A stretch of 63,746 nucleotides of DNA, the filler included, from Craspedostauros australis (taxonomy: Eukaryota): assembly GCA_030167865.1 (NCBI GenBank). It is 12 parts of 12 records of this genome, joined end to end, with 100 filler letters (N's around TTAATTAATTAA, not from the genome) between each part and the next. Parts side by side here need not be neighbours in the genome. Positions count along the whole stretch, not along the records: positions 58,238 to 59,421 come from JALAGF010003030.1; positions 59,522 to 62,438 come from JALAGF010003031.1; 10 more parts are not named here. The stretch is one strand, 5' to 3'. Below are positions 1-63,746 of this stretch, piece after piece (positions within the stretch are counted from its first letter, which is position 1; every line of letters begins with the position of its first letter). The position numbers and the translations under genes are program-made. The notes under the pieces are model-generated. The model was not told where the DNA came from. It was given only the letters and a program-made list of their open reading frames with translations, and made no database searches.

Positions 1-137
1 CATTCGAGATTGTTCGATCCGATTCTGAGATGTCGAATCACGGGTGGAGATATGTCACGGATGCCAATTTCCCTCAACTCCCAGCCTGGTATCGGCGCTG
101 CCATCAATGTTGGTGGCCGCTGAGTGAGGATCTGCGG

Positions 138-209
138 CAGCTTCGTTGGCGTCAGCTTCGTTGGCGTCAGCTTCGTTGGCGTCAGCTTCGTTGGCGTCAG
201 CTTCGTTGG
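138..209. repeat. 15-bp minisatellite (CAGCTTCGTTGGCGT) x ~4.8
   Basis: Exact units at 138, 153, 168, 183 and a partial unit at 198; reads as (ADANE)n on the minus strand. Confidence 0.95.
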
Positions 210-1666
210 GATCGGCTGAATTCGCGCCGCACCCGCCGTTGTGGTTGGTCGATGCAGTTGATCCTATGAAGCGCGGCGTCGTTTGCCGCTGCCTTGATGT
301 CGACCTGCAAGATATTGCGATCTGCAAAGTCTGTTGCTGCCCTGCATGATGTGGAGTTGGTGCCCGCTGCGATACGCTGGCGCGATGTGTTTGCGTGTGT
401 GCCTTTCCTACAGCAGCGCACGGGCTGGGTACGGCTAATCCGGCACCGTGTTCTTCCAGCCGCTCTGGTCGTTGCGACCGCACAGAATTCCGATCAGGGT
501 ATCAGGGCTGGACGCTGTGCTGCGGCGACCGCCCTTGGGGAGGTTCCGTGTTCGTGGAGTGGTTGTAGTTGTAGTCACAGACCAACTGGCGCACCTTTCC
601 ACAGCTCCTCTTGGGTCTCGTTTCCAACCATCGCGGTGGATCGCCTTCGCCATCGTGGAACAGAGTCGCACTGCAACGTTGGTGGTGTTTGTGTGAGCGT
701 CTGTTGGGCACATCGTGTCTTGTCGCGCAATCGAAGCAAGTTGAAGTTCATCATCTGGGAACAATCAATCACGGATGACAGGCAGGTGGGTGGACCGCGC
801 CAAGAATGCGTGACACAAAAGCGCACGATCACAACCCAACGTGTCTCTCCTTCGCGAAAAGACCATCTTGCTTTGTGAAGGAATTCCAGCCAGGCGACGC
901 GTGATGGGCTGTTGGCCTTCGGAATTGGTGAAGTGCATTCGCGTTTGGTTGAAGCGTCGTCGCACATCATAAATAAAATACTCTCATCAACGATCAATCA
1001 TGTGTTCGGAGAACAATCTTTGACACGAGGTTGAGTACCGTTGTCATGATGATGAAATTCCGCTGTGATGCATTGGCATCATCGTGGATTACAAGAATCT
1101 CATGAATCTCCAGACACGCTGATCAATCCTTCCCAACGCGAGCGTCGTCCAACGCAAACAAGGCATCACGCTCATGGCGAGAGGGCGAGAGGGCGAGAGG
1201 GCGTTCTGCAGTTTCATTTTCATGTCTGAGCATGCGCTGTGACAAAATGAGCCTGGTGGACGATTCCGCCACAGTCACATTGCATCGCATTCCATTGGAA
1301 TACATCGTTTTGCATTGTATCATGACACTGGCACTTAGTACTTGAAGCCGTACCACACAGGAATCTCCAGGGACGGTTCTGTCACGCTTCACGATTTGCG
1401 GCTGCAATCCGCATGGATTCGAGTGGCAGAGTGCTGTGGAAACAGACGAGCAGCTTGGCCTGCCTTTCTTTGATGTACAAACTTCGATCACAAAACCCCG
1501 CTTGGGCTGCAACGACATCCATCCAAACAGAGCATCGACGATCACATCCCATCATTGCTCTTGGACNNNNNNNNNNNNNNNNNNNNNNNNNNNNNNNNNN
1601 NNNNNNNNNNTTAATTAATTAANNNNNNNNNNNNNNNNNNNNNNNNNNNNNNNNNNNNNNNNNNNN

Positions 1667-2352
1667 CCGACGTCCGGAGGGAACATGAAATCTTGTGCTG
1701 CTTCATCGAATTCATCCGGATCAATCATGTCAAGTTGGACACTGCTTATGTCATCAGTCCCTGGTGTAAACACTCCCTTCTTTGAGCAGTACGCGTGGAA
1801 AGCATACATGCGCTGAACATCAGCAACCATGGGTTGCGGGTTCACGGGGTGACGCATGTTGTTAAGGTTCGCTGCAAGTGGCTGTGACCCAAAGTATGCA
1901 AGGCGTCTGACGATGTTGGCTTTTGCNAGGCCTCTGTTGGCTGCTCGTGGGCTGAAGAGGGGGAAAAGGTACACAAAGGCTTTGGAGAACCCCAGGTCGT
2001 CAACAAGGTAGTNGATGACAGNGGTGGTCTCTGGTGGTGGCTCTGGAGGCATCCGGAAGGATGTGGTCGACAACCCAGCCAGGGAGCCTCCAGTCACATC
2101 AGCCATCGTGTCAACGTGTTCATACGTACCAGCCAAAACCCCCCTGTTCACCAAAGCCACGAACCGAACGGCGCGATCGTCAAACCTCAAGCACCCCTGC
2201 AGCCCACGGAGCCCTCGTGCAAACCTGCGGCGGGCGAGAAAGGGCACGGACGGAGACGGCGGGCAGAGCGTCGGGCGCGAAGGTCGAAAGCCAAGGAGAG
2301 ACGAGGACGGAGCGAAAGGTCGATAAACTATTGAAGCGAAAGTGGGTGTCAA
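1667..2352 (-). mobile_element. Orphan ORF running into a contig end; possible retrotransposon gag N-terminus
   Basis: Open frame (MADVTGGS...FMFPPDV) truncated by the spacer, with scattered ambiguous bases typical of collapsed repeats. No diagnostic motif was seen, so the gag call is inference only. Confidence 0.25.
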
Positions 2353-2815
2353 GTGATGATGAAAGGATCGTCTGAACGGATTATGACCGAAGTCTTTGTT
2401 TTTGTTTTGGGCGATCTCGTTTGTGTTTGCCTTTTCTTCGTTTCGCTGCTGTTTCGCTGCTTTGCTGCTGCTTTGGTCTGTGCGTGGTGTGCGCGTGGTC
2501 TGCGCGTGCCTTCGATCTTTGACACGTTCGGTTGCTGTTCTGCTTCCCTACCAGTTTGTGGTCGACCTGCTTGACCACTTCTCTTCGTTAAAATGACAGA
2601 ATCGTTTTGTTTTGGGAGACACAAGCAAAGACACTCAACTGCCGCACAACATCAACAAGACCACCCTCTCTCTCTCCATCTCCACTTGTCGTTGCCACTT
2701 GTCACTGGCCATTGCCACTTGTCATTTGCCATTGTCACCACCCCACAACTACGAAACGGACACACAATAGACGCACGCTGCGCACAACACACATCACATC
2801 ACATCCCATCACACC

Positions 2816-3754
2816 ATGTCCGCCGACTCCGCCACACCCATCATCCTCGATGGCAAGGCCACAGCGGCCGCGATCCAAGCCGAGCTGACCACCGAAGTCC
2901 AACGCATGCAGGCCGAACACGACGGCGTTATTCCTGGCCTCGCCGTCATCCTCGTCGGTGCTCGCGTCGACAGTGCCACCTACGTGCGCATGAAGAAGAA
3001 GGCTGCCGCAGCGATTGGCATTCATTCGGTGGACGTCGATCTGCCCGACACAGCCACGCAGGATGACATTCTAGAAGCCGTCGCACGCTGCAATGCCGAT
3101 CCCAAGGTGCACGGTATCCTGGTGCAGCTGCCGTTGCCGGATCATGTCGATGAGGCCACGGTGCTGAAGGCCATTGCCATCGAGAAGGATGCGGATGGAT
3201 TCTCGGCCATGAACGTGGGGAATCTGTGCCTGCGCGGTGGAGAACCGCCGTTGGCGGTGCCTTGCACTCCGGCCGGTTGCATCGAGTTGCTGCAGCGGTA
3301 CGACATTGACATCAGCGGCAAGGACTGCGTCGTGCTGGGACGATCGAACATCGTGGGCATGCCGGTGGCGGCGCTGCTGCAATCCTGCAATGGGACCGTC
3401 ACGGTGTGCCATTCGCGGACGCAGAACATCCCGGACAAAGTCAGGCGCGCCGACATCGTGGTCGCGGCGATTGGAAAGGCAGAGTTCGTGCAGGGATCGT
3501 GGCTGAAGCCCGGCGCGGTGGTGGTGGACGTGGGGATCAACAGCGTCGACGATGCTACGAAGAAGCGCGGATACCGTCTGGTGGGTGATGTCAAGTACGA
3601 CGAATGCGCCAAGGTGGCATCGGCCATCACCCCCGTGCCAGGAGGAGTGGGACCAATGACCATCGCGATGCTGATGAAGAACACAGTGAATCTCGCTCGC
3701 CACTCCCTCGGACTGCCACGGATGCCGCTGCGCAACGCCTCCAATAGATCCTAA
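2816..3754 (+). CDS. folD: Bifunctional methylenetetrahydrofolate dehydrogenase/cyclohydrolase
   Basis: Motifs ILDGK, PGLAVILVG..DSATYVRMK, VHGILVQLPLP, EKDADGF, PCTPAG, VVLGRSNIVG, VVVDVGIN and ITPVPGGVGPMTIAML. Confidence 0.97.
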   Translation: MSADSATPIILDGKATAAAIQAELTTEVQRMQAEHDGVIPGLAVILVGARVDSATYVRMKKKAAAAIGIHSVDVDLPDTATQDDILEAVARCNADPKVHGILVQLPLPDHVDEATVLKAIAIEKDADGFSAMNVGNLCLRGGEPPLAVPCTPAGCIELLQRYDIDISGKDCVVLGRSNIVGMPVAALLQSCNGTVTVCHSRTQNIPDKVRRADIVVAAIGKAEFVQGSWLKPGAVVVDVGINSVDDATKKRGYRLVGDVKYDECAKVASAITPVPGGVGPMTIAMLMKNTVNLARHSLGLPRMPLRNASNRS

Positions 3755-5537
3755 GAGCCATCCTCGTAGGTGGGGTGCTTCAGTCAAGGCACTGCAAGTA
3801 GGCACGCACTCTCAGCGAAGCACTTTGCGCACAATGCAATCTCCTCATGCAATACTCTCTCTAGAGAGAATGATTGTGAACTTTCATCATCACGCACACA
3901 CCATGCTACCAGTACTACTCGGGCAGTGCCACGATTATCCCAAATCCCTCTCCGCCTCTCTTGTCAATGAACATCAGTTCTTCTGGAATGAGGCTGCCTC
4001 CCCTTCTCGCTCTCTCTCTCTCTCTCCGGGCCGACCCACTTCAACTTTAGGGTTCGATTCGTGGAGGCTTGAGGCCGTCATCAATGTCTTAATTGCTCGG
4101 ATTCTAACGCATCGTTCTTGCGCTTGTGATCAGACTCCGCGTACCGAGACCGATGAAGCACCAATAGGAGTAGTAGTAGCATGGTCACTGGCCCTGCGAC
4201 GATTATCCACAGCTGTCATCGACGTGGCCACCAGACGGCACGCGCCATGATATTCATGATGCCATGATCCATCAGCAGGAGTTTAGTACGAAGGTGCTGG
4301 CCACTGCATGTCTTTTCTTCCCTGCGGCTTTGCCACCACCATCGCCGCCGCCAACAACAACACTACAGAACAACAGCGACCTGGCCAAGAGAGAGCAACA
4401 TGGAAGATTGGCGGCTCCATCCCACAACATTGGGAAGATCTTCTTCTCCACAGTAATCTATTCTACGATCTATGCCGGACACAATAGAGCTAGCATGACA
4501 AAGGACACGTGAGTTTGGAACGACAATGTGAGGAATGCTGAGAGTCCGCCGGCCAAGCTGTTTCAGCATTGCATGATGCTGGAGTCTCTCAGCGACGTCA
4601 CGATGTCATGGACAGAAAGGAAAGAAGATCGAAGTGCACAGCAGCGATGAAAGGAGGATGCATACTCTACGTGCACACGCTTGTGTGGATGCTGGAAATG
4701 GTGCTGCGAGAAAAGAAGAAGAGAACCCCATCTTTCTATCTGAACACAGACGTCAAAGGACATCGTCTTGCCATCCTCGTGCATTCCCATTCCAAATGCC
4801 GACGAGGAAGTTCCGGAATCACGAGCGCAAAATCCATTGCGGGATGCCACCGGAAGCAGCCACCTCCGTTTGTTCACCCTTTGTTGCGCTTGCATGCAGC
4901 ATACGCACACGCATTCCATGAATGTGGTGGGCAGGAACACATCCACAAGAGTCGTACTTTGTTGTTGGTCTGTTCCCCAAGAGAGGAAAGATGGGGAATG
5001 AATACAACTACATACGTAGTATAGTAGAATAGCAGAGTGCGAGCTGCCATCAGTATGCAGGAGTACAACTCTATTCTGTAGGAGTGAAGCCCCAATTCTC
5101 TTGAGCTCTGTCCTCCAATACTTGTCGGCTAGCGCCACCCCAAGTAGCTTGCTTGCTTACCTACTGACAGCATCATCGCTGCTGTTGACATGATGCAACA
5201 CTTTTTCTCGCTGCTTCTGCCTCCGACAACAGCAGAGCATCGACATTCCATTCCTTCCGAACCTTTGTCCATGAGACGTGATTATCAAAAGTCGAACGTG
5301 CCTCACTGACGCACACACACACACACAAGACATAGGTATGTCGATCGTACAAGCTCGAGGGATTGCGCAAGGCGTGGATCTATTATGCTGTGATGGGACC
5401 ATGCATGTTCACCCTTACCAGTACAAGCGATAAATGGTTTACGAGCCTTCGCACACAGAGACACTGATACAAGTACGAGCAGCCGTATGCAGTGAATGGT
5501 GTCATGAACAAAACTAAAAAGTCTAATGAAGTGAAAA

Positions 5538-6950
5538 TTAGATGCATGCCTCCAGGGGTTGGTTCTTGGAGGACTTCTTGGAACCGAAGACCTTCTTGGC
5601 CTTGCGTCCTGCGCTTTCCCACGCCGCCTCGACCGTCATGACGGGGAGGAAGGCGTTGGTGATGGCGCGACGATTCTTGATCTTCTTGGCCGCACGCTTG
5701 GCCTCTCTGAGCTCGTCTTCGGAAGCACCGTACTGCCATGTGAGCACGTTTCTTCGCTGGTAGTAGCTGAGGATCATCTGCCTCATGTTTCTCCTGGGGG
5801 ATCTCGATTCCTCGTAGTTCTCGAGCTGGACTGGCTCGTTCTCCTCGTATTCCCAATCGAGGGAGATGGGAGGGCCGTACGAGACGGAAGGGTTGTCACC
5901 GATGGTCTGGGTGTAGTGGCGTATCTGGACCTCCTTGAAGGAGACGGAGGAGGATCGCCTGCGCAAGAGAGGGGCGCCGAGGTCGTCGCTGCTGTCCGTG
6001 TCGAGCGCTGCCAGCGATTCCCTCCTCTCGAAGTGCTGGGACGGTTCCGAGATGCGTCGGTGGATCGTTTTGATGTCGGGCTTGGGCATGACCTTCCACG
6101 AGAAGCGGCCGGTCTTGATGCAAGACGAGTCGGAGAGGCGAGCTTTGAGGATGGAAGTGGGCACGAAGGACTTGCGCGGGGAAGGACACGAGACGCTGCG
6201 GCTGGGAGGCTTTTGGCATGGCATGGGTGGGCATGCGAAGGGCGCCGGTGGGAGAGCGGTCAAGGTCGCCGCGTTGTTGGCCATGATCGTGCGCTGCGTT
6301 CGTTGGGAGAGGTCTGGTTCTGACTCTCCGCGAAGCAGGAAGTGTCTGCGGTCTGAGGCAGAGGCCACAGCCGAGGCTTCTTGGACGATGGCGTCCGCAG
6401 CGTCTTCGCCTGCGGTGTGGATGTCGCTGGTGCTGCGTGGCCTGCGATTGCACTCCATGCCTTCGACGCTGTGGATGTCATCGTCGTCGTCATCGCGTGT
6501 CTGCTGCGGAGTGCGTGCGCTGGTGGATGCCGATGGGGCAGTTCCGGCCGCATCGTTTTCATCGCGGTCTGCGAGCGATCGCGCTGAGCGGCTCACAACA
6601 TCCGCATCCTCGTCTTCGTCTGCGGCCTGCAAACTCTCGCCCAGCGGATCTTCAAGAAGGGCCGGTGGGCTGCAGGTGATGATGCCTCTTGGGGAGGCTT
6701 CCAAGGCAGCAGACACTTCATGTCGGTCATGTCCGGAGGCAGACGAGCAGTCGGACAGGCTCTCCGTGCGGCATGTGCCTTCATCGGCAGCAGCGTGTCT
6801 CACCATCTCCAGCAGGGCCTTGGAAGGTGCCACGGGCGACTTTCCCGCGAGATGGTGGTGTTGCTGAAGCTGCTGCAGTTGCTGCTTGCTAGTCAAGTGC
6901 ATGGGCTCGCCGATGCTTCCAACGGCTGCGCTGCTGCTGTTCATGGTCAT
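5538..6950 (-). CDS. Uncharacterised protein of the diatom 'VxF..GDNPSV..GPP..LDW' family
   Basis: 470-aa ORF with a disordered N-terminus and the C-terminal motif SVSFKEVQIRHYTQTIGDNPSVSYGPPISLDWEY; a paralogous motif occurs in 63058-63738. Confidence 0.8.
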   Translation of the reverse strand: MTMNSSSAAVGSIGEPMHLTSKQQLQQLQQHHHLAGKSPVAPSKALLEMVRHAAADEGTCRTESLSDCSSASGHDRHEVSAALEASPRGIITCSPPALLEDPLGESLQAADEDEDADVVSRSARSLADRDENDAAGTAPSASTSARTPQQTRDDDDDDIHSVEGMECNRRPRSTSDIHTAGEDAADAIVQEASAVASASDRRHFLLRGESEPDLSQRTQRTIMANNAATLTALPPAPFACPPMPCQKPPSRSVSCPSPRKSFVPTSILKARLSDSSCIKTGRFSWKVMPKPDIKTIHRRISEPSQHFERRESLAALDTDSSDDLGAPLLRRRSSSVSFKEVQIRHYTQTIGDNPSVSYGPPISLDWEYEENEPVQLENYEESRSPRRNMRQMILSYYQRRNVLTWQYGASEDELREAKRAAKKIKNRRAITNAFLPVMTVEAAWESAGRKAKKVFGSKKSSKNQPLEACI

Positions 6951-9900
6951 GATGGTGCTCCTGTTGACGCCACTGTCAATGTTGCTGTGGCTGTTGCTAT
7001 GGCTGTTGCTTTGTGTGGATCTTCCGCAGACTCAGAGATGGAGCTCCGATTTGTGCAGGCAGGGAATGCGAAACGTTTGACACCGCGAAGTGAAGGAACT
7101 GGAGGCGTTGCCTGTCAACTGTTGACTCTGGATACGATTGCTGCTGCTGCTACTACTGCTGCTGTCTCTTGGGATGCGAATTGTGGGATTTCAGGGTTGT
7201 TCCTTGTCTGTTCAGCGGAGATACTCCTTCTTCACGGTCTTTCCCTTTCTCTTTGCTCTCGCTGATGCTTCTGTTGCTGCTGCTGCTGCTGCTGCTGATA
7301 CGGAACCGAGCTGATGGATGAATACGGGTGCTGTGGGTTGAATCTTCTATCTGCCGAGCGTCTTGTTGCGTTCGTTGCTGACGGTTGTTGGTGGTTGATC
7401 GCTGTCTCTTGTGATGTTGTGGCTGTGGAGTGGAGTACAGGAGCAATACTTCTGCGAGATGATCGGAAGTCTGTCGTTCTCGTTCGTGGGCAAATCGTAT
7501 TCGTTGTGGGTTCTGCTGTGTCGCTTGCCTTGTCCTTGTTCTCTGTCCTTGATTGCCGCTGCTGTTGTTGTGGTTGTCGGAGGTGGTTGTGGTTTGTGTT
7601 GTCGTGTCGTGTCGTGTCGTGTTGCTGGATGTGTGTGAGTTGAGTACACGAGGTGAGTGTGCAAGCAACTCTGCCCAAGAGTGCTCGCGTGGATTCTCGT
7701 CGACTCTTCTCCCCACTTTGCCGCAGTTCTTCGCGCACAAAACCGGCAACAGTCGCGGTGAAGCCCGCGTTCGTTTTGAGCCATTTCGGCTCGTGGCCAA
7801 AACCGCAGGCAGCCTCCCCAAGGTTGAGAATTGCCAAACGGAGCACGACCTCCCTAAAATGTGAACTTCCTTTGCTCATGAGGAAGATGTGCATGTCCCT
7901 TAAGTAGAAATTCCAACTTCGACTTGTCCCTTTGCGAAGTTCTCCAACAGAATCGGCACCAATAACGACGTCACTCGCCATTTTCTAATGTCAATCGACA
8001 GTCTGGCGTGTGAGCGTGTCATCTTCACGCTGTTTCACGCTGTCACGATGCAACACAAGAGAGCAACAAACAGTTGCTTCCGAAAAGTGGAATAGAACTT
8101 GTTGCAGATGCGACATACGATTTGTGTCATGGTTCAAGAACCTGCAGAACCCGATCAGGGCCTATTGCGGGATCCATAAGCGCCATGGTGCTTCACAACG
8201 ACACCCACGCGCGGGCCCTTTCACCTCAGATGGCTATTGTCAACGACATGGCATTGCGCGTGATGACCCCTGATGTCACTGACCTGGGTACCGGTGTGAT
8301 AAATGCCTGTCGCTTTCTGTGTCCCACTGGAAATAGTCCGTGTCCCAACATGGCTGAGAGTAAGTGTTTTGTCCATGTATGTGTGTGTTGCAAGTACGCA
8401 CAAGCGTACCACACCATGCGTGTTTCCATTTACAGACTCCAGCGCATTGCCATACTTGCGCGTACTCCACAACGCATTACCATGTTGCTGGCAGAGCACC
8501 AGCCGGTTGTTCCGCAGCCATCCTGCTCACCTCCATCCATGGGCCACGTCGTCTACACTGCGTGACTTTTGCTCTGGGATCGGAAGAACAAACAGGAAGA
8601 GGACGAGGAATGTGATGTTGTGTCGCGTCCATGAAACAGATGGATGCAGACTCTTGCATGAGAGGATGCCTCATGGAACTTTCAAGATCGAGGTTGCCAC
8701 AGCAAGCCTATCCCAATTTTGCCACGAAACCGGTTTTAAACGTGGCTGGTATTCAAGAGTATTGAAAGAGCATCGCATTCCACAAGTATCCACATGATTT
8801 TCACTATTTCTATTGCACACTTATGTAGTCGACTGCTGTATTGCAATTGTATCCGAGTCGTTGTTCCGTCGTTCGCAAATGCACAAGGATTGAATTTGCA
8901 TCATCGGTGTCATCTCATCATCGACGAAGGTGCATGAATCAAGTGAATGTTCATCGAGGAGATGACACCGTGCATCTTGCGACCATCAACATCAGCGTCG
9001 ACAACAACCACGATGCTGGGGACGGATGACACCACAAGCGCTCCTCGCCTTGATGCTATTGAAAATGCACGCGGTGACATGACACCGCGATTGCTCCCAA
9101 AACAAGTTCCTCACAAACAAAGACAACACATCCGCTCCCGAAGCAACCCGAACGCCATTTTCGCCGATCATCGAATTGGTCGAAGCTAAATTTTCATGTG
9201 TCCGTTGTCACGGCGGGACACACGTTCCGCTATTGATTTCAGTCGTGAAATTACATTGTTGTTGTACTACCGCAGCTTCCATCAATCGTGAATTCTCTGT
9301 CAATACATCACATATAAAGTCTGTCCGTACTTCGGATGAATCAATGCAGAAATATTGAATGTTTGACGACAACCTTGAGCGCGGACGACGGTTAAGTTGG
9401 CGCCACTCCAATCTGATTTGAACAACGACACCTGACGACTGCCATGTGGTTGCTTCCTCACAACATGACACAGAGACAGGACGAGACAAGAATTGGATTG
9501 AACAGGAGCTGGGTTCAACAGGAGTCGGGTTGAAGAGTTGGCGCCAAAACTCAAATCACAACAAGCACAACAACAAACGCGGAGTGGTGTGGGCCCGTGC
9601 TGGGTTGGGCGTGTGTGCGACTTTGAACATTTCTTCGCCATCGATCATGATGAGGAATACTCTCAGAGTTGAGCAGAGCATGTCCATACGGGTAGAGCAG
9701 TAGGAGATGAAGCATCCGCTTTAGGGATGCAAGTCGTCGTGGCGTGCTGGAGAAGCTGCTCCTCTCTGTGCGTATAGTACGACCGATGCAAGGACACAAA
9801 ACCAGATCGTTTGTTTGATTCACCGATCATTCATCCAACTACCCGCACCCACGCGCATACCGAGACTCGCGGTTCAACGTTGACGCAGGGAGTACTCGTA

Positions 9901-9974
9901 CTGACAACATCCTACCGGTAGTGCAGTCGCGGCTATAATCGAGGTGTCAGATGCGCGGCTGAGCGCAGAAGGCG

Positions 9975-11204
9975 ATGGTGTCATCTCGCGGTGCGACGTA
10001 CCGTTCGTCACGCAGGTCTCCAGGAAAGGGGTTGCTGGACGCTTCGGTCGTCACCGATTGTGTCGCCATCAGTGGCTCCGCGTGGTCACCCAACTACATC
10101 TCCGAATCGTCCGGCGATGAGGCGGATGCGGAGGATCCCATCAAGCGCATTGCCGTGCGCAGCAGCAGAGGTCATGGCAACAGTTACAGCATCACCAAAA
10201 GCAAAGTCAAGGGCCGCAGCAACAGCAAGAGCAAAGGCGTCGCCAGGGTCAAAGGGAACGAATATGGCAAGGAATATGGCAACGAGTATGGCAAGGACTA
10301 CGACTATGAGAGTCACGACACCATCGAAGCGGATGGGCATTCCGGCGACCTGACATATTACAAGGATTACCTGAGCTGGAAACAGACTCACCAGGAATAC
10401 TTCAGCCATGATGAGACGGATGATGCCACCATGATCATGGGCAACAAGACGGTGGACACGACCTATACCAGCACGCAAACGGAATCCAACAGCGACACCA
10501 ACTCCCACTTTGACTCCACGTGCAATTCCATCTTCGACTCTGATTATTCGTATGATCGTGAACAAGAACATGGTCACACAGGCTCGTATGGTGGCAGCCC
10601 AAACAGCAGCAGCATCATCAATGATAGCCAGGAAAGTGGCTACGTCATCAATAACAGCCACAGCGATGGCTACAGTAGCAACTCTCTTGATAGGGTCGAT
10701 GCAAGCAACAGCATCAGCTACGACTCCACCTACAACGAAGGTGACAGTTACTCCGACAACAACAACAATAACAACAACCAAAGCAACACCACAAGAAACA
10801 CTCTGGCGTCGATGAACGCCCAAAACAACATCAACATCAGCATCAATAACCTGAACAGCTTCCCAGCGCTGCTGAGCGATCATGACATCCTCATGGACCC
10901 GACGAACTCGGACAGTATCGACATGGACCTGATGCGCAGCAAGCTGCGTAAGCTCTGCCATGCTGCCACCTGCACGCAGACGCCGTGTCCCACGGAACGG
11001 CACTGCTTCGCGCTGCGACGCGTGTTTGCGCACATGCAGAGCTGCCGCGGTCCGTGCGCCGTGCCAGGATGCAAGAAGAACCGTCTCATCTGGGCGCACT
11101 ATCGGCAGTGCATGCAGGAGGAGGGTCGGTGTTACCTGTGCAAGGGGGCACCGACCGATTACGCCGACCTGCGAATGTGCCAGGTCATCTCGAAGCCAGT
11201 ATGA
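9975..11204 (+). CDS. Low-complexity protein with a C-terminal TAZ-type zinc finger
   Basis: Three H-x3-C..C-type clusters: LCHAATC..PC...HC, FAHMQSC..PC.VPGC, WAHYRQC....RCYLC, as in CBP/p300 TAZ domains. Confidence 0.8.
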   Translation: MVSSRGATYRSSRRSPGKGLLDASVVTDCVAISGSAWSPNYISESSGDEADAEDPIKRIAVRSSRGHGNSYSITKSKVKGRSNSKSKGVARVKGNEYGKEYGNEYGKDYDYESHDTIEADGHSGDLTYYKDYLSWKQTHQEYFSHDETDDATMIMGNKTVDTTYTSTQTESNSDTNSHFDSTCNSIFDSDYSYDREQEHGHTGSYGGSPNSSSIINDSQESGYVINNSHSDGYSSNSLDRVDASNSISYDSTYNEGDSYSDNNNNNNNQSNTTRNTLASMNAQNNINISINNLNSFPALLSDHDILMDPTNSDSIDMDLMRSKLRKLCHAATCTQTPCPTERHCFALRRVFAHMQSCRGPCAVPGCKKNRLIWAHYRQCMQEEGRCYLCKGAPTDYADLRMCQVISKPV

Positions 11205-11919
11205 TAGCACATGGTGCAACATGTGAGCACATTCTGCATGAGTACGACACCAATCCAGGATCGAAGTCGAGTATGGAAATGATGTAATAGAATAGTTCAT
11301 ATCATATTATAGTATAGTAGAATACTCGCAGGTTAGGAACATCAAATTGGCGTGCTCCATAGCTGAGTTGAGCAGAGTCACAGCTTGTGATCGTCGCAGC
11401 AAAGGAAGACCCCACTCTGCTCCACCATTTAATGATATTACACATCAAAGGCGACCCCACATAGCTTGACGTTGACTTGTCCTTCTTCGCCCCATTTGTA
11501 ATTGGAACAACGAAAAGCAATTCGGACAAGGCGTATTCGGGATGGATGCTGGGCTGCAGACCTGTCACAACTTCATACTCTCCACATGAATCCACCGCCA
11601 CAACCACATGCATTCACAGATCACTTCATCGAGCAGTAGTTGTGTTGCTAAAATATTTGTATTGTAGTAGTTAGTTACAGGTCGCAATGCGAGTATGATG
11701 ACTTACTTTGCTGCAGATTTGTGATGGTGGTTTGTGTTGTGCGAAGACCGGCGATGTCAATTCCAACCGCGAGTTTCTGCAACGATTGAAACAGGGCTGT
11801 GGATGGGCGACCAACTGAATTTGGTCTCGTCCCTTCTCTCCTCTCACCGCGGTGGTCCTCGAGGCATCTCGTTCACGTCACGCTGAGGCGTGCCGTGAAG
11901 ATCAACGTACGTGGCTGCC

Positions 11920-12822
11920 TCATCCTGATTTGAAGGCGGCAGTGATCTCGGAGTAGAGAACAAGGACGAGGGCGGCTCCGACGGTACGGAGGGCGTTGGC
12001 TCCGGCTCCCTTGAAGAGGGCTCCAGTTCCTTCCTCGCGGACGATCTTCTGGAAGCAGTCAATGGTGCCCTTGTAGAGCCACTCTTCCTGTGGCTTCTCG
12101 GACTGCATTTGCAGACGACGACGGACGGTGTCGAATGGGTAGGAGAAGTATCCTGCGGAGATGGCGGCGGTCTGGGCGCAGAAGAACTTGGAGCCGGCAC
12201 GGAGAAGACCATTCTCGTCCTTTTGGTATGGGTTGAATCCGGAGAGGGTGTCGAAGAGACCGAAGTAGGCTCCACGGTATGGGATGATTCCCATGACGGA
12301 GACACCGACACCGTTGTAAAGTCCGGAGATTCCAGAGCTCTGGACGGTCTTCTTGATGCAATCAGCGAGGCCGCTGAACTGTTGCTTTCCGGATCCGACG
12401 TCGGAGGCGAGACGGGTACGGGCGTAGTCCAGTGGGTAGACGATGAGGAGCGATCCGGCTCCGGCGGCACCTCCAGAGGCGACGTTGATCAGGAAGAATT
12501 TTCCGAACTCTTTGTTCTTGTCAGCCTTTGGGAACATGGCCTTGATGGAATCCTTGAAGGCGAAGTTGAAGGCCTGGGTTGGGAAGTAACGGAGGATGTT
12601 GGTGAAGTTTCCACGCCAGAAGGCGCCGATACCCTGCTCCTTGGCGACGCGGGTGAAGCAGTCGACAATTCCGGTGTATCGTGGGATCTCACCGCTGATG
12701 ATCTTTGGGTTGGCATCCTGGGTCTGGATGAGGAGCTTGACACGCTCGATTGGGGCGGTGGTGGTCTTGGCGACGGCACCAGAGACGCCTCCGGCAAGGA
12801 AATTGATCATAAAGTCAGACAT
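11920..12822 (-). CDS. AAC: Mitochondrial ADP/ATP carrier
   Basis: AGGVSGAVAKT..APIERVKLLIQ, RGN..N..RYFPTQAFNFAFKD, YPLDYARTRLASDVG, YPFDTVRRRLQM; three carrier repeats and strong codon bias. Confidence 0.98.
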   Translation of the reverse strand: MSDFMINFLAGGVSGAVAKTTTAPIERVKLLIQTQDANPKIISGEIPRYTGIVDCFTRVAKEQGIGAFWRGNFTNILRYFPTQAFNFAFKDSIKAMFPKADKNKEFGKFFLINVASGGAAGAGSLLIVYPLDYARTRLASDVGSGKQQFSGLADCIKKTVQSSGISGLYNGVGVSVMGIIPYRGAYFGLFDTLSGFNPYQKDENGLLRAGSKFFCAQTAAISAGYFSYPFDTVRRRLQMQSEKPQEEWLYKGTIDCFQKIVREEGTGALFKGAGANALRTVGAALVLVLYSEITAAFKSG

Positions 12823-14840
12823 GGTGATGGATTTTCTTGCTGTCGATTTTGTGAGGGTGGGAATGTTGCGTGAAGGTGATTGGTCGGTGGCGGGGGTGAG
12901 ATGGGTGAGAGAAAGTCCCGGTAAAGCTGTGGTATTTGGCGCAACCAGGGGAGTGTGATGCGACGGTTGTGGAATGTGGGTTGGTGGAGGTTCATGTACT
13001 TGTCGGTCTCATCTGACCGCCAGGATACTGGCAAAGCTTTTCTGCCTTGCGACCATCATCATTGGGTGTAGAATCCTACGTCAGTACCATCTTCGTCACG
13101 GTCATTTCTGAGTTTTTACGGTGATGCTGGCGATGCACACGGCTGGATGAAGGGTCTCAATGCTGCGGACTTGCCGTGACATTCCTGTTGCCTGAGTGCT
13201 TCACCATGGTCGTCTGTTCATCACAAGGCATGTCCCGATCCAGCCACACCATTCCCAATCCACATAGGCCGCCACATTCAATTGATCGGCCGCTCAAGTG
13301 GAGAAACGCCGCCGCATTTCCATCCGACAAATACGCTCGACTGACAGCGTTCGGTTGCATATGATCATTGGCCAGATTGCGACCGACGGCAGGTTTCCAT
13401 TCATCAGGCCATGGACCGGAACATGGTCATCCCTCTGTTCTGCCGCCAGCAATGCACATGCGTTCCCATGCAACCCAGCAATTCGGATGCTGCGCACGTC
13501 ATTCATCTTGCCGCTGGCTGCGGTCATTACCGATGGCAAGGCTGCCGCAGAACAGAGGGTGATGAAAGCGACAGATCCGATGGAAGGTGATGATTGATGA
13601 TGTCATTGCATCACGTATCGATCGCTCCTTGGCCGAACGGGGCTCCATCGTTGCCGTTGCCGTTGCCGTTGCTTACCTTCGTGTGAGGAGTGGGGCTCGT
13701 ACCAAAGATTTTTGTGTGTGGGCGGAGGGTCTTTCCAAAATCAGAATTGGCTGCGCGGACTGTTGCTGCACGCAACTCGCAGCACAACGCAACGCTGCAG
13801 CATGGCACGTGAGTGTTCGTACTTGCACGTACACTACACACGAAGAAGACAGCGCAAAGGATTGCATTGCTCTCTGTCGTCGTCATCGCTGCAGGTTTGT
13901 CGCGACGCGCGTCTTTGCCTCAGCGTCCTACGTCAGATTGGGAACACGGGCGAGAACGTGCGGAAAATCGCATTGGTGTTCGTGGCCATTCGTCCGTTTC
14001 GGTTTTTGTTTGCAGCATTTTGGTTGGTCCACGAACCCTTTCGCCCAAGGATCCTTCTGGCCATGCGACACAACAACGCACACGGCGCGCAAGGCGAAAA
14101 TGCTGCGACACGAAACAGTCGCAGAACGCAAAATGACCAACGAGAAAACGTGAAAAACCTCCAGATTCGTGGCTGGGAAGTGACCGTTGTGATGGGCGGA
14201 CTTAACGGCACGGCAAAACGCGAATCTGAATTGGAATCTGGAATCTGGATTCCTCATTGAGGATGGACGACAAGTTGATCGTGTTATAACACGATCAGTG
14301 AGTCGACCTGCACTTTGTCATGGGACTCAATAACATTTGTCTCCGATATCCAAACAAAGCACATATTCGTAATCCTCGTAATCTCCATATAAATAATTAA
14401 CCNNNNGATTTTTAAGTTAGATCCTATTTTAAGTTTTATGGACCCGTCAATGTGAGCATTTTTAGACTGCTTTAGGGACTCAGCCTTTTTCCTCCGACTA
14501 CATCGATCCAATTTAACCTTTTGCTGTTCTTTGTTTCAGCAACTTTGTTCCGATTTTGAATTGTTTAGTCTCTTTTTCAGGTGTTCGGATGAGACCATCC
14601 AACAGTCCATCCACGATAGCACTAGTTGTAGAATGTTGGGGGAAGCGGTGAATCCACGTTTACGTTACTTACACCATGTGCTTGTCCAATCCGTCATCGA
14701 CGTCACGAAATTGGATACTTCGTCACGAAACACCAATGATNNNNNNNNNNNNNNNNNNNNNNNNNNNNNNNNNNNNNNNNNNNNTTAATTAATTAANNNN
14801 NNNNNNNNNNNNNNNNNNNNNNNNNNNNNNNNNNNNNNNN

Positions 14841-15260
14841 GCAGTGTTCCGCACAGATGCTGCCAAGCCCAGGAATGCACCACCAGGTGTCTTTCACTAC
14901 AAGAACGTTGGTTGGTACAGCAAGGAATGGCATACTGCCACATGGTTGGAGCAACACGGAAAAAAGGTGATGCCCATCCAACGAGCAAGGGTGGAACGAA
15001 GACAATTGGTGGCAGAGAATGTGGTGCCCATGGTGATTTCTGCGAAGTCTGGTTGGAAGCGGAAAACTACCAACAACGACAATCCATCAACTGCCAGAGG
15101 AGTGCGACTGTGCCCAGGATGCGGCGAGCTCGGCCACTTCCTTCACAGTTGCCCAAAACCAATTCCATCTACCCTTGAGAAGAGCAAAAAGAAACAAGTT
15201 GACAAGATTCTTCCCCATGTGATGAACCAACTGGGAGGCAGCGTGCAGGATGAAGAATAG
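14841..15260 (+). mobile_element. 3' end of an ORF with a CCHC zinc knuckle; probable Mutator-like transposase C-terminus (partial)
   Basis: CPGCGELGHFLHSC (C-x2-C-x4-H-x4-C) after a basic patch, at a contig start and next to repeat arrays. The family assignment is inference; the DDE core is not visible. Confidence 0.45.
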
Positions 15261-15499
15261 ACTAACCCATCATAGCACAATGGTATAGTTTGCCATTACA
15301 TTCCCTGTAGATAACAATCTGTAATGCAATGCTGATGTAAAGTAGTCTGTTGCATCATCAAGGCTCCAGAAGTGTCTCATGCTGTCCACAGTGTGCCATG
15401 AATTGGCAAGGTATGCATTAGAAGGCCCAAGATGATGGCATTTGAACACTTGGAGCGCATCAAGGGCGTTTGACTGGGTACACTCCCAGCTTACCAGGA

Positions 15500-16525
15500 C
15501 CAGGATCCTTCTGGAAGGTATTCAAATCTGGGTTTGTAGATATCGAGTGCTGTGGGTGACAGTACTGTGAGCTACGCATCGAACTGTACAGTAGATTTTC
15601 AAAATGTGCATAGAAAATGTCAATCACAATCAAATCCAACCTGGCGGGCACGTACAACACACCCCAAAGTACCTGGTCACGAAGTATGAGATCTCCAATC
15701 CATCTGGAAGGCATCCATATCTGAGAATCTAGATTTTGAGTGGTTCTGTGGGTGGCAGTACGATGACCTACGCACAATTCTGTACAGTAGATTGTCAAAA
15801 TGTGCCTATAAATGTCAACCTCAGTGAAATCCAACCTGGCGGGCACGTACAACACACCCCAAAGTACCTGGTCACGAAGTATGAGGTCTCCAATCCATCT
15901 GGAAGGCATCCATATCTGAGAATCTAGATTTCGAGTGGTGCTGTGGGTGGTAGTACTGTGAGCTACGCACGATACTGTGCAGTAGATTGCCCATATGTGC
16001 CTGTAAATGTCAATCTCAATGAAATCCAACCCGGCGGGCACGTACAACACACCCCAAAGTGTCTGGTCACGAAGTATGAGGTCTCCAATCCATCTGGAAG
16101 GTAGTCAAATCTGAGAATCTAAATTTCGAGTGGTGTTGTGGGTGGTTGTGCGATGGCCTACGCACCATAGTGTACAGTAGATTGCCCATATGTGCCTATA
16201 AATGTCAACCACAATCAAATCCAACCCCGCGGGCACGTACAACACACCCCAAAGTACCTGGTCACGAAGTATGAGGTCCTAGATCCATCTGGAAGGCATC
16301 CATATCTGAGAATCTAGATTTCGAGTGGTGCTGTGGGTGGTAGTACTGTGAGCTACGCACCATAGTGTACAGTAGATTGCCCATAGGTGCCTGTAAATGT
16401 CAATCTCAATGAAATCCAACCCGGCGGGCACGTACAACACACCCCAAAGTGTCTGGTCACGAAGTATGAGGTCCCAGATCCATCTGGAAGGCATCCATAT
16501 CTGAGAATCTAGATTTCGAGCGGTG
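15500..16525 (-). repeat. 195-bp tandem array, reverse orientation, ~5 units
   Basis: Anchor GAAGTATGAG at 15681, 15876, 16071, 16266 and 16461 (period 195). Confidence 0.97.
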
Positions 16526-16586
16526 CCTTGTGAGGCCGCAGAGTGACCTTGGCATCAGGCTAGACTACGCCTTCCACACCGATACA

Positions 16587-18342
16587 TTCCTGACCGATTG
16601 GAGACCTCATACTTCGTGACCAGGTACTTTGGGGTGTGTTGTACGTGCCCGCTGGGTTGGATTTCATTGAGGTTGACATTTATATGCACATATGGGCAAT
16701 CTACTGCACAGTATCGTGCGTAGCTCACAGTACGACCACCCACAACACCACTCGAAATCTAGATTCTCAGATGTGGATGCCTTCCAGATGGATTGGAGAC
16801 CTCATACTTCGTGACCAGGTACTTTGGGGTGTGTTGTAAGTTCCCGCCAGGTTGGATTTCATTGAGGTTGACATTTATAGGCACATATGGGCAATCTACT
16901 GCACAGTATCGTGCGTAGCTCACAGTACTACCACCCACAACACCACTCGAAATCTAGATTCTCAGATATGGATGCCTTCCAGATGGATCTAGGACCTCAT
17001 ACTTCGTGACCAGGTACTTTGGGGTGTGTTGTACGTGCCCGCGGGGTTGGATTTGATTGTGGTTGACATTTATAGGCACATATGGGCAATCTACTGTACA
17101 GAATTGTGCGTAGGTCATCGTACTGCCACCCACAGAACCACTCGAAATCTAGATTCTCAGATATGGATGCCTTCCAGATGGATCTAGGACCTCATACTTC
17201 GTGACCAGGTACTTTGGGGTGTGTTGTACGTGCCCGCCAGGTTGGATTTCATTGAGGTTGACATTTATAGGCACATTTTGACAATCTACTGCACAGAATG
17301 GTGCGTAGCTCGTAGTACTACCACCCACAACACCACTCGAAATTTAGATTCTCAGATTTGACTACCTTCCAGATGGATTGGAGACCTCATACTTCGTGAC
17401 CAGGTACTTTGGGGTGTGTTGTACGTGTCCGCTGGGTCGGATTTGATTGTGGTTGACATTTACAGGCACATATGGGCAATCTACTGCACAGTATCGTGCG
17501 TAGCTCACAGTACTACCACCCACAACACCACTCGAAATCTAGATTCCCAGATATGGATGCCTTCCAGATGGATCTAGGACCTCATACTTCGTGACCAGGT
17601 ACTTTGGGGTGTGTTGTACGTGCCCGCGGGGTTGGATTTGATTGTGGTTGACATTTATAGGCACATATGGGCAATCTACTGCACAGAATTGTGCGTAGGT
17701 CATCGTACTGCCACCCACAGAACCACTCGAAATCTAGATTCTCAGATATGGATGCCTTCCAGATGGATCTAGGACCTCATATTTCGTGACCAGGTACTTT
17801 GGGGTGTGTTGTACGTGTCCGCTGGGTCGGATTTGATTGTGGTTGACATTTATAGGCACATTTTGACAATCTACTGCACAGAATGGTGCGTAGCTCGTAG
17901 TACTACCACCCACAACACCACGCGAAATTTAGATTCTCAGATGTGGATGCCTTCCAGATGGATTGGAGACCTCATGCTTCGTGACCAGGTACTTTGGAGT
18001 GTGTTGTACGTGCCCGCCGGGTTGGATTTCACTGAGATTGACATTTTCTATGCACATATGTCCGAGTTTCTGTACGCCGCGTACCGTATCTCACAGTGGT
18101 GCCACTCACAGCAGCACACAATATCCCTATCCAGATTTGACTACCTTCCAGACGGATTGGAGACCTCAAACTTCGTGGCTGTATCCTTTGGAGTGTGTTG
18201 TGAGTGGGCGCCGGGTTGGATTCGATTGCGATTGACATTTTCTATGCACATATGTCCGAGATACGGTACAGTTTGATGTGTACGGCTCAGTACCACGAGA
18301 TTCATAGATTTGGGTACCAGCGCTCCTTCCAGAAGGATCCAG
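16587..18342 (+). repeat. 195-bp tandem array, forward orientation, ~9 units (inverted relative to 15500-16525)
   Basis: Anchor (GA/AG)GACCTCA at 16601, 16796, 16991, 17186, 17381, 17576, 17771, 17966 and ~18160; the last units are diverged. Confidence 0.97.
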
Positions 18343-20455
18343 ATCATCTCAGGCCACCCCCATGCACATTGAAGCGCCATCGTTATGTTGACATTGGTAG
18401 AATTGCATTTGTTGGATCTTTCATATGCAGGTTTGGTTACACTCCTCCACACCGCACAGTCACCATCCAGGATCACATGATTTGATCTCGTATATTCTGC
18501 AACACCTTCTAGATGGATCCATTCACTTGCAAGCTGGTATTACACCTATTGGAATGCTCTCGATGCGCTGCTCCTGTTTGAATATATAGTTTATCCTTTC
18601 GTATGATGCATTTGGTCAGCACAGGATCCGCGACGCAAAGAATTGGAGCAAACGGATAGATGACGCGCATATCTATGACTAACGTAGGCATTAATTCTCT
18701 TCATTGGATGTCATATATCCGGATGGACTGTTTCCCTGCATTCTATTAAGAGTATTACGGACATGTATGATGTGGTTTGTACTTTTTCGCGTGTGGTGTT
18801 GGCGTTCTACATTTATCTACTAGGAGGTTGCGGTATTGTTGGAAATCGCACCGCAGACTTCGGTGCGCACAAAAATCCGACGTATGCACGACAGACGACC
18901 AAAGTCTACCCAAAGTCTACCCAATGTTAGACTTCTGAAAACGCAGTCCTGAGTTTGATTGGCACAATAGTGTACATCGTACTTAGGCACACACTTGGTT
19001 GCACTGTTCCAAGTTAAGATCATACTTCCATCGCATGTTCCTCCACCATAAAATAACCTGAACTGCTTATTGTGAGTATACTTGATGGCAAAGAGCATCA
19101 ATGGCCTCCTTCTCGTTGCTACATTCACACTTCTTCCAACAATTGACATCGTTGAATGGAANNNNNNNNNNNNNNNNNNNNNNNNNATGCCTGCTTTAAG
19201 GTTGGCTATTCGTCGGAAACAAGTAATCGAGACACCTATGCGATTCATGATATTGATAGCGTTGAAGATGTTTACAATCAGAGTTCTATCTTCGAATGCT
19301 GGACATGTAAGGCACCACCCGGATCGGTCAACATTGATCATGGTATTGAATCTACTATATATGGAACAACTTGTGCTGCATTTGCTCTCTGACATTTGAC
19401 AAGTGAGCCATTTCGGATGTTTGTCACGGATATTCTCTGCACGTTTTCTCTTTGTTGCCGCGCGGACGAGATACCAGACTCTCCATACTACATACAATGG
19501 AGAGAGATGCCATGACAGAAATGCAATATCCTTGCTGCATGCACCCAGTGATGCATTGTATTCAAAATCACAAGATACACGAAGCACAGCTGGTTCCTCT
19601 CTATCCCGATACCCCTTTTGTCACGTATAATAGCTGGCTGTGGTCGCAACAGTTCGCGGAAGTCACCGATTCATTGGCGCAATACATGTTCGTGGATTCC
19701 CTGTGGCTTCGACATTGCCGATGTTAGATTGCATGACAACATGACTACATGACCACATGAGAAAGGGCGTCTGAACAGGTCTTGTTGCTAACACACACCA
19801 CATCACACGTAACACACAACGCAAGCGCACCACATTGTAGTGCTGTCAAAGCAGAAATGTCACATGTTTTGTTCCTTGCTCATGGTCATTGTGTGTGGGC
19901 ATTGATGATAGCGGAGATACGCGCAATGGAAATAATTGTTGTCACAAGCGCCTGTTGTGACCATGATAAATGTCTCGTAGTCGTACATCTGCGAACAAAA
20001 TTCCAACTTCGTACGTCAATGTACAGAAAGACGGTCATTCTTTGCCAACAGAAGTTCGCACAGCGACCACCACTTCTGTCCGTTACCATCGAACCAGTGT
20101 CAAGTTCACGCACGCGTTGTTGGATACTGGCTGTCTGCTGCTTCGTGTTTCTTGGATGTGTGTGATGTTGGTGTACCGCGCCTTTCCAACACACTGCGTG
20201 GGGAAGACGATGTCGTTGCAACATCCGACCAAAGTCGTACCTCCGTCGGATCATGTCATCTCAACAACCAGCCTACGTCATCTGATGTCCGATCAATGTT
20301 TGACCAATGTAAGACCAATGTTACCGTAAAGTATGACATTGCGGCGGCAGGTTTTNNNNNNNNNNNNNNNNNNNNNNNNNNNNNNNNNNNNNNNNNNNNT
20401 TAATTAATTAANNNNNNNNNNNNNNNNNNNNNNNNNNNNNNNNNNNNNNNNNNNN

Positions 20456-20872
20456 ACCGAATCCCAGCGAGTGCTCCCTGTTGCTGCATTGACCTCCGCT
20501 CGTCTCGCCAACCGCGACTTCATCTTGGTTGATGAGCCTGCCAACCGCAAGGTCAAGATCCCGAAAGGTGCCACCGTCTTCCTTCCACAGATCACGGCCC
20601 ACAGAGACGAGATGGTGTTCGAAGATGCTACTCAATTCAAACCTGGTCGATGGGAGAATCCGACAAAGGAAATGGTGCAGAGTGTTATTCCATTCGCTGT
20701 GGGCAATCGCAAGTGCCCTGGCCAATCGTTGGCGATTGCTGANCTCNACTCGGTCTTGCCCAGCGTCTTGTCGAAGTACGAGTTCGAATTGGTGGCGGAA
20801 GGCAAGTTGGATTACTTCATGACGATGAAATACACCAATGCCAAGCTTCGTGTGAAGAGGGTGAAGGTTTGA
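20456..20872 (+). CDS. Cytochrome P450, C-terminal fragment (5' lost in gap)
   Basis: ExxR (ESQR), IPKG, HRD..VF...FKPGRW (PERF-like) and the heme motif FAVGNRKCPG. Confidence 0.93.
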   Translation, partial: TESQRVLPVAALTSARLANRDFILVDEPANRKVKIPKGATVFLPQITAHRDEMVFEDATQFKPGRWENPTKEMVQSVIPFAVGNRKCPGQSLAIAXLXSVLPSVLSKYEFELVAEGKLDYFMTMKYTNAKLRVKRVKV

Positions 20873-23747
20873 GCATCCACATTGACAGTGGAAGTCTACA
20901 TGCTGGGGCCTTTGACGTTTGCGTCCGAGCAAAGCCAGAATTCCCAAACAGAGCAATTGGCAACATTGAGGATACGCCAACAGCACTTCGGATTTAAATT
21001 GTATTATAGGAAAGACCATGAATTGGAGATGGTAAATGAAATACTCTAACTCAAGTGGGTACTATGAACTGAGGCCCTCCCGTGCGACCATGCCAGAGTG
21101 TGCAATTTGAACGCAGAGCAGCGCAAGTAAACACTGGTCTGGTATCTGAGAAGCATGTACGAGTATCTACGCGTACATATCTATTATTCCATACACACCT
21201 CGAATCAGATTGCAGCAACACAAGCTTGAGCAAGATCGGAGGCTCCACTCAGACCGCGAATTAGTCATTGAGTGGAATGTTTGACTCGATCGACTACCTC
21301 AGTCGCCCACGAATCAGGCGCGGTATCGGACAAGACCAATTTTTGTTTGCTCTCGCGTGTGCCCGCCAACTTCGCCTGTGCATGATTTGTGAATGTTGGT
21401 CGTGGCGCGGAGATCTTGTGGAATTGATGAGCGGCATTGGAGGGGAATCGGAGAGCAGTGTAGCTCGTGGTGTAGAAGGGCAGGGCGAAGCCGGACAGGA
21501 ACGTGGAGGAGTTCGGTGTTTGTGATCCGTGCAACCGCGGGAAGGACACGTCCAAGGCATCTCTGACATCGAGTCCGGCACGAAGCCATGCGAGAGGTCA
21601 GGTGATGTCAAGTTACGTGAGATGGAAAGCGTGTTCCTCTTCTTGCGGAGTCATGCTGGTGTTGTTGTATCATGTGGCGGAGGCAATGATGACTCTTGGC
21701 TGCGGTTGGAAGGGCGGTGCCGATGATGGGTATACACGTGGCAATGAGGAAGGGAAAGCAACCAGCGCCGTATGTACGAATAGGCATGTTGTGATTCCTT
21801 GTGTCCTCAGCTCAGGCGATTGTCGTATCGGCGAGGAGCCGCAACCATGGATCCAACCAATCGCTCCACCCTCGATCTCCGAATCTTTCCCTCTTGGCGA
21901 GCTGCCTTCGGCGAACAGCCTGGGGCTTTGTCTTGTATCCATGTGATATGTTGCAAGAGTGCTTTCATCCTCGATACACACACTACTGTGCGTTTCGTTC
22001 TGCTTGGACCCCACATTCATCCCAGGTTTTTCCTCTTTTGTCAACAAGGTATTCTGTTGCGAGTAGTCGTGTGTATGGCAAACCTCGAGGGTGATCGCCA
22101 CGAGACAGGATGTCATCGCCTGAACGCGTCCAACATGATTCCCAGGAAGCATCGACGGGCGTCCTTTTCCTTTTCCCCGCGACGAGCATTCCGCATCATG
22201 GCGTCGCGTTGTATCATTCTCGCAGGTTCGAATTGGCTTGGCGGCGGTGGCGAGAAGGAGTTGCGGAATGGAATGCCGTCATGGTTGGCATCGCTACTGC
22301 TGCTGCCGCTGCTGTTGGTGGGGCGAAGACGTGAACAGAGCACAGGATCAACACAGCGAACTTCTTGCGCACGTGCCAATGCCATACGTACTTGTACGTG
22401 CACTACCTGAGCTCGCTTCGCGCTATTTCCCGCTGGTATAAGTATCGATTTGGAGAGGGAGAGGGAGAGATTCAAGTCCTGCTCAGACGAAGACTCCACC
22501 ATACTACTACGAAAGCTCTCCCGATTCGTAACATTCCGGATGGAACGCAACGGAACCGCCGTCTTCCACTCGAGACGGCAAAGATCGAATCCTGATAGTC
22601 ATCCGAATGCCCCGTGGAGGTGGACACAACGACCAATGTGGAACACTCGCAAACATCACCCCGCGTAACGTCTGTTCCTTCCGAACGAGTCGGCACCGAC
22701 AGAATGGCTCACAACGATCGATCTTCACAACTTCTCACAGAGCACCATGGTCGCGCCATAACTGCTTTGGCACGATCGCCCCATGTGCGCCAATCTCTTC
22801 GGCGAGGTTTGTGTTGTTGCGGTGATGCACGTGCTGTTTGTGATTGTTTCGTGTTTCGAAAATGTGAGAGGACGAACAGAACGGCGTGTTGCCGCTTTGG
22901 CTTTTCTGGAATGAATACCGACCGGTTCTCATATTGTTAAGTGTGCTTCGTGTATTGCGTCACAGAATGTCCACTCCGACAAAACAAACGGAACTCTCAT
23001 GAGACCGAAAAGACCAACACAGACTCGATTCGGATGAACGAAGATCCAAACACGATCCACTCAGCAAGTCCACACGGAAGTTGCCGTGTCCGTGAGATTG
23101 CGATCCGGCCACTTGCGATCAACAACACGCAACGATCGCAGATGATACGACCGAGTATAGCATGGTGCAGGTACAGGAGGAGTAAGAAAGAGTGGGTTGT
23201 GCCAACTTTGCCTCATCGAGCGTTGCAGCAACAACAACAACATTGGTCTTGGGAAAGGGAAAGGAGAAATACCCGAGAATGCCTTGGGAATGCAGAGCAT
23301 CTCGGATTCCTCAGATGCCTTGCCTCCATCACCAGTGTGGATTCAACATCACCGAGAGTACCTCCGAGTCAAATCCTCTCGAGCACTGTGGTATCACGCA
23401 CTCGTACTATCCCGACCAAGATCAGATGCACGATCAAATGGTGTGGTTGGATACCTATCGATCGATCAATCGATCTCGCGCGATGTTGGCCCGCGATGTT
23501 GGCTCACGATGCATGATGCAGCCACTCAAGCATCTGTCATATTGATTTCAAGAAGGTATGGTGCAAGCAGCAAGGCAATCAATGGCAGTGGCTGATCAAC
23601 TTCGAAGACAATCCTCATCCTCTCATAAAAACGAAAAGCATCCAAAGCAATAGCATCTCATCAACACAAACACACAAACAAACCGACTTCACAAACAACA
23701 CACACAACAAACAACCTATCCCACCCATCTCTCATTCATCACGAGCA

Positions 23748-23832
23748 ATGTTCCGTCTTTCCAAAACCTTCTTCACCGTCTTCGTGGCGACTGCCGCATT
23801 GTCAGCATCCCCAGCTTTGGGACACAAGCGTG
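23748..23832 (+). CDS. 5' end of a secreted protein, truncated by gap
   Basis: MFRLSKTFFTVFVATAALSASPALGHKR is signal-peptide-like and is preceded by a CA-rich leader like other genes in the window. Confidence 0.5.
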
Positions 23833-23932
23833 NNNNNNNNNNNNNNNNNNNNNNNNNNNNNNNNNNNNNNNNNNNNTTAATTAATTAANNNNNNNNNNNN
23901 NNNNNNNNNNNNNNNNNNNNNNNNNNNNNNNN

Positions 23933-25717
23933 GAACGAAGATCGTATTCGACCGAGTCTTCCCCACAGCCAACGGATTCATCACAGGAGTGCAGATGCAT
24001 CCCATCATGCCAACGAATGACGACAAGGCTTGCACAGCCATCATCAAGAATCCATCCAAGGAGATCAGCGCAGTGAACTTGCATCGAATGCTCGGCCACG
24101 CGCCACTCGAGACCATGAAGCGGACGGCCGCTCAATACGAATGGAAGATAATCGGCGAGATGCCGGTATGTCGCGACTGCGCGGTCGCGAACGCAAGAGT
24201 GAAGAACATTCCGAAGGCAACCATTCCGAGAGCGACTCGCNGCGGCGAACGNCTCTTCATTGNCATTAGTTACACTAAACACATAAGNTTNGGAGATAAA
24301 CGCTACTGGACCCTGATCGTGGACGACTGCACGGATCACTGCTGGAGTTTCTTTCTCAAGAACAAGAGTGACCAACCAGGGTACATCAAACGATTCGTCC
24401 AGACGATCAAATCACAGACTGGTGATCAACAAATCATCTTCCAAGGTGACAACAGCGGAGAGAACAAATCCACGCAGGATATTCTCATCGATGCAGGACT
24501 CAACGTGAAATTCGAATACACGGCATCGAACACGCCGCAACAGAACGGCAGAGTAGAACGCAAGTTCGCGTACCTCTACACCAAGGTCTGTTCCATGCTC
24601 AACGGAGCACAACTCGATGAAGAGTATAGGCATGGCCTGCGGGCAGCAGCTGCAAGCACTGCCACTGCCATCGCCAACATCACTGTAGCGAAGAACCAGA
24701 AGGAGTCACCATACCGCCAATTCTTTGGCAGCGATCCACCATACGCGGATGCACTCCGCACTTTCGGAGAGGTGGGTGTTGTGAAGACTACCTACGGCGG
24801 GATCACCGCCAAACTCAAGAACAGAGGAGAAGAGATGGTGTTCATCGGATATGCACACCAACACGCATCAGGAGTCTACAACATGTACAGACCATCAACC
24901 AAGTCACTGATCTGCTCACGTGATATCAAGTGGCTCAACCAATCATACGGACAGTTCCGTGGCTGGGCACCAGTACCGAACATATCCAACGAAACAGGAA
25001 CAACGGACGCAGACGGCTTCACAACCATTGGACGGAAGGGAGCAATGCCAAGGACGGCAACGCATCAAACATCGGAAGCAAAGAGAGTATCTTTCGCTGA
25101 CAGCAACAGGTACTACATCCTATCGGACAGCGACGATGAGGATACTGAGGACGATGGAACAGTAACTCAACTAGTCCACAACGAGGAGGCAGATCGGAGC
25201 GAGTCCAATCATGAGGATGACGAAATCCTACCCTCCGGCGACGAAGCCGATGATGAGACAGGTGTCACCCCTCCGAACACACCAGCGAGGTCTACACATG
25301 ACACACCATCCAGACCTCCACCGAGCAAACCAAGCAAGCGTGACATAGCTAGAANNNNNNNNNNNNNNNNNNNNNNNNNNNNNNNNNNNNNNNNNNNNNN
25401 NNNNNNNNNNNNNNCTGCAGGGAAGAGTATTCCCAGAGCTCTGCGTGAGCTCGCAGACTTCAACGAACGAGGTCGAAAGGAAGAAGGCTATGAGAGCGAC
25501 CCATCATCCAACGAAGACAGTGATGAACTCGGCGATGAGATGATCGACGACTCCAACAACGAAACTACAGATGACAAAGAAATCGAAGACGAAGATGAAG
25601 AGATCGAGATCACTCATCATAGTACAACTGGACTATACGGAATGAATGCAATCATCACCGAGAGACCAGCGATCGACATCGGATTGTCGATGCAGGACGA
25701 GAACAAGGAACCAGAGA
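23933..25717 (+). mobile_element. Ty1/copia retrotransposon fragment: gag-pre-integrase/integrase plus acidic linker
   Basis: LHRMLGH...CRDC, LIVDDCT..W.FFLKNKSD, GDNSGEN, NTPQQNGRVERK, LRTFG, FIGY, SRDIKW. Confidence 0.95.
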
Positions 25718-27377
25718 NNNNNNNNNNNNNNNNNNNNNNNNNNNNNNNNNNNNNNNNNNNNTTAATTAATTAANNNNNNNNNNNNNNNNNNNNNNNNNNN
25801 NNNNNNNNNNNNNNNNNAAATTGTGAGGAGGGGAAGCGAAGATGATGTGTGTGACGATTCCAAACGTGCCTGTGGTGCCCAAACACGTCTCGAATACCCA
25901 AATGCATTCGTGAATGATGGGGGTGCTTGACGTATCGTGTCATTGCTCGCCGAGCAAGAGAGCGACAGACACCAAACTTTAGGATTGTATATATAAACTA
26001 TATAATATGCTACAATATAATTACGAGTACAGGATGGCCCATACGAGCTAAGTCCGGAGAGTTTAACTTTGGTTGATGCTGTTTTTGGCCTTTTTTTGTT
26101 CGGGACTTAAGTAGAACGTGTACCACGATCTACACGACATTTTTCTTGTAACCAACTGTAACCAACTGTAACCAAAAAAATTGGTTACAGCCGGCTCTTT
26201 GAGGCACTACTCCTGGGCGAATTTCGGAAGGAAGAGCACAGCCCTCTGCTTCTTTCATTCGGAGCGGAGATGAAGGTGTAGCGGTCGACTGTTGTTGCAG
26301 TGAGAGCATGAATGCGCGAGTACTCCCACGATGTGTGCCATTTGACAGCGACGGTGGGAGGAGATCTGTTCTCACAAACTCCACAAGCTCCACAACCCAA
26401 CCCACATCACAGTCTTCGCCAACTCTTTCCCCAGGCTCCGACTCAGCACACAACGTTGCTCCCAGTGCAATCATGACCGACCCAATCATGCAAAGGCGTG
26501 AGTTTTTCTTGTTCTCTGCCGCATTTTGAACTCGGGACATCCGGAGCTTGCACCGTTTGTTGCTGGATACGTGTGCGAGGCCAGCGAGGAATGCGGGCTG
26601 ATGACTGTTTCAACCTGGATCGTCTCAACCAGCATACCATAGACGTCAGAGATTGTACTGATACGCTGTTGGAATAGAAGCCTCTGTTCACAGAGGAAGC
26701 AGGCTTCACTGCGATCTCAACAGACAACAACCAACAACGGGAGAAAGACTCACACCTCCGTTTCGTCGCTTTGTGGTGTTCACCTCCACTATATCCACCC
26801 GCTGATCGGCCCACCTCCATGCCCCTGTCCATGCCTCAAACATCTACAGTAAAGAAACGAATGCGAGTTGTGCTTCAACCAAGAAGATCAGCAGCAGCAA
26901 ATGCATCAACTGTTCCGGACAGCATCACGATTACATCCGACACAGACATGCCAGATCATGCCGTGACGCATGCAAAAGATCTGGACATGAGGTTGTTGTA
27001 TCCCTTTGAATGGAATGTGTACTATGGCCAGTAGCACCCTTCTATTATACGTCCTACCAAATACTCAGACAGCTCAGTATCACACATCCCCACATGCTCC
27101 ATGCACGATACGGAGTGCCAGAATGTCATCAATATCTTCTGTAAACTAATACATGCTCATACATACAAAACTTGCAAAAGTAGGAGTGCATTGCCTTGTC
27201 TTCTGAAACCTCCAAGTGTCCCACATAGAGTTAAAAGGAGGCGGAGAAAAGCGTCGTCGACGCGGTCGCACAAAAAGACCGACTAATCATTGAGGTTTTT
27301 GTTTATGTGGGCACTGGTGGCACCAAATGGCGTCGAAGTTCCGCGTTTGGAGTGGCATTCTTGCCCCCAAACATTTG

Positions 27378-28329
27378 CTAAAATCCAAGCTCCGCAAGCC
27401 ACTGCTTCACCTCTCGCACACGGTTTCCCTTGATCTCTACGGTCCCACCGACACGAACTCGAATTGGATCATCCCGCGGATTCTTGAATTTGTTGAGCTG
27501 CAGCACTGCTCGGAGTTCTGTGAGGAAGTCCTCCGTGTCTCCCGTGACCTTGCGGATGCGTGTTGTCACTCTGGAGCCGTCCTTTCTGCTCGTGTGTACA
27601 TAGAGCGGAGAAGTAGTAGAAGTGGTGGGGTATTTTCGAAACGAATACGCCGAACGGTGAGCATTCAATTGGCAATGATACAAATTGTGTGAGAATCCAA
27701 TCCAACAGATATCCAATCCAACAGATGGATGAGGGCAACATTCCTGCAGCAAACCGATCTTTTTGGGAGAAATGATAGAGCGGCGCCGCACTGACCGCAT
27801 CGCATCCAACTGCCATCGCCAATTCGTCAGCATCATCATGCACGCACCTGAATTCTGAGTACACTGGCAGGAAGCCCGCAGCATTGTTGGGCTTGTTCTT
27901 TGTCCTCGCAACCAAAAAGGGGTACGCCGGGACCTCGACATCTGGACCTGGTGGTGCAGACCATCCGTTCGTGAGGATGTTCGCCTCCATGATGGCCGGA
28001 TACCTTCGCTCAGGAATCGGTTCTGGCTTTGGCAGCAAATCCATGCGCCGGGCCACGCGCAATCGAGCAGGGTTCTTTCGGAATAGTCGGTTGATCTGTC
28101 GTTTGGAATGCTTCCATCGTTGCTGCTGCTGCTGCTGCTGTGAGTGTTGTGATTGATGAAGCTGGATTTGGGCTGGCATCCCAATGGAAGATCCATTCAG
28201 CCCACAAAGAGCATTGATGTGGGCTGCACCATTGGTTGCATTCGCGATCTCATTGATACCCAATCTTCCATTCAAGCCAATTGCTGAGATGGACGCAAAG
28301 CCTCTGTTGAATGCCACTCGAGACGCCAT
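27378..28329 (-). CDS. MRPL49: Mitochondrial ribosomal protein mL49 (Img2), 2 exons
   Basis: Exons 28329-27848 and 27585-27378 with a GT..AG intron at 27847-27586 join LPVYSEFR|KDGSRVTTRIRKVTGD...VEIKGN...KQWLAELGF. The start Met is uncertain. Confidence 0.88.
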
Positions 28330-29612
28330 GGTGGTTGTGTTCGTGATACTGGCACTGGGCAATGGCGATGCTGTCGTTGCTGTCGTTGCTCGATACTCTG
28401 GTATAGGGTATCGTGGTGATATCTTGCCGTGCAAGCGCAACAATGGCGATGGCGACGTCCACGCGCCCAAATTGTTGATCGATGCCAGTTTGATGTGTTG
28501 TTTGTGCGGTGCCTCGAGAGCGCTGTGTTCGTCTCCTCGATTCTGTGATGTCCATGTGGTCGTTGTTGTCATTCCCAATAATTTCGGAAGCCCATAACCC
28601 AATGACTATTTGATTTGGCTGAAAGAGCATCGTTCTTCGCCATTCGATCAATCGTGAGCGTTTGAAGTCGGCTCAATCGAAGATTTCACGTTTCGCCAGA
28701 AATCGATCGCCTCGTTTGGATGTGTCGAACGAATTTTGTGGCTGTCTTTTGAGGCAACGAGAAAGGGAAAGGAACAGGACGGAACGGAACGGGACGGATG
28801 TGGAAGGCAACGCGAGGGATGCCCAAAGAGAAGAGGGGGAACAGGGCCGCTCGATCGCGCCAGTTGTCTGCTTGTGGTTGCTCTGCCTTTTGATTGGGAT
28901 TTGCTGGAAGTGCTCACAAGCTGAACCCAAGACCACCCAGCTTGTCCTTCCTACGAGTACAACCACTCTACTATACTCCAACGTAGAGCACACGCACACG
29001 CACAGGAAGCCAGGAATACACAAACGATCGCAAGGAAGAACGAAAGGAAGAACACAAGGAGGCACAGGCGCATCCAAACAGGTACGCAAGTCCACAGTCT
29101 CAGCAAGCTTCATCAGTCTCTTCCTCCGAGATCCACCATTCGCTCTTGTCTCTCTCTCTCTCGCTCTCTATTCGGTTCTCGTTTTCGACCAGAGACCAAG
29201 CACACACACTCACACCCAACAGCGCCAGCAGCCAAGTCAAGCCAAATCGGGTCAACTCGAGTCGAAGAATAGAATAGAAGAGAAGGCGCAGAGGCCTCAA
29301 AAAGCATCACATCAACAAGGTCAACAAATCAACAAGCCAAAGCCAACCAAGACACACCAAGAGACACGCCAAGAAATTCGACAAGACAAGTCCCAAGGCG
29401 ACGAAGAGCATCTGCGAACAGCTGTCGCAAAGCCTGAAATTCACGTTCACGAACGAACGAACGACCGGACGTCCATTTGCTCTGCATTCATCACAAGCAC
29501 AGCACGCATACCAACCTTACGAAGTATTACATTGTATTCTAGAATACAAAGTAAAAAGTACGAAGTACAGGTGCACCCACTCTGCAAACGTACGGATACA
29601 ACGATAGGCATC

Positions 29613-32600
29613 ATGTCGGGCACACCTGGCGAGATCTTCCAGCAACGCCGAGCGGCGGCTGCATCCAAGCAACAGGCCGCGAAAGATGGCGATGCAACCA
29701 GCGCAAACAATGCCAATTCGAAGCGCAGCAGCTTCTTGGAGATCCAACAGGAGCAGCAGCAGCAAAAGCAAACCACAAGGTCATCATCATCATCATCCGG
29801 ACAGGGATCCAGGCTGCTCAAACGTGATTCCAGCTCATCGCTCAATCAGCGCGGCGGATTCAACGGGGGCGGCTTCAATGGTGGCGGCAGCAATGGTGGT
29901 GGTGGAAGAGGAACAGGTCGGCGATCCTCCTCACGTAGGTCTCAAAACTCTTCCTCCAGATCGGGTGGTCCGGACTTCACGGACTTTCCGTTGGAGCTGG
30001 GCATCATCTGTTCCCTCAAGGAATCGTTTGGATTCATTCACTGCGCTGACCGAGAGGCGGAAGTCTTCTTCCACTATTCCTACCTCGACAAGGCCAGCGT
30101 TCATTCCGATGATCTCGCCATCGATATGGAAGTGGAGTTCCGCATTGGACCCAGCTCCCGCGACCCGCAGCAAAATGCAGCCTACGATGTTCGACCCTTG
30201 CCGGAAGGCCGGGCCATCGAATGGGAGTTCCAAGAACAACCGGGCGTCACCTTTCAAGGCCACATCGACAGAGTCGCGCGCAGCGACAGATCTGGTCGCA
30301 ACGATACATCCGAGGGCACCATTCGTCTTCTTCCTGCCAAGGCAGAGGGCGGCGACAACGACAAGAACAACGGCAACAGCAACGGCAACAGCAACAGCAA
30401 CGACGACGACGACGACGACACCAATGGCGAAGACAACAAGGAAACAGCCAAGCAACAGGCGGTCAAGTATATCCCCAACTCCTACACCCCAACCAACAAG
30501 AAACGAACGGCGTCGCGGCTTGGCAAGGGCGATCTGGTGGAGTTCGTCGTCGTGATCGATCGCCGCACCAAATCAAAGTTCGCCAGAGAAATCAAGCTCC
30601 TGAAATCGGAACGTGAAGCGCAACAGCAGCAACGCGAAATGGAGCAGCTGCAGAATGCAACCATCGAGCAGGGTGTCGTGGTGTCCATCAAAGCAGATTA
30701 TGGTTTCATCAAATCCAACCAACGCAAGCAGCAGGTGTACTTTCATATTTCGAGCCTTGGCGACCTCACCAGTGAACAAGGGGAGACCATCAATGGGGCA
30801 CCCCCACAAATCCAGATTGGCCAAGAGGTGGAGTTCAAGGTGTTGCAGACTCAGCAGTCGCAACAGCAGCAGCAGCAACCGCAAGGTAGAAAGAGCGGTT
30901 CGGACAATGGCAACAACAACAACAACAATGGTGGAAAGTCGAGTGCGCGTCACATCAAACTGCTGCAGCCCGGCACGGTTCGGTTCCGCAAGATCGTGGG
31001 GCAAGCGATCACGGGCATTGTCTCTCTGTGCCCGCAACCTCCAGCCCTGGCTGGAACATCGGATCCGTACCGCAAGAACAAGTCAACAGATATATCTGGA
31101 GCAGCTGTGGCCAAGGATGGCAGTGTCCTCGGAAAGCTTCGACTCCTTGAGCCATTGGTCGTTCCAACTGTGTCTGCGGCGTCCAACGGTGAAGATCAAG
31201 CGGCGGCTACGACAACAACAATTAGCGAAATCACATTCGCGTGGGATCAAGTACCGGGTGGTATCTATTCCTTCCCAATCGTATCCAGGGGTGGTGGCAA
31301 CGGAGCGGCGTCCGGATTCAGCACGCTCTGGATCAAACCAGGCGACCGCCTTTGTTTTGATGTCGTTCATGACTTCGCGGAAGACGCATTCCTCGCAACT
31401 CCAATCTTGCTAGATCCAAAATCCGTTGATGCGTTCGAAACGCCAGCAATCATTCCGGGCAAGGCGAAAATGCTACAGCTCTCTTGCCTGAGCTTGGCCG
31501 GTCGTTATGAAGGTGTCATCCAGTCGCTCAACCTCCAACGAGGCTTTGGTTTCATCCAATTTGCAGAGACCAATGCCACCATCCACTTCAAGATCGGCGA
31601 TGTCATGCCGGAAGCTGTCCATTCGTCCCTCTACGGCAAGCAATCCGATGCCCTACGCATCGGCGCGTCCGTATCATTCGACTTGACATCGCGAGCCGGC
31701 AAGCCCAACACCTCCCGCGGCAAATCACCACCAAGACGCGGACGCAACGCGGCCAGGAACGAGAAGGAACTCGTGCAGGCATACCGCGTCACAATCCATC
31801 CTCTCGATCAACCAGTCCAGCATGAGATCAAGGCGATCGCGAATACCAAGGCCACGGTCGTCAAGGAGGACAAGAAGCAGCTGTACGCGGGAGCTCTCGA
31901 ATGCGAGGTCGAATTCGTCGATCACATGACCCTCTCAGAACGCCATCCCACCGTCGCGAGGATGTTGCGGGACTTTTACGAGGAATCCGACAAACCGAAT
32001 GGCCGTCAATCCATCATGTACTTCGACACAATCCCTCTGGCCGAAGACCATGCCGTTGTGGCCCTGGTGAACGATCTCTATTATGACACGATGGAGGTTC
32101 AGCATGTGCCTGTGGCAAAGTACCCCGCGCATCCGGGGCGTTTGCGCATTTCACGACGAAGGGATGCCGCCGAGGAAAGTGCCGCTCCAGTTGATGGTGG
32201 GAGCAAGGACGGTGCATCGGAAGAACACACGGGAGGCAACGGCGCTGACCAAGGCGACGTGGACAACAAGAACGGCGACGCTGGTGCGACTTCCGGCGCT
32301 GGTGCCGAATCGCCATCCGCTCAAACCAACAAGGCTGTTCGCAAACGCAAGAAGCAACCGAAAGGACCGACGAAACACATCACGTTTTCGAAGCAATCCC
32401 TCACGGAGGCAGCCAAGGACGATGTTCCACCCAACGTCGGCGACACTATCGTTTGCGATTTGTACATGATTCGTCGCAACGGACGCATGACCGTGCGCAA
32501 CATGCGCGTCGTCGAACGTGCGGAGCGAGAGGAAATGCAAATGGAAGGTGACAGCACTTCTGGTGTTGGCATCGTCAAGGAGTTCCACCCAAAACGTAAC

Positions 32601-33908
32601 TTCGGCTTTGTGCACGTGCTGGATGAAACCGCTACCAAACGCGACATTCTCTTCTTCAACATGCCACCCAGCTCTCCATCTGCGACCAGCGGCGGCGGAG
32701 ATTACGGCAAGAACATCGCCGTCAAGAGGGGTGACGAGGTGAGCTTCGATATCGTGACGGAGACGAACGGGAAAACAGTCGCCAAGAATGTGCAGCTGAT
32801 GAAGAAGAACAGCATCCCGAACAAGACGGCCAAGAATGCCTGTTTTGGTTTCATCTTGTTGGAACCATCCCACACAAAGCTTTCCGACACCCCAGCGCGC
32901 AAGCTCCGCAGCACAGCATCCTCCGGCAGCAACGAAAGCGGGAAGTTGTCCAGCAGATGGGACAATACAGCCGACGCACCTCACAAGGCCCACCACAAGG
33001 ACTTGGCAGAGGAGGGTTCGATTCTCCTGGTCGACGACAAGACCGGGATGTTCAACAAACGCAAGGCGCCACCTATGACCAAATCGTCTGGTTCGATCGA
33101 ATCTGTTCTTTCAATTCAAGACGAAAGCGCAGCAGAGACCAAGGAAGCTGCTGATGCGAATGCGGCAGCGGGTGGCGCTGCGGACGGTGAAAGCCAAGCA
33201 GCAACCCAAGCAGACGCAAACCAAGCCACAGCCTGGCCTCCAGCTGAAAGCAGCATGATCTTGCATCACATTCCATATAAGAGCGGCTCCACCGCCATCC
33301 ACGGAGCGGGTTCCACAACTTGCTTCGATGGCTCGACCAAGCCCCGCAGAGGCGACTACGTGTCTTTCGTCAAGGGTCGCGATGGGAAAGGAGCGCGGGA
33401 TATCAGGGTCGTCCGTCGCCAACATGCCACGAGGGTGCGCGGTAGATTGGAGAACATCGTCTGCCTGGAACAAGACGACGACACCGACAGCATCTCCAAC
33501 GCCGGCACAGCACGATTCATCGCCGCCACGGCAGATCAGAAGGAATACAACATCGATCTGTCCGAGGTGGTGAGTTGCAGCGCCGCGCTGCTGAAGGAGA
33601 AAGACGCCGTCGAGGGTGTGGTTTATCAGGGCCAGGTGTTTGGTATCTGCCGAACGACGGATCTGTACCTGGAGTCCAAATTGGGAACCAAGCACAAGGA
33701 GCGACCGAAGCTGAACCTCACTGTGAAGAGGGATCGCGGCGGTACGATCATGGCCCAATCCATGATGGCGAAGGGACCGGATGGTACAACCGGGTTCGCC
33801 GCAGGTTGGACGAACCGAACCAACCCGTTCGTGTCGGAAGCGGAAGCGAAGGAGGGCGATGCCCAAGCAGACGCGGGCTCTCCTGCCGAAGAGGAAGCAA
33901 CCGCATGA
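29613..33908 (+). CDS. CSDE1: Multi-cold-shock-domain RNA-binding protein, CSDE1/UNR-like
   Basis: Repeated CSD RNP motifs (KESFGFI..EVFFHYS, KADYGFI..VYFHIS, RGFGFI..IHF, RNFGFV..ILFF) and a C-terminal SUZ-C-like AKGPDGTTGF. The first in-frame ATG is at 29613. Confidence 0.85.
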   Translation: MSGTPGEIFQQRRAAAASKQQAAKDGDATSANNANSKRSSFLEIQQEQQQQKQTTRSSSSSSGQGSRLLKRDSSSSLNQRGGFNGGGFNGGGSNGGGGRGTGRRSSSRRSQNSSSRSGGPDFTDFPLELGIICSLKESFGFIHCADREAEVFFHYSYLDKASVHSDDLAIDMEVEFRIGPSSRDPQQNAAYDVRPLPEGRAIEWEFQEQPGVTFQGHIDRVARSDRSGRNDTSEGTIRLLPAKAEGGDNDKNNGNSNGNSNSNDDDDDDTNGEDNKETAKQQAVKYIPNSYTPTNKKRTASRLGKGDLVEFVVVIDRRTKSKFAREIKLLKSEREAQQQQREMEQLQNATIEQGVVVSIKADYGFIKSNQRKQQVYFHISSLGDLTSEQGETINGAPPQIQIGQEVEFKVLQTQQSQQQQQQPQGRKSGSDNGNNNNNNGGKSSARHIKLLQPGTVRFRKIVGQAITGIVSLCPQPPALAGTSDPYRKNKSTDISGAAVAKDGSVLGKLRLLEPLVVPTVSAASNGEDQAAATTTTISEITFAWDQVPGGIYSFPIVSRGGGNGAASGFSTLWIKPGDRLCFDVVHDFAEDAFLATPILLDPKSVDAFETPAIIPGKAKMLQLSCLSLAGRYEGVIQSLNLQRGFGFIQFAETNATIHFKIGDVMPEAVHSSLYGKQSDALRIGASVSFDLTSRAGKPNTSRGKSPPRRGRNAARNEKELVQAYRVTIHPLDQPVQHEIKAIANTKATVVKEDKKQLYAGALECEVEFVDHMTLSERHPTVARMLRDFYEESDKPNGRQSIMYFDTIPLAEDHAVVALVNDLYYDTMEVQHVPVAKYPAHPGRLRISRRRDAAEESAAPVDGGSKDGASEEHTGGNGADQGDVDNKNGDAGATSGAGAESPSAQTNKAVRKRKKQPKGPTKHITFSKQSLTEAAKDDVPPNVGDTIVCDLYMIRRNGRMTVRNMRVVERAEREEMQMEGDSTSGVGIVKEFHPKRNFGFVHVLDETATKRDILFFNMPPSSPSATSGGGDYGKNIAVKRGDEVSFDIVTETNGKTVAKNVQLMKKNSIPNKTAKNACFGFILLEPSHTKLSDTPARKLRSTASSGSNESGKLSSRWDNTADAPHKAHHKDLAEEGSILLVDDKTGMFNKRKAPPMTKSSGSIESVLSIQDESAAETKEAADANAAAGGAADGESQAATQADANQATAWPPAESSMILHHIPYKSGSTAIHGAGSTTCFDGSTKPRRGDYVSFVKGRDGKGARDIRVVRRQHATRVRGRLENIVCLEQDDDTDSISNAGTARFIAATADQKEYNIDLSEVVSCSAALLKEKDAVEGVVYQGQVFGICRTTDLYLESKLGTKHKERPKLNLTVKRDRGGTIMAQSMMAKGPDGTTGFAAGWTNRTNPFVSEAEAKEGDAQADAGSPAEEEATA

Positions 33909-34596
33909 TCGATCATCCAGGTTTGAGGCTGGTCTGCTTTGCTCCACTCAGGAGGCAGACGAACAAACGAACTCGAAAGGATATGATCTCGTGTTGCCAC
34001 AGCATAATATCATACAAACCAACAACCACAAGTACGAATGCGCACATCGTTTCTTGTACTTTTCCTTGTACTTTTCCTTGGCTCCGATCCAGCACTGTGC
34101 CTCACTTCGCAGGAATGAGGGTACCATGCTCTGGAGTACTTCATCTGGTTTGATGGTGGCAATACGAATTCATGAGTATCGCAGGGCATGTGGTATGGCG
34201 CACCTCCTTCCCTCTTACCTCTCTCTCCCTCTCTGTCTCTTCACTGTGGATGAGACTGTGCCCGCAAAACTGTTCACAGATGGCGACAGTTGGCGGAGTT
34301 CGAGGTAGTTTTGAATTTTGTGGTTTGCGGCGCAGTTGCGACACAGAGGTATCTTACCGTCAGGACTCTCAGCGTGTAGTGTTCCTTGCGTGAAAAAAAT
34401 GTGCCACATTCTGCCTTTCTTGTTTTCACGCTGGGAAGAGATGGGTTTGCAGAAGCATCTGTGGCTCATCTGGACCAAACCCATCACACGAGGGTCACCA
34501 CAGAAGAAACCCACCACAAACGAAGGGAGGGAGGGTACGAAATGGAGGAGCATCATCACACTCATAATCCATCACCATTACCATCATCTATTCGCA

Positions 34597-36776
34597 ATGA
34601 GATCCCTGCATAGATCAAAGGCAACCATGACCTTTCTTGCAGCTTGGATGCTGTTGGCTGGATTGACGGCAGCTCAAATCGAAGGCATGGTGAGAGTTTC
34701 TGGCGCATATGAAATGGACTGCCTTGTAGCACAATGTCATGCGGTGGGCGCCAGCGTCGCTGCGATCGATTGCGGAAGGGACACCATAGGCAGATCATCT
34801 ATTTTACTCTGTGCCGCATATTGGTGATGAAGTGGTGGCACCTCGAGTTTATGTGTTCCGCATGTGGAAGACGTGGTATGGGAGGACGGATGATCGCTGC
34901 TGCACATGGTACGAGCTATTCATGCTGTGCTGAGATCTAACCATTTGTTCTTTGCTTCCTCTCATCATCGCATGATCAAATTCCACACAACTTCATGATG
35001 TAACGCAACACACACACACACACTCTCTCTCTTATAATAGAATGATGTCATCTATGATGAAAGGATCATCCTGCGTTCCGTGGGGACTGGTGAAAGGATC
35101 GGGACGTTGGACGATGTCAACGCCCTCTTTGACACCCACACTCATTTGCTGGCGGCGTTTCCAGACGATGACTTGACGATTCCCGAAATCTACTTTGAGG
35201 GCTGCGTCAAATCGTACTTGCATAATCTATTGACAGAGGTGCGTACTCATTATCAATTGCCGCTGCTTCTATTGCTGTTCTGCGGTTTGCGACGTGGTAG
35301 GTTCCCCTCACATGTGGGTTCGTCGGAAGATTGATTGAAGGATGTTTTCTTCCCATTCCTGCTCGTTGTATCATTCCGCGTCGTATGGTACTACCCCACT
35401 CTACATCCATTTGTTGTTCGCGGCTAACCCCACATCTACTGGTCTGTCGCCTGCTTCTGCTCCACACTCACAGGCAAGCGTTGGAATCGGTGTGGATTGC
35501 ATGTGGCCGCGTGGTTCGACGTCCATGTTCATGATCTCGTTCTTCCAATTCTTCAGCGATCCCGGCGTGTTGGTCCACGCCAACAAAGTCAGTATGGGGA
35601 GGTACATCGCAAACATGGACTACGATCCGTCTGCTTTGGAGGTGGGAGAGGACACCCCCATCTCACCCTTCCGCGATACCTTCTTGGTTGGCGCATTGCC
35701 AGGTCCCGATGATGCCGTCATCGAGGCAAGCGGCCGGTTTTTGGGCTACACAGGGCGGTTGGAGGTTTCCGGCACCATGGAACTCCCAGTCGAAAAGCCA
35801 GCATCGGTGGACTTTATTTGGGAGCTCAACCTGGATGACGACAGCGCCTATCCAACCACGGTGATCTCAGCAACATCAGGAGGCTCCAACCGACTTTTGC
35901 AGCAAGGTGCAGACCGTGCCGCAGAAGGAAAACAGAGACTGATTTGGCACGTTCTGGGTAATTCTATTCCAGTTCCTACTGGTTTTGATGGCGCCATTGA
36001 AATTGCGAATGCGGATCCGTTGCTTCTGTTGGATGATGTGTTTCATGAGAACGAAGTGACGAACTTCAACGGATGCCACCAGACCAATTTGTACGACTTC
36101 ATGCACGTGGTAAGTGTCCAATGTGGTATCGGGGCGGTGTCACGGTGACAAGGTTGGATTCAGCTGACCTCCAGAGAGTTCTGGCTGGCATACATATGGT
36201 CGACCATGTTCAAGCCCATGCGATGTCTAACCCTTTTGTGTCGGTACGAATACACTCATGTTCTCCACACCATGCTGGCAATGTGAACAGGCGCGCATTG
36301 GCTCCGCCATCGAATGCACGTGGGAGGTGCCTGTGAGCGAAGGAGCGAAAGACCTAGCATTTGGCCTCGCTACCATCACATTCTTGATCCATGAGAAGGA
36401 TGGGACGATCGTCCATGCGGACTTTTCCAGCTTCGCAGAAATGCGACCTTCGTTCGGTACCCATCCGATCGACGTGCCGAACCAAGATGGAGTGTCTAGC
36501 AACTTCCTCAACGCAATTCTGCCGACGAAGGAGAGGACAACGATCGTTGATTCCAACAAGAAGTTCTTCAACGTCTCAGGTTGCGCCCGTCGAGTTGGAT
36601 TCCGTCACATTGATGGGTCCAACTTATGGTCCGATGATGTGTGGGTGATGGATCTGGACAGGCCCGTCGATGAAGATGAGAGTGATGGTTCCTTTGCGCA
36701 TCACAACAGTGGTGGTGCGTGTGCCGCTATGATCATCTCCATGATACTCGGTTGCGTCGTTGCAATGTTTGCGTGA
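34597..36776 (+). CDS. Secreted/surface protein of unknown function, 4 exons
   Basis: Exons 34597-34689, 35041-35238, 35474-36109 and 36291-36776 are all flanked by GT/AG and join in phase 0. There is an N-terminal signal peptide and a hydrophobic C-terminal tail (AAMIISMILGCVVAMFA). Confidence 0.72.
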
Positions 36777-37690
36777 TGATGATCATGAATATCATCTCTG
36801 TTGGTGGCTTGCTGCATCACGTGCGCAGATGTGTAATGACATATTATATAATAGTGGCAAGATTACATAAGATTGCAAAGCATGGTGCATGGTCAAGTAC
36901 TATGCATAGGGCACAGAATGATGGGTTGAGAGAATGTACGAAATTCACATGAAATGAAAGCATTCGAGCGGAAGTGGAGACAATGCGAGCATCGTCTCCT
37001 TTCTACTGTTGAACCCAAGACGCCCCTTCATGGAATTCGATGTATGGATTGTAATGTCGCCATGCGTAGATCCGATCTTCTCAGGAGTGGAAATGAGCGA
37101 AAACGAGGATGACCATGATGGCCATGCCGTCGATCTCGATCCTCCAGGACCGGTAACGTGCAAAAACATGGCTTGGAATGCATGAAGGGGCAGATGATTG
37201 CATTCGTGAAGATAAGCAACACGTTGCATGCCGCCGCCGACATTGAACTCACTTCGCCTATCCATCTTCTTCACCGCAGGACGTAGTTCATGGTCGCGTC
37301 AAGTTGCTCCAATGATCTGGAGATGTTGGTGTTGATGATGCTGTTGGATTGTGGCGGTGGTGAGATGGTGGACGTTTGGACGGCGACTTTTCGCGATGTT
37401 TGACGCCGACAAATCAGCGCCCTGAATGGATGGTTGCGAAATAAGGGGTCGAATGAGTCGGAGTCGCACGGCGCAACACACGAACTCGAAGCAAACGAGA
37501 ATCCAGATGGACCATGATGTCGGACATCTTGTGCGGACGGAGGCAGCCGCTCGGTGCACCCGTGCGCGCAACAAACGGAGGATCAATGGGCATCGCGACG
37601 TAACACTCCTCTCCAGAGAGAGGCAAGCCATTCGACTTGAAGTTAACTCGAGCATACGAGCCGAGCACCAATACTGTACTCCCGCGCACA

Positions 37691-38440
37691 ATGAAGAACG
37701 CCATCGCCGTAGTTGCAGGCGCATTCGTTGCTGCCAGCTGCCTCATCGGCGCCTCGGATGCATTCGTTGCACCAGCCGCACGAAGATGCCCTCAGCCGCG
37801 GTCGCAGCTGCGGCCATCAGCGGTAGTGTTTTCATCAAAGAGGCATGGATTCCCATCCGTTCTCGACACGCAGCTTATTCCGCCATTCCCAAACCAACGG
37901 CTTGCGCAGCTGCGGATGAGCGCAGACAGCAGCGATACGAGCGGGGATGATGAGGAGGGCGGCAGCACGGGCGACTCCTTCCTGACACGATGGAGGAAAC
38001 GGCTCTTCCCGCCGCAACCCGATGATGGCCTCAGCACGCGCCAGCGTCTGGCCAAGCTGGGACTCAGCGTGCTGCTCAGCTACGGCTGCGTCTCCAACTT
38101 CTCATCCGCCATTGCCGTGTCGTGTGCGTGGTTCACCTTCAACAAGCAGACGGCCACATCGCCGCTGGCGCCGGGACAGTGGAAGGGGTTCCTGGCAGTC
38201 TACGCCGGCTTCTACGTCTTCACCAGCTTCCTGCGACCGTTGCGTGTCGCGGCAGCGGTGGCCATCGCGCCTAAGTTCGAAGTGGCCGTCAAATCCATCC
38301 AGAACCGGCTCAATGTCAACAAGCAGATCGCAATTGGGATAACCGTCTTCGCCGTCAACGTCGTGGCCACGACGTCGCTCCTGTCGCTGGGCGTGGTGTT
38401 GGCATCGATGGCATCCGGCGTGCCGATCTTCGTCAAGTGA
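37691..38440 (+). CDS. Plastid-targeted membrane protein, DUF1279/FAM210-like
   Basis: Signal peptide + ASDAFVAP (ASAFAP-type) + transit peptide; LAKLGLSVLLSY and FLRPLRVAAAVAIAP motifs; about three hydrophobic segments. Confidence 0.75.
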   Translation: MKNAIAVVAGAFVAASCLIGASDAFVAPAARRCPQPRSQLRPSAVVFSSKRHGFPSVLDTQLIPPFPNQRLAQLRMSADSSDTSGDDEEGGSTGDSFLTRWRKRLFPPQPDDGLSTRQRLAKLGLSVLLSYGCVSNFSSAIAVSCAWFTFNKQTATSPLAPGQWKGFLAVYAGFYVFTSFLRPLRVAAAVAIAPKFEVAVKSIQNRLNVNKQIAIGITVFAVNVVATTSLLSLGVVLASMASGVPIFVK

Positions 38441-39212
38441 GCCGGAGCCTTTTATCGTCCTGGGATGAGATTCATCGTGATGTGAAGACACGGTGACGTC
38501 GCGTGGAGGAAGGGAGGGATGGAAAGAGAGCAACAACCTGAATGACCAACAGAGCGATGAGGTGGATGATGAATTATGGGTGGGATGGTAGCCAGCAAGA
38601 AAGCAAGGAACGGATGGGATGGAATGGAATGGAATAGAATCAATTCGAATCATGATCTTGCCACAGTATCGTAAGACGGGTTAAGACCAAATCCTCCAAT
38701 CAGCAATAGCCCTGGTTTCAATTCGAGATTACTTCCCCACGACTCTCATCACACGTCTCCACACGCAAGTGACATCTTTCAGTTGCTTCCCCATCAACAA
38801 GCGTGCTTACTGCAACATGTAGCTCGTACCCGCGAGCCGCACATGCAAATCATGTTGTCTTGTCGGGTGGTGGAAACTTTGGCGACAAGAAGGCGAGCTA
38901 CCGGGCATGAAATAGGCCCAAACGTGGGAATAGGTACCACACGCGTACGCGGAGTCCAAGAAACGAAACCGCCATCCCACCTCTCTAGTAAAACTTTTCC
39001 AAACTGTGAATGGGGGTGGGAGCCCTCTTCCATGACTCAAGGCCATGCTACTATGCGTTATGGTATCATGCTTGCCTCCTCACGTGTTGGATGATGCCGT
39101 GATGCAATGGCCTGAACGCGGTTTGTTCAATAAGGACCCTTTCCTCGGTCTCACAAAATCAAATCTTCATCATCTGATCTCGCGCGCCCAGCTACAGCCA
39201 ACCAATCCCACC

Positions 39213-41592
39213 ATGAAGATCTCATCAACTACAGTCCTCTTCCTTGTTGCACTCGCGACCTTTAAGGACAGTGTCACCGGGCCTGGTATGTGCGGCGCGG
39301 TCATCGCCGAAGCTTCTCAGCAAGCCAACTTCGAGACCGACATCAATAGTCACGCCCCCGATATCGGTCGTCGACTGACCACCGACATTGACGGTCGTCT
39401 GTTCATCCCGGAACTCTCCGACGCATTTCCCAACGGCATTATCGTCGAGAAGGATATCGATCAGGCGGAGAGCAACGACTGGGTATCCGACCTGTCCAAC
39501 CGCACGGCCGCGACTGGTGACGCCCATGACCTGCCGTCCCTCGACTTCTCTGCGGCCAATATCGGCAGCAACCGCCGACTCCAAACTGCCGATGACGACC
39601 TTTGCGGCCCCCGTCAGCTGGTCCACATGACATTCTCCAATCCCGAACAGTTCAACGTCACCTTCCAGCTCCGCAATCCCAAACGCGAAGCCGTCGTTGC
39701 ATTTGATGCCTACCAAGTCACCGATGCTGACATGCAATCCATCCTCCAGCGCGCGAGGGACAGCTACAGAGGATTTGGGATCGACTTCGTCTTGGAACCT
39801 CCGGCGGACGTCCCCCCACAGTGTATCACGACTGTCTTTCTCAACGAACGCCCCGCATTTGATGCATTCAAAATTGTTCTGCGGGAATCCGGCACCGTTC
39901 CAGGGACCTTCAAGTTCCGTCACTTGGTCTCCGGGGAATCTGAAACCATCGATTTTCGCAACCGCGTGCGAAATCTGTTCGTTTGGGCAGATGCCAGTGT
40001 TTACGCATTTGCATACCAATTTTGGGGTGACGATGGCCTCAAAGAGCATACCGGGCAGACCGTGTCGCCAACCCTCACGGCAGAGCAGATCATTCAGTCC
40101 GCTGTTGTGAACGCGACCGGATCCGTCCTCATCCATGAGCTTGGGCATGGGGCAGCGGGCTTGCGTCATGTGAGTTCTCTTGCCATCATTTCGTGAACTG
40201 AACGATGTCTAGACCCAGCGCTGTGGCAGAGAACTACCGCTTTCATACTCGTGCGCCTGGGCATTTTCAGCCACCATTGTGGTATAGCTACTTTGTTGAT
40301 GCCATCGCGCTCACCTGGTCGTGTGACCATTCTTCGCTTTGTCTCCATTGCTTTGTCTCCATTACTTTCTCTCTCTCTCTCTCTCTGCCTCCTTCTGCTT
40401 TCAGCACGATGCCCTGTCTCAAGGCTACCAGCCACAGTTCCATCCTGCATTCCCGCCTGGCCATGTGATGATGGATCCAACCGACGAAAACAAGCTAGCC
40501 AACCATATCATGAGCACTGGTGTTCCTATCAAAGTGGTGTCAACAGCATCATTCTTCTCACCAAGGTCCGCAATCAAGGTTGCGCTGTCGCTCGGTGTTG
40601 ACTGGACCTCGATCGAATCCAGAGATTCACAGATGACGGATTCTTCTTCGGAACCCAGCGGCAGCGGCGCCGTCGTCGGAGGAGTTTCCAAAGGATCCAA
40701 GGCACAGCATGATCCCCAGAGCAACGCGGTCGTCAAGCACAGCAAGAAGCACAGCAAGGCCTATCTGCCAGATTCCAGCGTTGATGGATCGAGTGATGAT
40801 GGCGGCGGAGGGCCTGCTTTCAATCGTAAGTGATCGCATATCTTTTGAAGAGGGTCGGGTGATGGTCGAGAATGGACGATAGAGGACGGACGGTACTGGA
40901 CTAACAGTTGTGAGCGTTCAACCATGAGAAGCATCGTCACCACCAAGTCACTCACCCACTCCTGCCATGCTTGTGCTGGTTCGCGATGTCACTCTCTCGC
41001 GGTCTCTCTTCATCGCTCTTTGAATGCAATGCACTGCATTCTCACAGGCCACGAATACATCCTCACCGAGCATGAAGCCAAGGCAGGGGATGCAATCCGG
41101 CTGAAGAAGCTCTTGATCCCGAATTCTGCCACCACGGGGCCGTTCGCTGGCGGCGATGCCCTGGAGGCATCCGCAATCGCCATCGTTGGAAGTCTGCAGG
41201 CGGTGGATGTCACCAACAACTACCCGTTCCCGGTCGACCATGACTCGTTCACCTTCTACTTCGAGGAAGGTCAAATCATTACGGCGGACTATGCCGCATA
41301 CGGTGGGCGGACTCGCCGGAAAACCAGGGGCACGCTCCAGGTCATGTCCTTGATTGATGGCACCATGCTGTGCGAGAACTTCATCGGCTCTGAATCTGGC
41401 CAACCGCTCTGCATCAACATGGTAATCCCGGCCTCAGGAGAGTACAAGGTGAACGTTCGCACCTTCAGCCACACCTACGATGTTCGTCGAGGCGTTGCCG
41501 TCCAAGTTGATCCTGCGACATTGGAGGGCGAGTACGACCTCCTCGTCTACGCTGTCAAGGGCGCAGTGGACCGCGCAGCCTCCATGGCATGA
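39213..41592 (+). CDS. Secreted metzincin-type zinc metalloprotease with C-terminal PPC-like beta domain, 3 exons
   Basis: Exons 39213-40169, 40405-40825 and 41048-41592 (GT/AG, frame-consistent). Signal peptide, HELGHGAAGLRH|HD, Met-turn candidate HIMS, and C-terminal D.F.F....G......IPASGEYKVNV...GEYDL. Confidence 0.78.
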
Positions 41593-41958
41593 GTGCAACG
41601 GGGAACATGTGGACTCATGTCCTCGTCAGAGTTGGATTCTATTCTATGGTGCGAATGGGAAGATGGAATGCGACTGGCCGCGCAAGGGCAGAGGGAATGA
41701 AGTCAGCCACCTCAAGGCAATGCGACACATAACGCAATTAGTTATCAGTTTTGCATCAAACACATCAAGTTGCAATCATGTTGATGATTCTGCTTTGAGG
41801 AAGCGTTCGGGAACCTACCTTTCGAGGTGAGTGTAGAGACCGTCTGCACTTTCTTCTTTCAAGCTCATGTGGTTCTGGCCGGTCGCAGGTTTCGACCTTC
41901 GCACAATCACCCAACATGACACCCCGATGCCACCCTTTGATCTGAGCGGATGCTTTCA

Positions 41959-43020
41959 TCATTGATCTTCGCCTCCGCCAGTCATTGGCGATGACGGTAT
42001 TTTCATCCTGTAGCGTTCCCGATTGGTTGTGTGCGGTAATCGCGGACACGGCACGCCATCGCCATCGCGGTCCAGCCTGGCAACATCGCCGTAGAATGGT
42101 CGGTAGTATTCAAACCATTGCAAGGCTTCTTCGTAGTTGTCGAAATCGGAGCATCCTTTGCGATCACCGGGATTCTTGGGAACGGCGGCGTTGGCGTCGT
42201 CCGGCCGTGCCTTGAGCACCTGCGTACCACCGTCGCTGCTCCATCGCGTTTCGACAGTGTACTGCAGCGGTTCGAATTCGGCGATCGGTGCCACGCTCAT
42301 CGACGCATCTGCGCCGGCATCACATTGCTTGTAAATGCCCAATCCAGCGTCTTTGGCCTGCTGCTGCAATGCTTCCAAGTCGGGCATGTACGGGTCGGTG
42401 CTTCCATTGTTCTTGACCCTGGCATAGCCCTGCCTGACCAATTCCTGATTGACGATGAGCTTGTCATCGTTACGAATCAGGATGGCTTTGTTGCTGTTGC
42501 TATTGCTGTTGCTGCCGCCACCCACCACCTTGACGAGAACGGCTGTATCCTTCGGCAACAGTTGCCGGATCTTGTAGGTCGGGCTGTTGTTGAAGCATTC
42601 CGGGAATTGAAAGTTGCCCCCGCCACCGAGCGTCGGCATCTTGACGGACGCCAACGAGACTTGCCCCAGCTTCTCCAGCTTGATGGTGTTGCCATCAACG
42701 ACTCGAACCACCTTATCCTTCGAAAAGTCCTTGGTGGAGAATGGCAACGCATTGTCGTCATTTTGCGACGCGGATAGAAGCAAGGACGTTCCTGATATCA
42801 CCGAGCTTGGGGTGCGCAGAGTCTCCAGCCGGGCAGTGACCGCCGTTGCTGCCGAGATGGCGGATTCCTCCCTGTGGAATGGAGCTCCCGCGTCGGCAGC
42901 TGGAAAAGTTGGCATCGCGCCGTTGCTGGCAGGCACGTCCATCAAACCAAAGCCCGCAACCTGCCTGATTGCCAGCAGACAGAAAGTGATGATGAACCAC
43001 AGCAACATCGTTGTTTGCAT
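41959..43020 (-). CDS. SNase (thermonuclease)-fold protein with C-terminal Excalibur-like Ca-binding domain, presequence-bearing
   Basis: VVRVVDGNTI, VNQELVRQGYA, QQQAKDAGLGIY; C-terminal CSDF...EEA......DVARLDRDGDGVPC; signal peptide ending VAGF. Confidence 0.8.
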   Translation of the reverse strand: MQTTMLLWFIITFCLLAIRQVAGFGLMDVPASNGAMPTFPAADAGAPFHREESAISAATAVTARLETLRTPSSVISGTSLLLSASQNDDNALPFSTKDFSKDKVVRVVDGNTIKLEKLGQVSLASVKMPTLGGGGNFQFPECFNNSPTYKIRQLLPKDTAVLVKVVGGGSNSNSNSNKAILIRNDDKLIVNQELVRQGYARVKNNGSTDPYMPDLEALQQQAKDAGLGIYKQCDAGADASMSVAPIAEFEPLQYTVETRWSSDGGTQVLKARPDDANAAVPKNPGDRKGCSDFDNYEEALQWFEYYRPFYGDVARLDRDGDGVPCPRLPHTTNRERYRMKIPSSPMTGGGEDQ

Positions 43021-43534
43021 GGTTGTTTTCTTTTGCACTGTGCTGTGTGCAAGAGGAATGGAACTATCATCAACGTGGATCAGTGCATCTCATCTGAATG
43101 CCATGCCGATGGGCTGGAATGCGTTGGGATGCATTAGGGTGCGTTGGGATGTGGAAGATCCAATGAAGAGGATGGCCGTGATGGAGTGGCGATCTGCATC
43201 AGCTTGTTCGATTTGTGTGAGTCAGATCTGTTCTGTCAAAAATCCGAGTATAACGTCATGATAACGTCATGTAGAGGCCAAACGACCTTCTGCATAGAAT
43301 CTAAGCAATTATGACACTCTGTAGAACAGAATCACGCCTATATTTGCTCGTTAATGCAGTGAAAATGGAATAATGTTGTTGTGCAGAAGAAATGAGGCTT
43401 TACCTTACCTGTTGATAGTTTTTAACGGCTCGCTTGATCCAAACACAAACCGAGAGAAAGAGGGTCATCACCACAACACACAAACACAAACACATGCACG
43501 AACAAGAACAAGAACGCCTCCACCAGGAGGACGC

Positions 43535-44278
43535 ATGACAACATCCACAACATTGAAAACATTGACAACATTGACAACACGCAATATGACATCAACACAT
43601 GCCATCGATGTGCTGAGCGAGCTGGAGGAATACAGCAACGGATCGCAGTCGATCGGTGTCGCCAATGAGTCATGGAAGAAGGCCATGTTCGCACTCACCA
43701 AGGCCAATCGGAACAAGGATCGAGGTGTGGTGGGAATGGAGTCCTTCTACACGCCTCAGATGGTGCGCGAAGATCTGGAGGCGTCCGTGTTCGTTCAGGT
43801 GGACTACAGCGACGCGTTGCCAGATGACGCGGATGCGCCTGATCTAACGAAGGAAACAGAGGCGACGACCAAGGACGAGGATCAGAAGATACGAAAAACC
43901 ACAGCGCCGACATACGGATTCTTGGATGCTTGGGCGCGGCAACAAGAGGAGCAGAAAGCTCGCAAGGAGCAGCCATCACAAAGCGGCTCTGCCAAGGCTG
44001 CTGCAACGAAGCAGGCATCAGATGGTCTGCGACAGCGCAAGGGTGGCGTTGCGACAACTGCAAGTGAATCTGGAAGCGACAAATGGACGGTCGAAGAGAC
44101 GCAAGGCTCGGCGACGCACATTGCGAATTCCATCGATCTGTTTGGTGCCTTCCCGCCCAGAGATTTGAAGACAGCCCAGATGCATGCCAAGGCAGCCGTG
44201 GAAGGCTACATTCAGGCCGCCAACCGCGTTGCCAAGATCCTGCAAATACTCAACGCCGCTCAGGATACCAAAAAGTAG
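43535..44278 (+). CDS. Vma22/CCDC115-like V-ATPase assembly factor
   Basis: N-terminal helix ..KAMFALTKAN, LRQRK, and C-terminal SIDLFGAFPPRDLKTAQ (family pattern DP..WFG...P..LR.AQ). The start is uncertain (43535 or 43586). Confidence 0.6.
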   Translation: MTTSTTLKTLTTLTTRNMTSTHAIDVLSELEEYSNGSQSIGVANESWKKAMFALTKANRNKDRGVVGMESFYTPQMVREDLEASVFVQVDYSDALPDDADAPDLTKETEATTKDEDQKIRKTTAPTYGFLDAWARQQEEQKARKEQPSQSGSAKAAATKQASDGLRQRKGGVATTASESGSDKWTVEETQGSATHIANSIDLFGAFPPRDLKTAQMHAKAAVEGYIQAANRVAKILQILNAAQDTKK

Positions 44279-44487
44279 ATTCCGCATCAGTTTTTGCGTG
44301 CACTTCGTCTGCTCCACCATGTGCTATCATGTTTGCTGTGCTTTATTATACAAGCGTGGTTGACTTGCAGGATTGCAACCATGACATCAAGTACACATAA
44401 TACGTAACAATCAGACGATATCTCATCTCCTCACGAGTATGGGGTTGCGACGCTCGAGATCTCATTCTCTAACCACGTTTGTAGGTA

Positions 44488-45888
44488 TCAACCCATCTCG
44501 CAATTCGGGCTGTGACCCCCGCTCGCCTTTCTCCCGTACAAGTAGTCGTCCATGTATCTCATCAACGACGGATCCACATAATGGAATGCGATGCTATCCA
44601 CAGCACAGCACAATTCATCCAACTCGTGCGTGGCATTCGGCTTGGGCAATCTCATGATCCGATAGTGGCTCTTCGTCTCCCACGTATCTCGGTACTTCAT
44701 CGACCCCACCTTGTGCGGTTGCCGATAATGAAAGCGCTCGCGACCCCACTCATCTCGTGCCGATTGCAATCGAATGCCCGCAAAATGGTACATCAACATG
44801 AAATGCGCCGCATCTTCTGGTTGCGGACGTCTCGACTTGAATTCTGCCTCATGCCGCGACGCCACGGTGGCAAAGGCCCGCACGTGCGCCGCGTTCATGA
44901 CGTACCCCGCACCGCCCGACGCGTAGACGAACGTGATGAGCTGACGCGTCAAGTCGGTCGGTGAGACCTGCGGGTTCCTGCGATTTTGAGGCGGAAGATA
45001 CCAGTCGCGATAGTCGTAGACGGGCGTGGGCTGCGTGCGGTTGTAGACGAAGGTATCCCTCTTGGCCTTCCACGACAGCGCGAAGGCGTGGCCGTAGACC
45101 AGCGGTTCGCCCGTGACGTGACGGCGCTGCACCACTGCGGATTGGAGGAAGGATTTCAAATTTTCCATGATGACGTACGTGTCGTCGTCGACCTTGTAAA
45201 ACCAATCGTACTGCGTGCCGTAGGCATTCCAGATGTATCCCATCACGCCTTGCGCTCGTTGCCACAATTGCTTGTATCCGGAGACTTCCGAAATGTAAAT
45301 CTCGACGAACGGATGCTGCTTCGCGTCAATGCCATCGGTGCTGTTGGTGGCGATGATGAGCTTTGTACATTTCGATCCCCATGTCTCCAATATGGATCGC
45401 ACGCGCGTGCCATGATTGCCGGAATGCGTCATGAGGAAGCACAGGACTTTGAGGCTTTCGCCGTTATTGTCGGCAATGCGGATTCGACGCAACACCTTGT
45501 CGTCATCGGGTCGACTGTTGCAGGCAGAAAGCGAGGATGGTTGCTTGGTGACGACGGATTGCGATCGCGAACGATTGGTTTGAGGTTGCGTGGAGATGGA
45601 TGCCTGTTGGGCAGGAGTCTGCCGAATCGGTGGCGCGGTTGCACTTGCAGCACTGTCATCTTTGCTTGCAATCATGGCCGGATGGGTCATCTCGAGAGCG
45701 GATGGCGACATGCGCAACGGCACGGCGTCGGCAGTCATTGCCATGGGATCATCGTAGACGAGAGAGTGAAAGAGAGCGCGCCACATCAGCACTGCAACCC
45801 CGACGGTCATCAGCATCCGTTGCAACGACCACCTCCGGCACCTTTCGACTAGGAAGTTCAATCTGGTGGTTGACCTCGAGAACTTCAT
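44488..45888 (-). CDS. GT31 glycosyltransferase, core-1 beta-1,3-galactosyltransferase (C1GALT1)/Fringe-like
   Basis: Type II TM segment; VLCFLMT, TWGSKC, YDWFYKVDDDTYVIMENL, YASGGAGYVM, PED, GRERFH, CC...SIAFHYV. Confidence 0.92.
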   Translation of the reverse strand: MKFSRSTTRLNFLVERCRRWSLQRMLMTVGVAVLMWRALFHSLVYDDPMAMTADAVPLRMSPSALEMTHPAMIASKDDSAASATAPPIRQTPAQQASISTQPQTNRSRSQSVVTKQPSSLSACNSRPDDDKVLRRIRIADNNGESLKVLCFLMTHSGNHGTRVRSILETWGSKCTKLIIATNSTDGIDAKQHPFVEIYISEVSGYKQLWQRAQGVMGYIWNAYGTQYDWFYKVDDDTYVIMENLKSFLQSAVVQRRHVTGEPLVYGHAFALSWKAKRDTFVYNRTQPTPVYDYRDWYLPPQNRRNPQVSPTDLTRQLITFVYASGGAGYVMNAAHVRAFATVASRHEAEFKSRRPQPEDAAHFMLMYHFAGIRLQSARDEWGRERFHYRQPHKVGSMKYRDTWETKSHYRIMRLPKPNATHELDELCCAVDSIAFHYVDPSLMRYMDDYLYGRKASGGHSPNCEMG

Positions 45889-46606
45889 GATGACCGCTCT
45901 GCTGCCCCCTTTCCTTGGATGTTCGGCAGCTCCGAAATCATGGCTTGTTCTGTGGATGTAATACCATGCACTCGGTCTTCACTCCATCCCTTGCTGCGCT
46001 AATAACAGTTTCAACAGCAGTTGGATGGATGCAGAATCGCAGCAGCCTCTAATGATGCGTTCTCCTGGAGTGCTGTACGTATTCCTGAGCGTCGGATAGA
46101 GACAATGGACAGGGAGGTGGTATGCTGCGTACGTGAAGTTGATGTGTGTTGCTACCTCTTGGGCTCTCTGCAGAACCTCTGACACGCAGAAACCATGACA
46201 AAGGTGCAGACACCGAATGCCAATTTCGATGACTTTTTCACCCAACGGGAGTCGTGGATAATGAGTCTTGCAATGATGATCCAGTGCGTCAGTCGTGGAT
46301 ATGGTTCTTTCACGAATGTTGTGCCGACCGCAAGAACGACGCTTGTTGGATTGTGGATCCTTGTGTGGTTGTGGGTGATGGGTTGGTGCGTTGGTGGTTG
46401 ATGGGTTGGCCGGTCTGCATCTGGCCACACACAGAAGGGGACGCTTGCCTTGCCAACACTCGTGACACTCGCACTCAAGCCGACCACGATACTGTCAACC
46501 TCATCCTCCTCCGTAAATCGTCATTTGCAGTACCAAAAGAAGAAACGCACATCGTCGAGCTACGAAAGAGAGGTCAGATCCAAGAAGCCTGCCCACACAA
46601 CTTATC

Positions 46607-47503
46607 ATGACGCAGCGGATGGGAATGATGCTGATCGCGATCACAGCGAGTTTGCAATGCGCAACGGTGGTTGCATTCACTGCGCAATCCATCCATCGGC
46701 CAAGCATCGCCTCTCGCACGCACGTCCTTCATCTTGCCAAGGGATTTGGCAGTGCGCCCAGCAACAATGACAGCAGCAACGACAGCAACGAAGGCAAGGA
46801 CAAGAAGCAGAAGAAGAGGAAGGGCGCCGGGCTGTCGCGATCGTACGGCAAGGACGCGCTGTCGCCGATCGCTGACATTATCGATTCCGAAGGTGCCATG
46901 CAGGCCTTCTTCGAAGGCAACGATAAGTGGCATCCGCTCTTCCGTTCCATGTCCCAAAACAGCAACGTGGCTTCCTTCTTGCAATCGAAAGGCGACGACA
47001 GCGTCGGTTGGAACGCCGATGGACCATGGGAAGAGAATGTGGGCGTTCCTGACAAGGAAAACGACCGCACGGTCCTTTCCACGTTTCTGGATCAGATGCA
47101 AGCCAGTCTCGTGAATATTCCCGTCGATGAATCGACGAAGGAGGACGACGAACTGGACATGCACTTCCTCGAAGAAGGCCGACGCGTCTTGGTGCTTTCC
47201 CGATTCCACGTCGTGCATGGGTACACCGAAAACTCCATCGACAGCTTCGACGCCCTCTTCACCAAATGTTGGAGCGAATTGATGCATCTGCACCTGGCAG
47301 AAGAGGTCGATTGCGGGTCATTGATTATCGTGCCGGGTGCCGATCTCATGGATCTGCGGCGATTCACCTCCACGAATTTGCAGCAGCCCTTGCGGTGGTT
47401 GGGCTTGGAGCAGGATGTCGAGATCACGGCGTACGAACGTGGGGATCCCGCTATTCGCTTTATCTACAAACTGTCGGCCATGCCAACGAATGTGGGCCAA
47501 TGA
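46607..47503 (+). CDS. Probable plastid-targeted hypothetical protein
   Basis: Signal peptide + VVAFTAQ + transit-like segment + AKGFG; 298-aa ORF with coding-like composition. Confidence 0.7.
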   Translation: MTQRMGMMLIAITASLQCATVVAFTAQSIHRPSIASRTHVLHLAKGFGSAPSNNDSSNDSNEGKDKKQKKRKGAGLSRSYGKDALSPIADIIDSEGAMQAFFEGNDKWHPLFRSMSQNSNVASFLQSKGDDSVGWNADGPWEENVGVPDKENDRTVLSTFLDQMQASLVNIPVDESTKEDDELDMHFLEEGRRVLVLSRFHVVHGYTENSIDSFDALFTKCWSELMHLHLAEEVDCGSLIIVPGADLMDLRRFTSTNLQQPLRWLGLEQDVEITAYERGDPAIRFIYKLSAMPTNVGQ

Positions 47504-47764
47504 GGATGCAGCAGCGTGGCCTCTGGAATAACCCGTTGGGTATAAATCCACGCTGGACCGGAAACCATTGTGCACAACAACGTGCGGACGCACTTGCATT
47601 CGTAACGGCAGGCTGGAAGGCTGTATCATGGATACGCCAGGTCATGCGGGCGTTCCCTGCCCTGAGAATTGCACCTATTTTGGGATTGTAGAAGCTACAA
47701 GTAAGGCTAAAGAGTTTACAGCAGGTACCAAGCGTGGTTCATCAATTCTGTAGCGTAGCCCCCA

Positions 47765-49270
47765 TTAATCAGCCGCGCGCTTCTGATTGACAAATGTCGC
47801 AAAGTGCCCCTCCTGCAACAAGGCTTCGGCCGCACGCAAGATGTATAACACTTTCACATAGTTCACGTCCATCAAGAAGTGGACACCGTCCGATGTTTGC
47901 GCGCGCGTCGTGAGATTCATCCAATCCATCACCGTCGCATTTTGGACCGCGCTGTCCAACAGCTTTGGGAATTGTTGATTGAAGAGCAGGCGATGACGTC
48001 GATCTTGGTGCGGGTACGCTTCATCCAAGGAGGTCGATTGCGAACTCATCGACATCCAGAGCACGATGAACTTACGAGAACACTTGACCAATTTGGGATG
48101 ATGCCATACGGGTTGAAAGAAGCGAAACGTTGCGGATGCTCGGACGGCGAAATGCATGCCGCCTTGCAGTACAAGAAGGATGGGACGCGTGTCCTCGCTG
48201 CTGCATTGGATGTCGTTGAAATCGTACTGCGCTTTAAATCGTTTGGCGCCTCCGTTGTACGCAGAGGATTGATAGTGCACTGATGTGGAGGATGGTGCAG
48301 CCGTGTCGTGGACGGGCTCCTCCTGGCTGTCGTTGCCATGCGTATCTATTTGCTGCGACACCACGAAGTCGTACATGTCTTTACCGTACTTGCGACAAAA
48401 GGCGTGCTCGCTGAATAGGCCGTCGCATTGACACACTTCCGATGGCTTGGTCTCCAAATGGTCGGTCAAACGAGGATCGAAGATGTGATTGCCAGCGGTT
48501 TGGACATCGCTGGAGAGGTGAATGTGGAATCCAAGCATGATATGCCTTGCCAACGAGTCTCCGATTATGACGACGTTGGAAAAGCGAGTGACGATGGATC
48601 GCATCCGGTGGTGATGCATGGCAAAATCCATCTCGCAATGATTTGCAGGGACAAACCATGACGGCTGCTTTTCCAGGGCTTCATCGGAACATGCCGGATC
48701 GGAGGAATTTGCGGCAGCGCTTTCATGCGTACATGCTGCTTCCCAACGCCGACGACCATGCTTCAAAGATCGCAGAATAGCATTAGATGTGGCGCATTGC
48801 TTCCGTGAGGTTTGGTCTTCGTCCGCGTCACCGGAGGAATGGGGGAGATGCTGCAAGGAGAAATGTCGTGCATTGGACGGCATCTGGTGCAACTGCAATG
48901 AGTGAGAGTCTTTCTTGTCCAAGACATGATTCGCTGACTTGCAGTGCTGGAAGGCTGTCTCTGCCTTTGCCAGCGGGAGTGGTTGGATGCAGTAGTCGGA
49001 CTTTGAAGATGGCTGCGACGCTGTGGATTGCGATTCTTTGTGATGAACCGTTGCAGCTTGAGGGCGACCATCGTCGCCAGCAACGCCAACAGCGGCCGAA
49101 CTGTATCTTCTGGCGCCTTCAGCTGCGCCCGCCTTGCTTCTGTCCGTGCCATCCACTGTTAGGTTCTTCAGCATCGAGTCATCCTCGGCGATGAAAATGA
49201 CCGCAGCGATGATGGTGAGCACCGCCAGCTGCACAACTCGGCCCCGCCATGCTGTGCTCTTTGTCAGCAT
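47765..49270 (-). CDS. SGNH-fold type II membrane protein, TBL/PC-esterase-like
   Basis: N-terminal TM anchor, IIGDSLARH and TSDGVHF (DxxH). The first ATG is at 49270. Confidence 0.78.
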   Translation of the reverse strand: MLTKSTAWRGRVVQLAVLTIIAAVIFIAEDDSMLKNLTVDGTDRSKAGAAEGARRYSSAAVGVAGDDGRPQAATVHHKESQSTASQPSSKSDYCIQPLPLAKAETAFQHCKSANHVLDKKDSHSLQLHQMPSNARHFSLQHLPHSSGDADEDQTSRKQCATSNAILRSLKHGRRRWEAACTHESAAANSSDPACSDEALEKQPSWFVPANHCEMDFAMHHHRMRSIVTRFSNVVIIGDSLARHIMLGFHIHLSSDVQTAGNHIFDPRLTDHLETKPSEVCQCDGLFSEHAFCRKYGKDMYDFVVSQQIDTHGNDSQEEPVHDTAAPSSTSVHYQSSAYNGGAKRFKAQYDFNDIQCSSEDTRPILLVLQGGMHFAVRASATFRFFQPVWHHPKLVKCSRKFIVLWMSMSSQSTSLDEAYPHQDRRHRLLFNQQFPKLLDSAVQNATVMDWMNLTTRAQTSDGVHFLMDVNYVKVLYILRAAEALLQEGHFATFVNQKRAAD

Positions 49271-50084
49271 CAAGGAACGGCACAAGCTGAGAGCTTTACG
49301 AGCTATTATACGATCTAAGGTGGCGAGAAGAAGGGTGCTGGGCTGTCGATGTGTATCGAATGGCACTACTATTATACCTCGTGCGAGGGTGGAGGCAGGA
49401 CACTCGCGATGTCAGCGGATGAGATGAGCACATCGCAAGTTCGAGGACTGCGTGTTTGTTTGTCATCTCGTTTGCCTGTACCCGTGCGAATTCGGTTCTT
49501 CCCTTCTCACATACCGTTCTGTTCTTGTGCGTGTCTGCTTGTCTTGTTGATGGCAGAATTCTGCCTTTCCCATTTGTTCCCGTGATTCGGTGCACTTGCA
49601 GTCGGGCGCGCTTGAGTCACGGATACCCTTTGGGGCATCGCACCGCAACGATCGACATTTCGGGCACGGCGACAATTTCCCACCCCATCACAAGATTCTC
49701 ATCTCCCCCACCCATCGACTTCTTCTGGCCGTCGAGGCGAGCTCATCATCAATCCGTTCTGCGACTACATACATACAGCGACGTACTATACTCACGAGAG
49801 ATCCTCGTCACACCAAGTGAGTATTTGTACTGTCTCCTTTTTGGGTGTGCATCCGTTGCTCGTTTTGCTGCGGCTTCCGTGCATGATGTGAGTGTCTGAA
49901 TTGGGGAATGACGAAAGGAAACAGTCATGTCGATGGATGGCATGGTCGCATGCCGTACGGGTACCTGCTGAAGCTCCTGTGAGCTGGGCATGATTCAAAC
50001 AGCGGCCGGATTTGTTCATCATCCTCATCTGAGTGTCCTTTGCATTTTGTTTCTCTCGCCCATCGTTTCTCTCTTGCATCCAAC

Positions 50085-51012
50085 ATGCAGGACCAACAAC
50101 TCAGACAGAACATGGAGCTTCACGATGCTTGCCGTGCTGGCGACGTAGCGAGAGTGCAGGAACTCATCGCAGCCGATGGTTCAATCGAGAAGATCAGCGC
50201 TCGAGACAAAAGGGGCAACACTCCACTGCATGTGGCTTGCGAATTTGGACACAGAGACATCATCTGGCGTTTGCTGGGATTCGATCCCGACAACGTGTGT
50301 GCTCGCATCCAAAACAACGATGGGAACACGCCCCTCCACCTGGCCTGCCGCAAAGGTTACAGAAACGTGGTCAATACGTTGATTCAATCCATCCACAACA
50401 ACAGCACAACCAATACCGCTGTCAGCATCGACATCAATCTTCAGAACAAGAACGGTTGGACACCGCTACATTACGCGTGCCGAAAGCGACACAAGGATGT
50501 GGTTGAATACTTCCTGCACCTCAATCGCAACGACAGCCATATCCATGCCAATTTCGACACCAAGGACCACCTTGGCAAGACGCCGTTTGAATGCGTTGCA
50601 GAAGGTGACGAGGAGTGGATCCGTTCTTTGGTCGCATCCTATCTGGTCAACCAGGAAGGGCGCACCTCGTTCGCTGGCAATGATGAGAAGAACACCGCGC
50701 TTCATCTTGCCTGTTTATCAGGACTTCTAGAAGTGGTGCGCGCTCTCGTCGAATCCACCAAGATCTCGGTTGATGCCAACGCGAAGAATAGCCTGGGGTA
50801 CACAGCATTGCATTATGCGTGCCAGAAAGGACACACAGATGTGATCGAATACTTGCTACAGTCCGATCGTGTGAGCACGACGTTCGACCTCTCCATCCAG
50901 AACACGGATGGAGATACACCCCTCCACCTTGCCTGCTGGCGCGGAGCCGAAGAAATTGTGCAACTCCTGTTGAGAGAGAAGCGACAACGAACTGACATCG
51001 ATATCAACGTCA
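50085..51012 (+). CDS. Ankyrin-repeat protein (3' lost in gap)
   Basis: At least 6 G-x-T-(P/A)-L-H-x-A-C-type repeats. Confidence 0.93.
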
Positions 51013-51112
51013 NNNNNNNNNNNNNNNNNNNNNNNNNNNNNNNNNNNNNNNNNNNNTTAATTAATTAANNNNNNNNNNNNNNNNNNNNNNNNNNNNNNNN
51101 NNNNNNNNNNNN

Positions 51113-51990
51113 AACTCGACCATTTGTGCATGTAAAATGTCAATTGCGATCCAATCCAACACTACCACCACTCCAAGCACACTCCAAAGGGTACGGCTAT
51201 GGAATTTGAAGTCTAGACTCTGGTTGGAAAGGATCGAAATCTACGGATGCAGATATCAAATGGAAATGACTGGCGCCGTTCATCTGCGCGCATGCCAATA
51301 CCCCTTTCTGATGGATCCAAGACCTCAAACTCCATAGCCGTACTCTTTGGAGTGTGCTTGGAGTGGTGGTAGTGTTGGATTGGATCGAAACTGACATTTT
51401 ATATGCACAGATGGTCGAGTTACTGTGCAGTTTGATGCGTAGCTCACAGTACCGCCCTCACAGCATCACATGACATCCTGATCTGTAGATTTCGATCCTT
51501 TCCACATAGATATATCACTTCGACCTCCATATCCGTATCTTTTGGAGGGGGTTTGGAGTCATCGAAGTGTTGGATTGGAATATGATTGACTTTTTGTATG
51601 CACACATTCTCAGAACGCTGTACAGCGCGATACGCACCGTTCAGTACTGCTTGGTATCAGCATCTGTAGAATTGGATCCCTTCTAAACGGATCTAGGACT
51701 TCAAACTCGGCGACCGTACTCTTTGGGGTGCGCTTGGAGTAGTCCAGCTGGTTGGATATCTGAAAATGGCCTGTGCAATACATCGATATGCATAATACTG
51801 CACAAGGCGATGCATACCGTGCAGTCTCGTCTGACGCAGTACTGCGTGGTATCAGCATCCGTAGATTTCGATAACTTCCAGACGGCTCTAACACTACAGA
51901 CTCCATGGCCGTACTCTTGGGAGTGTGCTTGGAGTGGTGCCGTTGGTATCATCAAATATGCTTGACCTTTTGTATGCACAGCACACACAG
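51113..51990. repeat. Diverged ~180-200-bp repeat family: one reverse unit facing ~4 forward units
   Basis: 51113-~51205 is a near-perfect reverse complement of ~51330-51421. The CTTTGG(A/G)G-type anchor recurs at ~51345, 51540, 51721 and 51917. Motifs are shared with the 195-bp unit. Confidence 0.85.
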
Positions 51991-52941
51991 TGACTGAACG
52001 GTATCGCAGGATTGGACTACATGTAATCTGAAACTCTTCGCAGTTGGGTCTGGACCATCCCAAAGTAGGTACATGCCAATGGCTGATGTCAGTATGCAAT
52101 ATAGTTGGTTGAACCCTCTACTCGTATTCCACAGAACAGGATTCATCACCAGCATTATAAACTTGTCTCGTCTACTCTACTCAACTCTACTGGGAAACGG
52201 TTGACATGTGTATTTCGCGGCTAAATTAATATTTTCGTCATTGTCGCAAGGACGCGCCTGTCAACAGTCCGGCCATTGTGATTGGTCAGGCACCAAAACG
52301 ACCTGGTTAGTGAACTTTGGCCCCAAAAACGACCTGGTTAGTGAATTTGCTCATGAAGCATCTACTGCACGATAGTTTCCAAGGAGAAGTCTTGTGTCCA
52401 TGTGGCAAAGTCAACATCTGGCATCTCATGCTTCACTCGATCACTTCAAGCACGAGCAAGGATGATCGTGACGATGGGAACATATCCGCACAGGAGAATC
52501 CATCGCTCTGCCCTTCCGGTGGTGACGTCTGTTGTCCTCTTGTCTCTGTCTTCGTTTCTCCCCACAGCGTTATCGCGTACCAGACCTGAGCAGAATGGGT
52601 CCGCAGACGATGGTTGTGGGTGGACACGACAATGCACAAGACACACGCATCCACCGCAAGGACATCGGAATACCATAGAGCACTACTCTACTACTACTGT
52701 CATGTACAATGATGTACAATGATGCACAATGATGTACCCTACCATATGATGCTGTTGCAGCCGTCAACAAATCGGCGTCCATGGGAATCACACAATGCAG
52801 ACCCATCCAAGACAAAGTCAAACTGCTTCTGCAATCGCCATGATCGTAGCCGTCCTCTATCTCATCTCCATCTCCTCATCGTAACTTGATGGAACGTCCC
52901 TCCGCCCGTTGATTCTGTTGTTTCTGTTCCTTCGGTTGACA

Positions 52942-54696
52942 TCATTCATCCCGCCCGAACTGCGCACTCGGCATGGACTGATGAGGCCGGGCCAGCCAAG
53001 GAAAGTCGACCGCGCTCAATCGCTCAATGCGGCTATCAGTCAACGTCGACTTCTGCCCGTTGGAATGCAGTCGGTACTGCCGACGCTGGGCCTTTGCCCA
53101 AATGCCGAGGGAAGGGTTCTCGTCGCACTGGGTTGGCACGTTCGTGTGGCCGTGCTTGTCTCTGTACGTCATCAGATCATTGAAGCGCTTCTCCCATGCT
53201 TCCCCGTGCGAATCCCACACGAAACCAAGCCGCTCCAGCTTCCTCTGCCTCTCGTCTGTCAAAGTGGAACGTTGTCCTTCGTTCTTCTGCTTGTGCTGGT
53301 ATCGCTGCCGCTTCACCCAGTGGGACAGCGTCTTGTCATCCTTCGGCTCGACGATGCAATGCCTGTGCTGCTTGTGGAAGGCGACGAGCTCGTCGTATCG
53401 GGCGTTCCATTGATCCGATTGGTACTGACGGAACTTGATGCTCTTCGTTGGCGGAGCCGACCGCATCCTCTTTCTCGGTGATCGCTGTGTGGGTGTGGGT
53501 GCGCGTGTAGATGTGCGCCCAGTTGCCTCGACGATCTCTTGTGGGAACGTTTCGACTTGGCATGGAGCACCTCGAATGGATGTGATGATGCTGTTGTCCA
53601 CGAAGGAGTAGAGGTGGGTTGGATCGGCGGAACGCTTGAGCAGTGATGGGGTCTGAGACTGCGGCTGTTCGAGGCCATGATGGCATCCATGGGTGTTCTC
53701 AGGAGAGGTGTCGGTATCAATCGGGATGTCATCGAGCCAGGATTCTTCGCCGGCGTCGTCCCAATCTTCCAGCTGCAGAGTCTCGAAATGGAACCTTGTG
53801 GGCACGGGCATCAGGTCGCTCCCTCTGGCTTTCTTGATGGGTGAAGGCTGGCATGAGGACGGCAATTCCTGGAATGGTATTGCTACATCAACGAGGGAAC
53901 GATGATGACGATCATGTGCTGCGAGGCTGGGCTGTCCATCAAAGCAGAGGTACTGCCGTGGCAGGCGTTGTGTCTGCTGTGTCTGTTGTGTGCGTTGCTG
54001 ATGATGTTGCTGATGATGTTGCTGGTGCGGATGGTGATGCTGCGCGAGAGAAGGAGCAAGAGGAGAAAGGGGAGGCAAGTGCGACAGATGAAGTGCTTTG
54101 GTTGTTGTTGTTGGTGGTGGTGTATGTGATATCTGTGATGTCTGTGACGATTGCGATGGTCGTCTTCCGTGTACGACTACTCCTGCTGTTGGTGATAGCG
54201 TCGTTGTAGTTGATGAGACCGAAGATGAAACCGAAGATGAAACGAAGACATCACTGAGAAAGTTCTGGATTTCGTGCATTTGTTCCGAGCTCCGAAAGGT
54301 CTCCGTGATGCCCACGAATGAGACACCCTTGACTGACTCACATCCGATGGGGGATGGTTCCAGCATGCTCGATTCTTCGTGATGGTTGGCGTTGCGCGAA
54401 GAGTTGATGTTGGTGCTGGTTCTGGTGCTGGCGACGTGACCGTGATTGCAGTGATTGCAACGACTAATTGTAGACTGCTTCTGACACGTGCCGCAACTGC
54501 TCGACGTTGTAGTTCTTTGGTTCGATTTGATCGAGGTGATGTCGATGTCGGCGTTGGTTCTGCGGGAACCTTGGGTGGCACACTTTTCCTTGGTGCTGTG
54601 TCGGGCGGTGTCGATGGCGATGGCGGTGCTGGTGACGGTACTTCCAGTTGCGCGTATCTGTAGATTCCGAGAGAGGTTCGAGGTACGCCGTGACAT
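52942..54696 (-). CDS. Helicase-associated (HA) domain protein, two C-terminal HA repeats
   Basis: WNARYDELVAFHKQHRHCIV...LSHWVKRQR...LERLGFVW and WEKRFNDLMTYRDKHGHTNVP...LGIWAKAQR...LSAVDFPW after a long low-complexity N-terminus. Confidence 0.9.
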   Translation of the reverse strand: MSRRTSNLSRNLQIRATGSTVTSTAIAIDTARHSTKEKCATQGSRRTNADIDITSIKSNQRTTTSSSCGTCQKQSTISRCNHCNHGHVASTRTSTNINSSRNANHHEESSMLEPSPIGCESVKGVSFVGITETFRSSEQMHEIQNFLSDVFVSSSVSSSVSSTTTTLSPTAGVVVHGRRPSQSSQTSQISHTPPPTTTTKALHLSHLPPLSPLAPSLAQHHHPHQQHHQQHHQQRTQQTQQTQRLPRQYLCFDGQPSLAAHDRHHRSLVDVAIPFQELPSSCQPSPIKKARGSDLMPVPTRFHFETLQLEDWDDAGEESWLDDIPIDTDTSPENTHGCHHGLEQPQSQTPSLLKRSADPTHLYSFVDNSIITSIRGAPCQVETFPQEIVEATGRTSTRAPTPTQRSPRKRMRSAPPTKSIKFRQYQSDQWNARYDELVAFHKQHRHCIVEPKDDKTLSHWVKRQRYQHKQKNEGQRSTLTDERQRKLERLGFVWDSHGEAWEKRFNDLMTYRDKHGHTNVPTQCDENPSLGIWAKAQRRQYRLHSNGQKSTLTDSRIERLSAVDFPWLARPHQSMPSAQFGRDE

Positions 54697-55286
54697 TCCT
54701 CAACAAGCAGTGTCCGATTGTTGGCGTCGTTGTTCAGTCAAATGGACGATGGATGGGTTGATGGATGTGGATTTTTATGATCGGAGACCATTGTCGATCC
54801 ACGATACTGATCCACGATACTGGTCATGATGTTGGTTGGCACGACTGTAGGTAAGAAGTCGCCATTCCTCTGCGCAACGCAAGATGGAGAGTACGATGTT
54901 TGGTTCCTGACGACTCAAAAAGTTGCGTTCGCTTGCTCTCGTCATCATCGTCGTGTCGTCGTCATCATCCAAATGATTGATTACGTTGGCAATGGCGGCA
55001 TCACTTGTGGCTGTTTCCCTTTTGATTTTGCTTGTGCGTTTGCTTTCGGTCTGTTGCGTTGGTTGGGGGCGGTTGAGGTGTTTTGTGAGGCAAAAACCAG
55101 CAACATCCTCATTGCGTGTGCGTTTGTGTCCGTGTTTCTGTGGGCAGAAAGAGTTGTGCCGAGTCGCCTTCGATGAGTTGTTCCGTNNNNNNNNNNNNNN
55201 NNNNNNNNNNNNNNNNNNNNNNNNNNNNNNTTAATTAATTAANNNNNNNNNNNNNNNNNNNNNNNNNNNNNNNNNNNNNNNNNNNN

Positions 55287-56581
55287 GTCACCACACTGGC
55301 ATATGTTATGCTGGATGGTGCTTCAGTCATGTGACCGCCTGCCACAAGTCGCGCCTTTCGTGTGAGGTCAACTTTGATATCGAAGATCATGTGACATGCA
55401 ATGTAGGTGTATCCGACTGGTGGCTTCGTGTCTTCTGTCTTGATGTCGAAAGCTGGTCGAACGTTCTTCATCTCTTTCTCCAATGCTTTGCGCCAGAAGT
55501 CGGTTCCTGTCTCCTCGTCGATCGCAAGAGCTCGTTGGACGCTCTTTGGTAATTCGAGACCATATTTCTCATTTCGTCGGAAGTATCGTTTGCGGTTGGC
55601 CATCAGGATGCGGTTGCGCCGCTTCATTGTGTATGGAACCCACCATCGAAAGGCAGGCTCATTGGTGAGCTGGTTGTTGGTCGCATACTCGGCTGTCTTC
55701 ACAGGGTCAGCCTCCTTGGCATCGCGTAAGTGAATCCATGATGTAGATCCGTCTTTCCATAACACACACAGCTTCCATCCCTTTGTCGTCTTCGTGGTCG
55801 TCTTGTCATCAGCGGTTGCTGCGGTTGGGAGTCGCTTATGGTCGATGATATCCTCCATCAAGAGTGTTGTGTATCCGTCGTCATCTGTTCGTGCGTAGAT
55901 ATTTTCCGCGATCTGATTCGCATTGAACACCTCGCTGTGCCCGTCGACAAATTCAACCTCATACATGGACGTGTCAAGAAGTGGATTTGAATGTGAGTGA
56001 CCAATCAGCTTCCCGCTTGCATCGCGCTTTCGGCGCTTCACAGTACCAAATTGGATGTCATCACCCGCAGGCAACTTGACTCGAGCAGACAGGTATCGAT
56101 CGTATGCGTCTTCGTCGGCGTCAGCTGGCTCTATCAAAGGTTCCAATGATGTAGTCTGCTCCAGGAATGCAATGTCTTCGGCTGTGTCGTCGACGTCGTC
56201 TCCGTCGTCCCCTGGCTTGATGCCTTCCATTCGATCTTTCCATTTGTTTCGTAGATTGGACATGAAGTCGGATTGTTGTTGTTTGACTGCTTCACTGTTG
56301 AGGTCGACATCGGATAAAGGAATGACAGAGGATTTAGAAACAACAGCGCCAGAAGATGTGAGAATGTACGAGCACATCGCTTCACCCACGGCCTTTGACG
56401 GACCGAGGTAGCGACCAAGATGTTTTGTGTTCATGTTTGCTCCCTGGAGATTCATGTACCACACAAAGTCGAACCACCCGAATTCTGAGATATGTGAGAT
56501 GTCGGTGGTATCGCCAGTTAGGATTGTAGTTGGTGTCTGGCCATGTAGATCATATATCTGAAGTGCTGTGTTGCTTCGAAT
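55287..56581 (-). mobile_element. CoDi-type Ty1/copia pol fragment (integrase C-terminus, chromodomain-like segment, RT start)
   Basis: GQTP...LTGDTTDIS...EFGW, GRYLGPS..VG..M, NPLLDT..YEVEF, TTKGW....WKDGST.W, HMIFDIK.DLTRKARLVAGGH. Confidence 0.93.
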
Positions 56582-56681
56582 NNNNNNNNNNNNNNNNNNN
56601 NNNNNNNNNNNNNNNNNNNNNNNNNTTAATTAATTAANNNNNNNNNNNNNNNNNNNNNNNNNNNNNNNNNNNNNNNNNNNN

Positions 56682-58137
56682 CCAGATCCTACTGGAAGCG
56701 TCTACCAGTCCGACTCTCAACGAAATCTACGATATGGACCCTCTCATTCTCCAAGCCAAAGCGCACGACGACGATCATCCATCCCTTGCCGACGTCCTGA
56801 ACTGCCCTGACCTAAACGAACGAGTCACATGGCGAAAAGCAATGAACGCTGAAATCGAACAGCTTCTCGACAAGAAGACATTCCGCGTGGTTCCTCGGTC
56901 AATGGCAATCAACCACGAAATCATCCCTTCAACTTGGGTCTTTCGTCGCAAGAGATTCCCGGATGGATCCATTATGAAGCTCAAAGCTCGTCTCTGCGTA
57001 CGAGGAGACCAACAGCAACGAACAGGGCGAGACAGAAATGAAACGTTTGCTCCTGTTGTTGAATGGAGCTCCATCCGTCTGATATTCGCACTGATGATCG
57101 AACACGGACTGCACACGCAATCAATTGATTTCAAAAATGCATTTGTTCAATCTCATCTGCCTGCTCCAATCTACATGCTTCCTCCTCCTGGACCGATTCC
57201 TATCAATAATCCAAACATTCCAGAGAAGGACCGCCCGATCCTACAAGTCAATAAGAGTCTTTACGGCGACCGAAGAGCACCACGCCTGTGGTACGAACAT
57301 CTTCGCGACGCCCTCATCAGCAACAAATTCGGATTCAGAATGGCCAAGCAAGATCCCTGTCTGTTCCTCAAGAGCAACATCATCATTTGCATCTACGTGG
57401 ACGATGCGATCCTTTGCGGTACAACGATGGAAATCATTCAATCGACTATCCAACAGCTGCAGCAAGAAGGTTTTGACCTCACATGCGAAGGAGATCTCTC
57501 TGCATACCTCGGTATAAAGATCGAGAAATCCAATGATGACCAAATCAAGCTTTCTCAGCCTGGCCTCACAGCCAAAGTCATTGAATCCCTCGGACTGCAA
57601 CAAGGATCCTCCCGCGTAATTCCAGCAGATGCCACTCTTGGCAAGAACCCAGACGCTGATCCCATTTCCAATCAATTCAACTACAGATCCGTATTGGGAA
57701 TGATGATGTATCTTGGCACGAACACAAGACCAGACTGCGCATTCGCCATCAATCAATGTGCTCGTTTCAGCCATGATCCGAAACATCCTCATGAACTCGC
57801 ACTCAAACGTATCGGACGCTACCTCCTCGGAACGAAAGACCAAGGAATCCAAGTCAAACGATCAGCAATCGGCTCCATGAACTGCTATGTTGACGCCGAC
57901 TTTGCCGGAGTCTGGGGCAAGGAAGATCCTCAAGATCCCAACTCCGTCCGATCCCGCACTGGATTNATCATCACCCTTGGTAACATGCCCATCATTTGGA
58001 AATCGAAGATTCAGTCCGAAATCGCCATGTCAACACAAGAAGCAGAGTACATCGCACTCTCAACCGCAATGAGATCAGTCATACCTCTCAAGAACGCTCT
58101 CAAACAACTCATGCACGCCTTCCACATCAAATCAACA
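56682..58137 (+). mobile_element. Ty1/copia reverse transcriptase-RNase H fragment (different lineage/orientation)
   Basis: WRKAMNAEI, KLKARLCVRGD, IDFKNAF, KSLYG, IYVDD, TRPD, YVDADFAG, SRTG, STQEAEYIALS. Confidence 0.96.
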
Positions 58138-60467
58138 NNNNNNNNNNNNNNNNNNNNNNNNNNNNNNNNNNNNNNNNNNNNTTAATTAATTAANNNNNNN
58201 NNNNNNNNNNNNNNNNNNNNNNNNNNNNNNNNNNNNNCCAGTTAAACAATGAGAGAAGCCACCACACTGGAGGACCATGTTGGTCTGGCATGCGATCTCA
58301 CCACCTACACGTGGAGGCCAATTAGCGCTGTTGATGCGAACCCAAAAGAAGTGACAAATTTGGCACATGTGCCAAATTTGTCAGCAAAAAACTCATTAGG
58401 GATATCGTATTCGGTGGAGTTGATATCTGTCATCCGATTCCACGGTTGATTCGGATGCATTTATCGCGTGTTTTGTGTTATCGTGTTTCGGACTCCCACA
58501 CGATGGACATTGTTGAGAAAATGTGGCGCGCAGTGATATCTTCGATTCGTGGATGATTCGATGATCAATTCATCATGATCGAAGATTTGCTTCCGACACG
58601 ATCAGGAAATTCCCGTGCCTTAAAATTTAGTCACTGGAATAATCCCACATGGTTGTGCTTTGTACGGGCATGGAGCACTTGCGCGTGCAGCGTATCCTCT
58701 ACAATGCTCTCTCTTTGATTTGATTTGATTTGATGTATCCATGTTGGTTATATCCTTGGCGATCCATTTTGAGTCTCCATTCAGCGCACTGTGCTTCCGC
58801 TCATCTCTCTCCCTCCTTTGCCCCCCAACTCTACCGACACAACTTAACCGATTAACGCTTGCCCCTATGCAGAGCCTTTGGAAACACATCCATCTGGCCG
58901 ATGGCATTCACGATCGTCGACCTCACAATGGAGACTCAAGACAAGTTGGGTTCGCCGGGGATTGTCAGAACGTAATCGTAGATGGGTTTGAAGATACCGC
59001 ACCGAGAACGTAGAGTGATCAAGTCGTTGTTGTTGGTGAGGAGAGTGTTTGTTTACTGTGTTATTCGTATGGTAGTAGGAATGCTGTCAAGCTCACAAGA
59101 TTGTCTTCTTGGAACTGTGAGCATGAGAGAGGCATGACATGATCTCATGCAAATGCAAGTAAAATTAACACGGAGACAACACGACAAATGTGCGTGTTAC
59201 TGCGTGAAGAAGATTTGCAAAAGTCAATGAACAAAAACACCGCGATACCCCGTGTTGTGAATTACGTCTTCTCACGATGTTGCTAGTAGTACGATCACAC
59301 GATTGATCGTATTCACTTGAGAAGGTCATGGCAAGACTCGCACGTGTCGCACCCAAGACCGAAGTCTGTCCTGATTGGGCAGAGAGGTTCATCTTGGCAA
59401 GAAATTCATTTCCGCGACATCNNNNNNNNNNNNNNNNNNNNNNNNNNNNNNNNNNNNNNNNNNNNTTAATTAATTAANNNNNNNNNNNNNNNNNNNNNNN
59501 NNNNNNNNNNNNNNNNNNNNNAAGTGCGTATGAGAGAATAACGGGTGAACGATGCACATATACACGTACATCTTGACATATACTCACATGTACATCTCGA
59601 CATTGATTCTTGTGGGTTGCAGCACTCCTGCTCGCTGCGCTCGATACTGCTGCGGGATGAGCCTTGACTCTGCCTCGATCGGAGCATCCGCCAGCTGAGT
59701 GGATGCCGCCATTGTCTTCTCCACCACGTGTGGCGGAAGGTGACGGAAGATTCTCGTGAAATCGACCCGACCTGCGTTGCGTCGTAGACGCTGATGTCTA
59801 CCGCATATGATGATATGCTGCGCCGTTGCCATCTCGTGGGCTGTCGGCTTTCTGATGGGAATTCTGAGCGTGTTGCCTTCATGGTTCTCCAGTGGTATGC
59901 TGATTTCGTCCGATGAGACCCGCTGCTGTCCCTGATGTTCGATTAGGCGATCGTAGACGTTCAGTCCGGACGCGCGCATATGATGTGTGTTAAACAGTGA
60001 TTCCGTCTGCTGTGGATGCTTGTCGAGAGCCACGTAGTTCGCTTTGATGAGGATCACGCCGCCTGATGGGGGCTCGTATGCTGCCACCGCGTCNNNNNNN
60101 NNNNNNNNNNNNNNNNNNNNGCGTCGACCATCTGGAATGTCTCGATTGGTGAGTTGATCGTCGCCCCTCGGGCACGAAACTCTTGTTGGTGTGTGTGGGT
60201 CACCTCCCAGCCCGATGCATGAACGATGTCTCCGTCCGCCCCTGAGTCTAGGATGATAAAGCATTGGCTATTGTTCGTTACTCTTGCCCTTCGGATGTAG
60301 TGCTCCACTGTCGGGTGGGTTGTGCACGGACGGGACTCTTGTGGTACCTCCGGACGTGCACGTCCGGGCACTCCCGCTGCGGTCGTCACGCTTGCCCCCC
60401 TACAGTTGCGGGGTTTGAGGTGGATGACAATCTCCGACTGACGGCGAGTTGTGCCCGTCTTTGATTG

Positions 60468-61865
60468 TCAAGAACCGGTGTTCCATGATCCTTGGGTGCC
60501 AGGTCGTCTGTTCTTGTGATTGCCTGTGCGAGGCCGCTTGGACCCTCGCTGGGTCAGTGGCAACTCGAGGTTGCGCGCGTACTCTGTTGGCTTGTTGCGC
60601 TTGAGTGTGTCTTCATCGATTGATTTCCCGGTGGTGCGGAAGTGACGAGACGCCTCGACGAGGAGCACTTGAGTGCTTGCCGGCATGCGACGGAAGACGG
60701 AGTCCGGCAACCGAAATGATGCGGCGCCCTTGCGATCCCACTTGGAGGATTCGCGTGGCCTCTTGCAGTCGTCCTTGGTGTCCTTCTGCTGGTATCGACA
60801 GTTGCGCTTGGGAGAGTAGTGTCCTTCCGACTTTGTGAGGAGCGCATCATGTTGCATGAACGCCTCTCGGATTGCGTTGAAGGACTGTTCCGTGTGACGG
60901 AACCTGGACATCTCGCTCGTGAAGCGATCGTCCGTGATGTTGCGGAAGAACTTTGCGATCTTCTGTTGGTCTGTCATTTGCTTCCCGTTCTGCTCCATGA
61001 CGCGGATGCATCTGGAGAAAGCATTGACGAATACTGGGAAGGGCTCGGATCCGTAATAACGGAGCTCGGCGATTTTCTGTTCTTCTTCGACGATGGCTTC
61101 AGCTTTGTGTTCGGGTGACTCGTATGTTCGCACGAGTGCCTGGAACGCATCGTGTCCGTTGGGTTCGTGGGCTTCCACGATGAACGCTGCACATCCATCT
61201 GCTGTCTTCGTGTGCAGCACTGTGTACAGCTGCTGGTCGATCTCTGCCTCGAAGTGCGATGGTTTGTCAGCACTGAGATATGCGGCGTATCTGGATGTGA
61301 CCAGCTGGCGCTTGAATGCGATCTTCCAGTCGTACCAGTCGCAGTTCATTCCAGTGAACTCGGGTGCTTCCGGCATGCTGACCTTGTCGAACTTCCATCC
61401 TGATGGAGTTCGCAGGGTCCGTGGTGATTGTGATGTGCGTGTCGCGCGGCTCGGAGAGCTGACGGTTATCTCGCGGCTGGTTGCGACTGTCATCTCCGTG
61501 GCTGCGGCTGCCTCTCTGATTGCGATTTCCGATCGGACTTGAGCGGCTGCGTTCGCGACTGGCGTGCTGACCTCTGGTGGCACGTAGTTGTTCGCGTCGT
61601 TGAACAGGTCAATTGCTGCCCAATCTGTGCGTGCAGTGATCGTGTTGGCTCTTGCGTACACGAAGATGCGGAGGATGTTGGTGATGCTGATTGCTGACAG
61701 CGTTGGCGAAAGCGTCAATGCCGCCACGATGGTCGCGTCCGAGTTGCGGATTGTGCGATTGAGTCTCCCGAGCTTCTTGCCGAGGAACTCCATCTCTTCA
61801 TCATCGAGCTGAACCAGCTCTTGGATGATCTTGTTGAAGGTATTGATGTTGGTTGGACGGTCCAT
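60468..61865 (-). CDS. Copia gag (465 aa) ending at an in-frame UGA
   Basis: PEFTG...WYDWK..F, DQQLY..L..KT..G.A..IV......NGHDAF..L...YE, F..F...F; lies directly downstream of the PBS. Confidence 0.85.
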   Translation of the reverse strand: MDRPTNINTFNKIIQELVQLDDEEMEFLGKKLGRLNRTIRNSDATIVAALTLSPTLSAISITNILRIFVYARANTITARTDWAAIDLFNDANNYVPPEVSTPVANAAAQVRSEIAIREAAAATEMTVATSREITVSSPSRATRTSQSPRTLRTPSGWKFDKVSMPEAPEFTGMNCDWYDWKIAFKRQLVTSRYAAYLSADKPSHFEAEIDQQLYTVLHTKTADGCAAFIVEAHEPNGHDAFQALVRTYESPEHKAEAIVEEEQKIAELRYYGSEPFPVFVNAFSRCIRVMEQNGKQMTDQQKIAKFFRNITDDRFTSEMSRFRHTEQSFNAIREAFMQHDALLTKSEGHYSPKRNCRYQQKDTKDDCKRPRESSKWDRKGAASFRLPDSVFRRMPASTQVLLVEASRHFRTTGKSIDEDTLKRNKPTEYARNLELPLTQRGSKRPRTGNHKNRRPGTQGSWNTGS

Positions 61866-61912
61866 GGTGATAGCTCGAAAGGTGGTAAAAGGGTAGTGTG
61901 GTGTTGGGTGTT

Positions 61913-61942
61913 GCTCAGTGTTGGTAAGCACGACTCTTAATC
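61913..61942 (-). promoter_or_regulatory. Primer-binding site complementary to the 5' half of tRNA-Lys(CUU)
   Basis: The plus strand reads GCTCAG-TG-TTGGTA-A-GCACGACTCTTAATC, resembling the D-arm and anticodon arm (CTCTTAA loop) of tRNA-Lys(CTT), and abuts the LTR end. Confidence 0.75.
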
Positions 61943-62112
61943 TGTCAAACAGTGCAAGTAACTACGAAAGACGTATTGGCCCGTTGTTGCGTGCCCTGGT
62001 CGGAGCTCTTGTTGTTTATTTGTGAGTGCTGTCCGAAGACAGCCCCCGACCAGTATTTGACTAATAGGATTAGTAAAGAAGTAAGAAGTAAGGAATTCTG
62101 TGAGAATTGTCA
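61943..62112 (-). repeat. Putative 170-bp LTR (TGACA...TGACA on the minus strand)
   Basis: TG..CA termini, internal AATAAA and adjacency to the PBS. The outer boundary is inferred because no second LTR is present in the window. Confidence 0.55.
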
Positions 62113-63057
62113 CTCCTCGTCAATGAATGATCGTGGACGACACGATGTTGGCGTCACAAGCTCAACGGCCAATACGTGGAGACTCACCTTGAGAATCATC
62201 GATCGTGAAAAGGCCAGTCGGCACCTGTCACGTGGTGTACGAGCATCGTGGACATCGAAAACAACCCACGCTGTGCCACACTACCGATGCTGCCACTACC
62301 AAACCAAGGCCAACGACCTGCAAAACGAAACAGCGCAAAGCATCATGGCACAACTCTGTTGGAACATGACGAATATTCAGATTCGTGTATGACCCGGTAG
62401 GGGTCACAGTTGCGCAAATGACTGCTCACACATATTTGNNNNNNNNNNNNNNNNNNNNNNNNNNNNNNNNNNNNNNNNNNNNTTAATTAATTAANNNNNN
62501 NNNNNNNNNNNNNNNNNNNNNNNNNNNNNNNNNNNNNNGCCTACAGATCGACCAATGGAACAAGTGCTGTGACATCAATGCTGCATGAAGATGTTGTTGG
62601 AATCGTGGCGGCCATCTGCACGGCTTTGGATGCAGCACTCCTGATGCGGTTGGGAGGCGCCGCATCATTCGATTGAGATCGCCGTTCGTGCCGATCTGCG
62701 ATGGGCCGTGCACAGCACTTCTGGATGGAAACATCATCAGTCACCACCACATTAACGAACGGTGACGATGAGTGCGTCGAGCGTGTTGGGCTTGCGAAGC
62801 ACGGATGGTAGCATCTTGAGGGTGGCAACAGGGAGCGGTCACACAATGGTACTACTGGAGTGCGCATCTACCACCCAACCGATCCAAGTGAGAGTGGTAC
62901 GGTGATACTCGTCCACGATGGTCGAGCACCGCAGTCCCTCGCTGTTGCTGTACAATGCACTCCCACGACCCGTACTGCTCTGTACGTACGATACAATGCG
63001 ATATACTCTACAGTAGAGGAGCACGGTACTAGGATAAAACAATGAACTACGGCCACT

Positions 63058-63738
63058 CTACCGATTCAATATCTCCACAAGATCACGTTGTCGTCCAGCC
63101 TTGGGCAAACTGGAATCGGCTGGCATGGATAACAGTTCATGCGACGACGGTGATGACGGCGTGGACGACGTCGTGATGGGCATATCCAGCGGTGCGTCGT
63201 TCATCTTCTCTTCGTAGGCTCCGTCGATGCGCGTGGCGTTCCATCGATCCGACGATGCTTGCAACGACTCGGCGTGGGATTGCTGCAACACTCGAAGAGT
63301 CTCCTGACGTTCCCTCTTGGCGCGAGTGACCTCGAAGCATGCCAACGCCATCTCTTGATCCGAGACGCCATTCTTGCGCAGCAATTGCACGCGCGACGAT
63401 GATGGGATGCGTTCCACCTTGGGCTTGCGGGATGGCAGACGGAACTGCTCAAACAATTTCAAATTGCACGAGGTGCGATTCTGGCACTCCCAATCCACCG
63501 TGATGGGACATCCGTCGCGGACGCTGGGATTGTCACCGACGATCAGCGGCAATTCCAGGATTTCGATGTCTCCGAACTTCACGCTCTTCGGCCTGCTGGG
63601 CTCTGGTGCTGTTGCTGTTGCCGCGGGGAGAGATGGATGTCCAATGTTCATAGTCGGGCTGACGATCCTCTTGCCAACCTCCGGTGATGACGACTGCGAT
63701 GACGACTGCGATGACGAGGTGGACTCCGTCGATTGCAA
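63058..63738 (-). CDS. Second 'GDNPS' family protein (5' end probably outside the window)
   Basis: KSVKFGDIEILELPLIVGDNPSVRDGCPITVDWE...R.QLLRKNG.S..E; the ORF starts at a TTG at the window edge. Confidence 0.75.
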   Translation of the reverse strand: MQSTESTSSSQSSSQSSSPEVGKRIVSPTMNIGHPSLPAATATAPEPSRPKSVKFGDIEILELPLIVGDNPSVRDGCPITVDWECQNRTSCNLKLFEQFRLPSRKPKVERIPSSSRVQLLRKNGVSDQEMALACFEVTRAKRERQETLRVLQQSHAESLQASSDRWNATRIDGAYEEKMNDAPLDMPITTSSTPSSPSSHELLSMPADSSLPKAGRQRDLVEILNR

Positions 63739-63746
63739 ATGCGCCT

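Follow-up and report, generated by a model that had tools for sequence, protein, structure and literature searches.

How does a retrotransposon produce its Pol proteins when the reading frame that leads into them is closed by a stop codon at the end of gag? The question is raised by a fragment of a probable copia-type LTR element in Craspedostauros australis, in which the minus strand at the junction of gag and pol reads, directly, ACC GGT TCT TGA CAA TCA AAG ACG. The window, that is, the whole stretch of DNA analysed (63,746 nucleotides), is made up of 12 small contigs joined by linkers of the form N44-TTAATTAATTAA-N44. The element lies on an unplaced contig of 2917 bp (59522-62438) that holds an N gap and cuts pol short. 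About 570 nt are present 5' of the gag ATG, and the 3' end of the element is absent from the contig. The analysis of the stop concerns one copy of the element, on this gapped 2.9-kb contig. The host is a diatom, as stated in the preliminary description, and one of the neighbouring host ORFs matches a diatom transcript at 97% identity. The features of the junction are as follows.

60471..61865, minus strand: gag ORF of 465 codons; its first ATG is at 61865-61863, in the context ACCATGG.
60468..60470, minus strand: in-frame UGA ending gag, the sole stop in the 603 codons up to the gap.
60462..60467, minus strand: hexanucleotide CAA TCA, directly 3' of the stop and fitting CARYYA.
60121..60467, minus strand: post-stop ORF in the gag frame, with a 72-codon linker that has no ATG, followed by the start of the protease.
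60234..60254, minus strand: I-L-D-S-G-A-D, putative aspartic protease active-site motif, assigned at the level of the motif.
60094..60120, no strand: assembly gap of 27 N with the same 5 nt (GACGC) on both flanks.
59587..60093, minus strand: continuation of pol, covering what is left of the protease and, according to Atlas leads, possibly a pre-integrase region.

The frame of gag is open from position 61961, with a GTG at 61931 (487 codons when counted from the GTG). Gag and protease are separated by one in-frame TGA, and the other two frames downstream carry stops. Past the TGA the gag frame remains open for 115 codons up to the 27-N gap and includes the I-L-D-S-G-A-D motif at 60254-60234; both the single stop and the open frame had been claimed from first inspection, and both stand. 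No ATG occurs in the 72 codons between the TGA and D-S-G-A, and therefore the protease cannot start alone at an AUG. Readthrough would be expected to use just this arrangement, with gag and pol in one frame, a lone stop separating them and no ATG for pol.

The gag protein itself has no match in Pfam. However, an exhaustive phmmer search of representative proteins found 40 gag homologues (best E=1.8e-25, identity at most 28%), and 24 of the 41 members of the gag alignment match PF14223 (Retrotran_gag_2, copia-type gag). One of these is P0016, which matches the query gag with E=4.6e-6. The earlier assignment as a copia-type gag is thus made probable by transitive homology, because it is the homologues, and not the query, that match PF14223. 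The exact gag sequence was absent from the protein collection searched.

The assignment of the protease is putative, and combines one motif with one alignment: the post-stop ORF shows weak co-linear similarity to the start of the protease of P0016 (E=0.028). If the GACGC flanks of the gap overlap, pol remains in the gag frame across the 27 N. It ends at a TGA (59584-59586); the contig ends at 59522, about 280 codons past the gag stop. Of the copia Pol order PR-IN-RT-RH, with its RVT_2 reverse transcriptase, the contig thus contains a protease motif and a possible pre-integrase region. The Atlas leads for the continuation are diatom hypothetical clusters (0.96-0.98), Pol_BBD (0.86) and gag_pre-integrs (0.85). 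Pfam gave no match for either the protease region or the ORF after the gap, and no protein homologues of the post-gap piece were found. A protein search with the readthrough product, in which the stop was replaced by X, found no longer fused proteins. The fragment may be dead or misassembled, given the N gap, the early end of pol and the lack of a recognisable integrase zinc finger.

The immediate context of the stop is that of a leaky codon: the UGA is followed by C at position +4, and CAA TCA at 60467-60462 fits not only CARYYA, in accordance with the preliminary description, but also the consensus CARNBA quoted for yeast. Contexts of the CARYYA type are reported to increase readthrough in plants, yeast (CARNBA) and human cells (PMC4132726, PMC3542737). 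In human cells about 15% readthrough was described in one reporter context, where UGA was equal to UAG and all six bases mattered (PMC4132726, PMC3542737). The chance of finding CARYYA after a given TGA is about 0.3%. On both strands of the window TGACARYYA occurs twice, compared to 5.8 occurrences expected from shuffles. Signs of decay are absent from the copy. Its CpG observed/expected ratio is 1.1, and of the codons that a single transition would turn into a stop, all 45 in the 603-codon stretch are intact.

The relatives provide a second line of evidence. The closest homologue, P0002 (28% identity), is also a transcript ORF, and its gag ends 11 alignment columns before the position of the query TGA. 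When measured from the conserved D-x-D-Y/F anchor, the C-terminal tail is 149 residues long in P0002 and 150 in the query. Five of the 40 homologues were dropped from this comparison (two without the anchor and three with tails of 40 residues or fewer), and 23 of the 35 usable ones end 130-203 residues past the anchor. The protease motif is absent from 38 of the 40 homologues, which are 192-587 residues long, and the contigs of 13 of the 20 homologues looked up are at least 3.4 kb in length. In the two remaining proteins, P0016 and P0017 of the diatom Mayamaea, gag leads into the protease motif without a stop; therefore, single-ORF designs exist in the wider family.

Our confidence is somewhat better than even that the gag of a diatom copia-type LTR retrotransposon natively ends at this TGA (60470-60468), and that the stop is bypassed by readthrough. 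This reading is favoured because CARYYA follows a given TGA in only about 0.3% of cases, the gag proteins of relatives end equivalently and decay is not seen. Against it stand the single copy, its gapped contig and early end of pol, the uninterrupted P0016 and P0017, the distance of the relatives (at most 28% identity), the putative nature of the protease and the result with Tca2 described below. The same uninterrupted ORFs speak for a different origin, in which the family has one gag-pol ORF and the TGA is a private nonsense mutation (of CGA, for example, by a C-to-T change) or a base-calling error. The one copy is itself truncated and interrupted by a gap, and its 2.9-kb contig is unplaced. 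Isolated N calls on neighbouring contigs point to low-quality sequence, and the CARYYA context was spotted post hoc. However, a private mutation would have to fall, by coincidence, about 1-11 residues from the gag end of the closest homologue, in a context with a frequency of about 0.3%, and in a copy that has no second stop in 603 codons and no CpG decay. The complementary 8-mers described below would be a further coincidence. Furthermore, 38 of the 40 homologues are gag-only ORFs. With the stop at the gag ends of relatives, no ATG for the protease and no decay, a private mutation or error is the less likely origin, and we regard it as unlikely, though deserving of serious attention.

Other copies were looked for. 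Searches of the window by blastn, tblastn and a gag profile matched only the element itself, the window contains no repeat partner for it, and no relative loci were found in metagenome, genome and viral contig collections. We infer that the native stop is ancestral to the element family, and, judging from the sequence, UGA readthrough may well occur in the diatom host. Most ribosomes would then halt at the UGA and release Gag, while a minority would read it by means of a near-cognate tRNA and go on translating in frame, producing a Gag-Pol fusion in which Pol starts with the protease. Rare bypass of this kind would result in a high ratio of Gag to Pol. The stimulator would most likely be the primary sequence 3' of the stop, namely the C at +4 together with CAA-UCA.

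A structured RNA downstream of the stop had also been suggested as part of the signal. Its elements are as follows.

60440..60459, minus strand: weak hairpin of GACGGGC, a 7-nt loop ACAACTC and GCCGTC, with an energy of -6.0 to -7.5 kcal/mol.
60425..60434, minus strand: GAGATTGTCA, containing the candidate partners of the hairpin loop and of the stop region.

All of the suggested pairings are present. The hairpin begins 8 nt 3' of the TGA, and GAGATTGT, located 5 nt beyond the hairpin, is able to pair with its loop with one bulge (S2, -3.6 kcal/mol). In addition, GATTGTCA (60432-60425) is exactly complementary to TGACAATC, a stretch that crosses the stop. The minimum-energy fold takes this 8-bp outer stem, whose duplex has an energy of -8.6 kcal/mol; at 145 of 121,372 positions (0.12%) there is an 8-mer whose exact reverse complement follows at a distance of 3-60 nt. 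The exact 8-bp helix, which buries the stop and its context, might modulate how accessible the stop is, or have a role in the genomic RNA. As a special signal, the hairpin or pseudoknot fared less well. A pseudoknot using the whole loop leaves zero nucleotides for loop 1, the fold z-scores of -1.37 (81 nt) and -0.14 (191 nt) are unexceptional, and the segment past the 8-nt spacer ranks in the 16th-20th percentile of 587-589 in-frame positions in the same element. A search of the contig against Rfam gave no match. RNA structure is probably not the stimulator.

The gag-UAG-pol junction of MuLV (type III) has an in-frame stop and an 8-nt spacer before the structure (PMC3542737), and the spacing here is the same. 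However, MuLV depends on a compact, stable pseudoknot, whereas the diatom candidate is weak (S1 about -7 kcal/mol, within -6 to -7.5; S2 -3.6 kcal/mol with its bulge) and ordinary for the element. The likeness to TMV (type I) is in the primary sequence: the stop is followed at once by CAR-YYA, a rule under which UGA is reported to work as well (PMC3542737, PMC4132726). The natural type I cases are mostly UAG stops in plant RNA viruses, whereas the stop here is UGA, in a stramenopile retrotransposon, and the signal is a candidate.

Among retrotransposons, an in-frame stop between gag and pol is a known strategy (PMC10085805, PMC2194720, PMC3441728). Tca2, a Ty1/copia element of Candida albicans, has gag, UGA and pol in one frame with a candidate 3' structure (PMC2194720), as in the present element, but its host is a fungus and it is described as lacking CARYYA (PMC3441728). 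No sequence relationship to Tca2 came out of the searches made with the diatom element against general collections. The copia element VdLTRE5 of Verticillium dahliae shares the gag-UGA-pol order, which its description calls 'rarely observed' and 'very rare' in copia; it too is reported without CARYYA, in contrast to the diatom element (PMC3441728). In the fission yeast elements Tj1, Tosmo1-3 and Tcry1 the stop is likewise an in-frame TGA with C at +4, and that of Tj1 is reportedly essential for transposition (PMC10085805). These elements differ in being Ty3/gypsy and in their context, GAA-TGA-CT, which is conserved over five elements, whereas a single copy is available here (PMC10085805).

Tca2 also shows that a native stop may be bypassed in another way. 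Its junction alone is reported to give no readthrough in yeast, and a promoter exists at the junction (PMC2194720). By analogy, the diatom stop could be native and be overcome with the help of remote signals, by an internal promoter combined with non-AUG initiation, or by reinitiation, or Pol could be supplied non-autonomously. The weak downstream structure would agree with such a mechanism. Nevertheless, no ATG lies between the TGA and the protease motif, and the context is among the best documented leaky ones in eukaryotes, whereas Tca2 and VdLTRE5 are described as having no CARYYA (PMC3441728). Bypass by any of these routes is considered improbable. Three further possibilities were discarded on reading the sequence. 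No plausible donor and acceptor pair of realistic length would preserve the frame in an intron across the stop. Nothing supports selenocysteine or a variant code, and the neighbouring host ORFs are normal under the standard code. A frameshift is unneeded, with pol in frame 0.

The preliminary description knew of no account of such a recoding signal in diatoms. As a claim of novelty this was overstated: the strategy is known, and Maumus et al. 2009 had already recorded stops or frameshifts separating gag from pol in diatom copia elements. The passages of that paper drawn on here propose no recoding signal for the CoDi elements. The groups of CoDi elements, from Phaeodactylum and Thalassiosira, are defined on the reverse transcriptase (RT), whereas the contig of the present fragment has no RT. 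An RVT_2 fragment at 56683-58137 is located on a different contig from the gag/TGA element. A literature search covering titles and abstract openings found no report of readthrough in diatoms. To our knowledge, no diatom has so far been used to test CARYYA.

The gag-TGA-pol fragment is a plausible further case of a known strategy. More tentatively, and with less confidence than is given to a native, leaky stop, it is proposed that diatom copia-type elements as a group keep gag as an ORF of its own and that this lineage makes its Pol through UGA readthrough driven by CAR-YYA. If so, no retrotransposon before this one would be known to use a TMV-type CAR-YYA signal, because Tca2 and VdLTRE5, the two copia elements with gag-UGA-pol considered here, are reported without CARYYA (PMC3441728). 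Nor would any recoding signal have been defined earlier in a stramenopile alga, and the junction would provide a compact leaky-stop cassette of 9 nt for genetic engineering of diatoms. If the TGA is a private mutation, the locus is merely a dead transposon fragment. Should the stop prove to be both native and leaky, readthrough would set the ratio of Gag to Pol in a diatom retrotransposon by a strategy that is 'very rare' among copia elements, and the six-base effect known from plants, yeast and human cells would extend to the stramenopiles.

The junction of gag and pol lies on the minus strand of a short contig, with the following features:

59522-62438, contig of the element, 2917 bp, containing a gap of 27 N at 60094-60120
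61961-60468, minus strand, gag frame, open from 61961, with a GTG at 61931, the first ATG at 61865-61863 (ACCATGG context) and the terminal TGA at 60470-60468
59587-60093, minus strand, post-gap ORF of 169 codons, in the frame of gag and the protease motif if the gap flanks overlap

The sequence observation of the preliminary description is confirmed. The minus strand at the stop reads ACC GGT TCT TGA CAA TCA AAG ACG, exactly as described, and the frame runs on into the protease motif, I-L-D-S-G-A-D at 60254-60234, remaining open for the 115 codons between the TGA and the N gap. The other two frames of this interval are interrupted by stops, and the 72 codons between the TGA and the D-S-G-A motif include no methionine codon. 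The same five nucleotides, GACGC, are found on each side of the gap (flanks 60089-60125), so the gap probably does not exist or has a negative length. Overlapping the flanks would place the pre-gap protease ORF and the post-gap ORF in a single frame, that of gag. The post-gap ORF stops at a TGA (59584-59586) within GTGAGT, and TG/TA-rich low-complexity sequence then extends to the contig end. Pol is incomplete because the contig ends at 59522; the end of its ORF (59522-59600, minus strand) may mark where a truncation or an insertion took place, or may be a site resembling a splice donor.

The gag ORF itself has no match in Pfam. With the readthrough product carrying X at the stop as query, phmmer was run exhaustively against 1.84 billion representatives and returned 40 homologues (E <= 0.001). 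The closest, P0002, has 28% identity (E=1.8e-25); those with a name belong to the diatom Mayamaea pseudoterrestris or to a marine eukaryote transcriptome. Since 24 of the 41 jointly aligned sequences match PF14223, the copia-type Gag family, the upstream ORF is, by transitive homology, probably a divergent copia-type gag. The protease is putative, being recognized by a D-S-G-A motif preceded by hydrophobic residues and by a weak co-linear match (E=0.028) to I-I-D-P-G-S...G-W-E-V of the Mayamaea homologue P0016. Neither the protease region nor the post-gap ORF matches Pfam. In a protein-language-model atlas the latter adjoins unnamed diatom clusters (0.96-0.98), with Pol_BBD and gag_pre-integrs as weak leads only (0.85-0.86). 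The 2917-bp contig carries no reverse transcriptase, integrase core or LTR pair, so the assignment to copia is incomplete and that to a CoDi group even more so.

Comparison of DNA and of protein showed no second stretch like this contig elsewhere in the window. The 63,746 bp consist of 12 small contigs separated by 11 N44-TTAATTAATTAA-N44 linkers, which lie within 1567-62538 (for example 59422-59521 and 62439-62538). The linkers place a stop in all six frames. Because the chain is artificial, adjacency of features on different contigs is meaningless. Other ORFs in the window are:

28623-33908, plus strand, large open frame of 1761 codons with two stretches of cold-shock domains (PF00313, E=1.4e-24) plus a domain of CSDE1 type
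about 52942-54699, minus strand, host ORF with a helicase-associated (HA) domain, on a neighbouring contig
56683-58137, plus strand, RVT_2 (copia-type reverse transcriptase) fragment, E=2.9e-42, filling almost all of a separate 1.46-kb contig

The first encodes a very large CSD protein rather than a transposon polyprotein. The RVT_2 stretch is another copia element fragment, on a different contig from that of the gag element. The HA-domain ORF matches a diatom transcript ORF with 97% identity across 99% of its own length, and its next named matches are from other pennate diatoms. These matches identify the host as a diatom; about 100 relatives come from diatoms and metagenomes, along with bacterial helicases that have the same domain. 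Long minus-strand frames at 55290-56581 (430 codons), 47768-49411 (548) and 5541-7031 (497) have no Pfam match at E <= 0.001.

The TGA could be a private nonsense mutation or a sequencing error, as the copy is truncated and sits on a gapped, unplaced contig, and scattered N calls occur in the contigs alongside it. We regard this as rather unlikely, because the TGA sits near the point where the gag of P0002 ends, 11 alignment columns before it. The tail following the conserved D-x-D-Y/F anchor (F337 of the query) is 150 residues in the element versus 149 in P0002. It measures 130-203 residues in 23 of the 35 usable homologues, 47-101 in nine and 230-313 in three; five of the 40 were left out, two lacking the anchor and three having tails of at most 40 residues. 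Also against a private mutation, 38 of the 40 homologues (192-587 aa) lack the protease motif, although at their distance they do not reveal the frame of their own pol relative to gag. Thirteen of the 20 homologues with looked-up clusters are on contigs of at least 3.4 kb, and up to more than 1 Mb, so that many of the gag ORFs probably finish at a genuine stop and not where a contig breaks off. In the two exceptions, P0016 and P0017, gag runs directly into the protease motif, so single-ORF designs exist too. The context of the stop likewise speaks for a native terminator: CARYYA follows a TGA by chance in about 0.3% of cases, although it was spotted post hoc. TGACARYYA occurs twice in the window, counting the two strands together, against 5.8 expected. 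Nor are there signs of decay, as CpG o/e is 1.1, all 45 codons of the frame that a single transition would turn into a stop (CGA, CAA, CAG, TGG) are intact, and the TGA is the sole stop in 603 codons of the gag frame. No DNA of relatives was found in public contig collections, and the exact gag sequence is absent from the protein collection. Position, architecture of the relatives, context and lack of decay lean towards a native stop.

The RNA 3' of the stop had been proposed to form a hairpin and pseudoknot acting as a recoding signal. All the complementarities listed are present, yet the energies are weak. The hairpin starting 8 nt after the stop has -6.0 to -7.5 kcal/mol, and the duplex of its loop with downstream sequence -3.6 kcal/mol with one bulge. 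By standard pseudoknot geometry, an H-type pseudoknot that engaged the whole 7-nt loop in stem 2 would have zero nucleotides left to form loop 1. The minimum-energy fold is dominated by an 8-bp helix, TGACAATC/GATTGTCA (-8.6 kcal/mol). This helix contains the stop and would be opened by any ribosome whose A site is occupied by the stop, so a role like that of the MuLV pseudoknot is excluded for it. Its exact 8-mer complementarity, found at 145 of 121,372 positions (0.12%), is the sole unusual structural item. The junction fold is energetically modest and not exceptional: folding z-scores are -1.37 (81 nt) and -0.14 (191 nt), and among 587-589 in-frame positions of the element the segment of 40-41 nt that follows the spacer falls at the 16th-20th percentile, and one of 52 nt counted from the stop at the 11th. 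The contig has no Rfam match. A structural signal at the stop is unsupported rather than refuted.

The readthrough proposed in the preliminary description is thus supported in part: its pseudoknot is unsupported, and recoding itself is somewhat favoured, from a single broken copy and indirect comparison. The sequence makes it a little better than even that TGA 60470-60468 is the native gag terminator and that low-level UGA readthrough would yield Gag-Pol, stimulated by the primary-sequence context at the stop. The available text of the sources reports that CARYYA raises UAG and also UGA readthrough in plants (PMC3542737), and that a similar motif, CARNBA, is effective in yeast (PMC3542737, PMC4132726). 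In a human reporter with one context, CARYYA gave ~15% readthrough, UGA equalled UAG and all six bases mattered (PMC4132726, in part). UGA followed by C at +4 is described as a general leaky context (PMC10085805, in part). Effects in plants, yeast and human point to a general property of eukaryotic ribosomes, and context-driven readthrough would hence be plausible in a diatom. That a native stop is bypassed by another route, as argued for Tca2 (PMC2194720, available text), seems improbable here.

Separating gag from pol by an in-frame stop is a well-established strategy. As far as the available text of the reports goes, MuLV combines UAG with a pseudoknot placed after an 8-nt spacer (PMC3542737), and GAA-TGA-CT is conserved across the gypsy elements Tj1, Tosmo1-3 and Tcry1 of fission yeasts (PMC10085805). 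The Verticillium paper, in its available part, calls the gag-UGA-pol organisation "very rare" in copia elements; the two copia elements with it, Tca2 and VdLTRE5, both lack CARYYA (PMC3441728). Stops or frameshifts separating gag from pol had already been described for diatom copia elements by Maumus et al. 2009. No recoding signal is named in the available text of that study, and a literature search, judged by titles and abstract openings, found no stop codon readthrough in a diatom. The distinctive point of the Craspedostauros element would be its TMV-type context in a retrotransposon.
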